Shown here piece after piece: positions 1 through 64,000 of a DNA stretch of 64,000 nucleotides. The DNA is taken from contig CAXHZO010000007.1 in NCBI GenBank assembly GCA_964022095.1, forward strand, positions 1 to 64,000, read 5' to 3'. The notes under the pieces were generated by a model. The model did not search any database. It was not told the DNA's origin and saw only the letters and a program-made list of their open reading frames with translations. The position numbers were made by a program, and so were the translations under genes. This stretch comes from an uncultured Arcobacteraceae bacterium (GTDB taxonomy: Bacteria; Campylobacterota; Campylobacteria; Campylobacterales; Arcobacteraceae). Each line of letters opens with the position of its first letter. Within the stretch, counting starts at the first letter, position 1.

Positions 1-11
1 GAAGAATAAAA

Positions 12-1754
12 ATGGCAAAAAAACACTTAGTAATTGATCCGATTACAAGAATTGAAGGACATCTTAGAATTGAAGCAATCATAGATGAAAACAATGTTGT
101 AACAGATGCATACTCTTCTTCTACTATGTTTAGAGGTATTGAAACGATACTTCAAGGTAGAGATCCAAGAGACTGTGGTTTATTAGCAATGAGAATTTGT
201 GGTGTTTGTACTGGTACTCACTACCAAAGATCTATTGAAGCAGTTGAGCATGCATTTAATGTAACTATTCCTAAAAATGCAAGATTAGTTAGAAACTTAA
301 TTCAAGGTGCATTATACTTACATGACCACGTTGTACATTTCTATCACTTACACGCACTTGACTGGGTAGATATCACAGAAGCTTTAAAAGCTGATCCAAA
401 AGCTGCAGTTGCTGAAGCTCAAAAATGGGCAGGTGTTTCAGGTGAGCGACCATGGAATGCAAATGAAGATGTTTATGCACAAGTTCAAGAAAGAGTTACA
501 AGATATGTAAAACAAGGAAGACTTGGTATTTTTGGAAATGCTTATTGGGGAAGTAAAGGGTTTAAGTTAACTCCTGAACAAAACTTAATTGCATTATCTC
601 ACTACTTAGATGCACTTGAAATTCAAAGAGATATGGCTAAAATGATGGCTATCTTTGGTGGGAAAAATCCACATCCACAATCATTTGTTGTTGGTGGAGT
701 AACTTGTGTTCAAGATATAAAAAACCCAGCAAGAATTGCAGAATTTAAACAGTTATTAAAGAAAAGTAGAAAGTTCATTAAAGAAGCTTACTTACCAGAT
801 GTTTACATGGCTGGAACTATGTATGCTGATGAAGCATTAGAAGGAATTGGTGGTGGTTTAGGTAACTACATGACTTATGGTGACTTTAGATTAGATGATT
901 TACCATTTTATGAAGCTTCAACTTTATTCCCATCAGGTATTGTAAAGAATAAAGATTTATCAAAAGTATTTGAAATTGATCAAACTAAAATTACTGAAGA
1001 TGTTACACATGCTTGGTATGAAGGTACTTCTAACTTACATCCATATGATGGTGAGACTAAACCAAACTATACAGGTTTTGGTAAAAAAGAAGACAATATT
1101 GCATATTTAGATACTGAAAATAAATATTCTTGGATTAAATCACCATTATATGATGATGAAAGAATGGAAGTTGGACCACTTGCAAGAATGATTGTTGGTG
1201 TTGCAAAAGGTGATGAGAGAATTTCTAAATATGTTACAACATTCTTAAAAAATGGTAACTTACCTACAAAAGTATTATTTTCAACTGTTGGTAGAACAGC
1301 AGCACGTGCAATTGAATCAGACTTAATGGCTGATGTAATGATGGAGTGGGTTGATGAATTAGCTTCAAATGTTGCACATGGAGATTTATCTACATGGACA
1401 GAATTTGATTTTGATACGGTTGCTGCTGATGCACAAGGTTTTGGTATGGCTGAAGCTCCAAGAGGTGGTTTAGGACATTGGATTAAAATTAAAGATGGTA
1501 AAGTTGAAAACTATCAAGCCGTAGTACCTTCAACATGGAATGCAGCACCAAGAGATTATAAAGGTAGATTAGGAGCTTATGAATCATCATTAGTAGGTAC
1601 AAAAGTAGCAAATCCAGATCAACCACTAGAAATCTTAAGAACAGTTCATAGTTTTGACCCTTGTATTGCCTGTGCAGTTCATATTATAGATACAAATGGT
1701 AAAGAATTAGGTGTATATAAAGTAGACCCAATTGGAGGAACAAGCCGTGCCTAA
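12..1754 (+). CDS. hydB: [NiFe] uptake hydrogenase large subunit (group 1b-like), copy 1
   Basis: N-terminal IDPITRIEGHLRIE, L1 motif RICGVC, L2 motif DPCIACAVH followed by a cleavable C-terminal tail; followed by cytochrome b and protease genes. Confidence 0.97.
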   Translation: MAKKHLVIDPITRIEGHLRIEAIIDENNVVTDAYSSSTMFRGIETILQGRDPRDCGLLAMRICGVCTGTHYQRSIEAVEHAFNVTIPKNARLVRNLIQGALYLHDHVVHFYHLHALDWVDITEALKADPKAAVAEAQKWAGVSGERPWNANEDVYAQVQERVTRYVKQGRLGIFGNAYWGSKGFKLTPEQNLIALSHYLDALEIQRDMAKMMAIFGGKNPHPQSFVVGGVTCVQDIKNPARIAEFKQLLKKSRKFIKEAYLPDVYMAGTMYADEALEGIGGGLGNYMTYGDFRLDDLPFYEASTLFPSGIVKNKDLSKVFEIDQTKITEDVTHAWYEGTSNLHPYDGETKPNYTGFGKKEDNIAYLDTENKYSWIKSPLYDDERMEVGPLARMIVGVAKGDERISKYVTTFLKNGNLPTKVLFSTVGRTAARAIESDLMADVMMEWVDELASNVAHGDLSTWTEFDFDTVAADAQGFGMAEAPRGGLGHWIKIKDGKVENYQAVVPSTWNAAPRDYKGRLGAYESSLVGTKVANPDQPLEILRTVHSFDPCIACAVHIIDTNGKELGVYKVDPIGGTSRA

Positions 1755-2463
1755 AATGAAAAAGGTGGAGAGAATGACTCCAATCATGCGAACGATTCAC
1801 TGGCTGAATGCGATTTGTATGATTGTTGCAGTTATCACCGGGTTATATATTGGTTATCCATACTATCAATCATTTATTGCAGATCCTGCAGTTGATAAGT
1901 ATGTTATGGCTTGGAATAGATGGGGACACTTTATTGCTGCAATTATTTTTGATGTTACAGCAATTTTAATTGGTTACTTATATCTATTTTCTAGATTTGA
2001 AAAACCATATAAGAAAATTTTACCTACAAAGAAAAACTTTGTTGAGTTTTGTGAAGTTTTCTTAAATTTAATTACATTTAACAGAAGAAAGAAATTTGAT
2101 TCTAGTCATAGTGATTCTTATAATATTATGTTCTTTACTCTTTTTCATATTCTATTAGTATTTATGTTATTAACTGGATTACAGCTATATGTTCATGGAC
2201 TTGCATCTGGTGAGAGTTCAATTGGTACTTGGTGGCCATGGATGCTACACTTAGTTACTGACTGGACTTTAGATGTATTTGGTGGAAATATGGGAGTTAG
2301 AATCGCTCATCATACTACAATGTATATCATTTTAGTTTGGGTAATGTCTCATATTTATTATCAAATCTGGAGAACTATTTTCTGGAGAGAGGGTGATATT
2401 AACATCGTATTTGGTGGATATAAATTTGCTAAAGATGAAGATAAAGAAGAGAGTAAAAAATAG
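1747..2463 (+). CDS. hydC: Ni/Fe-hydrogenase b-type cytochrome subunit, copy 1
   Basis: Four hydrophobic helices with heme-ligand His (RTIHW, RWGHF, RIAHH, SHIY). Start moved to GTG 1747 because GGAGGA (1734-1739) lies 7 nt upstream. Confidence 0.93.
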   Translation: MPKMKKVERMTPIMRTIHWLNAICMIVAVITGLYIGYPYYQSFIADPAVDKYVMAWNRWGHFIAAIIFDVTAILIGYLYLFSRFEKPYKKILPTKKNFVEFCEVFLNLITFNRRKKFDSSHSDSYNIMFFTLFHILLVFMLLTGLQLYVHGLASGESSIGTWWPWMLHLVTDWTLDVFGGNMGVRIAHHTTMYIILVWVMSHIYYQIWRTIFWREGDINIVFGGYKFAKDEDKEESKK

Positions 2464-2469
2464 TCTTAA

Positions 2470-2500
2470 TTGATTGAAGTATTTTGCTTCAATCAAGTTT
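2470..2500 (+). terminator. Intra-operon stem-loop between hydC and hydD (partial terminator or mRNA stabiliser)
   Basis: TTGATTGAAGT-ATTTT-GCTTCAATCAA 11-bp stem followed by GTTTT. Confidence 0.6.
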
Positions 2501-2527
2501 TAATCAATAATTGAAATAGGAAAAAAA

Positions 2528-3118
2528 ATGAGTAAAAGAAATATTGTAGTTGGTGTAGGAAATATGCTTTTCAAAGATGAAGGTATTGGAATTTATGCTA
2601 GTGAATATATTAGACAAAATTATGAATTTGAAGGTGATATTGAAGTTATTGACGGTGGGACATTAGGATTTAAACTAATGACATACTTTCAAGAGTATGA
2701 CAATGTTATTATTTTAGATACTGTGTCTATTGAAGATGAGATAGGTGGAATCTACAGATTACCATCTGATGTATTATTAGGACTTGGTAATTATAGAAAA
2801 ACTGCCCATGAAGTTGAAATCGTAGAAATGCTTGAAATTGTATCAGTTCTTGATTCACATGCAAATGTAACAATTATCGGAATTATTCCAGAAGATATTA
2901 TAAGTGTTGGTATTGGATTAACTGATATTATGGAAGAAAAATTCGAAGAGTTTACACTTCATGGAATAAAAGAAATTGAAAGTCTTGGAATAAAAGCAAA
3001 AAAAGTAAATAACATAGCTGTTGATGATATAGTAAAAAGTATGATTGGTAGTTATAACGGTAGTCACTTAACAAGAATCCCAAATGAAGAAGATTTTACA
3101 CATGAAACTAATATATAA
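2528..3118 (+). CDS. hydD: Hydrogenase maturation endopeptidase (HyaD/HybD family), copy 1
   Basis: GVGNMLFKDEGIG, IDGGT, TAHEVE motifs; operon position. Confidence 0.95.
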   Translation: MSKRNIVVGVGNMLFKDEGIGIYASEYIRQNYEFEGDIEVIDGGTLGFKLMTYFQEYDNVIILDTVSIEDEIGGIYRLPSDVLLGLGNYRKTAHEVEIVEMLEIVSVLDSHANVTIIGIIPEDIISVGIGLTDIMEEKFEEFTLHGIKEIESLGIKAKKVNNIAVDDIVKSMIGSYNGSHLTRIPNEEDFTHETNI

Positions 3119-4634
3119 AATAGAGTTTAATTCAACAAATTTTTATTATAAACATATAATAGAGAACCTAATAGATCTTGCAAAAGTTAACGCAACTTGT
3201 AAGCAATATGAAGGTTTTATTTTAATTACACTTGAAGAAGAACCAGAAAGAATAGAGTCATTTTTTAAGTTTTTAGAAACAAAATTACCAATATCAATTT
3301 TTGTTGGTAAGTCTTATGTTATAGAAGAGTTTGATGATAGTATTGAGCAGTTAGAAGAACAAGATATTAAACAAAACTTATCTCTTCTTACAAATGATGC
3401 AATAAAAGAGATTATTGATAATAATAGTATAGATTTTTTAAATGATATTTTAAAAATCTCAAAGGGTGAAATTTCAAGATTTGAAACTCATAATGGCTTA
3501 AAAGATCTTTTCTTAGCAAATAAAGAACTTAGAGAAGAGTTTGAGTCTAAAGGTTATGAAGTAAAACTTTTAATAACAGATATTACTAAAATAAATGAAA
3601 TATTTGACATTAATATGAAAGAGATGCAACTTTTATGTTCAATTGAAAGACCATTAGTTAAATTAAAATTTAAAATGCTAAAAAATGCAAATAAAGAGTT
3701 TTCATCAACAAACTTTATTTATGCAAAGATACCTGATGATAAAGAGACTGTACTTTTTGCACAAGCTTTAAAACAAAAAGATATTGATTGTGTTTTATAT
3801 GTAAATGATGAAGTTTATCAAGATGGATTAAAGTTAACATACTTTAACAATGACAATATGATTATTAGAGGTGAAAAAGGTTTATTCCCTAAGTTTGATT
3901 ATGTTGCAAAACAAAAGTTCAATACTTCAAAAGAGTATTTTGATACAAATGGTGGAGTATATAAAGCTATTTTAGCTCAGCATGCAAAAAGATTAGTTCC
4001 TTCAATTGGAGTATATTTTTCACAAAAAAGTGATAATAGTTCTATCTCAATTAATATACCTACAAAGGGTTTAAAAGAGGTTATTTCTATACCAAATATT
4101 ATCAATGATTTAGATAACTGTATTGAAGAAATATATGAAATAGATGAGCATTGTGAAAGATTAATTTCAAATTATAAAAATAAATTCCCAGATTTACTAA
4201 AAGGAAGTGTTCCACAAGATACTAATGGATTTGAATCTATTATTAATATGTGTGCAAAAGTTTTAGGAATAAATGGAGCAAAAGAGTTTGAAGATTTAGC
4301 TTTAAGTGCAAATATTAAAAGTGGACTTCAAATTGATACAAAAATTATAGATATCGATGGAGTTAACTATTTAGATTATAGAAGAACTGTTCAGTCTTTG
4401 ATGTCATATAAAATGGCAGACGTTGATAATATGACTTTAGCATACTCTTTTTATGAAAGTTTTAGTGACTTTATTAACAACTATTGTGATGAAATAGCAA
4501 AAGATACAAAAGCAAAAGATATTGTTTTATGTGGTGATATGTTTGCAAATTCAATTTTACTATCAAAAACACATAAAAATTTAAGTAAAAATTATAATAT
4601 TATACTTCCTAAAAGATATCCACTAGATTATTAA
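3102..4634 (+). CDS. hydE: HydE-like hydrogenase accessory protein (degenerate HypF paralog)
   Basis: Follows hydD as in Helicobacter/Wolinella hydABCDE; C-terminal DIVLCGDMFANSILL resembles HypF PVVLSGGVFQNKTLL; no Zn fingers. ATG 3102 preferred over 3084. Confidence 0.7.
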   Translation: MKLIYKIEFNSTNFYYKHIIENLIDLAKVNATCKQYEGFILITLEEEPERIESFFKFLETKLPISIFVGKSYVIEEFDDSIEQLEEQDIKQNLSLLTNDAIKEIIDNNSIDFLNDILKISKGEISRFETHNGLKDLFLANKELREEFESKGYEVKLLITDITKINEIFDINMKEMQLLCSIERPLVKLKFKMLKNANKEFSSTNFIYAKIPDDKETVLFAQALKQKDIDCVLYVNDEVYQDGLKLTYFNNDNMIIRGEKGLFPKFDYVAKQKFNTSKEYFDTNGGVYKAILAQHAKRLVPSIGVYFSQKSDNSSISINIPTKGLKEVISIPNIINDLDNCIEEIYEIDEHCERLISNYKNKFPDLLKGSVPQDTNGFESIINMCAKVLGINGAKEFEDLALSANIKSGLQIDTKIIDIDGVNYLDYRRTVQSLMSYKMADVDNMTLAYSFYESFSDFINNYCDEIAKDTKAKDIVLCGDMFANSILLSKTHKNLSKNYNIILPKRYPLDY

Positions 4635-4650
4635 TCTTAAAATATACTCA

Positions 4651-4679
4651 AAGAAAATCAATATTTAATTGGTTTTCTT
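4651..4679 (+). terminator. Stem-loop after first hydrogenase operon
   Basis: AAGAAAATCAAT-ATTTA-ATTGGTTTTCTT inverted repeat just downstream of the hydE stop. Confidence 0.55.
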
Positions 4680-4691
4680 GACTTTTGTCAA
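4678..4691 (+). promoter_or_regulatory. Crp/Fnr-family-like box upstream of second hydrogenase operon
   Basis: Perfect-arm palindrome TTGAC-TTTT-GTCAA (FNR consensus TTGAT-N4-ATCAA); centred at -41.5 if TAGAAT 4714-4719 is the -10. Confidence 0.65.
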
Positions 4692-4729
4692 TAAAGCTTT
4701 ACCTTTTTTATAATAGAATACCTTATAGT

Positions 4730-4749
4730 AAATGAATAATCATTCATAA
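4730..4749 (+). promoter_or_regulatory. Palindromic operator ATGAAT-N4-ATTCAT in hydA2 leader
   Basis: Perfect 6-bp arms; similar site at 36255-36274 before hypB. Confidence 0.55.
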
Positions 4750-4766
4750 TTTGTAAAGGACTCATC

Positions 4767-5924
4767 ATGGAGAGTAAGTTATACGATAAATTAAAATCTA
4801 GATTAGATGAACTAGAGAAACTTCCAAGATTAAAAAAAGAAAATAGTTTAGAAGATCATTTAGATCAAAAGGGTATTGATAGAAGAGGTTTTATAAAGTG
4901 GGCTGGCTCAATTACTGCAATGTTAGCACTACCAGGTTCATTCACACCTTTAGTAGCACAAGCGGCACAATTAGCTGATAGACTACCAATAATATGGCTT
5001 CATATGGCTGAGTGTACTGGATGTTCTGAATCACTACTTAGAACTGATGGCCCAACTATTGATTCATTGATTTTCGATTATATTTCATTAGAGTATCACG
5101 AAACATTAATGGCAAGTGCTGGATGGCAAGCTGAACATAATTTAGAGCATGCAATTGAGACTTATAAAAACCAATATATACTAATGGTTGAAGGTGGAAT
5201 TCCCTCAGGTGATAGTTCTTATTTTCTTAAAATTGGTGGACATGGTGCAACAGGTGAAGAAAATGCAATAAAAGCTAGTGAAAATGCAGCAGCAATATTT
5301 GCTATTGGCTCATGCTCTTCTTTTGGTGGTGTTCAAGCTGCTAATCCAAATCCAACAAACTCTGTTAGTCTTTCTAAAGTTACAAGTAAACCGGTTATTA
5401 ATGTTCCAGGATGTCCTCCAAGTGAGAAAAATATTGTAGGTTCATTAATCTATTATATTTTATATGGAAATTTACCAGCACTTGATAAATACAATAGACC
5501 AAAATGGGCTTATGGACTTAGAATTCATGACTTATGTGAAAGAAGAGGACATTTTGATGCAGGTGAATTCGTAGAAGAGTTTGGTGATGAAGGTGCCAAA
5601 AAAGGATATTGTCTTTACAAAGTAGGATGTAAAGGGCCTTATACTTTTAATAACTGTTCAAAAAATAAATTTAACTCTCATATGTCTTGGCCAATTCAAG
5701 CAGGACATGGTTGTATTGGATGTAGCGAACCAGATTTTTGGGATGTTATGGGACCATTTGAAGAACCAACAGCAAATAGGTTATTTGATACACCATTTGA
5801 TGGTTTAGGTGCTGATGCAACTGTTGATAAGGTTGGAGTAGGGTTATTAACTTTAACTGGTATTGGAATTGGTGTTCATGCTGCAGTTTCTAAGTTTAAA
5901 AATCCTAAAGAAGGAGAAGAGTAA
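4767..5924 (+). CDS. hydA: [NiFe] hydrogenase small subunit with Tat signal, copy 2
   Basis: RRGFIK twin-arginine signal, ECTGCSES proximal cluster motif, GCPP, IHDLCERR, GCKGP, GCIGC, C-terminal TM anchor. Confidence 0.97.
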   Translation: MESKLYDKLKSRLDELEKLPRLKKENSLEDHLDQKGIDRRGFIKWAGSITAMLALPGSFTPLVAQAAQLADRLPIIWLHMAECTGCSESLLRTDGPTIDSLIFDYISLEYHETLMASAGWQAEHNLEHAIETYKNQYILMVEGGIPSGDSSYFLKIGGHGATGEENAIKASENAAAIFAIGSCSSFGGVQAANPNPTNSVSLSKVTSKPVINVPGCPPSEKNIVGSLIYYILYGNLPALDKYNRPKWAYGLRIHDLCERRGHFDAGEFVEEFGDEGAKKGYCLYKVGCKGPYTFNNCSKNKFNSHMSWPIQAGHGCIGCSEPDFWDVMGPFEEPTANRLFDTPFDGLGADATVDKVGVGLLTLTGIGIGVHAAVSKFKNPKEGEE

Positions 5925-7657
5925 TGTCTAGTAATAAAAGAGTAATCGTAGATCCTATCACAAGAATTGAAGGACACTTAAGAATTGAAGTTGAAGTTGA
6001 TGATAACAATGTAGTTCAAAAAGCATATTCAAGTGCAACTTTATGGAGAGGATTAGAAACTATTGTAAAAAACAGAGATCCAAGGGATGCAGGTTTTTTA
6101 ATGGGAAGAATTTGTGGGGTATGTACTTATTCACACTACAGAGCTGGAATTGAAGCAGTTGAAGATGCTTTGGGAATTGAGCCACCTTTAAATGCAAAAC
6201 TAACTAGAACTTTAATGAACCAAGCTTTATTTATGCATGACCATATTGTTCATTTCTATCATTTACATGGTTTAGATTGGGTTGATATTACAAGTGCACT
6301 GCAAGCTGATGAAGCAAAAGCTTCAAAGTTAGCATTTAAATACTCTGAATATCCAATAGCAACTGGTGAAAATGATTTAAAATTGACTAAAAAAAGAGTA
6401 AAAGAATTCGTTGATAGAGGTCAACTTGGACCATTTGCAAATGCATATTGGGGGCATAAAACTTATAGATTTACTCCTGAGCAAAACTTAATTGCTTTAT
6501 CTCATTATTTAAAAGCATTAGAAATCCAAAGAGAGATGGCAAAAATGATGGCTATTTTTGGAGGGAAACAACCACATCCACAAAGCTTAACTGTTGGTGG
6601 AGTTACTTGTATTATGGATTTATTAGATCCAACAAGATTGGGTGAATATATGACACTATTTGAAAAAGGTGCTAATTTTATTGAAAATGCATATCAAGCT
6701 GATGTTCTTATGGCTGGAGAAATGTATGCACAAGAACCTACAGTTACAGCACAAGCTGGTGTTATGAACTTTATGGCACATAATCTTATGCAATTAGGTA
6801 GAAATGATTACTTATTTGATAATGGAATTATTAAAAATGGTGATTTGTCAAAAGTATTTGAAATAGATGAAGCTTTAATCACAGAAGAAGCAACACATGC
6901 TTGGTATGAAGATGATGAGCCTTTACATCCATATGATGGCAAAACAAACCCTAAATATACAGGACTAGTTGATATGGATACAGTTGGAATAAATAATGAA
7001 ATGGTTCACTCAAAAGCTATTGATCCAGCTGGTAAATATACTTGGATCAAATCACCTAGATATGATGGTGAAGCTATGGAAGTAGGTCCATTATCTTGTA
7101 TTTTAGTTTCATATGCAAAAGGAAATAAAAGAATAGTTCCAATAGTTGATGAGTTTTTAGCAAAAACTGGTTTACCAAAAGCTGCACTATTTACAGCCCT
7201 TGGTAGAACTGCTGCTAGAATGCTTCAAGTTAAAGCTATAGCACAATATGGAATGGAAACATTTAATAACTTAATTGAAAACTTAAAAGTAGATGACAGT
7301 ACTTATACTACTTATAAAATTGATAAAGAAAAAGAGTATAAAGGAAGATTTATTGGTGATGTTCCAAGGGGTATGTTATCTCACTGGGTTAGAATTAAAA
7401 ATGGAGTGGTTGAAAATTATCAAGCTGTTGTTCCATCAACTTGGAATGCAGGTCCAATGGATGCTAGTGGAAATGTAGGTCCTTATGAAGCAAACTTAGT
7501 TGGATTAAAAATTGAAGATTTATCTCAACCTTTAGAAATTATTAGAATTATTCATAGTTTTGATCCTTGTATTGCTTGTGCTGTTCATGTAATGGATAAA
7601 AAAGGTAATGACTTAGGTGTTTTTAAAGTAGATCCTAATTATGGAACTACTTGTTAA
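5924..7657 (+). CDS. hydB: [NiFe] uptake hydrogenase large subunit (group 1b-like), copy 2
   Basis: VDPITRIEGHLR, RICGVC, DPCIACAVH. Confidence 0.97.
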   Translation: MSSNKRVIVDPITRIEGHLRIEVEVDDNNVVQKAYSSATLWRGLETIVKNRDPRDAGFLMGRICGVCTYSHYRAGIEAVEDALGIEPPLNAKLTRTLMNQALFMHDHIVHFYHLHGLDWVDITSALQADEAKASKLAFKYSEYPIATGENDLKLTKKRVKEFVDRGQLGPFANAYWGHKTYRFTPEQNLIALSHYLKALEIQREMAKMMAIFGGKQPHPQSLTVGGVTCIMDLLDPTRLGEYMTLFEKGANFIENAYQADVLMAGEMYAQEPTVTAQAGVMNFMAHNLMQLGRNDYLFDNGIIKNGDLSKVFEIDEALITEEATHAWYEDDEPLHPYDGKTNPKYTGLVDMDTVGINNEMVHSKAIDPAGKYTWIKSPRYDGEAMEVGPLSCILVSYAKGNKRIVPIVDEFLAKTGLPKAALFTALGRTAARMLQVKAIAQYGMETFNNLIENLKVDDSTYTTYKIDKEKEYKGRFIGDVPRGMLSHWVRIKNGVVENYQAVVPSTWNAGPMDASGNVGPYEANLVGLKIEDLSQPLEIIRIIHSFDPCIACAVHVMDKKGNDLGVFKVDPNYGTTC

Positions 7658-7667
7658 GGAGTTTGTT

Positions 7668-8330
7668 ATGATTAAAAAACATTATGAGTTTTCTTCACTT
7701 TTAAGACTTACTCATGGAGTAAGAGTGATTGCAATAATTGCATTGACTTTCACAGGATTTTATATAGCAACACCATTTATAGTTCCATTTGTAAACTCTG
7801 AGCCAACAAATTTCTTTTATGCATTAATGAGATCTTGGCATGGAATTTTTGGGTTTTTATTAATCGGACTTACTATTTTTAAGTTCTATTTGTTTTTCTT
7901 TGATAAACAAAGTAAAATAGAATTAAGGTCATTTTGGGATTTCTTAAGTCCAAAGATATGGTTTAAACAAATAAAATACTATTTATTAATAGGAAAACAT
8001 CCCCATATGAAAGGAGCTTATAATCCCTTACAGTTTATGGCATATGCAGGTATTTATTTATCTTTAGTATTTATTTGTTTAACAGGACTTATTTTATACA
8101 TGCATACTTTTCATGATGGTTTTGGTGGCTTTATATACGATATTTTAAGACCAATTGAGGTTTTAATTGGCGGTTTAGCCTGGGTTAGACAACTACATCA
8201 TATTTGTATGTGGGTATTTATTATATTTTTACCTATACATATTTATTTATCAATATTTAATTCTGTTTATGGAAAACAAGGGGCAATTGATTCAATTGTA
8301 TCTGGATATAAATGGGAAGAGAAAAAGTAA
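7668..8330 (+). CDS. hydC: Ni/Fe-hydrogenase b-type cytochrome subunit, copy 2
   Basis: RLTHG, RSWHG, YNPLQ, RQLHH, PIHIY; start ATG 7668 with AAGGAG RBS at 7656-7661. Confidence 0.93.
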   Translation: MIKKHYEFSSLLRLTHGVRVIAIIALTFTGFYIATPFIVPFVNSEPTNFFYALMRSWHGIFGFLLIGLTIFKFYLFFFDKQSKIELRSFWDFLSPKIWFKQIKYYLLIGKHPHMKGAYNPLQFMAYAGIYLSLVFICLTGLILYMHTFHDGFGGFIYDILRPIEVLIGGLAWVRQLHHICMWVFIIFLPIHIYLSIFNSVYGKQGAIDSIVSGYKWEEKK

Positions 8331-8899
8331 TGAATATTCTAATTTTAGGAATAGGAAATGTCCTATTCCAAGATGAAGGTATTGGAGTTCATTTTATTCA
8401 TTATTTAGATGAAAAATATGAGTTTAAATCTAATAATTCAACTGTAAATATAATAGATGGTGGAACACTTGCACAAAGATTAATTCCCCAAATTGTTCAA
8501 TATAATGAAGTGATAGTTGTAGATTGTATTGCTGCTGATAATTCAAAACCTGGTGATGTATTTTTCTTTGATTATAAAAAAGCACCAAGTTATATTGACT
8601 GGCAAGGAAGTGCTCATGAAGTAGAGATGCTTCAAACACTAAATATGATTGATATGCAGTATGATTTACCAAATACAAACGTTTTAGGAGTTATTCCAAA
8701 AAGATTATACACAGAAGATACAACTTTTGATTTAAGCAATGAAATTATTGATGCTGTAAAAGTTATGGAAAATGTTGTGCTAAAACATCTAGAAAGTTTA
8801 AAAATAGAAGTAATTACTAAAAATTCTGATACTACAATTCAAGAAATTTCACTAGTTTCGTTTAAAAGAGATATTGTTAATTACTTTGATATTAACTAA
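8330..8899 (+). CDS. hydD: Hydrogenase maturation endopeptidase, copy 2
   Basis: MNILILGIGNVLFQDEGIG, IDGGT, SAHEVEM; ATG overlaps the hydC stop (TAATG). Confidence 0.94.
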   Translation: MNILILGIGNVLFQDEGIGVHFIHYLDEKYEFKSNNSTVNIIDGGTLAQRLIPQIVQYNEVIVVDCIAADNSKPGDVFFFDYKKAPSYIDWQGSAHEVEMLQTLNMIDMQYDLPNTNVLGVIPKRLYTEDTTFDLSNEIIDAVKVMENVVLKHLESLKIEVITKNSDTTIQEISLVSFKRDIVNYFDIN

Positions 8900-8951
8900 T
8901 TAAGATAGGTTTTAATATACTATTTAATTAGTTATAACAAGGGATTTATAT

Positions 8952-10844
8952 TTGTATAGTGAAATATTTTTAATATCAAGTAGTGATAATGGTCTAAAAG
9001 AAGAAGTTTCTAAGTACTTAAGTGAAAAGTATAAACAATCTATTAAAGAAGAAAACTATTTAAATAGTTTTGATGATATAAATGCTTTATATCTTTTAAA
9101 TCTAAAAGATGAAGAGATAAAAACTTTTTTTATCAATCATTTACATTCAAATATAAAAATAGCAATAATCCCAAATGAAGAAAATCCAACAGCAATATCC
9201 AATTATGGCTTATCAAAAAATCTAAATGACGCTATTGATGATGCTTTTAATGAAAAACTATTTAGTTGTATAGACATACTAAAATGTAATGACACAATTG
9301 CTTTTAATAAAATTGAAATAGGTGATATGCATGGAATTAATTGTTGTGTTGAAAAAAGCTATTTAAATAGTTTTAAAAACTTTCTTAGAAATCTGAAAAA
9401 TATTAGTTTTAAACCCTATACTTTAACAACTTCTAAAGAGCATTGTTTAAATACAGTGGCTTCTGGTATTATTATCTTAGAACACTCTGTAAAAAATGAT
9501 AAATCTGCATTAAAAGATGATTTATCATTGCATGATGGAAAGCTAAATGCCTTTGTTTTATCTCCAACTTCTTTAATATCGTATTTTTGGTATTTAATTA
9601 CTATTTTCTTTTCACATAGAGTTTCAATTTTATCACTTCCTAAAAGTTTAGGTTTTATAAAAAGTTCCTCTTTAAAAATAGAATCAGAAGATGGCTTTGA
9701 TTGTATGGTAGATAATGAACATTTAGAAAAAACTACACAAATAGATATTGAAGTAGTAAAAGATAGTATTTGCCTTTATTTAGGTAGAGGTTTAGAAGAA
9801 AAAATTCAAAGTGATACAAATAAAAATGAAGAAAAAGATAGTATAAAATTAAGTTCACTTCCTAAAGGAGAGCTAAACGAATTACTTTTAAAAGAGAAAT
9901 TACCTTTTTTCAAAAAAGCTAGTGAAGATGATTTTAAAGATTTATTTCTAAGTTTAAATAGTAGTGCAAAGTTTTCTTATATATTTTTAACACTAATGGT
10001 TTTAAGTACTTTAGTTGCAACAACTGGACTTTTTGCAAACTCTAGTCCTGTAATTATTGGTGCTATGATACTTGCACCTTTAATGTCACCTATTATTTCA
10101 CTTTCTATGGGTGTTATAAGAGCAAACAACTATTTGATAAGCCAAAGTCTTAGAACACTTCTTATTGGTGTTGTGATGGCCTTATTTGTTTCTTCATTAT
10201 TTACATTTATGATTCCACTTCATGATATAACAAATGAAATGCAAAGCAGACTAAATCCTAATTTATTAGATTTATTTGTAGCAATATTTTCAGGAATAGC
10301 AGGAGCTTATGCAAGTTCTAAAGAGGAAATTGCAAAATCACTTGCAGGTGTAGCTATTGCAGTTGCCTTAGTTCCTCCATTAAGTGTTACTGGTATTGGT
10401 ATAGGATTTGGTGATTTAAGCGTGATATATGGATCTTTTTTACTATTTATTACAAACTTAGTGGGGATTACACTTAGTGCAGCTATAACATTTATTATAT
10501 TAGGGTATTCACCTATTAAAAAAGCCACAAAAGGGCTTATTTATACAGGTATTATGTTAGCTTTAATAACAATACCTCTTGTGTCATCTTTTTATTCAAT
10601 GGTTGAACAAAAACAGTATGTATCTGTACTAAATAAAATCAAACATATTAAATTGGAAGATAAATCAATTGAGCTAAATGTTTCATCTATTAAAGAAGTT
10701 GATAATATACTTTATGTAGATATTCAAGTAATTAGTGAAAAAATTACTAGTCAAAATGATTATAAGAAAATAAAAAAGCTTATTGAAGAGAAAACTCATA
10801 AAAAAAGTATTTTAAATATCACTCCTAAAATCATTATAAAGTAG
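8952..10844 (+). CDS. TIGR00341/DUF389 family membrane protein with N-terminal diacylglycerol-kinase-like region
   Basis: C-terminal multi-TM block with SPVIIGAMILAPLMSPI and LAGVAIAVALVPPL; N-terminal soluble region with DGKLNAFVL. Confidence 0.8.
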   Translation: MYSEIFLISSSDNGLKEEVSKYLSEKYKQSIKEENYLNSFDDINALYLLNLKDEEIKTFFINHLHSNIKIAIIPNEENPTAISNYGLSKNLNDAIDDAFNEKLFSCIDILKCNDTIAFNKIEIGDMHGINCCVEKSYLNSFKNFLRNLKNISFKPYTLTTSKEHCLNTVASGIIILEHSVKNDKSALKDDLSLHDGKLNAFVLSPTSLISYFWYLITIFFSHRVSILSLPKSLGFIKSSSLKIESEDGFDCMVDNEHLEKTTQIDIEVVKDSICLYLGRGLEEKIQSDTNKNEEKDSIKLSSLPKGELNELLLKEKLPFFKKASEDDFKDLFLSLNSSAKFSYIFLTLMVLSTLVATTGLFANSSPVIIGAMILAPLMSPIISLSMGVIRANNYLISQSLRTLLIGVVMALFVSSLFTFMIPLHDITNEMQSRLNPNLLDLFVAIFSGIAGAYASSKEEIAKSLAGVAIAVALVPPLSVTGIGIGFGDLSVIYGSFLLFITNLVGITLSAAITFIILGYSPIKKATKGLIYTGIMLALITIPLVSSFYSMVEQKQYVSVLNKIKHIKLEDKSIELNVSSIKEVDNILYVDIQVISEKITSQNDYKKIKKLIEEKTHKKSILNITPKIIIK

Positions 10845-10848
10845 TTAA

Positions 10849-13092
10849 ATGAAGTGCTATAAAATAGAAGTAAAAGGTATAGTTCAAGGAGTAGGGTTTA
10901 GACCATATGTTTATAACCTTGCTTTGCAAAATGATATAAAAGGTTGGGTAAATAATGATGATAAAGGAGTAAATATTGTTCTTTATTCATCAAAGCAAAA
11001 CTGTGAAATTTTTATTAATGAACTTAAAAATAACCCTCCAAAATTAGCAAAAATAGATGATATTAAAATAGAAGAAATAATTTCTAAAAAAGAGTATAAA
11101 AGTTTCGAAATTATAAAAAGTGCTAACACAAATAATAAATCAACAATCATAAGTCCAGATATGGCTATATGTGATGATTGTATTGAAGATATAAATGATA
11201 AAAACAACTTTAGATACAATTATGCTTTAACAAACTGTACGAACTGTGGTCCAAGATACTCTATTATAAAAACAGTTCCATATGATAGATGTAATACTTC
11301 TATGAGTGAATTTGAATTATGTGAAAAGTGTGCAAAAGAGTATATGGATCCAACAAATAGAAGGTACCATGCACAACCAGTTTCTTGTGAAGCTTGCGGT
11401 CCAAAAGTTACTTTGTATAATAAAAATGGTGAAGTTTTATCATATGAAATTAAAGCTATAAAACAAATATCAGATTTAATCAATAATGGTAATATCGTAG
11501 CCGTTAAAGGATTAGGTGGTTTTCATCTAATTTGTGATGCAACGAATGAAAATATTGTAAAAGAGTTAAGGCAGAGAAAAAACCGACCAAATAAGCCTTT
11601 TGCTGTTATGTTTAAAGATTTAAAGAGTGTTAAAAATTATACAAAACTAACTTTAAAAGAAGAAGAGATAATAAACTCAAAAGAAAAACCAATACTACTC
11701 GTTGAAAAAGCTGAAAATACAAATCTAAGTGAGTTAGTTTCTCCATGTATTAATAAACTAGGGAGCTTTATAGCTTATACACCATTACATCATTTGTTAT
11801 TTAGGTATTTACACAATCCTATTATCGCAACAAGTGCTAATTTAAAAGATGAACCAATCATAAGATTTAAAGATGAAATCATAGAAAAACTTGGGTCTGT
11901 AGTTGATTATATTCTTGATTTTAATAGAGATATTGTAAATGCCTGTGATGATTCTGTTATACAAATAGTAAAAAATGATATAAGCAAACTAAGAAATGCA
12001 AGAGGGTATGCTCCTACCCCTATAAAATTAAAAAAAACAACTTCTAAAAATATACTTTCTCTTGGTGCAAACCAAAAATCAACTATATCTCTTGCTTTTG
12101 AAAATAACTTAATTTTATCACCTCATATTGGTGATTTAAACTCTATAGAATCTGTTGAATATTTTGAAAGAACAATTGATACATTTAAGAGTTTTTATGA
12201 TTTTGAACCTGATATTATAGTTTGTGATAAACATCCAAATTATGAGTCAACAAAATTTGCTTTAAAACTAAAAGAGCAAAATCCAAAATTAGAACTGGTT
12301 CAAGTCCAACATCACTATGCTCATATTCTTTCAACTATGGCTGAATATAACTTAGAAGATGAAGTTTTAGGAATAGCTTTTGATGGGACTGGTTATGGAG
12401 ATGATGGAAATATTTGGGGTGGAGAAGTATTTATAGCTTCTCAAAAAAAGTATAAACGAATAAATCATATCAAATACTTTAGGCTTCTAGGTGGAGAAAT
12501 GGCAGTGAAAGAGCCAAAAAGAGTTGCATTATCACTACTATTTGATAATTATAGTTTACAAGAGGTGTTAAATTTAGATACCCCGGTTGTAAAAGCATTT
12601 AAAACAAATGAAATACAAATGCTTCATAAAATGTGGGAAAAGCAACTAAATGCACCTCTTACAAGCTCTATAGGACGTCTTTTTGATGCAGTTGCATCAT
12701 TTGCTAATATCTCTCATACCCAAAGTTATGAAGGTGAAACTGGACTACAAATAGAACAGAGTTATAATGCTTCAATTAATGATACATATAATTATGAAAT
12801 TACAAAAGAAGGTATTGAAATATCACCTATGATAAAACAGATTTTGCAAGACAATAATAGTGAAATCATATGTTCAAAATTTATAAATACATTAGTAGAA
12901 GTTGTACTTGAATTTTCAGCTTTAAATGAAAAATTACCAGTAGTTTTAAGTGGTGGAGTTTTTCAAAATAAAACACTTCTAGAATTAGTTTTAACTAAAT
13001 TTGAACAGCAGAGTAGGGAAGTATACTACTCAAAAAACATACCATTAAATGATGGTGGAATTAGTGCTGGTCAAATCTATCATATTTTATAG
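10849..13092 (+). CDS. hypF: Carbamoyltransferase HypF
   Basis: GIVQGVGFRP acylphosphatase domain, CxxC Zn fingers (CTNCGPRY, CEACGP), KGLGGFHL, QHHYAH, DGTGYG, NDGGISAGQ. Confidence 0.98.
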   Translation: MKCYKIEVKGIVQGVGFRPYVYNLALQNDIKGWVNNDDKGVNIVLYSSKQNCEIFINELKNNPPKLAKIDDIKIEEIISKKEYKSFEIIKSANTNNKSTIISPDMAICDDCIEDINDKNNFRYNYALTNCTNCGPRYSIIKTVPYDRCNTSMSEFELCEKCAKEYMDPTNRRYHAQPVSCEACGPKVTLYNKNGEVLSYEIKAIKQISDLINNGNIVAVKGLGGFHLICDATNENIVKELRQRKNRPNKPFAVMFKDLKSVKNYTKLTLKEEEIINSKEKPILLVEKAENTNLSELVSPCINKLGSFIAYTPLHHLLFRYLHNPIIATSANLKDEPIIRFKDEIIEKLGSVVDYILDFNRDIVNACDDSVIQIVKNDISKLRNARGYAPTPIKLKKTTSKNILSLGANQKSTISLAFENNLILSPHIGDLNSIESVEYFERTIDTFKSFYDFEPDIIVCDKHPNYESTKFALKLKEQNPKLELVQVQHHYAHILSTMAEYNLEDEVLGIAFDGTGYGDDGNIWGGEVFIASQKKYKRINHIKYFRLLGGEMAVKEPKRVALSLLFDNYSLQEVLNLDTPVVKAFKTNEIQMLHKMWEKQLNAPLTSSIGRLFDAVASFANISHTQSYEGETGLQIEQSYNASINDTYNYEITKEGIEISPMIKQILQDNNSEIICSKFINTLVEVVLEFSALNEKLPVVLSGGVFQNKTLLELVLTKFEQQSREVYYSKNIPLNDGGISAGQIYHIL

Positions 13093-13359
13093 ATTAACTT
13101 ATACAAAATATATTATGTATTAACTAGTTAAAATATCTAAAATATGTAATAAAAATAATCTATATCTACTTTTTTTTTGGGATTTTTTGAAAAAATAATT
13201 TTTTGAAAAAATCTGCTTTTTATTAAGGCTACAAAATTAAATTAAAGATTATATAAAATGTATAATATTTAATATCTTAAAATATTAACATGATGATTGT
13301 GAGTTTTTGCTACTTAATCTATTTTTCGTTAGAATGCAAGAAAAATTTTAGGAAAGTTT

Positions 13360-13776
13360 ATGATTAAAACTACACATGAAATCTCTAATGAAGATGGCTA
13401 TATTAAATACAATTTTTTTGAAATTCATGAAGATTTACAAGGCATTGTTGCAGATGATTATTATACATATAAAACAGATGAATTTAAAAAAGAATCTTAT
13501 TGTGAGCTGATGTACAAAAAAAACTTTTATGATAAGTATGATAAAGATTCATATAAAGAAGTTTATGAAAAATATATTGATAATGAAAAGTTTAAAGAAA
13601 AAGCACTTTTTATTTATTCAGTTATTGATTATGATAAGTATGTAAAATTTGTAGAAGAAAATCCTACTATTGATAATCCAAATGATCTAACTATTTCATA
13701 TAGTATTTTGGATAGTGTTGGAGTAAAAGTAAATATTTACAATATCTCTATTACTGATATTTCTTTTGTGTTTTAG
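13360..13776 (+). CDS. Hypothetical protein
   Basis: 138-aa ORF with AGGA RBS; Tyr/Asp/Lys-rich; no recognised motif. Confidence 0.7.
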   Translation: MIKTTHEISNEDGYIKYNFFEIHEDLQGIVADDYYTYKTDEFKKESYCELMYKKNFYDKYDKDSYKEVYEKYIDNEKFKEKALFIYSVIDYDKYVKFVEENPTIDNPNDLTISYSILDSVGVKVNIYNISITDISFVF

Positions 13777-13781
13777 GTTTT

Positions 13782-14507
13782 GTGATGTTTAAAGATTTTA
13801 AATCATACACTTTATTTCCTCTTGTAATGATATTTGCAAAGACTCTAAAGGGTAAAAAACTAGATTATATAGAATTTATTAGTGAAAACAAAAATGAGCT
13901 AAAAAATAAAGTCTTATTAGAAGTTGATTGTGTAGATAATCAATTCTCAGAGAATATCAAAAAATTCTTTGATAAAGAATCACCTATTTTTGATAAAACG
14001 CTAGTAAAGTTTAAAGTTGATCTATCAGTTGCACCAGAACTTAGAAGAGGATTAACTCAAGATTTTTCAAAAACATTGGATATATACTATGCTATGTCAA
14101 TGTTAGGAGCTAAAATACCAAATGAAAATATTTATATAGAACTTGATTTAAACAATCAAAAAGTAAATACCTCAAATATCAATAACCTTCTAAGATATAT
14201 CTTATTAGCTTATGGATCTAAAAAAGTAGATAGAGTATTCATAGACACGTCAAAGTTTGATTCAAGGTCTTTAAAAGCTTATGAAACACTAGTTTCATAT
14301 TTAAATAACTCTGTAATAGAAAACTATACAAACTCTAAAAGTCTTCATGTAATAACAACAACTTCAAATAAAAAAACACTAGACATAGTTTGGTCTAGTA
14401 AAGAAGATATTGAGTTGACAGATTTTAACACTGTTTATAACAGATTTGGAGAAGAGTTAAAAGAGGGAATTAAAATCTCAGTTAACCCAATTTATGCTTA
14501 TCACTAG
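13782..14507 (+). CDS. Hypothetical protein (possibly degenerate glycoside-hydrolase-like)
   Basis: 241-aa ORF co-oriented with the previous gene; LRYILLAYGSKKVDRVF loosely recalls the end of TIM-barrel glycoside hydrolases. Confidence 0.55.
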   Translation: MMFKDFKSYTLFPLVMIFAKTLKGKKLDYIEFISENKNELKNKVLLEVDCVDNQFSENIKKFFDKESPIFDKTLVKFKVDLSVAPELRRGLTQDFSKTLDIYYAMSMLGAKIPNENIYIELDLNNQKVNTSNINNLLRYILLAYGSKKVDRVFIDTSKFDSRSLKAYETLVSYLNNSVIENYTNSKSLHVITTTSNKKTLDIVWSSKEDIELTDFNTVYNRFGEELKEGIKISVNPIYAYH

Positions 14508-14710
14508 TCTTGTCTAGGCATAGAGATAAGTTTATTTCTCATTTTTGCGATATCTATTGTTAGTCTTTCTTTCATAGCAGGAGTGAATTGTTCATTTTGA
14601 TTTAAAACTTGTTGAACAATCACTTCAAACTCACTAGTTGATAACTCTTTAGTCTCTTCTATAAGTTTTAAAAATAGAGTTCTTATTTTTTCGTATTGTT
14701 CTTCATTCAT
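14504..14710 (-). CDS. Small hypothetical helical protein
   Basis: 68-aa ORF, AGGTGA RBS on the minus strand. Confidence 0.65.
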   Translation of the reverse strand: MNEEQYEKIRTLFLKLIEETKELSTSEFEVIVQQVLNQNEQFTPAMKERLTIDIAKMRNKLISMPRQD

Positions 14711-14781
14711 ATTTCACCTTTTAAATAAAAAATTTATTATGTCAAAAAGTTATATAGAAGAAAATAAAGCAACAGTAATAA

Positions 14782-16719
14782 TTATGATATAGGAATTGTA
14801 ATTACAAATTCTGCACCTTTGAATAAGCTTCCTTCATATGTGTATTCTACATTAGTGGCTTCAAGTTTTCCATTCATATTATCTTCAATGATTTTTTTGC
14901 TCATATGTAGACCAATACCTGTATTGTCAATTTCATTTTTACAAGTAAAGTATGCATCAAATATTTGGTCTAGAACATCAGCTCTTATTCCACCTGCATT
15001 ATCTTTTATTTTTATGATTGCATTGTTGTTTTGTTTATAAACATTAATAAAAAGACAATGTTTTTTATTTGAATTCTCATTTTTTGTAAATTCATCTTTT
15101 GCATTTTTTATAATATTAATTAAAACTTGTAATAGTTCATTTTGATAAGCAAATATTTTAACATCAGAAATATCTTGAATGATTGATATATTAAGGTTTT
15201 TAAATTCAGAATCTATTAGATTGAAGGTCTTCTTAAAAGTATCTTCTATACTAAATTCACAGGTGTCTTTATTTGGATTAAAGAAATTTTTAAAATCATC
15301 AATTGTATTTGCTAGATATACTACTGAATCATCAATCTTTTTAATAGCATAATCGATATCTTCTAATTCCTGTATATTTTTATCCTCTTTTTCAAATTTT
15401 ATTATTTGATTTGACATTCTAATAGTACTTAAAGGTTGTTTCCATTGATGTGCAATATTCCCTATCATTTCACCCATCATTGCCATTTTAGATTGTTGAA
15501 TTAGAAGTTTTTCTTTTTCTAGAATTTTGTTTGATTCTTTTTTTAATTCTTTTCTATAGTTATTAAATTTTTTTGCAATTATATTTGAAATGTAAAAAGA
15601 CATTAAAATAAGAATTATAGTAAGTATAAAACTAATAAGTAAAATTTTATTAATCAAATCATTGTTCTTTTTTACTAATTCTTGTTCTTTTTTAGTAATT
15701 TCTTTATTTAATTTATCTAGGTAAAACCCTGTTACAATAATCCATTCCCAATTGTTAAGATATTGTATATAAGAGATTTTATTAGATGAGGCATAATTAT
15801 TATTATATGATGATAAATAGTTTATATAACCTTTTTTATTCCTTTGTGCAAAAGATAGTGCATCTTTTAAAAATAGTCTTCCATTTTTATCTTTTATATT
15901 TAGTCTATTTACTCCTATATACTCTTTTTTAGAATGTAACAGACATGTTCCATCTATGTTATAAACGAATATATATTGATTAGAACCCGATTTTATTCTA
16001 TCAAGCCAAGAGAGTACTTTTTCTTTCAATTTAGTTTCAAAATCAACTACATATTCACCAATCCCTATTGAAATATTATATGGTTCAAAATATTTATAAA
16101 AACTAATTTTTTTATATGTTGTTTTTTTATCATTGGGTTTATACCAGTAATACTCATCAAAAGATTCTGATTTATTTTTAATTACTTCAATTCTTTTTTG
16201 AATAAATTTATACCCGTTTGCATCAGTAAATTCAGAAAAATTTTTTCCTACAAATGATTCATTAAATGGTTGCATTAATTTCACACCATTAATATCATCC
16301 ATAAAAAAATATCCCCTTTCATCTTTATATGACATTCCTGTTAAAGCAAATTTGATTAATTCGAAAGCTTGTTCTTTTGAAAGTTTTTTATCTTGGTCTT
16401 TTTGATTTATTGTTTGATTGTAAATAGTAGTTGCTACTTCGTGAGCTTCATAAACTCTTTGTTTTAGAAGTTCCTTTAAAGAGTCTTCAGATTTTGTAAT
16501 TTCAAAATTTATTAAATTAACAACTTTATTAATTTCATTTTTTATTATGATTTTATTTTCTTTTAAATATTCATTTTTAATGTACTTTATACTGTTAGAT
16601 AAGTCTTTTTTTGTTTGATTAATTAATGTAAGTGTGATTATTAAAGATAAAAGTAATAAAGGTAAGACTGGTCCAAATTTAATAATATTTAATAATTTTT
16701 TTTCACTGTTTAAAAACAT
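14782..16719 (-). CDS. Cache-domain sensor histidine kinase (orphan)
   Basis: Two TM helices around two Cache-like domains (GYFFM, YIFVY); H-box MGEMIGNIAHQWKQP, N-box NIIKNAKD, DNAGGI, GIGLHM. Confidence 0.92.
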   Translation of the reverse strand: MFLNSEKKLLNIIKFGPVLPLLLLSLIITLTLINQTKKDLSNSIKYIKNEYLKENKIIIKNEINKVVNLINFEITKSEDSLKELLKQRVYEAHEVATTIYNQTINQKDQDKKLSKEQAFELIKFALTGMSYKDERGYFFMDDINGVKLMQPFNESFVGKNFSEFTDANGYKFIQKRIEVIKNKSESFDEYYWYKPNDKKTTYKKISFYKYFEPYNISIGIGEYVVDFETKLKEKVLSWLDRIKSGSNQYIFVYNIDGTCLLHSKKEYIGVNRLNIKDKNGRLFLKDALSFAQRNKKGYINYLSSYNNNYASSNKISYIQYLNNWEWIIVTGFYLDKLNKEITKKEQELVKKNNDLINKILLISFILTIILILMSFYISNIIAKKFNNYRKELKKESNKILEKEKLLIQQSKMAMMGEMIGNIAHQWKQPLSTIRMSNQIIKFEKEDKNIQELEDIDYAIKKIDDSVVYLANTIDDFKNFFNPNKDTCEFSIEDTFKKTFNLIDSEFKNLNISIIQDISDVKIFAYQNELLQVLINIIKNAKDEFTKNENSNKKHCLFINVYKQNNNAIIKIKDNAGGIRADVLDQIFDAYFTCKNEIDNTGIGLHMSKKIIEDNMNGKLEATNVEYTYEGSLFKGAEFVITIPIS

Positions 16720-16832
16720 TAAAATCCTAAGGTATCTAATTGTTGTATATCAAATAGTATTACATATTGACATAAAATTAATTTAAAGAGTAATTTTATT
16801 TTATAATCACACAAATTTAATAAAGGTATTTA

Positions 16833-17228
16833 ATGAAAATTTGTGGAATGGAACTAAAGTCGAGTAATGCAGTTTTAGTAGTATTAGATGATACTGAGTT
16901 TTGTGATTTAAAAATCAAAAAATTAACAATTGATAATGATGAAAGCCAAGAAGATATAAGACAGTTTTGTAATGAATTTTTACTATTTTTAGAACAAAAT
17001 CAAATAGAAAAAGTAGTTATTAAAAAACGTGCAAAAAAAGGAAATTTTGCTGGTGGTGCAGTAACTTTTAAAATGGAAGGTTTGATACAACTAAATCCTC
17101 AGTGTGAAGTTGAATTAATCTCTTCTCAATCAATTTCTTCTTTTGAAAAGAAAAATATAGTGGAGTTTCCCTCTAGTTTGAAAAAGTATCAAGAACAAGC
17201 ATATTTAGCTGCTTTAAGTAGTATTTAA
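16833..17228 (+). CDS. DUF3010 family protein
   Basis: MKICGMELKS, KKRAKKGNFAGGAVTFKMEGLIQ, KKYQEQAY signature. Confidence 0.8.
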   Translation: MKICGMELKSSNAVLVVLDDTEFCDLKIKKLTIDNDESQEDIRQFCNEFLLFLEQNQIEKVVIKKRAKKGNFAGGAVTFKMEGLIQLNPQCEVELISSQSISSFEKKNIVEFPSSLKKYQEQAYLAALSSI

Positions 17229-17292
17229 AAATCTATTTAAAACTCTTATGTTATAATCGCGACAATATATAAAGAGGGCCAAATAAAAAAAT

Positions 17293-18759
17293 ATGACAAA
17301 TGTAGAAGTTAAAACTCAAAAATTTATAATTAAGTTTTTCCCAGAGATTATGGTAAAGGGAACAAAAGCAAAAAGACAGATGATAAATCAGCTGTATACG
17401 AACTTGCAGAAAATTCTTTTTGCCATTTCTAAAGAGACTACTATTACTAAATTTTTTGACAAAATTGAAGTTGTATGTTCTGTTGATGTTGTAGTTGAAA
17501 CAAGACAAAAGTTACTTGATACTCCAGGAATTGAGTTAGTTCTTGAAGCAGTTCAATTTGATAATATGACAACAATTGATGAAATTAAAGAGAAAGTAAA
17601 TGAAGTAGCAGCTAGCCAAATAGTTGGGAAAACATTTAAAATAAATGCAAAAAGAGTAGGTGAACAGCCTTTTAAATCTCCGGATATCGAAAGAACAGTC
17701 GGTGGGCATATGCTTGCACAAAATAGTGAGCTTACAAAAGGTGTTGATGTAAGAAAGCCTGAGGTTGTAGTGAATTTAGAATTAATTCATAAACAACTAA
17801 ATGTCATCACTTTAAGACATAAAGGTTTAGGTGGTTTTCCTATTGGAACTCAAGGTGCTATTTTATCGCTTATGTCTGGTGGGTTTGATTCTACCGTTGC
17901 TAGTTATTTAACTATGTCAAGAGGTATTAAAACTAATTTTGTATTTTTTAATCTTGGTGGAGTAGCACATGAAATTGGTGTTAAACAAGTAGCTTATTAC
18001 TTATGGAAGAAATTTGGAACTTCACATAGAGTAACTATTACAACTATTCCTTTTGAAGATGTTGTAAGTGAAATTTTTAGAAGCACTGGTGAGTCATACA
18101 TGGGTGTAACTTTAAAAAGATTAATGCTAATGGCCAGTGAAAAAATTGCAAATAGAATGGATATAGACGCACTTCTAACAGGTGAAAGTGTTGCACAAGT
18201 ATCTTCTCAAACTTTAAGAAATCTAGCTTTAATTGATCAAGCTTGTAATAAATTAGTTTTAAGACCACTTTCGACTATGAGTAAGCCAGATATTATGGAA
18301 ATTGCAGCAAAAATTGGTACAAAACATTTTGCAGAATCAATGCCAGAATATTGTGGAGTAATATCTAAAAATCCAATTACTCATGGAAGTTACAAAAGAA
18401 TGGATGAAGAGTCAAAAAGATTTGATTATTCTGTATTAGATGAAGCCGTTCAAAATGGAGTTACTGTAAATGTAGATGAAATAGATTTAGATGTAGCTCA
18501 AATTGGGCAACTTGATGTTATAAGTGATTTATCAAGTGGGGAATATACAGTAATTGATATTAGACAAAGTGATGATTGTATTGAAACTTCAAGTGAAACA
18601 ATTAAAATTCCATTTTATAAATTAAAAGGTGAGTTTAAAAAACTTCCTCAAGATAAACAGTATCTATTCTATTGTGAAAAAGGTATCTTAAGCCAACTTC
18701 ATGGACAATACTTAAGAGATAGCGAAAACTATACAAATATTAAGGTTTATAGACCTTAA
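17293..18759 (+). CDS. thiI: tRNA 4-thiouridine synthase ThiI
   Basis: FPEIMVKG, THUMP domain, PP-loop SLMSGGFDS, PEYCGVIS, C-terminal rhodanese-like FYCEKG. Confidence 0.96.
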   Translation: MTNVEVKTQKFIIKFFPEIMVKGTKAKRQMINQLYTNLQKILFAISKETTITKFFDKIEVVCSVDVVVETRQKLLDTPGIELVLEAVQFDNMTTIDEIKEKVNEVAASQIVGKTFKINAKRVGEQPFKSPDIERTVGGHMLAQNSELTKGVDVRKPEVVVNLELIHKQLNVITLRHKGLGGFPIGTQGAILSLMSGGFDSTVASYLTMSRGIKTNFVFFNLGGVAHEIGVKQVAYYLWKKFGTSHRVTITTIPFEDVVSEIFRSTGESYMGVTLKRLMLMASEKIANRMDIDALLTGESVAQVSSQTLRNLALIDQACNKLVLRPLSTMSKPDIMEIAAKIGTKHFAESMPEYCGVISKNPITHGSYKRMDEESKRFDYSVLDEAVQNGVTVNVDEIDLDVAQIGQLDVISDLSSGEYTVIDIRQSDDCIETSSETIKIPFYKLKGEFKKLPQDKQYLFYCEKGILSQLHGQYLRDSENYTNIKVYRP

Positions 18760-18763
18760 TATT

Positions 18764-19009
18764 ATGAAAAAACAAATTAGATTAGTAAGTTTTATTTTAA
18801 TTGTTTTTTTATTAAGTGGGTGTGCTATAAAAAGAACAGATAGCCCAACTACAAAGATACTTAAGCACACTGCAAATGCTCCTTTATATCTTTTAGCTGG
18901 TTCAGTTATATTATTAAATATCTTCTATTACAGACCTTATTATACTCATGGACATAGAATTAGGTATCATGGTTATTATACAAATAGTCATAGGTATTAC
19001 AGGCACTAA
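18764..19009 (+). CDS. Small putative lipoprotein with His/Tyr/Arg-rich repeated tail
   Basis: Lipobox LSGC, second hydrophobic segment, C-terminal YYTHGHR / YYTNSHR repeats. Confidence 0.65.
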   Translation: MKKQIRLVSFILIVFLLSGCAIKRTDSPTTKILKHTANAPLYLLAGSVILLNIFYYRPYYTHGHRIRYHGYYTNSHRYYRH

Positions 19010-19013
19010 TTAC

Positions 19014-19463
19014 TTAAAGAACAAATAAAAATAAATAAAGTAGTACTCCCATAAAAGAAGATAGGCTCATAAAAGCAAATATTGCTTTTCCTATTTTTTT
19101 ATGTTTGCTATTTATGATAGATTTTATGTCGTTGTTTCTATATGCTTTTAATGAAATTATATAAAGATATAGCCAACCCCCTAAACTTGCAGTTGCAATA
19201 ATAATATGTATTACTAAATATATTACTAAAAACTCAAATGAAAATGAACTATTATCAGCATACATCATAAAGCCACCAAAAACTCTTGCACTAACTTCAA
19301 AGTATAAAATTACAAGTAAGCTAATAGTTAAAAGAATTGTTTGTGTTTGTAGATGTAGTTTATAGTTTTTTTTGATTGCAAAATATATTGTTATTGCAAA
19401 TAAAAATGGAAGAATAGCAAAGTATATTGCCATTACATCCATATAAATAGGTGAGTTTATCAC
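19014..19463 (-). CDS. DUF420 family membrane protein
   Basis: Four TM helices with AIKKNYKLH, YLVIHIIIA, HKKIGK. Confidence 0.8.
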   Translation of the reverse strand: MINSPIYMDVMAIYFAILPFLFAITIYFAIKKNYKLHLQTQTILLTISLLVILYFEVSARVFGGFMMYADNSSFSFEFLVIYLVIHIIIATASLGGWLYLYIISLKAYRNNDIKSIINSKHKKIGKAIFAFMSLSSFMGVLLYLFLFVL

Positions 19464-19765
19464 TCAAATTTACCTTTTGGTAGTTTTTTTAATAGTTTTT
19501 CAATTACAAAAAAACCAAATGGAATTAAAGATAATACAAATAATTGGAAAGTTAATCCAGTATCCCATTTATATCTTCTTTTAGCCAAAAATAAAACTAT
19601 CATAAAAAGTATAAATAAAACCCCATGAGTCATTCCTACTATCTTAACAGGATATGGGTTTTCTCCAATATATTTTATTGGCATTGCTATAAATATAAGT
19701 ATAAGATAAGATAATCCTTCAATATATGATATCAATCTAAATCTTGAAAATGCGTTATTTAACAT
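19460..19765 (-). CDS. DUF3817 family membrane protein
   Basis: FRLISYIEGLSYLIL, AMPIKY, GMTHGVLF, SLIPFG. Confidence 0.88.
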   Translation of the reverse strand: MLNNAFSRFRLISYIEGLSYLILIFIAMPIKYIGENPYPVKIVGMTHGVLFILFMIVLFLAKRRYKWDTGLTFQLFVLSLIPFGFFVIEKLLKKLPKGKFE

Positions 19766-19896
19766 AGGCTTCCTTTTTAATAAAAAAAGATTATATAAAA
19801 TTTTTGTTAATCAAGGGTTAATTTGCTAAGATAACTCTATGAATTATAATAAAATTATCTTTGCTTTACTAATGTTATATATCTTAGCAGATATGG

Positions 19897-21000
19897 CTAA
19901 TACTTACTTTTTTTAATCATTTTAGAAAATAGTGGTATTACTTTTACTGCAATATATCCAACTATTCCACCAAGAATAATTTCACTTAAAAAGCCTCCTA
20001 AAGGAATTGTATTTAAGATATTCTCAATTGAATAAAGTACATGCGTTTCATGGGCTATAATTCCACCACCAACAGCTAACATTGCAATTGTTCCTACTAT
20101 TCCAATTACTTTTATAAGTTTTGGCATTGCTTTTACAAAAAGTGTTCCAATAGCTTGAGATAAAGCACTTTTTTTCTCTTGCAAATAAAACCCAATATCA
20201 TCAAGTTTTATAATAAATGCAACGATACCATATACAAATATAGTAGCTAAAATTCCAATTAGAATTAAAACAGAAAGTTTAGTTATAAAATCACTTTGCA
20301 CAACTAAGTTTAATGTAATAACAATAATTTCAAAAGATAAAATAAAATCTGTTTTTATTGCACCTTTGATTTTCTCTTCTTCAAGTTTTTCTGTAGATAG
20401 TTCTTTAATAGTATCTTTATCTTCATTTTTTTCATGATGATGTCCAAGTTTTTCTAAAATACTCTCAACACCCTCATAAGCTAAATATATTCCCCCAACA
20501 ATTAATACAGGTGCAATAAGCCAAGGAACTAAATAACTCATTAATAAAACAATAGGAATAATTATAAATTTGTTTTTAAAACTACCTAATGCAATTTTAT
20601 AAACAATGGGTAATTCTCTTTTTGCAGCATTTCTTTTTGCTTCATTTATAGCTTTTACTCTAATTTGTTCAAGCTCTTTTAGTACTTCTTCTTGTTCTTG
20701 TTTTGAAAGTTTTTGGATATTGTCTTTTAATTCATTTGCATTCTTTGCATCTCTTAGCTCTTTTTTTAATATATCAGATGTAGTTTCATTTGTAAAACTA
20801 GCAATTGCAGCTAAATCATCAACTACAAGTCCAGATGACTTAACACTTGCAAGTTTTGTGTATGTTACAATATCATCAAATAATACTCCTACATCATCAA
20901 GTGATGTTGCAAGAGAAGTTGTTGCAGTTGATACAGACTTACTTGCTAAAGAGCCAATATCATCAGCTAATAAAGATAAATATCCTAATAAACCAGCCAT
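19897..21000 (-). CDS. DUF808 (YedI-like) inner membrane protein
   Basis: RELPIVYKIALGSFKNK, GGIYLAYEGVE, GAIKTDFILSFEI, IKLDDIG, GTIAMLAVGGGII. Confidence 0.88.
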   Translation of the reverse strand: MAGLLGYLSLLADDIGSLASKSVSTATTSLATSLDDVGVLFDDIVTYTKLASVKSSGLVVDDLAAIASFTNETTSDILKKELRDAKNANELKDNIQKLSKQEQEEVLKELEQIRVKAINEAKRNAAKRELPIVYKIALGSFKNKFIIIPIVLLMSYLVPWLIAPVLIVGGIYLAYEGVESILEKLGHHHEKNEDKDTIKELSTEKLEEEKIKGAIKTDFILSFEIIVITLNLVVQSDFITKLSVLILIGILATIFVYGIVAFIIKLDDIGFYLQEKKSALSQAIGTLFVKAMPKLIKVIGIVGTIAMLAVGGGIIAHETHVLYSIENILNTIPLGGFLSEIILGGIVGYIAVKVIPLFSKMIKKSKY

Positions 21001-21070
21001 TTGTTTCCTTTAAAGAATAATTTTTTATGACATTTTATTCAAAAAGCTTTTAGGAGTATATTATTTTTAG

Positions 21071-22690
21071 TTAATTTTTTAGTTCAATTATAAATTCACT
21101 ACCATTGTTAGATGTAATAACACTTAGTTTTCCATTCATATTTTGTTCAATAATAGTTTTAGCCATATATAAACCAATACCTGTTCCATTGTTATTTGAT
21201 TTAGTAGTAAAGTAAGGTTCAAAAACTTTATTTAAGATCTCTTCTTTTATTCCATTTGCATTATCTTTTACTGATATAAATACACTATTTTCTTGATTAT
21301 ATGTACTGATTTTTATTATAGGTTTTTTGATTTTATTTTCTACAAGAGCATCTTTAGCATTTGATATAAGGATTAAAAAAACCTGAGAAAGTTCGTTTTC
21401 TAGTGCAAAAACTTCAGGTATTTTTTCTTGAAACTCTTTTTCAATAATTATATTAGAATTTTGTAAAGTTGCATTTATTATTTCTAAACTATTTAAAATT
21501 GTAGTATTTATAAAAAAATGATTTTTCATTTTTGATGGCTTGAAAAAGTTTCTAAAGTCATCAATAGTAGTTGACATTTTTTCTATTAGTAATTTGGCTT
21601 TACTTTGATTTTTATTCATAAATTCATCATTTAAATCACCTATTTTATAGGCAAACTCTAAGTTTTGAATAATCATCGATAATGCATTTAATGGTTGTCT
21701 CCATTGGTGAGCAATATTTCCAATCATTTCTCCCATACTTGCAAGTTTTGATTGTTGTATTAATATTTGTTCTTGTTCTCTTCTTTTATTTAGCTCTTTT
21801 TGTATTCTTTTTTCTAAGTCTTTATTTATTTTATCTTGAAAAGAGATGAATCGTATAAAAATTAAATACATTATTAAACTTAAAATTGAAATTATAATAT
21901 TGTATATGATAATCTGTCTTTTACCTTCTAAATAAATATCTCTACTTTCTATATAAGAAAGAGTCATTAAATCTTTTCCACTACTACTTAAAAAGTGTAT
22001 ATGATTTATAATTTCTTTATTTGAGTATGAAATATCAATATATAGTTTTTTGAAATAATCATTGGATAAATCAATATCGATTATTCCTTCATATGGTATT
22101 TTATTATCTACAGTAATTTTTTTCTTAAATAAGACATTTAATTCATCAGGTTTCAATCTTGTTCCTGAAATTATGAATCCTTGTTCTAGTCCAGTTTCAT
22201 TAGATTTAGTAATTTGTGATTTTGATATTAAATATACTTTATTATTTATAGGTAAAATTAGATCATTTGATTGTTTTTTTAAATTAGTTACTAGTTCTTC
22301 AATAATTTTATTTTTTGTTTTTACTTGTATTTCATTTAAAAAGCTAGAAAATACAATATCATTTTTTTTATTTATAAAAATTATAAAATCAAGATCTAAA
22401 TTTTCAATAGTTGATGAGTCTGCAAAATTATTAGTAATATATTGTAAGTTTTTATTTTGAATAAACTCATAAGTATCATCCCATTGAGCATAATCAATAG
22501 TTATAGAATTTATGTTTTCAATTTTTGTATTTATTTTGTCAATTATTGATTTAAGATCTTTTGTATTTTGTTTTAACTCAAGATCAGTATAACTTTTTAT
22601 AAAAAAATTAAAACTAATTACATTAGTAAAAATTATAAAAATAATAATAGCAATAAATAAAAAATATCCATTATATAGTTTTTTTAAAAT
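21071..22690 (-). CDS. CHASE4-domain sensor histidine kinase (orphan), probable ATT start
   Basis: Frame read codon by codon is open from 22699 to the TTG at 22156 and encodes a TM helix plus DYAQWDDTYEF; H-box MGEMIGNIAHQWRQP, FEPYFTTK, GTGIGLY. Confidence 0.85.
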   Translation of the reverse strand: MLKKLYNGYFLFIAIIIFIIFTNVISFNFFIKSYTDLELKQNTKDLKSIIDKINTKIENINSITIDYAQWDDTYEFIQNKNLQYITNNFADSSTIENLDLDFIIFINKKNDIVFSSFLNEIQVKTKNKIIEELVTNLKKQSNDLILPINNKVYLISKSQITKSNETGLEQGFIISGTRLKPDELNVLFKKKITVDNKIPYEGIIDIDLSNDYFKKLYIDISYSNKEIINHIHFLSSSGKDLMTLSYIESRDIYLEGKRQIIIYNIIISILSLIMYLIFIRFISFQDKINKDLEKRIQKELNKRREQEQILIQQSKLASMGEMIGNIAHQWRQPLNALSMIIQNLEFAYKIGDLNDEFMNKNQSKAKLLIEKMSTTIDDFRNFFKPSKMKNHFFINTTILNSLEIINATLQNSNIIIEKEFQEKIPEVFALENELSQVFLILISNAKDALVENKIKKPIIKISTYNQENSVFISVKDNANGIKEEILNKVFEPYFTTKSNNNGTGIGLYMAKTIIEQNMNGKLSVITSNNGSEFIIELKN

Positions 22691-22798
22691 GATAATATCC
22701 TAATAATAACTTTTAAATGATTATACAATATTAAATTTAATAGTACAAATATAAATTTAATTGTAAAATAATCCAATGATTATACAAAGGAGAGAGTT

Positions 22799-23137
22799 AT
22801 GAATAATACAGCTAAAATTTTGTGGACAACAGATAATAAAGAAACATCCTTAAATATGGTGTGTTTATACGCACACAATGCAAAAAAATTAGGATGGGTA
22901 GAAAATGTTCAAGTTCTTATTTGGGGAGCTTCTCAACAATTAATTGCAAATGATAAAGAAATGCAAAAAAAAGTTAAATCAATGATTAATGATGGAGTTG
23001 AAGTAATTGCTTGTCAAAAATGTGCAGAAAATCTAGGAATAGTAGATGAACTTAAAACTTGTGATATGCAAGTTTACTACACAGGTGAGTTATTAAGTTC
23101 TTGGGTAAAAGAAGGTAGTAGTATAATTAGTGTTTAA
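22799..23137 (+). CDS. DsrE-family protein
   Basis: VQVLIWGAS, GVEVIACQKCA; strong AAGGAG RBS. Confidence 0.8.
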   Translation: MNNTAKILWTTDNKETSLNMVCLYAHNAKKLGWVENVQVLIWGASQQLIANDKEMQKKVKSMINDGVEVIACQKCAENLGIVDELKTCDMQVYYTGELLSSWVKEGSSIISV

Positions 23138-23205
23138 ACTGACAAATAATAGCTATTAAATTTACAAATCTTTTAGTAAAATAAAAAAAAATTAAAAGGT
23201 TTGTA

Positions 23206-23727
23206 ATGAAAAATATAATTAAAACTATTCTTTTATCTTTTGTTGTAGTTTTATTTACTGCATGTTCTCCAAAATATCCAGATTTACCAACTACAAAAAA
23301 TGTTGATCTAAATAAATATTTAGGTACTTGGTATGAAATAGCAAGATATGAGCATTTCTTTGAGAAAGGCTGTAAAAATGTTACAGCTAATTATTCTTTA
23401 AGAGAAGATGGAGACTTAAATGTTATAAATAAATGTACAAAGATTGAAACTAATAAAGAAACAAAAGCAACAGGAGTTGCTTACTCTACAAATGATGTAA
23501 ATACAAAACTAAAAGTTAGTTTTTTTAGACCATTTTGGGGTGATTATTGGATATTAATGTTAGCAGATGACTACTCTTACGCAGTTGTAGGAACACCTTC
23601 AAGAGAGTATTTATGGATATTATCAAGAACTTCAAAGATTAGTGAAGATTTAAAAAATCTGATTTTAACTAAGCTTCCAGATTTAGGATTTCCAACTAAT
23701 AAACTTATTTGGACAATACAAGATTAA
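23206..23727 (+). CDS. blc: Outer-membrane lipoprotein lipocalin Blc
   Basis: Lipobox FTAC, YLGTWYEIARY, LKVSFFRPFWGDYWIL, YLWILSR. Confidence 0.93.
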   Translation: MKNIIKTILLSFVVVLFTACSPKYPDLPTTKNVDLNKYLGTWYEIARYEHFFEKGCKNVTANYSLREDGDLNVINKCTKIETNKETKATGVAYSTNDVNTKLKVSFFRPFWGDYWILMLADDYSYAVVGTPSREYLWILSRTSKISEDLKNLILTKLPDLGFPTNKLIWTIQD

Positions 23728-23841
23728 AAATAAAATCAAAAAGCTACGTTATTGTTACGTTTGTTTTATATAGTGTTATTAACGGTTTCATCTGAAGGAG
23801 AGAGCTGATGATTCATTTGATTAAGAAGTTTAAATAGCAAG

Positions 23842-24477
23842 TTAGAGATTTTTCAAAATCTCTAGTTGTTCCTCTTTTGAATAGTTAAATCTAAATTCAC
23901 ACTCTTTTAAATAAAAGAAAAAATACTCATAATCAATTCCCTTATACTTTTTCAAAGATTCCTCTAAATATTTCCAAAAATCATATAGCTTTGTTTTATA
24001 AGACTCTTTAGAGTAAATTTTATGCCAGTTTAAATACTTCTCATACTCACTACCACTTAGGGATTCTCTTCTATGTTTTAAGTTTGGCATTAATAGTGTG
24101 TATACTTTACTGTTACTGTAAAAGCCTATTATATTTATAGCTTCATAAAGTGATTTTATTTTTTTTAGTTTTTGTTTTGAGGTGAAGTAATAGTACTCTT
24201 CATAATCACTATAATCTTTTGGTAATGAGTTATACTCATCTTCTAAGAACTGAGGAAGTTTTCCTCTTAATTCATCATATCTGTTTTTAACAGTTTTATA
24301 ATTTAGTTTAAGTTCATTTGATAACTCTAGAGCTGTTTTATTTTTTATAAAACCATTTATGATTTGTTCATTTCTTTTTAGTTTTTTTAAGGAATACTTT
24401 TTTGCACATTTTTTGCATTTTATATATTCATTTGCTAAAGTATAAAAAGTTTGATTTTTACAGTTTTTACATATCAT
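23842..24477 (-). CDS. IS1595-family transposase-derived protein (Zn ribbon + HTH, degenerate DDE); possible domesticated regulator
   Basis: CKNC..CKKC Zn ribbon, TALELSNELKLNYKTV HTH, SKVYT, FW..L...KYKGI....F..YLKECEFRFN IS1595/IS1016 C-terminal motif; catalytic segments altered or absent. Confidence 0.75.
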   Translation of the reverse strand: MICKNCKNQTFYTLANEYIKCKKCAKKYSLKKLKRNEQIINGFIKNKTALELSNELKLNYKTVKNRYDELRGKLPQFLEDEYNSLPKDYSDYEEYYYFTSKQKLKKIKSLYEAINIIGFYSNSKVYTLLMPNLKHRRESLSGSEYEKYLNWHKIYSKESYKTKLYDFWKYLEESLKKYKGIDYEYFFFYLKECEFRFNYSKEEQLEILKNL

Positions 24478-24505
24478 AGTGCTATTTTATCATGATTTAT
24501 ATACT

Positions 24506-24527
24506 TTTTGTTCTAAAAGTACATAAG
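24506..24527. promoter_or_regulatory. 22-bp quasi-palindromic operator, copy 1 (divergent promoter of the transposase-like gene and Ni-import operon)
   Basis: TTTTGTTC-TAAAA-GTACATAA-G; 21/22 identical to 36184-36205; 14 nt upstream of TATAAT (24542-24547). Confidence 0.75.
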
Positions 24528-24604
24528 TAAAGGATAAAATTTATAATGGTATAACATCATCATCAATATAATCTAAATTATTTTATTACAAAAGGTCAAA
24601 AATT

Positions 24605-25327
24605 ATGAAAAAACTTTTATTATTAACATCATCTGCTATTATTACTTTAAATGCTCATTTTTTAACATTTATTCCAAGTAGCGATAATATTACAAATAAA
24701 AACCAATCAAAAATACAATTTGATATATCATTTATTCATCCCTTTGAACAAACTGGTATGACACTAGAAAAACCTGAAGTTTTTGTAAATAGTAAAGAAA
24801 ATAAATTATCTTTAACTCAAGCAAAAAAATTTGATCATAAGGCATGGAAAAGTACTTATGAAGTTAAAAGACCAGGAGTTAATAAGTTCTTTGTTCAGCC
24901 ACAACCATATTTTGAACCAGCAGAAGAGAAGTTTATCTCTCATGTTCCAAAAGTAATTATTAGCTCTTTTGGATTAGAAGATGGTTGGGATGAGCCTGTT
25001 GGCTTAAAGTATGAGATAATTCCTATGACAAAACCATTTGCTCTTTATAGTGGAAATTTATTTCAAGGTAAGGTATTACATGATGGCAAACCAGCAGCTA
25101 ATACAGAAGTTGAAGTAGAGCTATATAATGAATTTGGACTAAAAGCACCAAGTGATGCTCATATTACACAAGTTGTTAATACTGATGATAATGGTGTGTT
25201 TTCATTTACAATGAATCATAAAGGATGGTGGGGCTTTGCTGCACTTATAGAAGAGGGTGAATTAGAACATAAAGGAAAAAAATATCCTGTAGAAAATGGT
25301 GCATTAATGTGGATAAAGGCTTATTAG
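24605..25327 (+). CDS. DUF4198 family periplasmic component (NikK/CbiK-like) of a Ni/Co ECF transporter
   Basis: Signal peptide then AHF, FIHPFEQ, PYFEPAEEKFISH, GWDEPVGL, GWWGFAAL; first gene of the cbiMQO operon. Confidence 0.85.
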   Translation: MKKLLLLTSSAIITLNAHFLTFIPSSDNITNKNQSKIQFDISFIHPFEQTGMTLEKPEVFVNSKENKLSLTQAKKFDHKAWKSTYEVKRPGVNKFFVQPQPYFEPAEEKFISHVPKVIISSFGLEDGWDEPVGLKYEIIPMTKPFALYSGNLFQGKVLHDGKPAANTEVEVELYNEFGLKAPSDAHITQVVNTDDNGVFSFTMNHKGWWGFAALIEEGELEHKGKKYPVENGALMWIKAY

Positions 25328-25328
25328 T

Positions 25329-25922
25329 ATGCATATATCAGATGGTGTTTTAAGTTTAGAAACAACAGTAATTGTTTCAGTTGTTTCTTTACTGGCTTTA
25401 ATAAAAGCAATAAAAGATTTAAAAAATGAAGATATATCACTAACAGCAGTAGCTAGTGCTATGTTCTTTATAGCTTCTTTTATACATATACCTTTTGGCT
25501 TAACACAAATACATTTGATTTTATTAGGTGTTATAGGAATACTTATTTCATGGAGTAGTTTTGTGGCTATTTTTGTAGCCTTATTGCTTCAAGCACTTTT
25601 ATTAGGTTATGGAGGAATTACTAGCTTAGGGGTGAATTTATTTATTATGGCAACACCTGCACTTATAGTGTATTATTTATATAACATGCAAATCGTAAAA
25701 AAAATAAATGAAAAGATAAAGTTCTTTTTAGTTGGATTTTTGGGAACTTTTTTTGCTACGCTTTTCCTAACTTTAATATTATATTTTTCAAAAGAAGAAT
25801 ATAATTACGCTGCATATACAATATTTTCTGTAAATATTGTAACAATGATTATAGAAGGTTTAGTAAGTATGTTTTTATTACTATTTATTAAAAAAGTCTA
25901 TCCAAAAATATTGAAGGATTAA
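25329..25922 (+). CDS. cbiM: Ni/Co ECF transporter substrate-capture component CbiM/NikM
   Basis: N-terminal MHISDG metal-binding motif, FIHIP, LQALLLGYGGITSLGVN. Confidence 0.93.
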   Translation: MHISDGVLSLETTVIVSVVSLLALIKAIKDLKNEDISLTAVASAMFFIASFIHIPFGLTQIHLILLGVIGILISWSSFVAIFVALLLQALLLGYGGITSLGVNLFIMATPALIVYYLYNMQIVKKINEKIKFFLVGFLGTFFATLFLTLILYFSKEEYNYAAYTIFSVNIVTMIIEGLVSMFLLLFIKKVYPKILKD

Positions 25923-25923
25923 T

Positions 25924-26334
25924 TTGCGATTATTAGTAATATTACTTTTTATAATTACATTTTCAAGTGCACATAAAATCAATCTTTTTGTAACAACTCT
26001 TGATAATAAATTAGAAATATATTCATATTTTGCAAATGGTTCACCATGCAAAAACTGTAGTTTTACTATAAAAAATAAAGAAAAAATTGTATTTCAAAAT
26101 ACTCTTAATGATAAAGGAATATATTTATATACTCCAAAACATGAAAAAATAGAAATTACAATTGACGCAAATAGCGGACATATTACAAAACAAACGGTTG
26201 TTGTTGATAATATAAAACATGAAGATATCAAAAAACAACAAAATAAAGAAGAAAAAGATAAGTATTTTAAAATACTTATTGGATTAATTTTGATATTTAT
26301 TCTTTTCTTTTTGTTAAAAAGATTTAAAAAATGA
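25924..26334 (+). CDS. CbiL/NikL-like auxiliary component of the Ni/Co ECF transporter
   Basis: Signal peptide then AHKINLF, YFANG, SGH, C-terminal TM; lies between cbiM and cbiQ. Confidence 0.75.
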   Translation: MRLLVILLFIITFSSAHKINLFVTTLDNKLEIYSYFANGSPCKNCSFTIKNKEKIVFQNTLNDKGIYLYTPKHEKIEITIDANSGHITKQTVVVDNIKHEDIKKQQNKEEKDKYFKILIGLILIFILFFLLKRFKK

Positions 26335-26978
26335 GTAAAGAGTCAATAAATTTAATAAGTGCTTTTCTTTATTCTTTAGTCGTAGCTTTTTCCCCTTTAG
26401 AGTATCTGTTTTTATTACCAGTTTTAATTGCATTAATTATTGAAAAACAACATATAAAAGCTATTTTACAAAAACTATTTTTTCTGAATTTTTTTATATT
26501 AGTTTTAGTTTTGTTTGTGTTGTTTCAAAATAAGCAAGAAGCTATAGATTTACTATTTAGAACAAACTTAATTTTATTTTTTAATCTTGCAATATTTTAT
26601 AGCTCTAAAGGTTATGATATTGTAAGAGGATTAGATAGCTTAAATTTTCCATCAAAAGTAGTTAGTGTATTTTATTTCACATTATCTCTTATAGATTACT
26701 TGCTAATGGATTTAAAAAAAACAAAACAAAGTCTAAAAGCTAGAAGTTTTAGTGCAAATACATCACTATTTACATACCAAACTTATGGTAATATTTTTGC
26801 AATGATATTTATAAAAGCACTTAAAAAATCAGAAGATATGAAATATAGTATGAGTGCTAGGGGATTTGAAGATAAAATTTATTTTTTAAATTCAAACAAA
26901 ATTGAAGTGTCTCAAAAACTATTATTTATATCAATTTGTCTAATAATTTTAAAGGTAACCTATGAGTTGTTCAGTTAA
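26331..26978 (+). CDS. cbiQ: ECF transmembrane T component CbiQ/NikQ
   Basis: Hydrophobic, with LKARSF and MSARGF coupling motifs. Confidence 0.88.
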   Translation: MSKESINLISAFLYSLVVAFSPLEYLFLLPVLIALIIEKQHIKAILQKLFFLNFFILVLVLFVLFQNKQEAIDLLFRTNLILFFNLAIFYSSKGYDIVRGLDSLNFPSKVVSVFYFTLSLIDYLLMDLKKTKQSLKARSFSANTSLFTYQTYGNIFAMIFIKALKKSEDMKYSMSARGFEDKIYFLNSNKIEVSQKLLFISICLIILKVTYELFS

Positions 26979-27612
26979 TCTACGATCAATATCTTATAAA
27001 AATGATAAGAAAGAGCTATTTAAAAATATAAATTTAAATTTAGGTCATGAAGAAAAAATAGCGATTATTGGTTCAAATGGTAGTGGTAAAAGTACATTAC
27101 TTAAAATAATTGCAGGATTGATTGAACCTACAGATGGCTATTTAGAATTATTTCATAATAAAATCAATACTTTAAAAGAGTATAAAAAGTATAGAAATGA
27201 AATAGCTTATTTACCTCAAGATGTAACAAATCATTTTTTATGCCCAACTGTTATGGAAGATGTAATATTTACACTAAGAGCAAAAGGTGAGTCAAAAGAA
27301 ATTGCTTTACAAAAAGCAGATGAGATTTTAAATGATCTTGAAATATCTCATTTAAAAAATAGGGTTATATTTGATTTAAGTGGAGGTGAACAAAAAATTG
27401 TTGCACTTGCAGGATTATTAATTTTAAAGCCAAAGATATTATTACTTGACGAACCTACAAATGCTTTAGATGAAGAATCTGAAAGAAAAATTGTTAAGAT
27501 ATTAAACTCAATAAAAAAATCCATGATTATTGTTTCACATCATAAAAGTTTTATTGAAAGATTAACTCCTACAATTTGCAAGCTACATAATAGTAGTTTA
27601 GAAAACTTATAA
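26962..27612 (+). CDS. cbiO: ECF ATPase CbiO/NikO
   Basis: GSNGSGKST, LSGGEQK, LLLDEPT. Confidence 0.9.
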   Translation: MSCSVNLRSISYKNDKKELFKNINLNLGHEEKIAIIGSNGSGKSTLLKIIAGLIEPTDGYLELFHNKINTLKEYKKYRNEIAYLPQDVTNHFLCPTVMEDVIFTLRAKGESKEIALQKADEILNDLEISHLKNRVIFDLSGGEQKIVALAGLLILKPKILLLDEPTNALDEESERKIVKILNSIKKSMIIVSHHKSFIERLTPTICKLHNSSLENL

Positions 27613-27626
27613 TAAAAGAGAAATAT

Positions 27627-28862
27627 TTGAATAAAATTTATGATGTAATAGTTATTGGTGGTGGACCTGCTGGAATATTAGCTGCTATTAGTGCAGCTAG
27701 TGAGAACAAATCTGTACTACTTTTAGAGAAACTTTCCAAAATAGCTGCAAAATTAAAAGCAACTGGTGGTGGAAAGTGTAATCTTACAAATACTTTATCA
27801 ACTGATGAATTTATGGGTAAGTTTGGTAAAAATGGAAGATTTATGAGTGATGCATTAAATCAATTTAATGCAGATGATTTAAGAAAATTTTTTTCTAGTA
27901 TAGGAGTTGAAACAATATCAAGAGATGGCTTTAGAGTATTCCCTTTAAATCATAGTTCAAGTATTATTTTAACTGCATTAGATGATGAGATACAAAGACT
28001 TGGAATAGATGTTGAATGTTCAGTAAAGATTGATAAAATACAAAAAGATGAAGAGATATTTACTTTATATTCAAATGATAAGACATATACTTCAAAAAAT
28101 ATCATAATAGCAACTGGTGGTTTAGGTTATCCTGTTCTTGGAGCAACTGGTGATGGATACTCATATGCAAAAGAGTTTGGTCACAAAGTAACTGATACTC
28201 ATCCTGCTATGATGCCTCTTTTTACAAAAGAAAAGAACTTTGCAGCTTGTAAAGCAGATACTATTGCAAAAGCAATACTAAAAGTTGATATCCCAAAATA
28301 TAAGAAGTTAAAATTAACAGGGGATTTAATCTTTACAAAAGATGGTCTTAGAGGTCCTGTTATATTAGACTTCGCAAGAGAGATAACACCAATTCTTGCA
28401 AAATACAATGAAGTTCCACTTTTAATTAGTTTTTTAAAAGGTATGAATGAAGATCAAATATTCTCACATATTAAAAAACAAATTGCAAACAAACCTGAAA
28501 GTACTATTTTAGAAAATTTAGAAACCTTACTAGCAACTAGTGTTGCAACACAAATTTGTAATATCAGTGAAGTTGATACATCTTTAAGATTTAAACAAAT
28601 TGAAGGTCAAAAAAGAGAGAAACTTGTAAAAACATTAGCTTGGACACCATTTACAATCACTGGACATGATGGTTTTAAACATGCCATGATTACAAGAGGT
28701 GGAGTTGATTTAAAACAGATTGATCCAAAAACTATGCAAAGTAAACTAACAAATGGTTTATATTTCTGTGGAGAAGTTGTAAATATCGATGGCCCTTGTG
28801 GTGGATACAATCTTCAATGGTCTTTTTCAAGTGGGTTTTTAGCAGGTAAATTAAAAAGTTAA
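27627..28862 (+). CDS. HI0933/YhiN/BaiN family FAD-dependent oxidoreductase
   Basis: IGGGPAG, ATGGGKCNLTN, ATGGLGYP, TRGGV, GPCGGYNLQ. Confidence 0.93.
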   Translation: MNKIYDVIVIGGGPAGILAAISAASENKSVLLLEKLSKIAAKLKATGGGKCNLTNTLSTDEFMGKFGKNGRFMSDALNQFNADDLRKFFSSIGVETISRDGFRVFPLNHSSSIILTALDDEIQRLGIDVECSVKIDKIQKDEEIFTLYSNDKTYTSKNIIIATGGLGYPVLGATGDGYSYAKEFGHKVTDTHPAMMPLFTKEKNFAACKADTIAKAILKVDIPKYKKLKLTGDLIFTKDGLRGPVILDFAREITPILAKYNEVPLLISFLKGMNEDQIFSHIKKQIANKPESTILENLETLLATSVATQICNISEVDTSLRFKQIEGQKREKLVKTLAWTPFTITGHDGFKHAMITRGGVDLKQIDPKTMQSKLTNGLYFCGEVVNIDGPCGGYNLQWSFSSGFLAGKLKS

Positions 28863-28935
28863 TCTCAGTACATATTTACAAGGAAAATAATATAATCATC
28901 ACTAATATAATAATTAGAAAAGAGAATCTATCCTA

Positions 28936-30792
28936 GTGAATAATTTTAACGACAAGATAAATCTAATATGGCAAATAGCAGAAAGTTTAAGAGGGGTTTA
29001 TAAACCTGAAAAATATGGTGATGTGATATTACCAATATGCGTGATTAAGAGATTTGATGAAATAATAAGTGAAAAAAAAGATGATATAGAAAAAGCTTAC
29101 AATTTATATAAAGATATTCCACAAGAGTCACAAGAAGAGCTTATAAAAACTGAACTTGATGGTTTAGACTTTTATAATATCTCAGTTTTTTCCTTTGATA
29201 ATTTATGTGATGACCAAGATAACCTAAAAGAAAATTTTATAAACTATTTACAAGGGTTTTCTTCAAATATCAAAGATATTATAGCTCACTTTGATTTCAA
29301 CAAAGAGATAGACAAATTAGCAAAAAACAATCAACTTTATCATGTAATAGATGAGTTTAACAACGTAGATTTACACCCAAATAGAGTAGATAATCAAACT
29401 ATGGGTTATATTTTTGAAGAGTTAATTAGAAAGTTTAAAGAAAATGCAGAAGCAGGAGACCACTACACTCCAAGAGAAGTAATCGAGCTTTGTATGAGAA
29501 TGCTTTTTATGGGAAAAGAAAAACAAATCAAAACAAAAGGTAAAGTTATCTCAATAGCTGATTTTTGTTGTGGTACTGGTGGTATGTTATCAGTTGGTCA
29601 CAAAGATATACTAAAACAAAACCCAAGTGCAAAAGTAGAGCTATACGGACAAGAGATAAATGACGAATCTTACGCTATTTGTAAAGCTGATATGCTTATC
29701 AAAGGACAAGATACAAATAACATAGCCTTTGGAAATACACTTACAGATGATGGGCATAAAGGTAAAAACTATAGATTTCTTATCTCAAACCCACCTTTTG
29801 GAGTACAGTGGAAAAAAGAACAAGCTTATGTAAAAGCAGAACATGAATCTTATGGTTTTGAAGGAAGATTTGGAGCAGGAGTACCAAGAGTTAGTGATGG
29901 TTCACTTCTTTTCTTACAAAATATGATAAATAAGATGTATAAAGATGAAGAGGGAAGCCGTCTTGCTATCATCTTCAATGGCTCACCACTTTTCACAGGT
30001 GATGCAGGTAGTGGTGAGAGTGAAATAAGACGATGGATTATTGAAAAAGATATGTTAGAAGGAATTATATCTTTACCAACTGACCTTTTTTACAATACGG
30101 GGATTTCTACATATATTTGGGTTCTTAGCACATCAAAAAGTGATGAGAGAAAAGGCAAAATACAGCTTGTAAATGGAAGTGAGTTTTCAAAATCTATGAG
30201 AAAATCACTTGGAAGTAAAAGAAAGTTTATAAGTGATGAACAAATAGAAGAGTTAGAAGCATACTATAAAGAGTTTGATAACTATAAAGATTCTAAATAC
30301 TCTAAAGTATTTGATAATAGTGATTTTGGTTTTACAAAAGTTACAGTGGAGCGACCAAAGAATCTAGCTGAAATACTTGAAGATGAAAAAGACAAAGATA
30401 AGTTTTATACAATTGCTCCAACGGTAAGAGAAGTTGTAGAAGAAAAGTTATTGGAAATAGAAGAAAAAAGATTAGAGTTTAAATCTAAAAAAGAATTTCT
30501 TTCTTTTCTTGGGGTGACTTTAACTGCTTCAAGACAAAATGTACTAATATCAAAAGATAGTGAATCAATACCACTTAAAAAAGATATACAAGAGTACTAC
30601 AAAGAAGAGGTAAAACCTCATTTAGTTTCATCATGGCTTGATGAAAGTACTTTTGATAACATAGGTTATGAAATACCTTTTACTAGACACTTTTATGAGT
30701 ATAAAAAGCTAGATAGTTTTGAAAATATCATGGTAGATATAAAAGAGCTAGAATCTAGTATAAATGATAATTTAAAAGAGTTGTTAGCCTAA
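28936..30792 (+). CDS. hsdM: Type I R-M system methyltransferase subunit
   Basis: AGDHYTPREV, DFCCGTGGML (motif I), SNPPFG (motif IV), FYNTGISTY. Confidence 0.96.
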   Translation: MNNFNDKINLIWQIAESLRGVYKPEKYGDVILPICVIKRFDEIISEKKDDIEKAYNLYKDIPQESQEELIKTELDGLDFYNISVFSFDNLCDDQDNLKENFINYLQGFSSNIKDIIAHFDFNKEIDKLAKNNQLYHVIDEFNNVDLHPNRVDNQTMGYIFEELIRKFKENAEAGDHYTPREVIELCMRMLFMGKEKQIKTKGKVISIADFCCGTGGMLSVGHKDILKQNPSAKVELYGQEINDESYAICKADMLIKGQDTNNIAFGNTLTDDGHKGKNYRFLISNPPFGVQWKKEQAYVKAEHESYGFEGRFGAGVPRVSDGSLLFLQNMINKMYKDEEGSRLAIIFNGSPLFTGDAGSGESEIRRWIIEKDMLEGIISLPTDLFYNTGISTYIWVLSTSKSDERKGKIQLVNGSEFSKSMRKSLGSKRKFISDEQIEELEAYYKEFDNYKDSKYSKVFDNSDFGFTKVTVERPKNLAEILEDEKDKDKFYTIAPTVREVVEEKLLEIEEKRLEFKSKKEFLSFLGVTLTASRQNVLISKDSESIPLKKDIQEYYKEEVKPHLVSSWLDESTFDNIGYEIPFTRHFYEYKKLDSFENIMVDIKELESSINDNLKELLA

Positions 30793-32156
30793 TGCAATAT
30801 AGAGTAAGAAAACAAAGTGAGCTTAAGCCAAGTGGTGTTGAGTGGCTTGGAGATATTCCAAATACATGGAGTTTTTCTAGACTAAGTTATAATATAAAAT
30901 TATTAAATGGTTATGCATTCAGTTCTACAATACATCACGGTGATGGCATTAATATTATCAAAATGAGTAACTTAAAGGATGGTAATATAATCTTTAAGGA
31001 TAATAATCAAAAGTTTAATATTACTGATAAGTTGAGTAAATTTCTTTTAAAGGAAAATGATATTTTAATTGGATTATCTGGTAGTATTGAAAACTTTGCA
31101 GTAGTAAAAAACAACCACTTACCAGCATATTTAAATCAGAGAGTATGTTCTTTGAGGGCGACAAATAATATATTAAATCAATTTATATGTTATATTATTC
31201 TTAGTAAATATTTTAAAGAACAGATTCAAGTTAATATAACAGGTTCTACAATTGTTAACTTAAGTACTGAATCATTAGAACGTGTAAAAGTTTTAGTTCC
31301 CAATATTTCTAAACAAGAGAAAATAATATTCTTCTTGAATAAAAAAACACAAATATTCGATGACTCTATCTCAAAAAAAGAGGAGCTTATCACTAAACTT
31401 GAAAAGGCAAAACAATCTTTGATAAGTGAAGTAGTGACAGGAAAACTAAAAGTTATCGAAAAAAATGAAAAACTACAAACTATAAAAAGAGAAAAAGAAG
31501 AACTAAAACCAAGTAAGGTTGAATGGCTTGGGTATATTCCAAAAGATTGGCAAGTTAAAAAATTAGGATATGTCTTCAAATTTAAAAATGGTGTAAATGC
31601 TGATTCCTCAAGCTATGGAAAAGGTTTAAAGTTTATTAATGTAAAAGAGACTATTAATACTGATTTTATTTTAGAAAAAGATATAGAAGGTTCAGTTAAT
31701 GTTCCTGAATCTATTATAAAAGAAAATTTACTCCAAAAAGGGGATGTACTTTTTAATAGAACATCTGAAACAGCTGAGGAAATAGCTTTAAGTACGGTTT
31801 ATTATGATGATGCAAAAGCTTTATTTGGTGGCTTTGTTATAAGAGGACGACAAATTACAAATGATTTAGATTTGGATTTTAAAAGATACTGTTTTCAATC
31901 ATATGAAATAAGAAAACAAATAATATCATTTGCTAGTGGAAGTATTAGAAAAAATATCGCACAAACAAATTTAAAAGATGTATATCTTACTTTTCCAAAT
32001 ATAGATGAACAAAAACAAATATCAAAATACCTTGACGAAAAAATAAAAACATTTGATAACACAATCGAAAAAACAAAACAAAGCATAACAAAACTAAAAC
32101 AAGCCAAAGAATCACTTATCAGTGAAGCAGTGACAGGAAAAATTGAGATTTTATAA
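30792..32156 (+). CDS. hsdS: Type I R-M system specificity subunit
   Basis: Two TRDs each preceded by KPSxVEWLGxIP and followed by SLISExVTGK conserved repeats. Confidence 0.95.
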   Translation: MQYRVRKQSELKPSGVEWLGDIPNTWSFSRLSYNIKLLNGYAFSSTIHHGDGINIIKMSNLKDGNIIFKDNNQKFNITDKLSKFLLKENDILIGLSGSIENFAVVKNNHLPAYLNQRVCSLRATNNILNQFICYIILSKYFKEQIQVNITGSTIVNLSTESLERVKVLVPNISKQEKIIFFLNKKTQIFDDSISKKEELITKLEKAKQSLISEVVTGKLKVIEKNEKLQTIKREKEELKPSKVEWLGYIPKDWQVKKLGYVFKFKNGVNADSSSYGKGLKFINVKETINTDFILEKDIEGSVNVPESIIKENLLQKGDVLFNRTSETAEEIALSTVYYDDAKALFGGFVIRGRQITNDLDLDFKRYCFQSYEIRKQIISFASGSIRKNIAQTNLKDVYLTFPNIDEQKQISKYLDEKIKTFDNTIEKTKQSITKLKQAKESLISEAVTGKIEIL

Positions 32157-32165
32157 AGGAAAAAG

Positions 32166-33194
32166 ATGAGCGAATTAATAGAAAACAAAAACTTACTAAA
32201 TGAATTAAAACTTTTAATCAGTGATACAAAACAGAAAGTAACTATTAGTGTAAACTCATCTTTAACACTTCTTTATTGGAATATTGGTAAAAAAATTCAA
32301 GATGATATTATCAAAACTGATAGGGCAAATTATGGAGAGCAAATTGTGCAGACAGTGAGTGCACAATTGGTCAAAGAGTTTGGTAAAGGTTATGCCAAAA
32401 GAAATATTTTGAATATGATTAGGTTTTATAAGGTCTTTTCTGATGAAAGAAAAGTGCATTCACTGAGTACACAATTGTCTTGGACTCATTTTAAAACATT
32501 GATTTATATAGAAGATGAACTAAAAAGAACTTTTTATATAGAAATGACAAAGCTTGACAAGTGGAGTACAAGAACTTTACAAGATAGAATAGACTCACAA
32601 CTTTATGAAAGAACAGCTTTATCTAAAAAAAGTGATGAGCTTATATCAACTGAACTTAAAAACCTAAAACAAGGTGAAGTAAAAACAAATATGCTTTTAA
32701 AAGACCCCTATGTTTTAGACTTTTTAGAGTTAAAAGATAGATATTTAGAAAAAGATTTAGAAGATGCTATTTTAAGAGATATAGAGAGTTTTATATTGGA
32801 GCTTGGACATGGTTTTACTTTTGTGGCAAGACAAAAAAGAGTTCAAATAGGCGATGATGATTTTTATATTGATTTACTTTTTTATAATAGAAAATTAAAA
32901 AGATTAATAGCTATTGATTTAAAACTAGGAAGATTTAAAGCTGAGTATAAAGGTCAAATGGAATTATACTTAAAATACTTAGAAAAATATGAGATGGAAG
33001 AGGGTGAACAAAGCCCTATGGGAATCATACTATGCTCTTCAAAAAATGAAGAGCAAATAGAGTTACTTGAACTTGAAAAAAGCTCAATTCATGTGGCAAA
33101 ATACCTTACGATACTTCCACCAAAAGATGAGTTTGAAAAAAGACTTCATCAAGCTATACAAAAAGCAAAAGAAAAATATCAAATCAAGGAATAG
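32166..33194 (+). CDS. YhcG / DUF1016 PD-(D/E)xK nuclease-like protein
   Basis: LYWNIGK, LSWTHF, WSTRTL, KDPYVLDFL, ELGHGF, YIDLLFY, IDLKLG. Confidence 0.93.
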   Translation: MSELIENKNLLNELKLLISDTKQKVTISVNSSLTLLYWNIGKKIQDDIIKTDRANYGEQIVQTVSAQLVKEFGKGYAKRNILNMIRFYKVFSDERKVHSLSTQLSWTHFKTLIYIEDELKRTFYIEMTKLDKWSTRTLQDRIDSQLYERTALSKKSDELISTELKNLKQGEVKTNMLLKDPYVLDFLELKDRYLEKDLEDAILRDIESFILELGHGFTFVARQKRVQIGDDDFYIDLLFYNRKLKRLIAIDLKLGRFKAEYKGQMELYLKYLEKYEMEEGEQSPMGIILCSSKNEEQIELLELEKSSIHVAKYLTILPPKDEFEKRLHQAIQKAKEKYQIKE

Positions 33195-33197
33195 TTT

Positions 33198-36167
33198 ATG
33201 GCTCAGATTTTAGAAAAAGACATAGAGGAACTTATAGAAGATTCTCTTATTGACAATGGATATAGACAAACAAAAAGTGAAGAGTTTGATAAAAAATATT
33301 GTTTTAATAAGCTTGATATGATAAAGTTTTTAGAGGAAACTCAAAGTGAACTATTAGAAGAGTTTAAAAGCTCTCGTCCTCAAAACTGGCAAGAAAAACT
33401 ACTTGATTTAATAAGCTTGGATATTAAAAGAAAAGGCTTGATAAAAGTACTAAGAGAAGGAGTTGAGGATTTTTCTTTGTCTTCAAATCTAAAGCTAGTA
33501 TATTTCAAACCAAACAACAATAAAAACCTAGATACTGTAGAAAGGTATGAGAAAAATAGGTTTTCTATTACTAGGCAACTTTACTTTGAAAATACAGCAA
33601 AAACTTCTATTGATTTAGTACTGTTTCTAAATGGACTTCCAATAGTTGTAATGGAGCTAAAAAACAAATACACAGGTCAAAACACAAAAGAAGCAGAAAA
33701 ACAATTTAGACTTGATAGAAGTTATAAAAATACACTAACACAGTTTAACCAAAGAGCATTGATATATTTTGCTTTAGATAATGATGAGGTATCAATGGCT
33801 ACAGAGCTTAAAGGAAAAGATACTTTCTTTTTACCTTTTAACAAAGGTTTTGAAAATGGATCAGGAAATCCAATCGTTAAAGGTAAGTTAAAAACACATT
33901 ATTTATGGGAAGAAATACTTTTAAAAGACTCTTTACTTGATATATTCAGAAACTTTTATTTTATTCAAGAAGATACAAAAACAGATAAAAAAATAGCAAT
34001 ATTTCCAAGGTTTCATCAACTAGATGTGGTGAAAAGTTTAGAGAAAACAGTTAAAGAAGAAAAGTCAGGACATAAGTATCTTCTACAACATAGTGCAGGA
34101 AGTGGTAAGACAAACTCTATTTCGTGGCTGGCTCACAGACTTTCAAAACTGCATGACGAAGAAGAAAATCCTATCTTTGATAGTGTATTAGTCCTAACTG
34201 ATAGAAAGGTATTAGATAAACAGCTTCAAGACGCTATTTATCAACTTGATAAAACAAGGGGAATAGTAGTAAAAATAGATAAAAACAAAACTTCAAAAGA
34301 TTTGGCAGAAGCTTTAAAAAAAGGCTCAAAGATTATTATTACTACTATTCAAAAATTTTCACACGCATATAAAGAACTAGATAAATTAGATAAGAAAAAG
34401 TATGCCATTATCATAGATGAAGCACACTCAAGTACAAGTGGTGAAAATATGAACTATCTTAAGCTTTCCCTTGCAGGAAAAACACTAGAAGAAGCAAAAG
34501 AGTTAGAAAAACAGTATGATGAGACAAGTGAAGATAAACTAAATAATATCATAGATGCTATTACAAATACAGGACATTTGAGTTTCTTTGCTTTTACTGC
34601 AACGCCAAAAGATAAAACTATGCAAATTTTTGGAAGAGAGGGCAAAGATGATAAGCCCCATGAGTTCCATCTTTATTCTATGCGACAAGCAATTGAAGAA
34701 GGATTTATCTTAGACCCTCTTAGAAACTATATGGTAAGTGATACTTATTTTAAAATTGGTAAAAAAATCAAAGATAATCCAGAGTTTGAAAAAACAGCAG
34801 CCAATAAAGCTATAGGTACATTTATAAACCTACACGAACATAATATTGAACAAAAAGTTGAAACTATAGTAGAAGATTTTATGGCAAATAGACAAGGATG
34901 GTTAAAACAAAAAGCAAAAGCTATGATAGTTACTGGTTCAAGACTTCATGCTTTAAAGTATAAGTTGGCTATGGATAAGTACTTAGCTTCAAACTACCCA
35001 CATATCAAGTCACTTATAGCGTTTTCAGGTGAGCTTGAAATGGATGAAGAAAAATACACAGAAGAGAGCGTAAATCACATAAAAGAGAGTGAATTACCTG
35101 AGGTATTTGATACAGTAAATGAAGTAAAGTTTTTAATAGTTGCTGATAAATACCAAACAGGCTTTGACCAGCCAAAACTTTGTGCTATGTATGTTGATAA
35201 AATGCTAAATGGCGTAACATCAGTCCAAACACTATCAAGACTAAATAGAGTTACAAAAGGCAAAGATAATACTTTTGTATTAGACTTTGTAAATGAAGTA
35301 GATACGATACGGGAATCTTTTGCTAGATATTACACAGCTTCAAATATACAAAAAGTAACTGACCCAAATATCGTGTTTGAGTTCTATCATAAAATTGATG
35401 AGTTTCATATCTGTTATCAAGATGAGATAAGTGAGTATTGTAAATTGTACTTTAAAGATGAAAGAGATGTTTCAGATATTGCAAATATGGATAATCTCGT
35501 AAATTTTGCTATTGAGCGATTTTTAAAGCTTGATGATGAGAAAAAACAAGAAGAGTTTAAAACATATGTGATTAAGTATTTTAGGTCATATAACTTTTTG
35601 ATGCAAATTTATGCATTTAGAAAACTGAGTTTATATGAAATGTATATTTTCTTAGGCTCACTAATCAAAAAGTTCCCTAAAGATAATACCTTTACAAAAC
35701 TAGAATTAGATGAATTACTTAGCCTTGATTTTTATAAACTAAAAAGAATGAATGGTACAGAAACAAAAGGTGAAGATATATCACTTGAAAGAGGTGATGA
35801 AAAAGAGTTAAAAGGCTTTTCAAGTGGTGGAAGTAGAAAAAAAGATAAAGTTGAAGAGGATTTAGATAGTTTAATTCAAAGAATAAATGACCTATTTGGG
35901 ATGGATTTAAGCGAAGAAGATAGACTGGCTTTCTATGACCAACCTTTACAATCTCATATGGCAAATGAAGAGTTAAAAGATATTGCAACTGTGAATAACT
36001 ACGATGAGTTTGAAACACAGTTTAAAAAAGACTTTTTCTTAAAAACAATAGTAAATAAAAAAAGTGTGAATGAAGAGTTGTTTCATAAGATATTTACAGA
36101 TAGTAGTTTTAAGTCATATTTGATTGAAAATATGTCTAAGGAGTTATATAGACATTTTAATAGTTAA
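33198..36167 (+). CDS. hsdR: Type I R-M system restriction subunit
   Basis: IDLVLFLNGLP..ELK nuclease motif, QHSAGSGKT, IIDEAHSS, FTATPK, QTGFDQP, QTLSRLNR. Confidence 0.96.
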   Translation: MAQILEKDIEELIEDSLIDNGYRQTKSEEFDKKYCFNKLDMIKFLEETQSELLEEFKSSRPQNWQEKLLDLISLDIKRKGLIKVLREGVEDFSLSSNLKLVYFKPNNNKNLDTVERYEKNRFSITRQLYFENTAKTSIDLVLFLNGLPIVVMELKNKYTGQNTKEAEKQFRLDRSYKNTLTQFNQRALIYFALDNDEVSMATELKGKDTFFLPFNKGFENGSGNPIVKGKLKTHYLWEEILLKDSLLDIFRNFYFIQEDTKTDKKIAIFPRFHQLDVVKSLEKTVKEEKSGHKYLLQHSAGSGKTNSISWLAHRLSKLHDEEENPIFDSVLVLTDRKVLDKQLQDAIYQLDKTRGIVVKIDKNKTSKDLAEALKKGSKIIITTIQKFSHAYKELDKLDKKKYAIIIDEAHSSTSGENMNYLKLSLAGKTLEEAKELEKQYDETSEDKLNNIIDAITNTGHLSFFAFTATPKDKTMQIFGREGKDDKPHEFHLYSMRQAIEEGFILDPLRNYMVSDTYFKIGKKIKDNPEFEKTAANKAIGTFINLHEHNIEQKVETIVEDFMANRQGWLKQKAKAMIVTGSRLHALKYKLAMDKYLASNYPHIKSLIAFSGELEMDEEKYTEESVNHIKESELPEVFDTVNEVKFLIVADKYQTGFDQPKLCAMYVDKMLNGVTSVQTLSRLNRVTKGKDNTFVLDFVNEVDTIRESFARYYTASNIQKVTDPNIVFEFYHKIDEFHICYQDEISEYCKLYFKDERDVSDIANMDNLVNFAIERFLKLDDEKKQEEFKTYVIKYFRSYNFLMQIYAFRKLSLYEMYIFLGSLIKKFPKDNTFTKLELDELLSLDFYKLKRMNGTETKGEDISLERGDEKELKGFSSGGSRKKDKVEEDLDSLIQRINDLFGMDLSEEDRLAFYDQPLQSHMANEELKDIATVNNYDEFETQFKKDFFLKTIVNKKSVNEELFHKIFTDSSFKSYLIENMSKELYRHFNS

Positions 36168-36183
36168 TTGTAGTTTAAAATTA

Positions 36184-36205
36184 TTTTGTTCTAAAAATAC
36201 ATAAG
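36184..36205. promoter_or_regulatory. 22-bp quasi-palindromic operator, copy 2 (hypB promoter)
   Basis: TTTTGTTCTAAAAATACATAAG; 13 nt upstream of TATACT (36219-36224). Confidence 0.75.
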
Positions 36206-36254
36206 AAATTAAAAAAATTATACTTCCTTTAGACTTTTTGAGTTAAACTTTATA

Positions 36255-36274
36255 AAATGAATAGAGATTCACAA
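36255..36274 (+). promoter_or_regulatory. ATGAAT-N4-ATTCAC operator in hypB leader
   Basis: 16/20 identical to 4730-4749; three of the four mismatches fall in the spacer. Confidence 0.55.
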
Positions 36275-36303
36275 AAGACTTAACAATAAAAAAGGAATAA
36301 AAT

Positions 36304-37092
36304 ATGTGTAAAGATTGCGGTTGTAGTATAACAGACCATCACCACCACGATCATGACCATAGTCATGACCATGCACACTCACATGATAGTGCTTCACATC
36401 AAGCAGCTCATGAAACACTTCATCATAACCCTCAATTAAATGATGCAAAGACAGTTTCAGTAATCAAAAAAATTCTTGATAAAAATGACCATGAAGCTTC
36501 TCACAACAGAGCTCATTTTGATAACCACAAAGTTTTAGGAATAAACTTAATGTCAAGTCCAGGTAGTGGTAAGACTACTTTACTAGAGCATATGGCTGAT
36601 TTAGTTGATTTTAAATATGGTGTTGTTGAAGGTGATTTAGAAACAAATAGAGATGCTGATAGATTAATTGCAAAAGATATTAAAGCAGTTCAAATTCAAA
36701 CTGGTAGTGCATGTCATTTAGATGCGTTTATGGTCCATAAAGGTTTACATGATATGCCTTTAGATGATTTAGATGTATGTTTTGTAGAAAATGTAGGAAA
36801 TTTAGTTTGTCCCGCTTCTTATGATGTAGGAACGCATTTAAATATAGTACTTGTAAGTGTACCAGAGGGTGAAGATAAGATTGCTAAATATCCAGTTATG
36901 TTTAGAGCAGCAGATTTAATACTTATTACAAAAACTGATTTACTTCCATACTTTGAATATGATATAGAAAAAGAAAAAGCAGAAGCTAGAAAACTAAAAC
37001 CAAATGTAGATATCTTAGAAGTAAGTACAAAAGATAAAGATTCAATGCAAGCAGTTGTTGATTGGATTAATTTTAAAAGAAAGATGAGATAG
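36304..37092 (+). CDS. hypB: Hydrogenase nickel-incorporation GTPase HypB
   Basis: MCKDCGC, His-rich linker, SSPGSGKTT, ACHLDA, ENVGNLVCP, TKTDL. Confidence 0.98.
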   Translation: MCKDCGCSITDHHHHDHDHSHDHAHSHDSASHQAAHETLHHNPQLNDAKTVSVIKKILDKNDHEASHNRAHFDNHKVLGINLMSSPGSGKTTLLEHMADLVDFKYGVVEGDLETNRDADRLIAKDIKAVQIQTGSACHLDAFMVHKGLHDMPLDDLDVCFVENVGNLVCPASYDVGTHLNIVLVSVPEGEDKIAKYPVMFRAADLILITKTDLLPYFEYDIEKEKAEARKLKPNVDILEVSTKDKDSMQAVVDWINFKRKMR

Positions 37093-37096
37093 TAAT

Positions 37097-37378
37097 ATGT
37101 GTTTATCAATACCTTCAAAAATTAAAAGTATAGATACGCAAATGAATACTTGTGTAGTAGATACTATGGGAGTTGAAAGAAGTGCTAGTTTAGATTTAAT
37201 AGATAAAGAAGTACAAATAGGGGATTATGTATTAATTCATATTGGTTTTGCTATGAATAAGATTGATGAAGAGGATGCCTTAGAGTCACTAAAAGTCTAT
37301 CAAGAGATAATTGATAAGATGGAAGAAGAAGATCGCTTAGCAGCAATTGAAGAATCTGATAATTGTCCCAATAGATAA
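37097..37378 (+). CDS. hypC: Hydrogenase assembly chaperone HypC
   Basis: MCLSIP, GDYVLIHIGFAM. Confidence 0.97.
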   Translation: MCLSIPSKIKSIDTQMNTCVVDTMGVERSASLDLIDKEVQIGDYVLIHIGFAMNKIDEEDALESLKVYQEIIDKMEEEDRLAAIEESDNCPNR

Positions 37379-37389
37379 GTAGAAATATT

Positions 37390-38514
37390 ATGGAAAAAGA
37401 ACTACAACTAAAAGATTTGTATGATGGTTTTAGAGATCCTAAAACTATTAAAGCATATAAACAAATAATAGATAAAGATTTAGAAAATTATGATGGAATC
37501 ATAAATATTATGGAAGTATGTGGTGGTCATACTCATACTATTATGAAATATGGTATCCCTCAATTGTTAAATAAAAAAATAAACTTTATTCATGGACCAG
37601 GATGTCCAGTTTGTGTTATGCCAAAAGATAGAATTGATAGTGCATACGAATTAAGCTTACAAGAAGATGTGATACTTGTAACACTTGGGGATATGATTAA
37701 AGTACCTGGTAGTAAAGGAAGCTTACAAAAAGCAAGAAGCCAAGGTGCTGATGTAAGGTTTGTTTACTCACCTATGGATTGTATTAAAATAGCCCAAGAA
37801 AATCCATCTAAAACTATAGTATTTTTTGCAATAGGATTTGAAACAACTACACCAATGACTTGTTCTTTATTAGAGCAAGTAATAAAACAAGAAATTCCAA
37901 ATATTTTATTTCATATAAATCATATTACAGTTCCAGAAGTAATGAGAGTATTAGTTCAAAGTGATGATTGTAAAATAGATTCTTTTTTAGGCCCTTCTCA
38001 CGTAAGTGTTATAAGTGGAAGTAAGATATATGAAGAGTTCCCTAAAGATTACAATAAGCCAGTTGTAGTAGCAGGGTTTGAGCCAGTTGATGTTATGCAA
38101 GCTATATCTATGACAGTTAAGCAGTTTATTGAAAATAGAAGTGATTTAGAAGTAGAGTACAAAAGGCTTGTATCATATGAGGGTAATTTAAAAGCTCAAG
38201 AAAAAATAGAAAAGTTCTTTAAAAAAGTACCTTTTAAATTTAGAGGTGTAGGTGAAGTTGAAAATAGTGGTTATGAACTTAAAGATGAATATAGTAAATA
38301 TAACGCAAAAATAGTTTATAAAGATGTATTACCTACAAAAGAAGTAAAAGAAAACAAAGCATGTAAATGTCCAGAGATCTTAAAAGGGGTTGCAAAACCT
38401 ACAGATTGTAAGATATTTGGGACTGTATGTACTCCTACAAATCCAATTGGATCATGTATGGTAAGTAGTGAAGGTGCTTGTAGTGCTTATTATAAATATG
38501 GAAACTTAATATAG
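37390..38514 (+). CDS. hypD: Hydrogenase maturation protein HypD
   Basis: MEVCGGHTH, GPGCPVC, GFETT, PIGSCMVSSEGAC. Confidence 0.98.
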   Translation: MEKELQLKDLYDGFRDPKTIKAYKQIIDKDLENYDGIINIMEVCGGHTHTIMKYGIPQLLNKKINFIHGPGCPVCVMPKDRIDSAYELSLQEDVILVTLGDMIKVPGSKGSLQKARSQGADVRFVYSPMDCIKIAQENPSKTIVFFAIGFETTTPMTCSLLEQVIKQEIPNILFHINHITVPEVMRVLVQSDDCKIDSFLGPSHVSVISGSKIYEEFPKDYNKPVVVAGFEPVDVMQAISMTVKQFIENRSDLEVEYKRLVSYEGNLKAQEKIEKFFKKVPFKFRGVGEVENSGYELKDEYSKYNAKIVYKDVLPTKEVKENKACKCPEILKGVAKPTDCKIFGTVCTPTNPIGSCMVSSEGACSAYYKYGNLI

Positions 38515-38593
38515 TATTTAAAAATAAGTACTTTTAATATATATTTTATATGACCAATGTTAGAATACTAAAAGTACTAAAAAATAAATACTA
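38512..38593. repeat. Segmented inverted repeat / ARTACTAA array upstream of the ATPase gene
   Basis: TAGTATTTA..AGTACTTTTA on the left mirrors TAAAAGTACT..TAAATACTA on the right. Confidence 0.55.
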
Positions 38594-38602
38594 AGGTATA
38601 AA

Positions 38603-39700
38603 ATGAAATCGCCATTTCCATATGAGACAATAGCTCAGAGTTCAACCTTCTATGGCAGAGATAAAGAACTAGAATCTTTAGGTAAATATATCAAGACATC
38701 AAACAATATATTAATTCATTCAAAAAGAAGAATGGGTAAAAGTACACTAATACAAGAGTTGTTTAGAAGAGTATCTACTGATTATTCTTGTATATACTGT
38801 GATATATTTGATATTACTTCAAAAGAGGATTTTGCGAAGTTATTATTAAAATCAATATCTAATATAGAACAAAATGATTTTAAAGAGATGTTTAGAAAGT
38901 TTAGCTTACTTTTTAAAAGAGTAAGAGTAGAGCCATCATTTGATCCAAATAGTTCAAAGTTCTCTTTAAAGCCAGTTGTGTCAACTCTTAGTTTTGATGA
39001 GATGATGGAAGATTTCTTTATAGCCTTAGAGCAAATATCTAGTGAAAGAAAAGTAATATTTGCAATAGATGAGTTTCAGCAAATATCACTTATTGGAGAT
39101 ATTAAAATAGATGCACTTTTAAGAAAGTATATGCAAAATACTCAAAATGTATCTTGGGTATTTTTAGGTTCAAAAAGACATCTATTAACTTCACTATTTG
39201 AATATAAAGCACCACTATATGAAATGGCAACTCATTTTGAATTACAACCTTTAGAAATAATGGAAGTATATGAGTATGTGTCAAAGCATTTAAATATCAA
39301 TTATGAGTTAGTTAAGTATATATATGAAAGAAGTGATAGTGAAACAAAATTATTACAAAATATATGTCATATCTTGTGGTTAGAACAAAAAGATAAAGAG
39401 ATAAAAAAAGAGTTCATTGATGAGGTTATACAACAAATCATAAATTCTAAAGAGTCAAGCTATAGACTAATATACGATATGTTAAATAACAATCAAAAAA
39501 TAGCACTTAAAATTCTTGCTAAGTATAAAAAGAAAATATACACACAAGAGGTATTAGATGAGTTTAATATCAAAAAACAAACACTACAATCATCACTAAA
39601 AGCTTTATTTGATAGAGAGATTGTAGATAAAAATAGTGAAGACATATATATACCAGATAGAACTTTAGAGTTATGGTTAGAAAATAGATTTAATGATTAA
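38603..39700 (+). CDS. P-loop ATPase (archaeal-type ATPase_2/AAA family) with probable C-terminal winged helix
   Basis: FYGRDKE, Walker A SKRRMGKST, Walker B FAIDEFQ, FLGSK; C-terminal TLQSSLKALFDREIV. Confidence 0.85.
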   Translation: MKSPFPYETIAQSSTFYGRDKELESLGKYIKTSNNILIHSKRRMGKSTLIQELFRRVSTDYSCIYCDIFDITSKEDFAKLLLKSISNIEQNDFKEMFRKFSLLFKRVRVEPSFDPNSSKFSLKPVVSTLSFDEMMEDFFIALEQISSERKVIFAIDEFQQISLIGDIKIDALLRKYMQNTQNVSWVFLGSKRHLLTSLFEYKAPLYEMATHFELQPLEIMEVYEYVSKHLNINYELVKYIYERSDSETKLLQNICHILWLEQKDKEIKKEFIDEVIQQIINSKESSYRLIYDMLNNNQKIALKILAKYKKKIYTQEVLDEFNIKKQTLQSSLKALFDREIVDKNSEDIYIPDRTLELWLENRFND

Positions 39701-39715
39701 AAAGGAAAGATATAA

Positions 39716-40711
39716 ATGAAGACTATTACATTAGCACATGGTAACGGAGGTGCAGAAAATAATGAACTTATTAGTAAAGTATTTTATAATGCCTTTAAAA
39801 ATGAGACCTTAGAAAAAAGTGAAGATGCAGCTGTTATTCACAATGGTGAACTTGCTTTTAGTACAGATTCATTTACTGTTAGCCCACTTTTTTTTAATGG
39901 GGCTGATATTGGAAAACTTGCAGTTTGTGGAACTTGTAATGACTTAACTATGATGGGAGCAAAACCTAAATACCTAACTTGTAGTGTAATTATAGAAGAG
40001 GGCTTTGAAATAGCACAATTAGAGAAAATAGTTGACTCTATGAAAACTGAGCTAGCAAAAAATGAAGCAATAGTTGTAAGTGGAGATACAAAGGTAGTTC
40101 CAAAAGGCGCAGTTGATAAAATCTTTATAAATACAACTGGTGTTGGAGAGATTTTATACAAAGGTATTAGCTCAAATAATATCACAACTAATGATGTGAT
40201 ATTAGTAAGTAGAGATATCGGAGCTCATGGTGCTACAATATTTACTGCACGTGAAGGAATGGATATAAATTCAAATCTAAAAAGTGATTGTAACTCTTTA
40301 TATCCACAAGTAAAAGCTTTAATTGATTCAGGTATTAAAATAACTGCGCTAAGAGACGCTACAAGAGGTGGAGTTAGTGCAGTTTTGAATGAGTGGGCAA
40401 AGCAATCTGATATTTGTATTGAAGTAGAAGAAGAAAGTATTCCTGTAAGTGATGAGGTAAAAGGAATTTGTGAGATGTTAGGTTTTGAAGCTACAAATCT
40501 TGCAAATGAAGGAACTTTTGTACTTGCAGTTCCTAAAGATGATGCATCAAAAGCAATAGAAGTATTACATACTTTTAATGAAGCAAAAAATGCATGTATA
40601 ATAGGAAAAGTTACAAGTCAATATGATAAAAAAGTAGTATTAAACTCTTCATGGGGTACAAAAAGATTCTTAGATACACCAACTGGTGAATTACTTCCAA
40701 GGATATGTTAG
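39716..40711 (+). CDS. hypE: Hydrogenase maturation protein HypE
   Basis: LAHGNGG, STDSFTVSP, GDTKVV, RDATRGG, C-terminal PRIC. Confidence 0.98.
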   Translation: MKTITLAHGNGGAENNELISKVFYNAFKNETLEKSEDAAVIHNGELAFSTDSFTVSPLFFNGADIGKLAVCGTCNDLTMMGAKPKYLTCSVIIEEGFEIAQLEKIVDSMKTELAKNEAIVVSGDTKVVPKGAVDKIFINTTGVGEILYKGISSNNITTNDVILVSRDIGAHGATIFTAREGMDINSNLKSDCNSLYPQVKALIDSGIKITALRDATRGGVSAVLNEWAKQSDICIEVEEESIPVSDEVKGICEMLGFEATNLANEGTFVLAVPKDDASKAIEVLHTFNEAKNACIIGKVTSQYDKKVVLNSSWGTKRFLDTPTGELLPRIC

Positions 40712-41053
40712 ATGCACGAATACTCAATAGTTCAATCTCTTTTAGAGTCTTGTGAAGAACATGCAAAATCAAATGAAGCTTCAAAAGTTACAAAAGTAGT
40801 AGTTAAAATTGGAGTTTTAAGTGGAGTAGAACCAGATTTATTAAAAACTGCATTTGATACTTTCAAAGAACAAACTGTTTGTCATAATGCAATCTTTGAT
40901 ATGAATATACAGAAGGTTCAAATACTCTGTCATGATTGTCAAACTACTTCAATACTAGATAAAAATGAATTTTCATGTCCATCTTGTCAAAGTGTAAATG
41001 TAGAAGTAAAAGACGGTGAAGATATGTATCTTATGAGTTTGGAAATGGAATAA
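40712..41053 (+). CDS. hypA: Hydrogenase nickel chaperone HypA
   Basis: MHEYS, CHDC..CPSC. Confidence 0.97.
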   Translation: MHEYSIVQSLLESCEEHAKSNEASKVTKVVVKIGVLSGVEPDLLKTAFDTFKEQTVCHNAIFDMNIQKVQILCHDCQTTSILDKNEFSCPSCQSVNVEVKDGEDMYLMSLEME

Positions 41054-41150
41054 ATTGACCTTACTATTATTCGATAATTAGAATCAATTTCTTTTCTTTT
41101 ATTAAAATATGCTACTATAACATGATAAGACCTTTAGAAGTAGGTGTGTT

Positions 41151-43053
41151 ATGAAAAAAATAACTTTAGAAAAATTAATATATAAAAACTATTTGAAAAC
41201 TTCTTTAGCTTCAATTATATTTATTGAACTAGTTTTAGTCATGACTTATTTTATTGTAAATAATCACATGATAAATAAAACTATTGATTTTATATTAGTA
41301 GATTTAAAAAAAAACCACTAATAATATAGTTAATGAAAAGTCCAAGATTTTAAATAAAAAACTAGAAAATGTTGAATCCTTATTGTATATTGTACAAAAA
41401 GAGCATCAAAACTTTTTTTCAAATAAAATTAATTTGGTACCTAAAAAAGAGATTGAATATAAATTTGCAAAAAATGGGATGTATTATAAACTTATTGATA
41501 ATGGTGGCTCTTCTGTTGTTGTATCAAATGAGACTAAAATAGATGACTCTTTAAAAACAGAATTACAAAACAGTGAGTTTTTTGATACTACATTTAAAAC
41601 AATAGTTAATCATGATAAAGATTTTGTAGCAATTTATTTTAATTCTTATAAAAATTATAATAGATACTATCCTTTTTTAAATAATGTTTATGAAGTCTTT
41701 CCATCAGATATAACTATGACAGACTATAATTTTTATTATTTAGCTAATGAAATAAATAATCCTGAAAAAAAAGTTATATGGACTGATATATATTTAGATC
41801 CGGCAAAAAAAGGTTGGTTAATTAGTGCCATTGCACCAATTTATGATAACAATAACAAACTTCAAGGGGTTACGGGCCTTGATATTACTTTAAATAACTT
41901 TTTAAACAGTTTTTTAGATTTAGATTTACCTTATGATGGGCAAACTTTAGTAATAAATGAGAATAAAGAAATCATTCTTATGCAAGAAGGTTTAAATAAA
42001 ATTTTCGATTCTAATTTTATTAAAACATACAATTATAAAATTGATGAAAAAGTTTCTCAAACAATAATAAAAAAAGAGAATATAGATATAAATAGTGAAG
42101 GTTTCAATGAGTTTAAAGTATTTTTATCTAATCTTGGAAAGAATAAAAACTATAGCAGTCAAATAAAAATAAAAGATAAAGAGTATATTGTCTTTTCTGA
42201 AAAAATAGAAAAAGCACCATGGCATGTTATTTCATTTTTACAAAAAGATAAAATTACTTCAAATGTAAATACTTTAGAAAAAGATTATAAAATGATTGGG
42301 ATAAGTATGATACTACTTATAATTGTATTTTATTTAGGATTTTTTGTTTTCTTAAGCAAAAAGGCAAAAGAGTTTGTTCTAATGATTGAAAAGCCATTGA
42401 AAGAGATAATTACATTAAGTAATAAGATACTAGAAACAAACAAAATAAAGAGATTCAAACCAACTGGAATAATAGACTTAGATATTTTAATTAATAACTT
42501 TAATAAATTAGTGATATCTCTAAATTATAAAACTAAAAAACTAATTGAAGAAGAATCAAAAAGAATTTTTAATGAAAAACTAGCCAATACTGATGTTTTA
42601 ACTGGTTGTTTCAATAGAAGGTATTTAATTGATTTTTCAATTGAATATTTAAAAATTGTAAAAAGAAAAAAACTTTCTATGAGTATTATGATGTTAGATT
42701 TGGATGATTTTAAATATATAAACGATACTTTTGGGCATAGCACAGGAGATAAAGTTTTAATAGATTTTGTCAAACTAATTAAACAAAATATTAGAGAAAA
42801 TGACTTGATAGTTAGATTAGGAGGAGATGAGTTTTTAGTTTTACTACCTAACACAAATATCAATGATGCAAAAATTGTTGCACAAAAAATATTAAGTAAT
42901 CTTAGTAAAGAAAATATCAAGAGTGAGTTTAAAGTTAATACTAGTATTGGAATTGCAAAATATGAAGGAGATACTACAATTAATACAATTATTTCAAGAG
43001 CTGATAATGCACTGTATCAAGCTAAAAGTTCTGGTAAGAATTGTATTGTTTAG
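41151..43053 (+). pseudogene. Cache-sensor diguanylate cyclase split by a +1 frameshift in an A9 run (phase-variable or sequencing error)
   Basis: ATG 41151 with AGGTG RBS encodes a TM helix and stops at 41321; removing one A from 41306-41314 fuses it to 41383-43053 (dCache WTDIYLD, TM, RLGGDEF). Confidence 0.8.
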
Positions 43054-43150
43054 TTTAATATATAATTTATGAACAACTTATATTCTTTTTTCATTTTATT
43101 TATAGTTTTTTTAAGATAAAATATTATTATAAAAATATAAAGGATTATTA

Positions 43151-44269
43151 ATGAAAAAACTTTTAAGTATTGCTCTTGCATCTGCTTTAACCTGTTCATT
43201 TGCTATGTCAAAAGAAGTTAAGATTGGTGTTATTATGCCAATGTCAGGACCAATTGGTGGATTTGGACAAAGTGCTGTTGAAGGTTTGAATGTTGCTCAT
43301 GAAATGCAACCAAAATTAAAAAATGGTGATGATATTAAATTAGTTTTAATTGATAACAAGTCTGATAAAATTGAATCTGCAAATGGAGTAAGTAAACTAA
43401 TTTCTTCAGATAAAGTAACTGCAATTATAGGTGCACTTACATCTACAAACACAATGGCAATGACTAAAATTGCAGAAAATGCAAAAGTTCCAGTTGTTGC
43501 TCCAGTTGCTACTAATATTTTAGTAACAAAAAGAAAAGATTTTATTTCAAGAGTTTGTTTTTCTGATGCATTCCAAGGTGAAGTTGCTGCAAATTTTGCA
43601 ATAAAAAATTTAAAAGCTAAAAATGTTGTTTTAATCACTGATGTAAAACTTGATTATTCAATTGGAATTTCAAAAGTATTTAAAAGAGCTTTTAAATCAT
43701 TAGATGGAAAACTTTTACAACAAGCAAGAATTAACTCTGGCGATACTGATTTTAAGGCAATGTTATCTAATATTAAAAAGTTAAACCCTGAATTGATTTT
43801 CTTCCCAATTTACTCTGCTGAAGCAGGACTTATTGCAAAACAAGCAAAACAATTAGGAATTACTGCAAAATTCTTAGGTACTGATGGTATGACTGCTGAT
43901 GATGTATTTTTTAAAGTAGGTGGAGATGCAGTTGAAGGATTCTATGCAACTGACCTTTACTCTCCAAGTGCTCCAAAAACAACTGACCTTTCAAAAGAGT
44001 ATGAAAAAGCATACAAAGCTAAGTTAAATAAAGATGTTCACCCATTTGGTGTATTATCTGCTGATTCTTACAATGTAATTGTATCTGCAATGAACAAATG
44101 TGAAGACCCAACTGATTCTGTATGTGTTAATAAAAACATTAGAGCAACAAAAGACTTCAAAGGTGCATCTGGTGTGATTACATTAGAAAATGGTGATGCT
44201 GTAAGATCAGCTGTAATTAACCAAATCAAAAATGGTTCAAAAACTTATTTAACTACTGTTAATCCTTAA
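43151..44269 (+). CDS. livK: Branched-chain amino acid ABC transporter substrate-binding protein
   Basis: Signal peptide, KIGVIMPMSG, RVCFSDAFQG, DFKAML; first gene of the liv operon. Confidence 0.9.
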   Translation: MKKLLSIALASALTCSFAMSKEVKIGVIMPMSGPIGGFGQSAVEGLNVAHEMQPKLKNGDDIKLVLIDNKSDKIESANGVSKLISSDKVTAIIGALTSTNTMAMTKIAENAKVPVVAPVATNILVTKRKDFISRVCFSDAFQGEVAANFAIKNLKAKNVVLITDVKLDYSIGISKVFKRAFKSLDGKLLQQARINSGDTDFKAMLSNIKKLNPELIFFPIYSAEAGLIAKQAKQLGITAKFLGTDGMTADDVFFKVGGDAVEGFYATDLYSPSAPKTTDLSKEYEKAYKAKLNKDVHPFGVLSADSYNVIVSAMNKCEDPTDSVCVNKNIRATKDFKGASGVITLENGDAVRSAVINQIKNGSKTYLTTVNP

Positions 44270-44291
44270 TATTGGTATTAAATAAAAACTT

Positions 44292-44323
44292 AAAAGGCTT
44301 TATATTTTATAAAGCCTTTTTTT
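44292..44323 (+). terminator. Stem-loop with U-tract after livK
   Basis: AAAAGGCTTTATA-TTT-TATAAAGCCTTTT-TTT. Confidence 0.8.
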
Positions 44324-44344
44324 CTATAAAAAATTAGGAGACAA

Positions 44345-45241
44345 ATGGATTTTTTAACACTTATTCAACAGTTTATAAATGGAATAAGTCTTGGAAGTAT
44401 GTACGCATTAATAGCTATTGGTTATACAATGGTGTATGGAGTTCTAAGACTTATAAACTTTGCTCACGCAGATATAATGATGGTTGGTGCTTTCTCTGCA
44501 TTTTTTGCAGCAAGTACTTTTGAATTATCATTTAGTGTAAGTATTCTTTTTGCGATTGCAACATCTGTTATTATTGGTATTTTAACTGATAAAATCGCAT
44601 ATAAACCACTTAGAAATTCTCCAAGAATTTCTTTATTGATCACTGCTATTGGTGTATCTTTCTTTTTAGAAAATATTGTAAATGTTACATTTGGAGGTAC
44701 TCCAAAATCTTTTACTGCACCAGAATTTTTTGATCAAACATTTACAATTGGAACAGCTATTTTGACTCCAACAGTTATTATAGTTCCTGTTATTACAATG
44801 ATTTTATTAGCAATACTATTATTTATATTATTTAAAACAAAATATGGAGTTGCAATTAGAGCTTTAGCTTTTGACGTAAAAACAGTATCACTTATGGGTG
44901 TTGATTCAAATAAAATTATTATGCTTGTATTTATTATTGGATCTGCACTTGCAGCTATCTCTGGAATATTTTGGGCTATTTCATATCCTATCTTAACTCC
45001 ATATATGGGTGTTATGATCGGTCTTAAAGCCTTTGCAGCAGCAGTTTTAGGTGGGATTGGTTCAGTTTCAGGGGCAGTTTTAGGTGGATTTATTTTAGGG
45101 TTTACAGAAGTAATGTTTGTGGCACTTTTCCCTGAAATGGGTGGATATAAAGATGCAATTGCATTTATATTTTTAATTTTTGTATTACTGTTTAAACCAA
45201 CAGGTATTATGGGAATAAATTTTGAAAAGAGTAGGTTCTAA
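44345..45241 (+). CDS. livH: BCAA ABC permease LivH
   Basis: NGISLGSMYALIAIGYTMVYG, INFAH, KAFAAAVLGGIGS. Confidence 0.95.
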   Translation: MDFLTLIQQFINGISLGSMYALIAIGYTMVYGVLRLINFAHADIMMVGAFSAFFAASTFELSFSVSILFAIATSVIIGILTDKIAYKPLRNSPRISLLITAIGVSFFLENIVNVTFGGTPKSFTAPEFFDQTFTIGTAILTPTVIIVPVITMILLAILLFILFKTKYGVAIRALAFDVKTVSLMGVDSNKIIMLVFIIGSALAAISGIFWAISYPILTPYMGVMIGLKAFAAAVLGGIGSVSGAVLGGFILGFTEVMFVALFPEMGGYKDAIAFIFLIFVLLFKPTGIMGINFEKSRF

Positions 45242-45243
45242 TC

Positions 45244-46257
45244 ATGACTATTAATAAAAATTTTCTAATCTACACATCTTTAAGTGTTTTGTTTTTATTT
45301 ATAGCGCCATATCTTTTTGATGATTATGGAATGAGAATTATAAACAATATTTTTATATTTATAATTTTAGCAGCTTCATATAATCTTATTAATGGTGTTA
45401 CAGGACAGTTTTCATTAGAACCAAATGGTTTTGTAGCAATTGGTGCTTATGTAACTGCTATTTGTTTATTAAGTGAAGATTTAAAGTGGGATTTATATCA
45501 ACTAGAAGATCCAGCTCCTTGGGTACTTGCACTTAATACTTCTTTAGTTCCAGCACTACTACTAAGTGGTATTGTTGCAACAATAGTTGCTGTTTGTTTA
45601 GCTGCCCCTGTATTTAGAGTAAGGGGAGATTATCTAGCTATTGTAACTCTTGGTTTTGGTTTCATTATTAAAGTTATTGCTATTAATCAACCAGAAATTA
45701 CAAATGGTAGTATTGGATTAAATGAAATTCCTGAATTAATCAATGTTTACTGGACAGGTGGAATTGCTATTATTACAGTAATTATTATGTTAAATATAGT
45801 TTATTCAAAGTTTGGTAGAGCTATGAAAGCTGTAAGAGATGATGAAGATGCTGCAAGTGCAATTGGTATTAATACATTTAAAATTAAAACAATGGCATTT
45901 GGTACAAGTGCATTTTTTGAAGGAATTGGTGGAGGACTATTAGCAGTTCTTCTTACAACAATTTCTCCTGATTTATTTACGTTCTTCTTAACATTCCAAC
46001 TTCTAATTATAATCGTTCTTGGTGGACTTGGTTCTATGACAGGTGCAATTATAGGAACAATATTAGTAATTGGTGGAAGCGAATGGTTAAGATTCTTAGA
46101 TGCTCCAATGAATCTTTTTGGATACCAAACAGATGCTCATCCTGGACTTAGAATGGTAGTATTCTCAATAATCTTAATTTTAGTTATGTTATTTGCACGT
46201 GAGGGAATTATGGGAAAAAGAGAGTTAAGTGATATTTTTAAAAGGAAATCAAAATGA
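45244..46257 (+). CDS. livM: BCAA ABC permease LivM
   Basis: NLINGVTGQFSL, RGDYLAIVTLGFG, IVLGGLGS. Confidence 0.95.
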   Translation: MTINKNFLIYTSLSVLFLFIAPYLFDDYGMRIINNIFIFIILAASYNLINGVTGQFSLEPNGFVAIGAYVTAICLLSEDLKWDLYQLEDPAPWVLALNTSLVPALLLSGIVATIVAVCLAAPVFRVRGDYLAIVTLGFGFIIKVIAINQPEITNGSIGLNEIPELINVYWTGGIAIITVIIMLNIVYSKFGRAMKAVRDDEDAASAIGINTFKIKTMAFGTSAFFEGIGGGLLAVLLTTISPDLFTFFLTFQLLIIIVLGGLGSMTGAIIGTILVIGGSEWLRFLDAPMNLFGYQTDAHPGLRMVVFSIILILVMLFAREGIMGKRELSDIFKRKSK

Positions 46258-47021
46258 TTTTAGAGATTAAAAATATTACAAAAAGTTTTGGTGGTGTTGT
46301 GGCTATAAATGACACAACATTTCACATAAACAAAAATGAAATTTTTGGACTAATTGGACCTAATGGTGCAGGTAAAACAACAATGTTTAATATTATCACA
46401 GGTAATTATAAACCCACTTCAGGTGAAGTTGTTTTAAATGGAAAAAGAATTACAAATAAAAAGAACTATAAAATCGTAAAAGAAGGAATTGCAAGAACAT
46501 TCCAAAATATTAGACTTTTTTCTTCAATGAGTGTTTTAGATAATGTACTTATTGGTTTAGATAGTAGTGCAAAATATACTTATTTAGAGTCTATTTTTAG
46601 GTTACCACGATTTTTTTCAAAAGAAAAACAGATTAAAGATAGAGCAATTGAAATTTTAGATTTTCTAGGGATTGCTCATCAAAAAGATGAATTAGCAACT
46701 TCTCTATCTTATGGACAACAAAGAAAGGTAGAAATAGCAAGAGCATTAGCTACTAATCCTAGTTTACTTTTACTTGATGAACCAGCAGCTGGTATGAACC
46801 CAAATGAAACAAAAGAATTAGCACAACTTTTATTTGATATTAGAGATAAGTTTGATATTACAATTTTACTCATTGAACATGATATGAAGTTTGTAAACCA
46901 CTTATGTGATAGGGTTATGGTTTTAGATTATGGTAAGACTATTTTTGAAGGTCATATTGAAGATGCCATAAAAGATGAAGAGGTTATTAAAGCCTATCTT
47001 GGAGATTTTAAACATGCTTAA
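46254..47021 (+). CDS. livG: BCAA ABC ATPase LivG
   Basis: GPNGAGKTT, ARTFQNIRLF, LSYGQQR, LDEPAAG, AYLG. Confidence 0.96.
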   Translation: MILEIKNITKSFGGVVAINDTTFHINKNEIFGLIGPNGAGKTTMFNIITGNYKPTSGEVVLNGKRITNKKNYKIVKEGIARTFQNIRLFSSMSVLDNVLIGLDSSAKYTYLESIFRLPRFFSKEKQIKDRAIEILDFLGIAHQKDELATSLSYGQQRKVEIARALATNPSLLLLDEPAAGMNPNETKELAQLLFDIRDKFDITILLIEHDMKFVNHLCDRVMVLDYGKTIFEGHIEDAIKDEEVIKAYLGDFKHA

Positions 47022-47709
47022 AGTAAAAAATTTAGAAGTATTTTATGGTTTGATTAAAGCTGTAAAAGGAATCGATTTTAAAGTACAACAGGGGCAAATA
47101 GTTTCACTTATTGGTTCAAATGGAGCAGGTAAAACATCAACTTTGCAATCAATTGTAAATGATGTTAAGAAAAAAGGTGAGATTTTATTTGAAGATAGAA
47201 ATATTTCTAAATTCAAAACTCATGATATCATCCAAGAAGGAATTGCATTAGTTCCAGAAGGTAGAAGAGTATTTATTAACTTAACTATTGAAGAAAACTT
47301 AAGAATGGGTGCTTTTAATAATGATGATAAGTATGAAGAACTACAAGAACATATGTTCAAACTTTTCCCAAGATTAGTGGCTAAAAAAGGTCAACTAGCT
47401 GGAACAATGAGTGGAGGGGAACAACAAATGTTAGCAATTGCAAGAGCTTTAATGAGTTCACCAAAACTTTTAATGCTAGATGAACCTTCTTTAGGACTTG
47501 CACCAAAAATTATTGGTGAATTATTTGACACTATTAAAAGACTAAAAGAAGAGGGCATCACAATTTTACTAATTGAACAAAATGCATTTGCAGCTTTAGA
47601 AATATCTGATTGGGCTTATGTCTTAGAAAATGGTGAAGTTGCCTTAGAAGGTAAAGGTGAAGACCTTATTGGCTTAGATGATATTAGAGCTAAGTATTTA
47701 GGTGCTTAA
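47014..47709 (+). CDS. livF: BCAA ABC ATPase LivF
   Basis: GSNGAGKT, VPEGRRVF, MSGGEQQMLA, LDEPSLGLAP; start ATG 47014 after a GGAG RBS. Confidence 0.96.
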   Translation: MLKVKNLEVFYGLIKAVKGIDFKVQQGQIVSLIGSNGAGKTSTLQSIVNDVKKKGEILFEDRNISKFKTHDIIQEGIALVPEGRRVFINLTIEENLRMGAFNNDDKYEELQEHMFKLFPRLVAKKGQLAGTMSGGEQQMLAIARALMSSPKLLMLDEPSLGLAPKIIGELFDTIKRLKEEGITILLIEQNAFAALEISDWAYVLENGEVALEGKGEDLIGLDDIRAKYLGA

Positions 47710-47797
47710 TATTTATTAAATACGGAAATTTCATAGTTTTATAAAGTTATTAATAATTTTATCTTATAATTAAATTATTATATTAAAAGATAAAACT

Positions 47798-49570
47798 ATG
47801 AAAATTTTTCTCTTATTCTTTCTTATCCTTTCTTCATTATCTTTTTCTTATGACAATAATTTTGTTAATAAATTATATTTTCATATTGATAAACAAAATA
47901 ATTCATTTGTGAATATTAAAAATAAAGCTTTCGAAAACTTAACTAAAGAGCAAGTAAATTATGGTCTTACTCAAAATACTTCTATTTGGATTAAACTAGA
48001 ACTTCAAAATAATTCGAATAAAAATATAAACAAAGTCTTAGAAATAAACAATCCTTTACTCGAAGAACTAGTACTTTTTAATGAAAAAGAATATATAAGT
48101 AAAAGTGGTATGTTAAATATTTCTTCAAATAGAAAAACCATAAATCCATACTTTGAACTAAATTTAGATGCAAATTCTAAAAAAACATATTATTTGAAAG
48201 TAGTTAATAAAACTACTGCTTTGCAGTTTTCTATAAATTTTGTTGATAAAGATATATTTTTTACAAATGATATAAATAAACAATTTATGATTATTCTTTT
48301 TTTAGGAATAATCACAGCTTTTTTTGTTTATGCTCTTGTATTGTTTTTTTATACAAAAGATAAAAGTTATCTATTTTATTCATTATATATAGTTTTTTTA
48401 CTTTTCCAACAATTAACATATGTTGGATTCTTACCTTTATATACTTCAGATAGGTTTACATATATTGATAATTTAATAGTAGTTCCTAAAGTTGGTTTTT
48501 TAATTATTGCAGGAATTCTTTTTGCAAGAAGTTTTTTAAAAACAAAAATATATAAAAAAATTGATAATATTTACAGATATATACTATATTCAGTTGTCTT
48601 CCAAATATTATTTTTATCAACTCCTTGGTTTTATTATCCTGAATTTACTATTTTAACTGGACTTATTTTTATTTGTTTTAATATGTATACTGCAATTTAC
48701 GTATATAAAAAAGGAAATAAACAAGCAAGATTTTTCATTGTTGGGTGGTCATTTTTAATTATTGGTTTCTTCTTATCTATTGTTGATGCTTTAGGGGTAT
48801 ATTCAATTATGTATCATTTCCCTATCTTAGTATTAGTCCTTACTAGTATTGAAGCACTATTTTTATTATTAGCTTTTGTGGATAAGATAAATATTTTACA
48901 AAGACAAAAAACTATTTCAGATAAAAAATTATTTAAAGAATTAAAAGAGAGGAATTCTATAATTGAAAAAGAGGTTGATTCTAGAACTAAAATGTTAAAT
49001 GAGTTATATAAAGAATTACATCATAGAGTAAAGAATAATCTTCAAATTATTCTTTCAATTATAAGACTACAAGGTGAAAAATTCCAAGAAGAGGTTTTAA
49101 AAGAACAATTTATTAAATTAGAAAACCGTATTAAATCAATATCTAAAACTCATGAAATTTTATATTTAAATGATGATATTGAAAAAATAGATATGTACGA
49201 GTATATTTATAGTTTATGTGAAGATATAGAGATGTCATTTGATAGAAATGATATTAAAGTCATAATTGATACAAATACTAAAATGCCTTTAAAAGAGGCT
49301 GTTTATGTAGGTATTATAATAAATGAGTTAGTTTACAATAGTATGAAGTATGCATTAACTTGTACAAAAATAGATATAAATCTCTATAAAGATAAAAAGT
49401 TTTTTACGCTTAATATTTGTGATGATGGAGTAGGGTATGATTATAATTTAATCTCAAAAGATTCTTTAGGATTAAAGCTTGTTAATAATCTTGTATCTTC
49501 ACAATTAGAAGGAAACATACAAATAAATAGTGAAAATAAATGCGAATATAATATAAGGTTTAAAATATGA
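47798..49570 (+). CDS. 7TMR-DISM sensor histidine kinase (HisKA_2/HWE-like)
   Basis: Signal peptide, DISMED2-like WIKLEL, seven TM helices, ELHHRVKNNLQ, NELVYNSMKYA, DDGVG, SLGL. Confidence 0.9.
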   Translation: MKIFLLFFLILSSLSFSYDNNFVNKLYFHIDKQNNSFVNIKNKAFENLTKEQVNYGLTQNTSIWIKLELQNNSNKNINKVLEINNPLLEELVLFNEKEYISKSGMLNISSNRKTINPYFELNLDANSKKTYYLKVVNKTTALQFSINFVDKDIFFTNDINKQFMIILFLGIITAFFVYALVLFFYTKDKSYLFYSLYIVFLLFQQLTYVGFLPLYTSDRFTYIDNLIVVPKVGFLIIAGILFARSFLKTKIYKKIDNIYRYILYSVVFQILFLSTPWFYYPEFTILTGLIFICFNMYTAIYVYKKGNKQARFFIVGWSFLIIGFFLSIVDALGVYSIMYHFPILVLVLTSIEALFLLLAFVDKINILQRQKTISDKKLFKELKERNSIIEKEVDSRTKMLNELYKELHHRVKNNLQIILSIIRLQGEKFQEEVLKEQFIKLENRIKSISKTHEILYLNDDIEKIDMYEYIYSLCEDIEMSFDRNDIKVIIDTNTKMPLKEAVYVGIIINELVYNSMKYALTCTKIDINLYKDKKFFTLNICDDGVGYDYNLISKDSLGLKLVNNLVSSQLEGNIQINSENKCEYNIRFKI

Positions 49571-50253
49571 AAATACCAGTGTTAATTGTTGAAGATGAAA
49601 GTATTGTTGTAATGGAAATAGAGAGTTATTTAAATAGTATAGATTTTGAGGTAATAGGTACTGCAGATAATTTTAAAGATGCTTATTCTTTGGCAATAGA
49701 ATATAAACCTCATATTATATTGATGGATATAAAACTAAAAGGAAATATTGATGGCATTGACACAGCAAGTAAAATATTAAATGAAATTGATACTACTATT
49801 ATATATTTAACTGCATATTGTGATGAAGAAACACTACAGCGTGTAGTAAAAACAAACCCTAGTGCATATCTTGTTAAACCTTTTAATAAAAAAGAGTTAT
49901 TTGCATCACTAAAAATTGCATCTTTTTCATATAATAAAAAGAACCAAGAGTGCAATATTGAAAAAGGAGATTTTATCCTTGATGATGAATTTAGTTTTGA
50001 TAGTAAAAACCAACAGTTAATTTGTTGTAATGATTATTTACATCTTACAAAAAGAGAGCAAGAACTTTTAAATCTTTTACTTAAATCAAAAAATTCTATT
50101 GTTTATATTGATGACATTGAAAATGAAATTTGGCCAGATAAATTACCAAATGAAAATACTAGAAGAGCACTAGTTAGTAGATTAAGATCAAAATTAAAAT
50201 ATAAGTTTATAGAAACAATTCCTTCTATTGGATATCGAATTAATGTTAATTAA
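49567..50253 (+). CDS. Response regulator, REC plus OmpR-type winged helix
   Basis: VLIVEDE, ILMDI, YLTA, KPF; LTKREQELL, RALVSRLRSKL, GYR. Confidence 0.92.
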   Translation: MKIPVLIVEDESIVVMEIESYLNSIDFEVIGTADNFKDAYSLAIEYKPHIILMDIKLKGNIDGIDTASKILNEIDTTIIYLTAYCDEETLQRVVKTNPSAYLVKPFNKKELFASLKIASFSYNKKNQECNIEKGDFILDDEFSFDSKNQQLICCNDYLHLTKREQELLNLLLKSKNSIVYIDDIENEIWPDKLPNENTRRALVSRLRSKLKYKFIETIPSIGYRINVN

Positions 50254-50282
50254 GAGAAAAGTTTTTTTTGCTTTTCTCTTTT
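50252..50282. terminator. Bidirectional terminator between convergent genes
   Basis: AAGAGAAAAGT...GCTTTTCTCTT stem between the response-regulator stop and the giant-ORF stop. Confidence 0.65.
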
Positions 50283-50287
50283 ACTTA

Positions 50288-53200
50288 TTAGTTATCTCTT
50301 ACACATCTGATTAATAAACTATCTGTTTTAGGAAAACTATCTGCTCCTCCTGCTCCCCAATAATAAATCCCTATTACATTACTTATATCTAATTCTTCAT
50401 CTGTCCAATATGCAGTATTTGTGTCTACAATTTGGAATACTGATTCAATGGCAGGTGTATCTGAACTATCAATAGTTGTATTTAATTCACTTTGTGTTGG
50501 AACTCTCCATGAACTATTTGAATTATTATCATCTAAATTAACTTCATTTGAACAATAATTTGAAGCATTATCAAATACTCTTTGATTCATAAAACTTGAG
50601 GTATCTACCCATTGTAGATTATTATCATAATCTGTGATAATGTTTAAATAGTCACTTCTTAAATAACCTGTTACATTTTGAGGTACATCATATTGTTGTT
50701 TTTTGATTACTACATTAGAACCATCAGCGATATTTGTATTAATCATATTTCCATAAACATTAGCTCCTATATATAAAGAGTGTTTATTTGCATCTGAAAT
50801 AATATCTGCGGATGTAATATTATTATAAGCAGTAGTACCGGCTTCCCAAGTATATGAACCTAAAACAACTCCATCTATGTCATTCATTACTTTCATATGC
50901 ATATTTCGAGGTGCAGTTGTTGAAGAATTATTTCTTTGTGTGTATATTACATAAGTTATACCATCAATTGTCGTAGTTCCACCTGTTGTAATAAGATTAC
51001 CTTCTCCTAGTATTTTACTCCACTGGTAATTACCATTTTTATTTCTTTTTATTATTGTTCCATGATATGATGAATCTAATACTTCTTCATCAAAAAGTTT
51101 TAATTTTGTTTGACCAGTTGTATAAATGTCATTAGTACTATTTGTATCAATAGTAAATAATCCTGTCATATTATAATTTGCACCTCCAACATTTCCTCTT
51201 GAAAATTGAAAGTCTGTATTTAAATCTAATTTTGAGATATTTTTATTTATGATTGAAAGATGATTATTTTCATTATCTCCTATAAATTTCGTATAATCAT
51301 CTACTAAACTTTTATTTGAAATAGCTATTCCATTTAAGTTATATGTATATATAAACGACTCTGAATTTTGATCAACATAAAGATTTATTCCACTAGCTGT
51401 TTTAGAAACTCCAATAGCTAAATCATCATTTATATCACCAACTTGATTTGCAAAAATTAAAGAACCATCAATAGTAGAAACTTTTAATAATCCTGCATCT
51501 TGTAATCCTGCATTTGAATTATTATCAAGTGAGCCATTAGTTGTAATAGCTAAATATAAACTAGTGTCATCTATTATGAAATCATTAAATAAATCATATT
51601 CACTACTTCCTAATAGTTTTTCCCATTTAGTTACACCATTTCTATCAATTTTTGATAAATAGATATCTCCACTTAGGTTTGTAACCCCTTCAATATTTGC
51701 AGTTGTGTTACCTGCAACATATATATTCCCATCCGTGTCTGTTTGTAATTTCATATTATAAATTGTATCAAGACCAAATCGTTTTATCCAATCATTATCT
51801 GTACAAACAGATGTAGAGCTTTCAAAGCTAATTGAACTAATTAAATTAGCTGTTGTCATCAAAATAGTTTCATTTGTATCTTTTATTACTATTTCAAATC
51901 CATCATTTACATCAATACAAGCAGGTACTTTTATCATAATTTCAACCCATCCATTTTCATTAGTATAATAACTATGTCTGTTTGAAGGACTATATGAAAG
52001 ATTTATAAAGTCATTATAAATAGTTTCATTAATATCTTTTATTAAATATGGTTCATCAAAAGTATTATCATCATTTGTAATTAGCATATCAAAATAAACC
52101 TCTTTATAACTCATTATATTTCCAAATCTATCAAGTGCTTGGAATTTGATATTTGATATTTCCCCTTGTTTAAGAGGTGCATTTGAAACACTTAAAGTAT
52201 TTTGAGCATTTAAAATATCAATGCTTCCATTTTGAACATATACTTGAATAGTACAGTCATAATAGTTTGTAGCTTTTATAGTTATTATCCAATTTCCAGC
52301 TTTTGTAGGGATGTTATTTGTTCCATTTACAATAAGTGATAATTTTCCTGCTACTAATGTATAATCACTACCTTCTACAAGTGGTATTTCATCTTGTCCA
52401 TAATCCTCTTGAATTGTAATACTTTCAATAGAATCTCTCCAATCTTGATCGTCAGTAAATGTAAAATCTATTTCATTTTCATCAATTGTGTGAGAGCCAA
52501 TATTTATATTTGGGTAGTTTTTAGAATTTACTGATAAATTTAATATAAAATCATCACTTCCACTACTATTAGTAGCTGTTATAAGAATATTTGAAAAATA
52601 TCCAGATTGTGCTATTCCTGAAATATTTCCAGTTGTTGTGTCAATTATCATCCAAGTAGGATTATTGGCAATACTCCATGAAGTTGCAACTCCACCTATA
52701 TTGTTGATATTTAAATTTAATACTTGTCCTACTTCATATGTAGGTATTATTTGCCTCTGTAGTATTGGTACTGGTATATCGATTGTAGTAGAACTAAAAG
52801 TATCAGATATCCCTCCCACTGTTAGAATAGTATTAACTGTTGAACTATAAAGATTTGAACTTGTATGTCTAACAAATATTTGTTGAGAATTTTCAATTGT
52901 TGTATTTATAGTGAACCAATCTTTATTATTAAATGAATATTCACCATTTGTAATACTTAAATCAACTGTTTCATTAATTCCTGTTATCGTAATAATTGAT
53001 GATACTATACTTGATAGTTGTGAATCTATAACATCTATAAAAGTAAATTGGTTAGGAGTAAAGTCACCTTTATTTGGGTCTGTAATTGTTCTACTAACTA
53101 GTTGCGAAGTTTTTCCACCTATATTTAGTGTTGTTATAGTTTCAGTTGAGTATTCATCTGAACTTGTATGTCTTACTTTTATTAAACTAGTATTTGTAAC

Positions 53201-56200
53201 TAAATCTTCACTAGTTTTCCATATTCCAGAATCATCAATAGTGTATTCACCATTTATTACACTAATTGGTGCATATCCATTTATTCCTTCAATTACAATA
53301 TCTTTAGTAACTAAAGTACTTAATTCAACATCTTCAAAAGTTTGAAGTGAAAAATCATTTGGCGTTGTATCAGGTTCAATAACATTGATTATATAATGTT
53401 CAACATCTTCAAATCTATCATTTTTTGCTGTAACTTTTATATCGTATGTTCCAGCAGAACCAAGTGGTGGAGTTCCTTCTAATTTAAGTGTTTTTGAACC
53501 ATAGATATATTCAGATGATGTTATCCAATCTGGTTTATTCTCAATTATAAATTCATCAATATATCCATTATTTATCTCATTTTGAGAGATGATTTCAAAA
53601 TCAACTTTATTGTATTCATTTTCATTTTTTAAAGTGATATTTAAAGGAGGATATGAATAAATATTAGGTTCTGATTTTGCTAACCAAGTGGTAAAATATT
53701 TATGTACAACTAGATTATCATCTTGAACATTGATTCTAAATTTAGTTTTTATACTACTATCTTTTAGAGGTAAATCAACAGTCATATTACAATTTCCATC
53801 ACTACTACACGTTAATTTAGCTCTTTGTAGAAAATTCACTTCATCTGTATTTGTTCCTGTATAATACTCTTCGTCAGTTTCTGGATTCATTTGAGTAAAA
53901 GTTACATTTAAATCATTCATTGAACTTTCATTATCAACAACTTTAAAGTTGATTGATGTATGGAAGTTATTAGAATGTTCCATAATATGTATTTGCTCAA
54001 AATCAGTTCCGAAGATCTCAGGTTCAGTATTATCTATATGAAATGTATCTATGATACTTAAAGCATCACTGTTTATAGATAAATCATCTTTTAATTTATG
54101 ACCAATAGCAAGAATATACCTTGAATCTAAAAAAACTGATTCTTTTGCTTCATATTTAATATTCTCTTCAAATATTTTTGTGTAAGGAAAATCTAAAGTA
54201 TCTCTTTTTAAATCATCAGGATAAACAGTTAACCAATCACTTAAAAAATATGGATAAATATCATTTTCTATGTAGTTACTTGCATGAACTCTTTCTTTTT
54301 GAACATCTCCAAATCTATAGTTTTTATTATCTGCATTATAAATTAAATTTATTACACCAACAAATGTACTATCTAGATAGTTGTAATTGATAACTTTTAC
54401 TTTTGCAAGTCTATTAACAATTCCTGAATTTATGTTTTTCATTTTGTTTTTTAAACTACTACCAAAAGGATTTACTAAACCTGTTCCTTTATTATAACTA
54501 TGATGAGAAAATGTATATTGTCTTAAATCTATTGGTCTAAAAGTATTATCTTTAAACTCATAAAGTGTCAAATATGTTTCATCAATCCAATACTCTTGAG
54601 TATTTAAATAGTCATCATAACTTATATGTTTGATTTTTGCAGATTTTAGTAGTACCGTTTCATCATCTATTAATAGAATATCTTGAGGGACATGCGCTAA
54701 TATTTCTTCTTTTATAAGTGTAATACTATCTTTTGTTACAGTATATACCAAGATTTTTCCATCATTTTGATCTATATTTGGAAGGATAGCAAAAACTTGT
54801 ATTGTATTTTCATTCACTCTTTTTGTTGTTACATGAATAGGTGCAGAACCTATTGGAAATTTAATTTCACCTCTAACATCACCATAAGTATCTCCATCTT
54901 TTATATCTAATATTGCTAGTCTTGCTTGTTCATTAAAATATTCATATTCTTTTTTAAATACAAGTAGATTATTTGTATCAATGAAACTGATATTATTGAT
55001 TGCATCACTTGTAAACCTTCTATGGTTTTTTAATTGTATAAGAGGTTTGTATTGTTCTTCTAAGGCAGCACTATTAATCCCTAATCCCCAAGATAGATTT
55101 TTATTTTCATCTATATTTGCAATTTTAATTTGGTCTTCATAGTCATAAATTATTGCTTTATTATTATATACATCATAAAGACGCATTTCATTAGCTAATA
55201 AAAAATCTCTTTCTTTTAAATTTAATAATGAGTAATCCATAGGTTCTTTTGCATTATTAGGATTACTATCAACTATTGCATCTTCAACATTTATTATTTC
55301 ATAGTCTATAAAATCTCCTAGTTGGATATCTATATGAAATGATATTAAAGCACTTGGGTCATTTATTCTATCTCTATTATGAGCTAATTGTTTTTCTCTA
55401 TTTTCTGTATCTATAATTTCAACAGAAGTAGCTAGATTAACAGCATCGTATACAGGATAATCAGTTACAGACAATCTATAACTATTATTTCCTAAAGGTG
55501 TCCATCTAAATCCATCTACATTATTATATAAATCTTCTAAATAAAATGTTTTAGATAATACTCCAATCATGTCATCATCAACACCTCCTCCATCTCCTTC
55601 AAAAAGTCCTATTTCTAAATAAATAGATGCAGTGTTATTTGAACTTGGGTATGAAGCATCATATAAAGAAAAATCTGTACCAATATTTAAAAAATCTCCA
55701 TCTTTAATACCATTGTAGTTTTTACTTTTTAATAAATATCCTTTAAAAGGTAAATTAGGAAGGGTTTTATAATTGTTTGTGCCATTGTCATATATTAGTT
55801 CTCCATTTATCATATATGGAGCATTTGATGCAAATGAACCATTATATGTAGGATTTTCGTCACTAATTACACCAACTCTTGTTCTTAACTTTACTTCTGC
55901 ATTTCCATCTTCTAAATTATGAATTATATGTACAGAATCTAGTGTAACACTTGTGTCAACTACTGGTAAAGAATCTACTTCTTTTATAGTTATATTTGAA
56001 CGAGTTTTTCTATTTTCAAAACTTGAATAAAAATAGTTAGCTTCAGATCTCATAGTATTGTATCCTTGAGAACCTAATCCTCCAAGAGTATCATTTACAT
56101 CTAATAAGTTATTAAATATATCAATACCCTCTGCAAAAGATGATAGTTTTTCAGCTGTTGCTAATGTGGCTAAACTTTGAGCATTTGCTGTACCATTTTT

Positions 56201-58924
56201 TATATCATCAAAAGCTGCTACCATTTCGTTGTATTGTGTTGAACCTTCTTCTAAATTATCAAGAATCCCATTTTTTAGGTTTTCTAGTTCTGTTGCATTA
56301 AAATAATCTCCTGAGATTAATCCTCCAACTGAACCATATAAATTATATCCTGCACTAATAGCTCCAATTCCACTACAAGCTAAAGAAGCGTATTCTAGTT
56401 TTTCATCAAAAGAAGTATAATGGTTCGGTATTTCTGCATTCCCTGAGATTGAAAATCCTAAATTTTGATTTTGAATTCCATAAAATTGGTCATTAGTAGA
56501 AAATCTATTTAAAAAGAAATCGGCTTCTCCTAAAGGTTCATCTTCTCCATTTATTTCATTTTGTCTTATTTCTTGCATTGTTGATATTGTATTACAAACC
56601 AAAGCAGCGTAATTCCCAGTAGCAACTGCTAAAGCTTGATTTACTATATATTTAGCAACTGCAAATATTTGCAATGAAGAATCAACTTCATCTTCATCTA
56701 AAGCACTATATTGAAAAGCAAAAGGAATTGTAGTTGTAGCCATTCTTTCTTTTGTAAGTGCTAATATAGGCATATTTATTGGAATATCTGGATGATAAAA
56801 AGTGTCATATTCTTTTACTAATGGATTATCAACTGAAGCTTTGCCAATAGAATCTTGAATTCCATAATGATAATCTACTGGAAAATTAACATCATTGATT
56901 TGGATAATACTATTTTTCCACTCATCATAAACATCTGTATATGTGTCATAAATCAGTCTGAATTTTGCATCATTAAGCTGTTTTGATAGATTTTTTTCAT
57001 ATTTAATCAATAGATACTGTTTCATATCTTCATTTAATGAAGTATATGTAAAAGAAGGATAAAACATATTAAAAATATTTTCTAAACTATCATTGAATTC
57101 ATTACAAATTTGATTTTCTCTAAATAATGCCATATCTCTGCCATTATCATTCCAACATTTATATGCAGGGTATTGAGGGTTTTCTTGAAATTCATTTTCT
57201 ATATCTTTCCCCATATCAAGTTTAGGAGCCATATTTGTATGTAAAGATAACTTTACTTCTGCTCTTGACCCTATAGATTCTCCATCGTGTGAGAATTCTG
57301 CATTTTTCATCTCAGAAATAATGAATTTTTTACGGTTTGCAGTTTCATTTGTTCTTAAAGATATTTTATAATTACTATCTAAAAGTTCAGTTGTACTTTC
57401 TTTCATAACATAATAAGATGTAATTTTATTTGTAGAGGTATCAATAGTGTATTGATTACTCTCCCCATAAATTCTAGGTATTGCATAAATTGTCCAAGTT
57501 CCATTTTCTCTAGGTAGTACTAAGTCAATTGATCCAACATTTATGTGACTTGTCAATATTCCTGATGGAGATTGAATAAGATATTGAATTGAACTATTAG
57601 TTGAATTTTCATTAATAAATGAAATAATTTGATTACTTTCACTACTATAATCTAATATTGAGAATTTCATTATATATGATTGAAAAAAAGTCTCATTATT
57701 TGGATTTGAAGATATTCTATTTACTAAATCATAAGCACCATTTGAGGGTATCAGTTCTTTTTCAAAATCACTAGGTTTTTTTATTCCCATAATATTTGCT
57801 TCAATTTTATTGTCATCTTCTGTCATATAATAAGGGATACAAATATCTTCTTCGAATACAGGAATAAATACTTTTTGTTTTTCATAAGCTTCTAATCTTG
57901 TATTAAAAAGTATTTTATCTTTATGTTTAAATTCAATATCAACAGCAGCAGAAGATTTATTATAAAGTGTTAGTTCTGCAAGACCTGTTTCATTTAATTG
58001 AAAATATCTTTGCCCATCTTCATTTCCTAGTAAAGGCACTGTGGTATCTATTGTTGCATAAATATTTGTTCCATTTACTGGAGTGTTTTCTATACCCATT
58101 ATATGAAATGGATAAGATTTTTCTATTCCTCTACATTCCATAAATTGGTGTGATTTATATTTCAAGAAATCATTAGGAGATACCTGTAAATCACCATTAT
58201 TCTCATTTATAGAATTAAGTATATTGTTATCTTGTAAATCTAATACTGCTTTACTAAAAGATCTAGATTTAGCAACAGTTGTGTTTACAGGAACGTTTTG
58301 CATAGAATTAATTATGGTAAAAAATATTGGTTGTAAATCTTTTATTGCATTTTTTAGATTTTTAAATTCATTATATGTAAGAAGTTCTTGATCAAATCCT
58401 GAGAGTTTATTATTATATGCAATCCATTGTTGTTTTACATACTCATCATTTGCTGTTGTGCTTAAAGTTTCTGTTTGATTAGTACTTGACCATACTCTAA
58501 AGTCACTAGTTTTTAAAGTATCAACTTGTGTATCAACTATAGATAAACTATCAAATGCATTTTGAGTAATTGATTTATTTGTTAACAAGGGTTTTAATAA
58601 GATTTCTTTTTCTAAATCTTTTATTAGATTTACTAAATCTTCAGATTGCAAACTTGAATCTTTCTCTTTTAATTTAATAAAAAACTCAAGAGGATCTTGA
58701 CTATTTAGACTAGTTGCTAATTCTTGAGTATTTGTAATACCTAAATCATTTAAAGACTTAGAAACTTTTGCAACTGATTCTAAATCTTCTAATTGAGTAA
58801 ACACAGTTTCTTTAGTAGTTGAAATCGCAGTTTCGCTACTTTCTGTTCCACCTCCTATACAAGAGGTAAAAAATAAAATTGCAAATATATGCAAAATTAT
58901 AATTTTAAATTTACGTAGTAACAT
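50288..58924 (-). CDS. Giant (2878 aa) multidomain surface lipoprotein with Ig-like repeats, SBBP-like propeller and C-terminal DUF1566/Lcl domain
   Basis: Lipobox FTSC; He_PIG-like SWSIANNPTWMIIDTTTGNISG; two DxTPNxF repeats; DUF1533-like FTDDQDWRDSI; DTDGNIYVAGNT; terminal WRVPTQSEL..YWT..IRCVRD. Confidence 0.8.
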   Translation of the reverse strand: MLLRKFKIIILHIFAILFFTSCIGGGTESSETAISTTKETVFTQLEDLESVAKVSKSLNDLGITNTQELATSLNSQDPLEFFIKLKEKDSSLQSEDLVNLIKDLEKEILLKPLLTNKSITQNAFDSLSIVDTQVDTLKTSDFRVWSSTNQTETLSTTANDEYVKQQWIAYNNKLSGFDQELLTYNEFKNLKNAIKDLQPIFFTIINSMQNVPVNTTVAKSRSFSKAVLDLQDNNILNSINENNGDLQVSPNDFLKYKSHQFMECRGIEKSYPFHIMGIENTPVNGTNIYATIDTTVPLLGNEDGQRYFQLNETGLAELTLYNKSSAAVDIEFKHKDKILFNTRLEAYEKQKVFIPVFEEDICIPYYMTEDDNKIEANIMGIKKPSDFEKELIPSNGAYDLVNRISSNPNNETFFQSYIMKFSILDYSSESNQIISFINENSTNSSIQYLIQSPSGILTSHINVGSIDLVLPRENGTWTIYAIPRIYGESNQYTIDTSTNKITSYYVMKESTTELLDSNYKISLRTNETANRKKFIISEMKNAEFSHDGESIGSRAEVKLSLHTNMAPKLDMGKDIENEFQENPQYPAYKCWNDNGRDMALFRENQICNEFNDSLENIFNMFYPSFTYTSLNEDMKQYLLIKYEKNLSKQLNDAKFRLIYDTYTDVYDEWKNSIIQINDVNFPVDYHYGIQDSIGKASVDNPLVKEYDTFYHPDIPINMPILALTKERMATTTIPFAFQYSALDEDEVDSSLQIFAVAKYIVNQALAVATGNYAALVCNTISTMQEIRQNEINGEDEPLGEADFFLNRFSTNDQFYGIQNQNLGFSISGNAEIPNHYTSFDEKLEYASLACSGIGAISAGYNLYGSVGGLISGDYFNATELENLKNGILDNLEEGSTQYNEMVAAFDDIKNGTANAQSLATLATAEKLSSFAEGIDIFNNLLDVNDTLGGLGSQGYNTMRSEANYFYSSFENRKTRSNITIKEVDSLPVVDTSVTLDSVHIIHNLEDGNAEVKLRTRVGVISDENPTYNGSFASNAPYMINGELIYDNGTNNYKTLPNLPFKGYLLKSKNYNGIKDGDFLNIGTDFSLYDASYPSSNNTASIYLEIGLFEGDGGGVDDDMIGVLSKTFYLEDLYNNVDGFRWTPLGNNSYRLSVTDYPVYDAVNLATSVEIIDTENREKQLAHNRDRINDPSALISFHIDIQLGDFIDYEIINVEDAIVDSNPNNAKEPMDYSLLNLKERDFLLANEMRLYDVYNNKAIIYDYEDQIKIANIDENKNLSWGLGINSAALEEQYKPLIQLKNHRRFTSDAINNISFIDTNNLLVFKKEYEYFNEQARLAILDIKDGDTYGDVRGEIKFPIGSAPIHVTTKRVNENTIQVFAILPNIDQNDGKILVYTVTKDSITLIKEEILAHVPQDILLIDDETVLLKSAKIKHISYDDYLNTQEYWIDETYLTLYEFKDNTFRPIDLRQYTFSHHSYNKGTGLVNPFGSSLKNKMKNINSGIVNRLAKVKVINYNYLDSTFVGVINLIYNADNKNYRFGDVQKERVHASNYIENDIYPYFLSDWLTVYPDDLKRDTLDFPYTKIFEENIKYEAKESVFLDSRYILAIGHKLKDDLSINSDALSIIDTFHIDNTEPEIFGTDFEQIHIMEHSNNFHTSINFKVVDNESSMNDLNVTFTQMNPETDEEYYTGTNTDEVNFLQRAKLTCSSDGNCNMTVDLPLKDSSIKTKFRINVQDDNLVVHKYFTTWLAKSEPNIYSYPPLNITLKNENEYNKVDFEIISQNEINNGYIDEFIIENKPDWITSSEYIYGSKTLKLEGTPPLGSAGTYDIKVTAKNDRFEDVEHYIINVIEPDTTPNDFSLQTFEDVELSTLVTKDIVIEGINGYAPISVINGEYTIDDSGIWKTSEDLVTNTSLIKVRHTSSDEYSTETITTLNIGGKTSQLVSRTITDPNKGDFTPNQFTFIDVIDSQLSSIVSSIITITGINETVDLSITNGEYSFNNKDWFTINTTIENSQQIFVRHTSSNLYSSTVNTILTVGGISDTFSSTTIDIPVPILQRQIIPTYEVGQVLNLNINNIGGVATSWSIANNPTWMIIDTTTGNISGIAQSGYFSNILITATNSSGSDDFILNLSVNSKNYPNINIGSHTIDENEIDFTFTDDQDWRDSIESITIQEDYGQDEIPLVEGSDYTLVAGKLSLIVNGTNNIPTKAGNWIITIKATNYYDCTIQVYVQNGSIDILNAQNTLSVSNAPLKQGEISNIKFQALDRFGNIMSYKEVYFDMLITNDDNTFDEPYLIKDINETIYNDFINLSYSPSNRHSYYTNENGWVEIMIKVPACIDVNDGFEIVIKDTNETILMTTANLISSISFESSTSVCTDNDWIKRFGLDTIYNMKLQTDTDGNIYVAGNTTANIEGVTNLSGDIYLSKIDRNGVTKWEKLLGSSEYDLFNDFIIDDTSLYLAITTNGSLDNNSNAGLQDAGLLKVSTIDGSLIFANQVGDINDDLAIGVSKTASGINLYVDQNSESFIYTYNLNGIAISNKSLVDDYTKFIGDNENNHLSIINKNISKLDLNTDFQFSRGNVGGANYNMTGLFTIDTNSTNDIYTTGQTKLKLFDEEVLDSSYHGTIIKRNKNGNYQWSKILGEGNLITTGGTTTIDGITYVIYTQRNNSSTTAPRNMHMKVMNDIDGVVLGSYTWEAGTTAYNNITSADIISDANKHSLYIGANVYGNMINTNIADGSNVVIKKQQYDVPQNVTGYLRSDYLNIITDYDNNLQWVDTSSFMNQRVFDNASNYCSNEVNLDDNNSNSSWRVPTQSELNTTIDSSDTPAIESVFQIVDTNTAYWTDEELDISNVIGIYYWGAGGADSFPKTDSLLIRCVRDN
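52780..53374 (-). repeat. Two tandem ~100-aa Ig-like repeats within the giant lipoprotein
   Basis: PDTTPNDF..GIN..ISVINGEY..VRHTSS..TTLNIGG and GDFTPNQF..GIN..LSITNGEY..VRHTSS..TILTVGG. Confidence 0.75.
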
Positions 58925-58974
58925 TGGAATGCCTTTATATTTTTATGTTCTTATAACTAATTATATTATTCAGG

Positions 58975-58993
58975 CATTGCAATTTCATTGCAA
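58975..58993 (-). promoter_or_regulatory. Tandem direct repeat TTGCAATG-AAA-TTGCAATG (OmpR/PhoB-type box) upstream of the giant lipoprotein
   Basis: Perfect 8-mers at 11-bp period, 9 nt upstream of minus-strand TATAAT (58965-58960). Confidence 0.65.
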
Positions 58994-59077
58994 AAATTCC
59001 AATAAAGATATTTATATTGTTTATTGATGATTAACTTTTAGTGTATATAATAAAATATATAATTTATAGGAAATATA

Positions 59078-59476
59078 ATGTTTTTAATGAAACTACAATC
59101 AAAAGAGAAATTCTCTTTTTTACAGTTAGCACACTATTTAGCTAGAGTTGATGATGTTTATGGACAAAAAGAAGAAGAGATAATTTTAGAGTATTGTACT
59201 GAAATGGGTATAGAAAACTTTGATTCTTTTGATAAAGATACTTTTTCTTTAGATGATATTTTAAATGATTTTAAAAGTAGTGTTAGTAAGAAAATTGTTG
59301 TTTTAGAATTAATGATATTAATTCATATTGACTCAAAATATCACAAAAAAGAGAAAGAGTTAATAGAAAAAATTATTAAAAATTTCAAACTAAGTGATAT
59401 TGAGATGCAAAAGTACTCTAAGTGGGGAGAATCTGTGGCAATTTTGAATGAAGAGGGAAAAAATTATATAAAATAA
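59078..59476 (+). CDS. TerB-like (tellurite resistance fold) protein
   Basis: LAHYLARVD..EEEI and LIHID..YHKKE duplicated acidic helix motifs. Confidence 0.75.
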   Translation: MFLMKLQSKEKFSFLQLAHYLARVDDVYGQKEEEIILEYCTEMGIENFDSFDKDTFSLDDILNDFKSSVSKKIVVLELMILIHIDSKYHKKEKELIEKIIKNFKLSDIEMQKYSKWGESVAILNEEGKNYIK

Positions 59477-59531
59477 TAAAAAAGACAAAAATTATATTGA
59501 ATTGTAGGAAATTTTAGGTAGAATTCCTTTT

Positions 59532-59732
59532 ATGGAACTAATAGAAACATTAAATAGTAAAATTGATAAATTATTACACGAGTATGAAAAGTTGAAGCTA
59601 GAAAATATGAATTTAAAGCAGGAACTTGATACTTTAAAAAATGATAATGATGAATTAGTTCGAAATAATCAAGATATGTTTCTAAGAATAGATAGTACAC
59701 TAACATTAAAAAAGGCTAGAAAAGGTGAGTAA
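59532..59732 (+). CDS. ZapB-like coiled-coil protein
   Basis: 66 aa, LNSKIDKLL..EKLKLEN..LK heptads resembling ZapB/DUF904. Confidence 0.65.
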   Translation: MELIETLNSKIDKLLHEYEKLKLENMNLKQELDTLKNDNDELVRNNQDMFLRIDSTLTLKKARKGE

Positions 59733-59934
59733 GCAAGCGACATTTCATATTAATAATATGGCTTATACTGTTAACTTAGATGAAGACGTCTTAGAACACC
59801 TTAGTAAGTATTTAGATTTAGATAAGAATAATGATACAAAAGATTTATTAGGTGCATACATAAAGCTATCTCATGAATTCAAAACTTTTAAAAAAGATAT
59901 AGAACAAGTTACAGATAAACTTTCAAGGTTTTAA
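59725..59934 (+). CDS. Small protein, possibly ZapA-like
   Basis: Beta-hairpin-like TFHINNMAYTV then helices; overlaps the zapB-like gene. Confidence 0.5.
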   Translation: MSKQATFHINNMAYTVNLDEDVLEHLSKYLDLDKNNDTKDLLGAYIKLSHEFKTFKKDIEQVTDKLSRF

Positions 59935-59935
59935 A

Positions 59936-60367
59936 ATCAAAGCATTTTCTTTACTTGAAATAACAATAGTTATTCTTTTAATAGGCATAATAATAACTTT
60001 TGCTTTACCAAATTTTTCAAATATTAATAATCAATCAAATTTAGCAAAATTAAAATCGCAAGTTACACAATTAAATGATTCTATAAATAAATATAAAACA
60101 GAAAAATTGCTTCTAAATGAAAATAATGAAATAACGACTTTAGATGATGCAATTAGTAATCAAATTAATCAAGAACTATTTACTAAGTTTTTAGATGAAA
60201 AAATACTTTCAACAACAAATACCGTAAATAAAAGTGGATTTTGGATTAAAATGGATAATAAAAACTACTCTTTTATAATTTCAAAGGATGAAAAAATCAA
60301 TTTTACTTTAGAAAATTCAACTTTTAAATGTGTTAGTGATATAAAATTATGTCAGAGGCTTTACTAA
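59936..60367 (+). CDS. Prepilin-type N-terminal methylation (pseudopilin) protein, probable ATC start
   Basis: The frame upstream of the tracked 60107 ORF reads KAFSLLEITIVILLIGIIITFALP (class III signal); no ATG/GTG/TTG after the in-frame stop at 59900. Confidence 0.8.
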   Translation: MKAFSLLEITIVILLIGIIITFALPNFSNINNQSNLAKLKSQVTQLNDSINKYKTEKLLLNENNEITTLDDAISNQINQELFTKFLDEKILSTTNTVNKSGFWIKMDNKNYSFIISKDEKINFTLENSTFKCVSDIKLCQRLY

Positions 60368-62214
60368 TGTATTATTATGAACTAGCACTATTAAAGTCTC
60401 CACTTGATAATCTAACATATCAAAGCCAGAACTCTTTATCAAAAGGTGATAAAGTACTTGTAAAACTTCAAAATAGAAAAGTACTAAATGAAGCAGTTGT
60501 TATAAAGGAGGTTGAAAAACCAACTTTTAAATGTAGTGATATTCAAGAATTCACTGATGAATTTTATGATGAGAAAATGCTTTTAGTAGCTCATTTTATA
60601 TCTCAATATTATGTTTGTAGTTTAGGTGAAGCTTTAAGTATTTATACTTCGTTTAATAAAAACATACAAAAAGATACTGCTACAGTTATTTTTGATAGTA
60701 AAATTGAACTCTCACCTAAGCAAACAAAAGCAGTAGAGTTTTTAGATAAAAAGAAACAAGCCTTACTATTTGCAAATACGGGTTCTGGGAAAACGGAAAT
60801 CTATATAAAAACTATTGAAAAACATCTAAATGAAAATAAACAAGCAATTTTACTTATGCCAGAGATTTCATTAACTCCTCAAATGCAAAAAAGATTAGAA
60901 AAAGTTTTTGGTTCTAGTGTTGCTATTTGGCACTCAAAAATTACAAAAAAGAAAAAATCTGAGATTTTAACTGCACTACAAGAGGGAAAAATAAAACTTA
61001 TTGCAGGTGCAAGATCTGCACTTTTTTTACCTTTTAATAATCTTGGAGTTATAGTTGTTGATGAAGAGCATGATGATTCATATAAAAGTGATTCAAAACC
61101 AAGATATCATGCAAAAGACTTAGCTATTTATATGGCAAAAAAGTTTGATATTCAGTTGATATTAGGAAGTGCAACTGTTAGTTCTACTTCATTTAATAAA
61201 GTGCCTTACTTCAGACTTGATGAAACTTTTTATGATACAAGTAAAAACTATATATTTGATGATAGTGATGCAAACATATCATTAAAGGTTTTTAATAAAA
61301 TAAAATCAACATTACAATCAGACAATCAAGTTATTATTTTTTTACCTACAAGAGCAAACTTTAAATATCAAATTTGTACTTCATGTGGAAAATCAGTTGA
61401 GTGCCCATACTGTTCTGTCTCTATGAGTTTACACAAAAATGATTTAGCTTTAAAATGCCATTATTGTGGATATACACAACAAATACCAGATACTTGTCCC
61501 TCTTGTAATCATGGAGTAATTCATAATTTACGTGTTGGAACTGCTCAAATTGAGGAAGAGTTAAAAGGACACTTCCCCGATAAAACTATAAAAAGATTTG
61601 ATAGAGACCAAATAAAAACAGATAAACAGTTAAAGACAGTATTAAATGAGTTTAATGATGGGAAAATTGATATCTTAGTTGGAACGCAAATGCTATCAAA
61701 AGGTCATGATTATCATAATGTAAAACTTGCAGTTGTTTTAGGAATAGACTCTATTTTAAATATGAACTCCTATAAATCAAGGGAAAAAGCTCTTTCTCTT
61801 TTGATTCAAATTTCAGGAAGAAGTGGTAGAAAAGGCCAAGGTGAAGTTGTAGTTCAAACTAAAAATGAAGAGTTTTTCCAACACTATTTATGTAATTCAA
61901 ATTATGAAGAGTTTTTACAAGAGGAATTAGAGTTTAGAAAAGATTTTTATCCTCCTTTTATGAAAATGTCAAAGGTTACTTTTGCCCATGCAAATGGTTT
62001 AAAAGTAAAAGATGAGCTTGATAAATATGTAAAAATATTTAAATCAATGGAAAATATTGAAGTTGTTGGTTTTGGTCAAAGTCCTATTTTTAAAATGGCA
62101 AATAAGTTTAGATATGAAGTAATTTTAAGATCTACGAATGTTAAGGCATTATTAACTGCACTTCATAGTATCAATAGCACACTAGCTACTATAGATATGG
62201 ATACTATTTATTAA
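60367..62214 (+). CDS. priA: Primosomal protein N' (replication restart helicase)
   Basis: NTGSGKTEIY, PEISLTPQ, VDEEHD, four CxxC pairs, GTQMLSKGHD, QISGRSGR. Confidence 0.96.
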   Translation: MYYYELALLKSPLDNLTYQSQNSLSKGDKVLVKLQNRKVLNEAVVIKEVEKPTFKCSDIQEFTDEFYDEKMLLVAHFISQYYVCSLGEALSIYTSFNKNIQKDTATVIFDSKIELSPKQTKAVEFLDKKKQALLFANTGSGKTEIYIKTIEKHLNENKQAILLMPEISLTPQMQKRLEKVFGSSVAIWHSKITKKKKSEILTALQEGKIKLIAGARSALFLPFNNLGVIVVDEEHDDSYKSDSKPRYHAKDLAIYMAKKFDIQLILGSATVSSTSFNKVPYFRLDETFYDTSKNYIFDDSDANISLKVFNKIKSTLQSDNQVIIFLPTRANFKYQICTSCGKSVECPYCSVSMSLHKNDLALKCHYCGYTQQIPDTCPSCNHGVIHNLRVGTAQIEEELKGHFPDKTIKRFDRDQIKTDKQLKTVLNEFNDGKIDILVGTQMLSKGHDYHNVKLAVVLGIDSILNMNSYKSREKALSLLIQISGRSGRKGQGEVVVQTKNEEFFQHYLCNSNYEEFLQEELEFRKDFYPPFMKMSKVTFAHANGLKVKDELDKYVKIFKSMENIEVVGFGQSPIFKMANKFRYEVILRSTNVKALLTALHSINSTLATIDMDTIY

Positions 62215-62274
62215 ATTTAATCTTATATTTTCTTACATTATTGTATAATCGCCACAAAATTTATAGGAGACATA

Positions 62275-63462
62275 ATGGCTTATACAAAAGAAGATTTTAA
62301 AAAATTAATAGAAGATATTCAAGCTCAAGGTTGGTACAAAAACCCTATTGGTTTCGGTATTGCAAGAGTAGATAGAGGACAGTTAAATTCTGACAAAATA
62401 TTACAAGCAACTTACCCATTAATAAACTGGAAAGAAAACTACGGAAGCGCAGCAGTTTTATTAAATGCATTAAAAGAAGCTGGAGAAGATGTTGATACAT
62501 CAAAATCAGAATTAGTTTTAAACATTTCAGATAAATTCTTAGCATCATGCGTTGAAGCATTTAGACCATATATTCCTGAAGCAAAAGGTGAAGATCACAA
62601 AAATGTTCAAGTTATTTCAACATTAGCTTCATTACCAATTGATTCTGGACTTACTGCTGATGATTATAAAGTGGTATTTATTTTTGAAGATGAAACTGTA
62701 AACTCTGTTGAAGCAGCATACTTAAAATTATATGCTCTTTCAACTGGAAAAGCAGCTTTAAGAAGTTTAAACTTAAATGGAATCTTTGGAGCATTACATA
62801 ATGTTGCATGGGTTGGTAATCAACCAATCGAATTAGACTGGTTAAGAGCAAATGAAATTGCATTAAAATTATCAGGAAAATATCCTACAATTGATATGGT
62901 AGATAAATTCCCAAGATTCTTATCTCATGTAATTCCTGCAGATAACACAAGAATCTTAGAAACATCAAAAGTTAGAATGGGTGCTCAATTAGCAGCTGGT
63001 ACAACTGTAATGCCTGGTGCTGCTTACATTAACTTTAATGCTGGTACTGAAGGTTCAGTTATGGTTGAAGGAAGAATTTCTTCTTCTGCTGTTGTTGGTG
63101 CTGGTTCTGATGTTGGTGGTGGTGCTTCGATTCTTGGTGTATTATCAGGAACAGATGGAGTGCCAGTATCTATTGGAGAAAACACATTATTAGGTGCTAA
63201 CTCTTGTACTGGTACTGCTATTGGAGATTCTTGTATCTTAGATGCTGGTGTAACAATTTTACCAGGAACTAAAATTACATTATCTGAAAAAGCTGTTGCT
63301 GCTTTAAAGGAAATTAACCCAGATAAAGAGATTTCTACTTCAATGAAAGGTAGTGATTTCTTAGGAGTAAATGGAGTTCACTTTAGAGTTAACTCAACAA
63401 CTGGTCAAACAATTGCAATGAGATCAACTAGAGAAGTTAAATTAAACGCTGATTTACACTAG
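62275..63462 (+). CDS. dapD: Tetrahydrodipicolinate N-succinyltransferase
   Basis: AYLKLYALS, VDKFPR, VRMGAQLAAGTTVM, INFNAGT, VEGRISS, GGGASILGVLSG, C-terminal LNADLH. Confidence 0.95.
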   Translation: MAYTKEDFKKLIEDIQAQGWYKNPIGFGIARVDRGQLNSDKILQATYPLINWKENYGSAAVLLNALKEAGEDVDTSKSELVLNISDKFLASCVEAFRPYIPEAKGEDHKNVQVISTLASLPIDSGLTADDYKVVFIFEDETVNSVEAAYLKLYALSTGKAALRSLNLNGIFGALHNVAWVGNQPIELDWLRANEIALKLSGKYPTIDMVDKFPRFLSHVIPADNTRILETSKVRMGAQLAAGTTVMPGAAYINFNAGTEGSVMVEGRISSSAVVGAGSDVGGGASILGVLSGTDGVPVSIGENTLLGANSCTGTAIGDSCILDAGVTILPGTKITLSEKAVAALKEINPDKEISTSMKGSDFLGVNGVHFRVNSTTGQTIAMRSTREVKLNADLH

Positions 63463-63480
63463 TTTTTAATTCTTAAGATA

Positions 63481-63516
63481 AAAAAGGCGATGAGTTTTCA
63501 CTCATTGCCTTTTTTT
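63481..63516 (+). terminator. Rho-independent terminator after dapD
   Basis: AAAAAGGCGATGAG-TTTTCA-CTCATTGCCTTTTTTT. Confidence 0.88.
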
Positions 63517-63588
63517 ATAAATATATACATATATTTATAGTGATTATTAAATTATTATTATATAATCATGAAAAACAATAGGCTTAAT

Positions 63589-64000
63589 ATGTATAAAATG
63601 TTCTCTTTATTAATGGTAGTATTTTTAATAGGCTGTGGAGGAAGTGGAGGAAGCAGTTCATCTTCGAGAATTTTTGCTTTTGATACAAATACTACTTGGC
63701 AGATTCAATTAGATAACACAAGCGGAATAAATACCTCTTATAATGTAGAAGTATATGAGTTTGATCTTTTTGATAATAGTACAGATTTAATAACACAATT
63801 AAAAAATGATGGAAAAAAAGTAATATGTTATTTTAGTGCTGGTAGTTATGAAGACTGGCGTAGTGATGAAAGCAGTTTTCCTCAAACTGTTTTAGGTAAT
63901 GATTTAGATGGTTGGCCTGGTGAAAAATGGCTTGATATTTCAAGTGATTTGATTAAACCTATCATGACAGCAAGACTTGATGTAGCAGTTTCAAAAGGCT
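63589..64000 (+). CDS. GH114 endo-alpha-1,4-polygalactosaminidase-like lipoprotein (runs off the window)
   Basis: Own translation: lipobox LIGC, TWQIQL, YEFDLFD, KVICYFSAGSYEDWRSD, DGWPGEKWLDI, ARLDVAVSKG; alternative in-frame ATG at 63568. Confidence 0.88.
   Translation, partial: MYKMFSLLMVVFLIGCGGSGGSSSSSRIFAFDTNTTWQIQLDNTSGINTSYNVEVYEFDLFDNSTDLITQLKNDGKKVICYFSAGSYEDWRSDESSFPQTVLGNDLDGWPGEKWLDISSDLIKPIMTARLDVAVSKG

Follow-up and report, generated by a model that had tools for sequence, protein, structure and literature searches.

The window, by which we mean the whole 64,000-nucleotide stretch of contig CAXHZO010000007.1 (uncultured Arcobacteraceae bacterium) that was analysed, contains a small gene, P0001, whose product is probably a domesticated and catalytically dead descendant of the IS1595/ISXO2-like DDE transposases that now acts as a sequence-specific transcription factor. 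Across much of the Campylobacterales the gene is present in a single, fixed chromosomal copy and evolves under purifying selection, and its product is, as judged from sequence comparisons, a remote but demonstrable relative of the IS1595/ISXO2-like transposases. An earlier, sequence-only reading of this DNA had proposed an exapted, immobile regulator that couples nickel uptake to hydrogenase maturation; comparative genomics supports this proposal well, every computational check suggested with it having turned out in its favour, and from the sequences we infer both the binding to DNA and the effect on transcription. The features on which the argument is built are listed in Table 1.

Table 1. 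Positions in the window of the candidate gene, its predicted operator copies and its predicted target operons
Feature	Position	Strand	Remarks or basis
Candidate gene P0001, 211-aa IS1595-like protein, apparently catalytically dead	23842..24477	-	ORF list
RNase-H-like transposase core relic and C-terminal helices, aa 88-211	23845..24216	-	alignment A2
Helix-turn-helix codons, about aa 45-75	24253..24345	-	F43, T62, R71 invariant
Zn-ribbon codons, aa 3-24	24406..24471	-	C3, C6, C21, C24 invariant
Divergent spacer, candidate versus ECF operon	24478..24604	.	127 bp
Box 1 copy A	24506..24529	-	TACTTATGTACTTTTAGAACAAA on the candidate's strand; PWM 29.5 bits
Predicted target operon 1, Ni/Co ECF importer	24605..27612	+	Pfam, NCBIfam
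DUF4198 gene, operon 1	24605-25327	+	Pfam
CbiM gene, operon 1	25329-25922	+	NCBIfam NF004909, above cut-off
NikL-like gene, operon 1	25924-26334	+	NF058648 E 4e-17, below cut-off
CbiQ gene, operon 1	26331-26978	+	Pfam
CbiO gene, operon 1	26962-27612	+	Pfam
Box 1 copy B, ~97 nt before hypB	36184..36207	-	TTCTTATGTATTTTTAGAACAAA; PWM 30.0 bits
hypB promoter-like site, TAGACT-17-TAAAAT	36230..36258	+	consensus scan only, 9/12
Box 3, second conserved element, over predicted hypB start site	36258..36271	.	palindrome TGAATA-N3-ATTCA
Predicted target operon 2: hypB, hypC, hypD, AAA ATPase, hypE, hypA	36304..41053	+	Pfam

Ancestry and conservation of the candidate gene

The candidate has the same domain order as the IS1595/ISXO2-like transposases (PF12760 plus PF12762; NF033547), with which it has in common the CxxC...CxxC Zn ribbon, a helix-turn-helix (HTH), the first strands of the RNase-H-like core and the helices of the FW...KYxG...YLKExEFRFN signature. 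Its 211-aa reading frame, the paired CxxC motifs (C3, C6, C21 and C24) and the motifs DYEEYYY, KLYDFW and KYKGI...YLKECEFRFN all occur as the sequence-only reading had described them. Taken singly, the candidate matches the relevant profiles weakly (PF12760 at E 0.085 and NF033547 at E 0.0072, both below the cut-offs); PF12760 is touched by 20 of 28 members of its family, with a best E of 5e-5 and every match below the cut-off, and PF12762 by 11 of the 28, likewise sub-threshold. A search with a profile of the family retrieved 1339 proteins at E<=1e-3, genuine transposases among them; 19 of 32 sampled matches lay above the PF12762 cut-off, with E values down to 7e-35, and genuine IS1595 members were matched over their full length by the family profile at E 1e-35 to 1e-13.

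Alignment with these genuine transposases (alignment A2) bears out the earlier claim that the catalytic triad is gone. The D1 motif, ELDEsYFGG in true transposases, reads YEEYYY in the candidate, which has E at the D1 position where about half of the family has D. The segment of ~40 aa that bears D2, the second catalytic Asp, is deleted in every aligned family member and the Gly/Arg-rich loop is replaced, while the transposase motif HiNGIEgFW reads KLYDFW, its third catalytic position varying across the family between D, K, N and T. The C-terminal YLKExEFRFN signature is retained.

A DNA-binding domain is present in the form of the Zn ribbon, whose four Cys are unchanged in 28 of 28 aligned members, and an HTH that is confidently modelled by AF2 (helices 49-56 and 60-84, pLDDT >90). 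Local fold matches of this HTH include the DNA-binding domains of the SETMAR, Mos1 and Tc3 transposases as well as GerE (Z 6-7.2; rmsd 1.6-3.9 over 41-47 residues), all of them below the caution line of Z 8, and the top match, to candidate residues 27-72, is the SETMAR DNA-binding domain on its TIR (Z 7.2). The fold comparison by VIA-align was therefore middling at its maximum Z of 7.2, and Foldseek found no match to the candidate in the PDB at E<=1e-3, so that the case for an RNase-H-like relic rests on sequence alignment and not on fold searches. A homodimer prediction with two copies and alignment A1 scored 0.02 and returned the verdict "no answer", which is uninformative either way.

Homologues were found in 109 of 151 Arcobacteraceae genomes and in 114 of 251 Campylobacterales genomes, counts which overstate the support they lend, as the genomes compared are related and non-independent. 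One copy per genome is typical: the candidate's own genome has one, 92 of the 109 positive Arcobacteraceae genomes have one match, and 11 carry a full-length second paralogue. The frames are intact and dN/dS ranged from 0.034 to 0.135 in 17 pairs of homologues, as expected for a gene under purifying selection, and position has been kept across at least nine Campylobacterales families. A NiFe hydrogenase is encoded in all 109 gene-positive genomes, and the gene occurs in none of the 28 hydrogenase-less genomes. The phylogeny of the family to which we refer below is a quick tree with SH-aLRT support.

These observations bear on the reading in which the gene is a decaying or active insertion sequence, or a transposase pseudogene, that happens to sit at the hyp locus and has no host function. 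Homology to IS1595 transposases and the name "transposase" that relatives carry in some databases are what such a reading can draw on. It is opposed by the single copy, the deletion of the D2 segment in every aligned member, the intact frames with dN/dS of only 0.03-0.13 and the position kept in at least nine families, and also by the lack of inverted repeats: in agreement with what had been seen by eye, there is no repeat pair with one arm on either side of 23842-24477. The genome does possess a true IS1595 transposase, which is a single, different gene of 338 aa on contig 15; no convincing terminal repeats were found around this copy for comparison with the box described below. We regard an insertion sequence without host function as extremely improbable.

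A shared box at nickel and hyp promoters

The candidate is divergent from the ECF importer operon across a spacer of exactly the length first reported, the facing gene being that for the DUF4198 protein. No RNA run was found for positions 23700-25400, two runs containing only small shares (0.09 and 0.07). The second predicted target operon opens with a HypB gene (TIGR00073, E 5.8e-83). Among 125 loci, three of which are without upstream sequence, the nearest divergent gene encodes HypB in 44, a putative Ni permease in 30, a DUF4198 protein in 20, a His-rich protein in 3, HydS in 1 and other products in 24; the neighbourhood is kept in 98 of the 122 loci with upstream sequence (about 80%), and 20 of 20 distant loci lie within Ni/hyp neighbourhoods. 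In some loci the putative Ni permease stands in a permease-hypB operon.

Upstream of candidate homologues in 82 of 130 loci there is an asymmetric box of ~20 bp, CTTATRTAYTTTTRGRAC, which we call Box 1 (the corresponding counts in two further locus sets are 39/50 and 42/77). Its invariant positions, numbered on a 23-mer, are C3, T5, T9, G17, A19 and C20. In the present genome its 22-mer TTTTGTTCTAAAAGTACATAAG (24506-24527) has a second copy, identical at 21 of 22 positions, at 36184-36205, some 97 nt 5' of hypB (36304). With <=3 mismatches allowed, the window contains no match beyond these 2, where 100 shuffles gave an expectation of 0, and the 19-nt core has just two perfect matches in the whole 2.57-Mb genome. 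A position weight matrix (PWM) trained solely on sites upstream of candidate homologues in Arcobacteraceae, with the hypB site outside the training set, ranked the hypB site first in a scan of the 2.57 Mb (30.0 bits), followed by copy A (29.5) and then by a site at 19.3; the two hits that rank after both boxes are intragenic. The sequence-only reading had described a quasi-palindrome in the spacer and again before hypB. The repetition at hypB stands, but the palindrome is local: of its arms (24497-24508 and 24515-24526), the left is absent before hypB and is not conserved in other genomes. The palindrome was consequently dropped as a functional unit, the conserved unit being the asymmetric box of ~20 bp.

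The association of Box 1 with Ni and hyp promoters, which had been suggested from this one region, recurs in many genomes. In 8 additional loci, secondary copies lie 70-190 nt 5' of hypB, and copies unlinked to the candidate's homologue precede ECF operons in genomes G098 and G013, a NikA-like SBP gene in G013, hypB in G024 and, with a high score, the small-subunit gene of the hydrogenase structural operon in G010. In G098 an ArsR-family gene lies directly upstream of the ECF operon. Of the unlinked hits at <=1 mismatch, 5 of 13 are intragenic; hits at 2 mismatches were discarded, the reversed-pattern control being similarly frequent. Of 9 usable genomes without the candidate gene, 8 have no Box 1 near hypB, and the variants of the box follow the protein clade, even within genomes that have two paralogues. 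The 48 loci of the 130 that lack Box 1 at the threshold used include all Sulfurospirillum-type loci, and these might carry a divergent box, since the PWM was derived from Arcobacteraceae. On such comparisons Box 1 appears to be a conserved putative cognate site in the promoters of the gene itself and of its targets.

Through its Zn ribbon and HTH, the candidate would bind Box 1 and by this means regulate its own expression as well as that of the divergent ECF importer and hypBCD-E-A operons; elsewhere the same regulon would take in NikA-like importers and a NiFe hydrogenase operon. The spacing of the elements hints at the mode of control. Relative to the hypB promoter-like site, Box 1 is centred at about -70, with the qualification that promoter positions come from consensus scans which are not above chance in such AT-rich DNA, and in the hypB upstream regions of other genomes a constant 22-23 nt separate Box 1 from a TTTAGAC...GTTAAACT element. 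If these spacings are a guide, Box 1 would be situated at roughly -60 to -80 relative to the hypB promoter, a position of activator type, and would also cover or closely precede the promoter of the regulator itself, where it might serve autoregulation. Two simpler identities for the box were considered and dropped. A sigma-54 promoter would call for a GG...TTGC pair, which is absent at the appropriate spacing. As a -35 element for the candidate, the box would stand at a variable distance (about 7-20 nt) from the -10-like box, in contrast to the constant 22-23 nt between it and the -35-like element of hypB.

It is conceivable that a different regulator uses Box 1 as its operator and that the candidate, perhaps an accessory of hydrogenase maturation that binds nucleic acid or handles metal, merely shares the divergent promoter region with the neighbouring genes. 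Other factors do seem to act at these promoters, as is indicated by Box 3, by the ArsR-family gene in G098 and by the nikR gene that adjoins a homologue in family f23. Box 3 has a second perfect copy at 4733-4746, directly before the hydrogenase small-subunit gene, and probably belongs to another regulator. We nevertheless consider it quite unlikely that Box 1 is read by a protein other than the candidate. The candidate retains both the Zn ribbon and an HTH with an invariant recognition-helix region, Box 1 tracks the gene in the way described above, and the variant of the box follows the protein clade even between paralogues, so that any other factor would need to have the same phyletic pattern.

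NikR and the nature of the signal

If the candidate is the factor that reads Box 1, nickel (or cobalt in some paralogues) would be the obvious candidate signal because of the content of the regulon. The sequence-only reading had pointed to the lack of nikR in the Ni/hydrogenase region. The observation itself can be extended, as NikR_C was not found in the candidate's genome (99.99% complete) or in any of the 151 Arcobacteraceae genomes, and NikR is absent from families f1, f4, f6, f10, f13, f15, f17 and f24, where the candidate is common. At the level of Campylobacterales families the two are nearly complementary, with f23 excepted. The argument drawn from that lack is weaker: in f23 a nikR gene (NikR match E 3.8e-27) stands tail-to-tail with a candidate homologue in the same hyp locus, which means that the candidate is not simply a substitute for NikR and that a classical Ni sensor can coexist with it.

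The candidate might well be the transcription factor of the same regulon and yet respond to H2, redox state or another cue, or be a constitutive activator, with metal sensing left to NikR, an ArsR-type factor or the Box 3 factor. The last of these, which would act at the hypB start site, could be the real metal sensor. Beyond the structural Zn ribbon no conserved Ni-type ligands are seen: among 28 aligned members there is no conserved His or Cys outside the ribbon, the conserved acidic residues E94, E192 and E194 are conserved in true transposases too, and the candidate has no RHH or NikR_C Pfam match even at E<=10. The coexistence with nikR in one locus type and the high-scoring box before the hydrogenase structural operon in G010 point the same way. 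The box-marked targets, on the other hand, are mostly Ni importers and hypB, and the near-complementarity with NikR, together with the absence of NikR_C from the Arcobacteraceae, argues for a nickel signal. A regulator that does not itself sense nickel seems to us a serious prospect, at somewhat under an even chance.

Relation to known regulators and significance

NikR controls Ni importers, hyp and hydrogenase genes in other bacteria, and its regulon thus overlaps that predicted for the candidate. The two are unrelated in fold, NikR combining a ribbon-helix-helix with NikR_C and the candidate having no evident Ni site, and the palindromic NikR operator differs from the asymmetric one predicted here. 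The LysR-type divergent, autoregulated activators offer a likeness of layout only, in that the regulator is divergent from its target operon and a single site, near -65/-70 relative to the target promoter, also overlaps or adjoins the promoter of the regulator. They have no sequence or fold kinship with the candidate, which lacks a co-inducer domain, and its asymmetric site is probably read by one Zn-ribbon-plus-HTH module. From the IS1595 transposases themselves the candidate is set apart by the lost segment with the second catalytic Asp, the variable third catalytic position and the absence of terminal inverted repeats, and by being single-copy, syntenic and under purifying selection.

The conversion of transposases into host transcription factors is well documented in eukaryotes and rarely so in bacteria; examples are SETMAR, FHY3/FAR1 and ZBED in eukaryotes and the TnpB-derived TldR in bacteria. 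The principle is shared with the candidate, namely that the DNA module that bound the transposon ends is kept, catalysis is lost and the protein becomes fixed as a host regulator, although these cases belong to another transposase superfamily or another domain of life. We know of no regulator derived from a DDE insertion sequence that is fixed across a bacterial order, and our literature searches found none in the library that they covered. The searches also found no paper describing the candidate gene, which may be mentioned in supplementary gene tables. According to a 2019 review (PMC6682613), the other Arcobacter regulators have no reported functions.

A more far-reaching reading, which we think unlikely to hold as a whole, is that the family constitutes a new kind of bacterial metalloregulator that arose from an IS1595 transposase and was already fixed when the Campylobacterales began to radiate. 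The ancestral module for binding inverted repeats would now read Box 1, perhaps itself a descendant of a transposon end, and either the relic of the DDE pocket (D/E93-E94) or the Cys-rich ribbon would be the sensor of Ni(II)/Co(II). Paralogues would have split into hyp-specific, Ni-ECF-specific and cobalt/cobalamin-linked versions with box variants of their own, and NikR-less Arcobacter, Sulfurimonas, Sulfuricurvum, Sulfurovum and their relatives would rely on the protein as the master switch of both nickel supply and hydrogenase assembly.

In the ecology of Campylobacterota, whether free-living or host-associated, hydrogen oxidation has a central place, and to our knowledge the control of nickel supply and hydrogenase maturation is not known in most of them. 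The present analysis provides a candidate regulator, with a predicted operator and regulon, in more than 100 genomes, including those of the emerging pathogen genus Aliarcobacter/Arcobacter. Relatives of the candidate are annotated as "hypothetical protein" or "transposase" in some databases, labels which hide a probable regulator. If the reading of the candidate as a domesticated transposase is true, it would represent a clean bacterial case of a DDE transposase that was turned into a host transcription factor and has been kept for a very long time.

Descent of the candidate gene

The 211-residue ORF described here as the candidate carries every protein motif quoted in the sequence-only reading of this stretch (MICKNC...CKKC, DYEEYYY, KLYDFW and KYKGI...YLKECEFRFN). 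Taken alone, its sequence barely touches PF12760 (E 0.085) and, with its last 33 residues, NF033547 (E 0.0072), and among 28 diverse homologues (alignment A1) PF12760 was touched by 20 and PF12762 by 11, all below cut-offs. The A1 profile matched 1339 proteins at E<=1e-3 and 238 at E<=1e-10 among 1.84 billion representatives, and 19 of the 32 matches that were scanned lie above the PF12762 cut-off (for example, proteins P0153, P0204 and P0231). When the candidate family was aligned with genuine IS1595 transposases (alignment A2), the Zn ribbon, the HTH, the first core strands and the C-terminal YLKExEFRFN helices were found to be retained. The genuine transposases have ELDEsYFGG, a second catalytic Asp and HiNGIEgFW, whereas in the candidate family the first motif is changed (to YEEYYY in the candidate and YDEYIY in the more distant half), ~40 residues that include the second Asp are absent, the Gly/Arg loop is replaced, and the third catalytic position is variable (D, K, N or T); E94 is invariant across the family. 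The loss of the DDE residues that had been suspected by eye was borne out by this alignment.

The AlphaFold model of the candidate is of good confidence (pLDDT 84.9, pTM 0.79); besides a ribbon and three helices it has a small strand-helix domain. Residues 27-72 matched transposase and regulator HTH domains, the best being SETMAR bound to TIR (Z 7.2), and the whole body matched the ISCth4 transposase (Z 6.7) and retroviral integrase cores (Z 5.6-6.0). These middling matches are consistent with alignment A2 and are not independent proof of it. Computation shows that the candidate descends from an IS1595-type transposase and has lost its catalytic triad.

Features of the window and the IS1595 transposase of the same genome
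Feature	Position	Strand	Basis
Two NiFe hydrogenase clusters and hypF	window 12-13092
Candidate ORF, 211 residues	window 23842..24477	-	sequence
DUF4198 gene, first of divergent operon	window, start 24605	+
CbiM, second in DUF4198 operon		+	NF004909, above cut-off
NikL-like, 136 aa, third in DUF4198 operon		+	NF058648, E 4e-17, below cut-off
CbiQ, then CbiO, last two genes of DUF4198 operon		+
HI0933-like flavoprotein gene	window 27627-28862
Type I restriction-modification system	window 28936-36167
hypB-hypC-hypD-AAA-hypE-hypA	window 36304-41053
AAA-ATPase gene, 365 aa, inserted between hypD and hypE	window 38603-39700
2878-aa ORF	window 50288-58924	-
Genuine IS1595 transposase, 338 aa	G000 (genome of the window) contig 15, 47939-48412 (L056:1372-2388)	-	PF12762 E 2.1e-37

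A selected gene and its nickel and hydrogenase neighbours

No pair of inverted repeats brackets the candidate ORF, in agreement with the earlier inspection by eye, and the gene is present in one copy in its genome, where the sole true IS1595 transposase is the other gene on contig 15; the flanks of the latter show no clear terminal inverted repeats. Among 151 Arcobacteraceae genomes a match was found in 109, with a single match in 92 of these and a full-length second paralogue of ~40% identity in 11. A sample of 251 Campylobacterales genomes gave matches at E<=1e-10 in 114, nearly always one each; the gene occurs commonly in nine families, and the sampled genomes of families f8, f11, f16 and f25 gave no match. 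Named records with the gene belong to Arcobacter, Aliarcobacter, Halarcobacter, Malaciobacter, Poseidonibacter, Sulfurospirillum, Sulfurimonas, Sulfuricurvum, Sulfurovum and Nitratiruptor. The single copy and the dN/dS values of 0.034-0.135 in 17 pairs (Nei-Gojobori; one further pair was saturated) uphold the proposal of orthologs under purifying selection, and computation shows the candidate to be immobile and under selection.

All 109 gene-positive Arcobacteraceae genomes encode a NiFe hydrogenase; 14 hydrogenase-positive genomes (4 with weak hydrogenase matches only) do not have the gene, and 28 have neither. These counts are descriptive and carry no test because the genomes are related.

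In the window, the spacer of 127 bp (24478-24604) separates the candidate from the divergent Ni/Co ECF importer, as first read. The ECF neighbour occurs as in the window at only the three closest loci. At the 30 best loci the divergent upstream gene encodes HypB in 19 and a 213-aa HAFGPDH membrane protein, with HypB next, in 5. Nickel or hyp neighbourhoods were found at 20/20 more distant loci (5-kb flanks) and likewise at 80 named loci, Sulfurimonas being among the genera, as the proposed synteny predicted. In genomes G003, G009, G024 and G047 the second paralogue each time stands divergently beside a DUF4198-CbiM-NikL-CbiQ-CbiO operon. For 125 loci with a full-length protein (116 distinct proteins; a few genomes are present in two collections), the closest labelled gene in divergent orientation, up to 1.5 kb away, encodes HypB (44), the candidate permease (30), DUF4198 (20), a His-rich 130-aa protein (3), HydS (1) or another product (24), and 3 loci are without upstream sequence. 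Linkage of the candidate to nickel and hyp genes across an order is shown by computation.

The 213-aa HAFGPDH protein is encoded between the predicted regulator and hypB at 30 loci, one of them L090:5236-5874 (-). It matches nothing in Pfam or NCBIfam at the thresholds used, and we regard it as a candidate nickel permease whose family is very divergent or has not been described. Immediately before hypB at L090:4756-5145 (-), L016, L020 and L027 stands a gene for a 130-aa protein rich in His, Asp and Glu over one stretch (DHDHAEEDHACEHGHDDEEH); this protein has no Pfam match at 1e-4 and may be a nickel-binding accessory. In Sulfurospirillum sp. SCADC (L124:6653-8529), a DarT-Macro (DarTG-like) pair stands immediately downstream of the homologue.

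The restriction-modification genes between the ECF operon and hypB are hsdM, hsdS, a YhcG-like nuclease gene and hsdR. At the close relative locus L087 hypB directly follows CbiO, without the intervening flavoprotein and restriction-modification genes, and in the window an insertion of ~8.6 kb seems to occupy 27613-36183, with one Box 1 element kept on either side of it.

A quick ML tree divides the family into two well-supported halves. The first holds the genes of Sulfurospirillum together with the main Arcobacteraceae group, to which the candidate belongs; the second comprises an Arcobacteraceae clade that is purely ECF-linked (DUF4198 adjoining in 10/10), a Sulfurimonas clade that stands beside another CbiM-type transporter and is followed by CobQ/CobD genes, which may point to cobalt, and permease- or hypB-linked genes of Sulfurimonas, Sulfuricurvum and Nitratiruptor. 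In Sulfurimonas sp. CS5 (L138:1-9000) a DUF4198-like/CbiM/ABC transporter cluster, one member of which is an outer-membrane-like protein, is transcribed divergently from the homologue, downstream of which CobQ/CobB-like and CobD/CbiB genes lie in the same orientation; the Arcobacter-trained matrix found no box there. This paralogue may serve cobalt and cobalamin, not nickel.

Box 1 and a second, palindromic element

The 22-mer at 24506-24527 in the spacer is repeated before hypB, at 36184-36205, with one change. These are its only window matches at up to 3 mismatches, none being expected by chance, and the same two sites are the sole perfect matches to its 19-nt core in the 2.57-Mb genome. Box 1, the conserved element to which both sites belong, is asymmetric and was found in the 200 nt upstream of homologues, in 39/50 loci by consensus score and in 82/130 at >=17 bits. 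A matrix of 31 distinct upstream sites, scanned over both strands of the whole genome, put the hypB site, which had not been used for training, at the top (30.0 bits), then the spacer site (29.5 bits); the next two matches (19.3 and 18.3 bits) are intragenic. Box 1 was present at 42/77 named loci with enough upstream sequence, between -20 and -116 relative to the start codon (mostly -20 to -61) and on the gene's strand in all but one; none was found at the Sulfurospirillum-type loci at the threshold used. A second Box 1 lies 70-190 nt before hypB at L087, L090, L091, L094, L095, L096, L100 and L166, where, as in the window, a transporter operon or other gene stands between regulator and hypB, and before the permease at L121.

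On the gene strand Box 1 is cwCTTATGTAyTTTTAGAACaaa for the clade to which the window belongs and TTCTTATATAyTTTTGGrACtaa for the other clade, the two differing at positions 1-2 (C-A/T vs T-T), 8 (G in 22/27 vs A in 27/33) and 16 (A in 22/27 vs G in 29/33); the variants follow the protein clade, even for both paralogues within the one genome G024.

Five complete genomes gave 17 matches at <=1 mismatch (those at 2 mismatches, as frequent as reversed-control matches, were ignored). Four are the regulators' own sites and five are intragenic; the others precede hypB (G024), unlinked DUF4198-CbiM operons (G098 and G013), a DUF4198-like gene (G098), an SBP_bac_5 (NikA-type) binding protein (G013, 29.5 bits), a hydrogenase small-subunit gene (G010, 30.3 bits), a Peripla_BP_2 gene and a porin-like gene. 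Directly upstream of the unlinked operon of G098 is an ArsR/SmtB-family HTH gene (L193:1536-1895 (-)), which may encode a separate metal sensor on the same operon. We sampled 10 of the 14 hydrogenase-positive, gene-less genomes, of which 9 were usable, one hypB locus being truncated. Eight have no site >=12 bits in the retrieved locus (one with only 81 nt upstream of hypB); the ninth has a 28.8-bit box in a 370-contig assembly from a genus with the gene in 20/21 genomes, and its missing gene is probably an assembly gap. It is shown by computation that the cognate-looking box follows the gene and marks nickel and hydrogenase promoters.

The common order before hypB is Box 1, 22-23 nt, TTTAGAC...GTTAAACT, a TAAAAT -10-like box, TGAATA-N3-ATTCA and a Shine-Dalgarno sequence. 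A consensus scan placed TAGACT-17-TAAAAT at 36230-36258, and hence Box 1 at ~ -70, such scans being not above chance here. Between Box 1 and the -10-like box of the regulator gene the spacing varies (~7-20 nt), so that Box 1 keeps its phase with the promoter of the target and not with that of the regulator. At 24478-24492 and at many homologous loci a -10-like box (TGnTAAAAT / GATAAAAT) lies only 6-9 nt before the regulator ATG, which could mean an mRNA with little or no leader.

The TGAATA-N3-ATTCA palindrome, which resembles a Fur-family box, lies over the predicted hypB start site (36258-36271) and ~20 nt before the hydrogenase small-subunit gene at 4767 (4733-4746). With 1 mismatch it occurs 7 times in the window, not above the 7.9 expected by chance. 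In many other genomes, among them the candidate-less G026, similar palindromes (TGAATAAnTTATTCA) stand ahead of hypB or of the permease gene. The palindrome is probably the operator of a second regulator, and a second factor is likely to act there.

NikR and a possible role of the candidate

The reported lack of nikR in the Ni/H2 region extends to the whole of the candidate's 99.99%-complete genome, in which NikR_C was not found. The domain was found in 0/151 Arcobacteraceae genomes and in 59/251 Campylobacterales genomes, and the candidate and NikR are nearly complementary by family. The exception is family f23, with the candidate in 17/18 genomes and NikR in 14/18, the two genes standing tail-to-tail within hypF-nikR-candidate-hypBCDEA. 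Since f23 has both, the candidate is not merely a replacement for NikR, and nickel sensing is not to be assumed.

No description of the candidate gene was found in the literature searched, passages of PMC2147049 and PMC6682613 included; those of the former mention no nickel regulator and record that a search of A. butzleri revealed no obvious system for nickel uptake. The Zn ribbon and HTH would bind Box 1, probably as one asymmetric unit, and the protein would thereby regulate both the ECF importer and the hyp operon, besides its own gene, with a Box 1 geometry that favours activation of hypB together with autoregulation.
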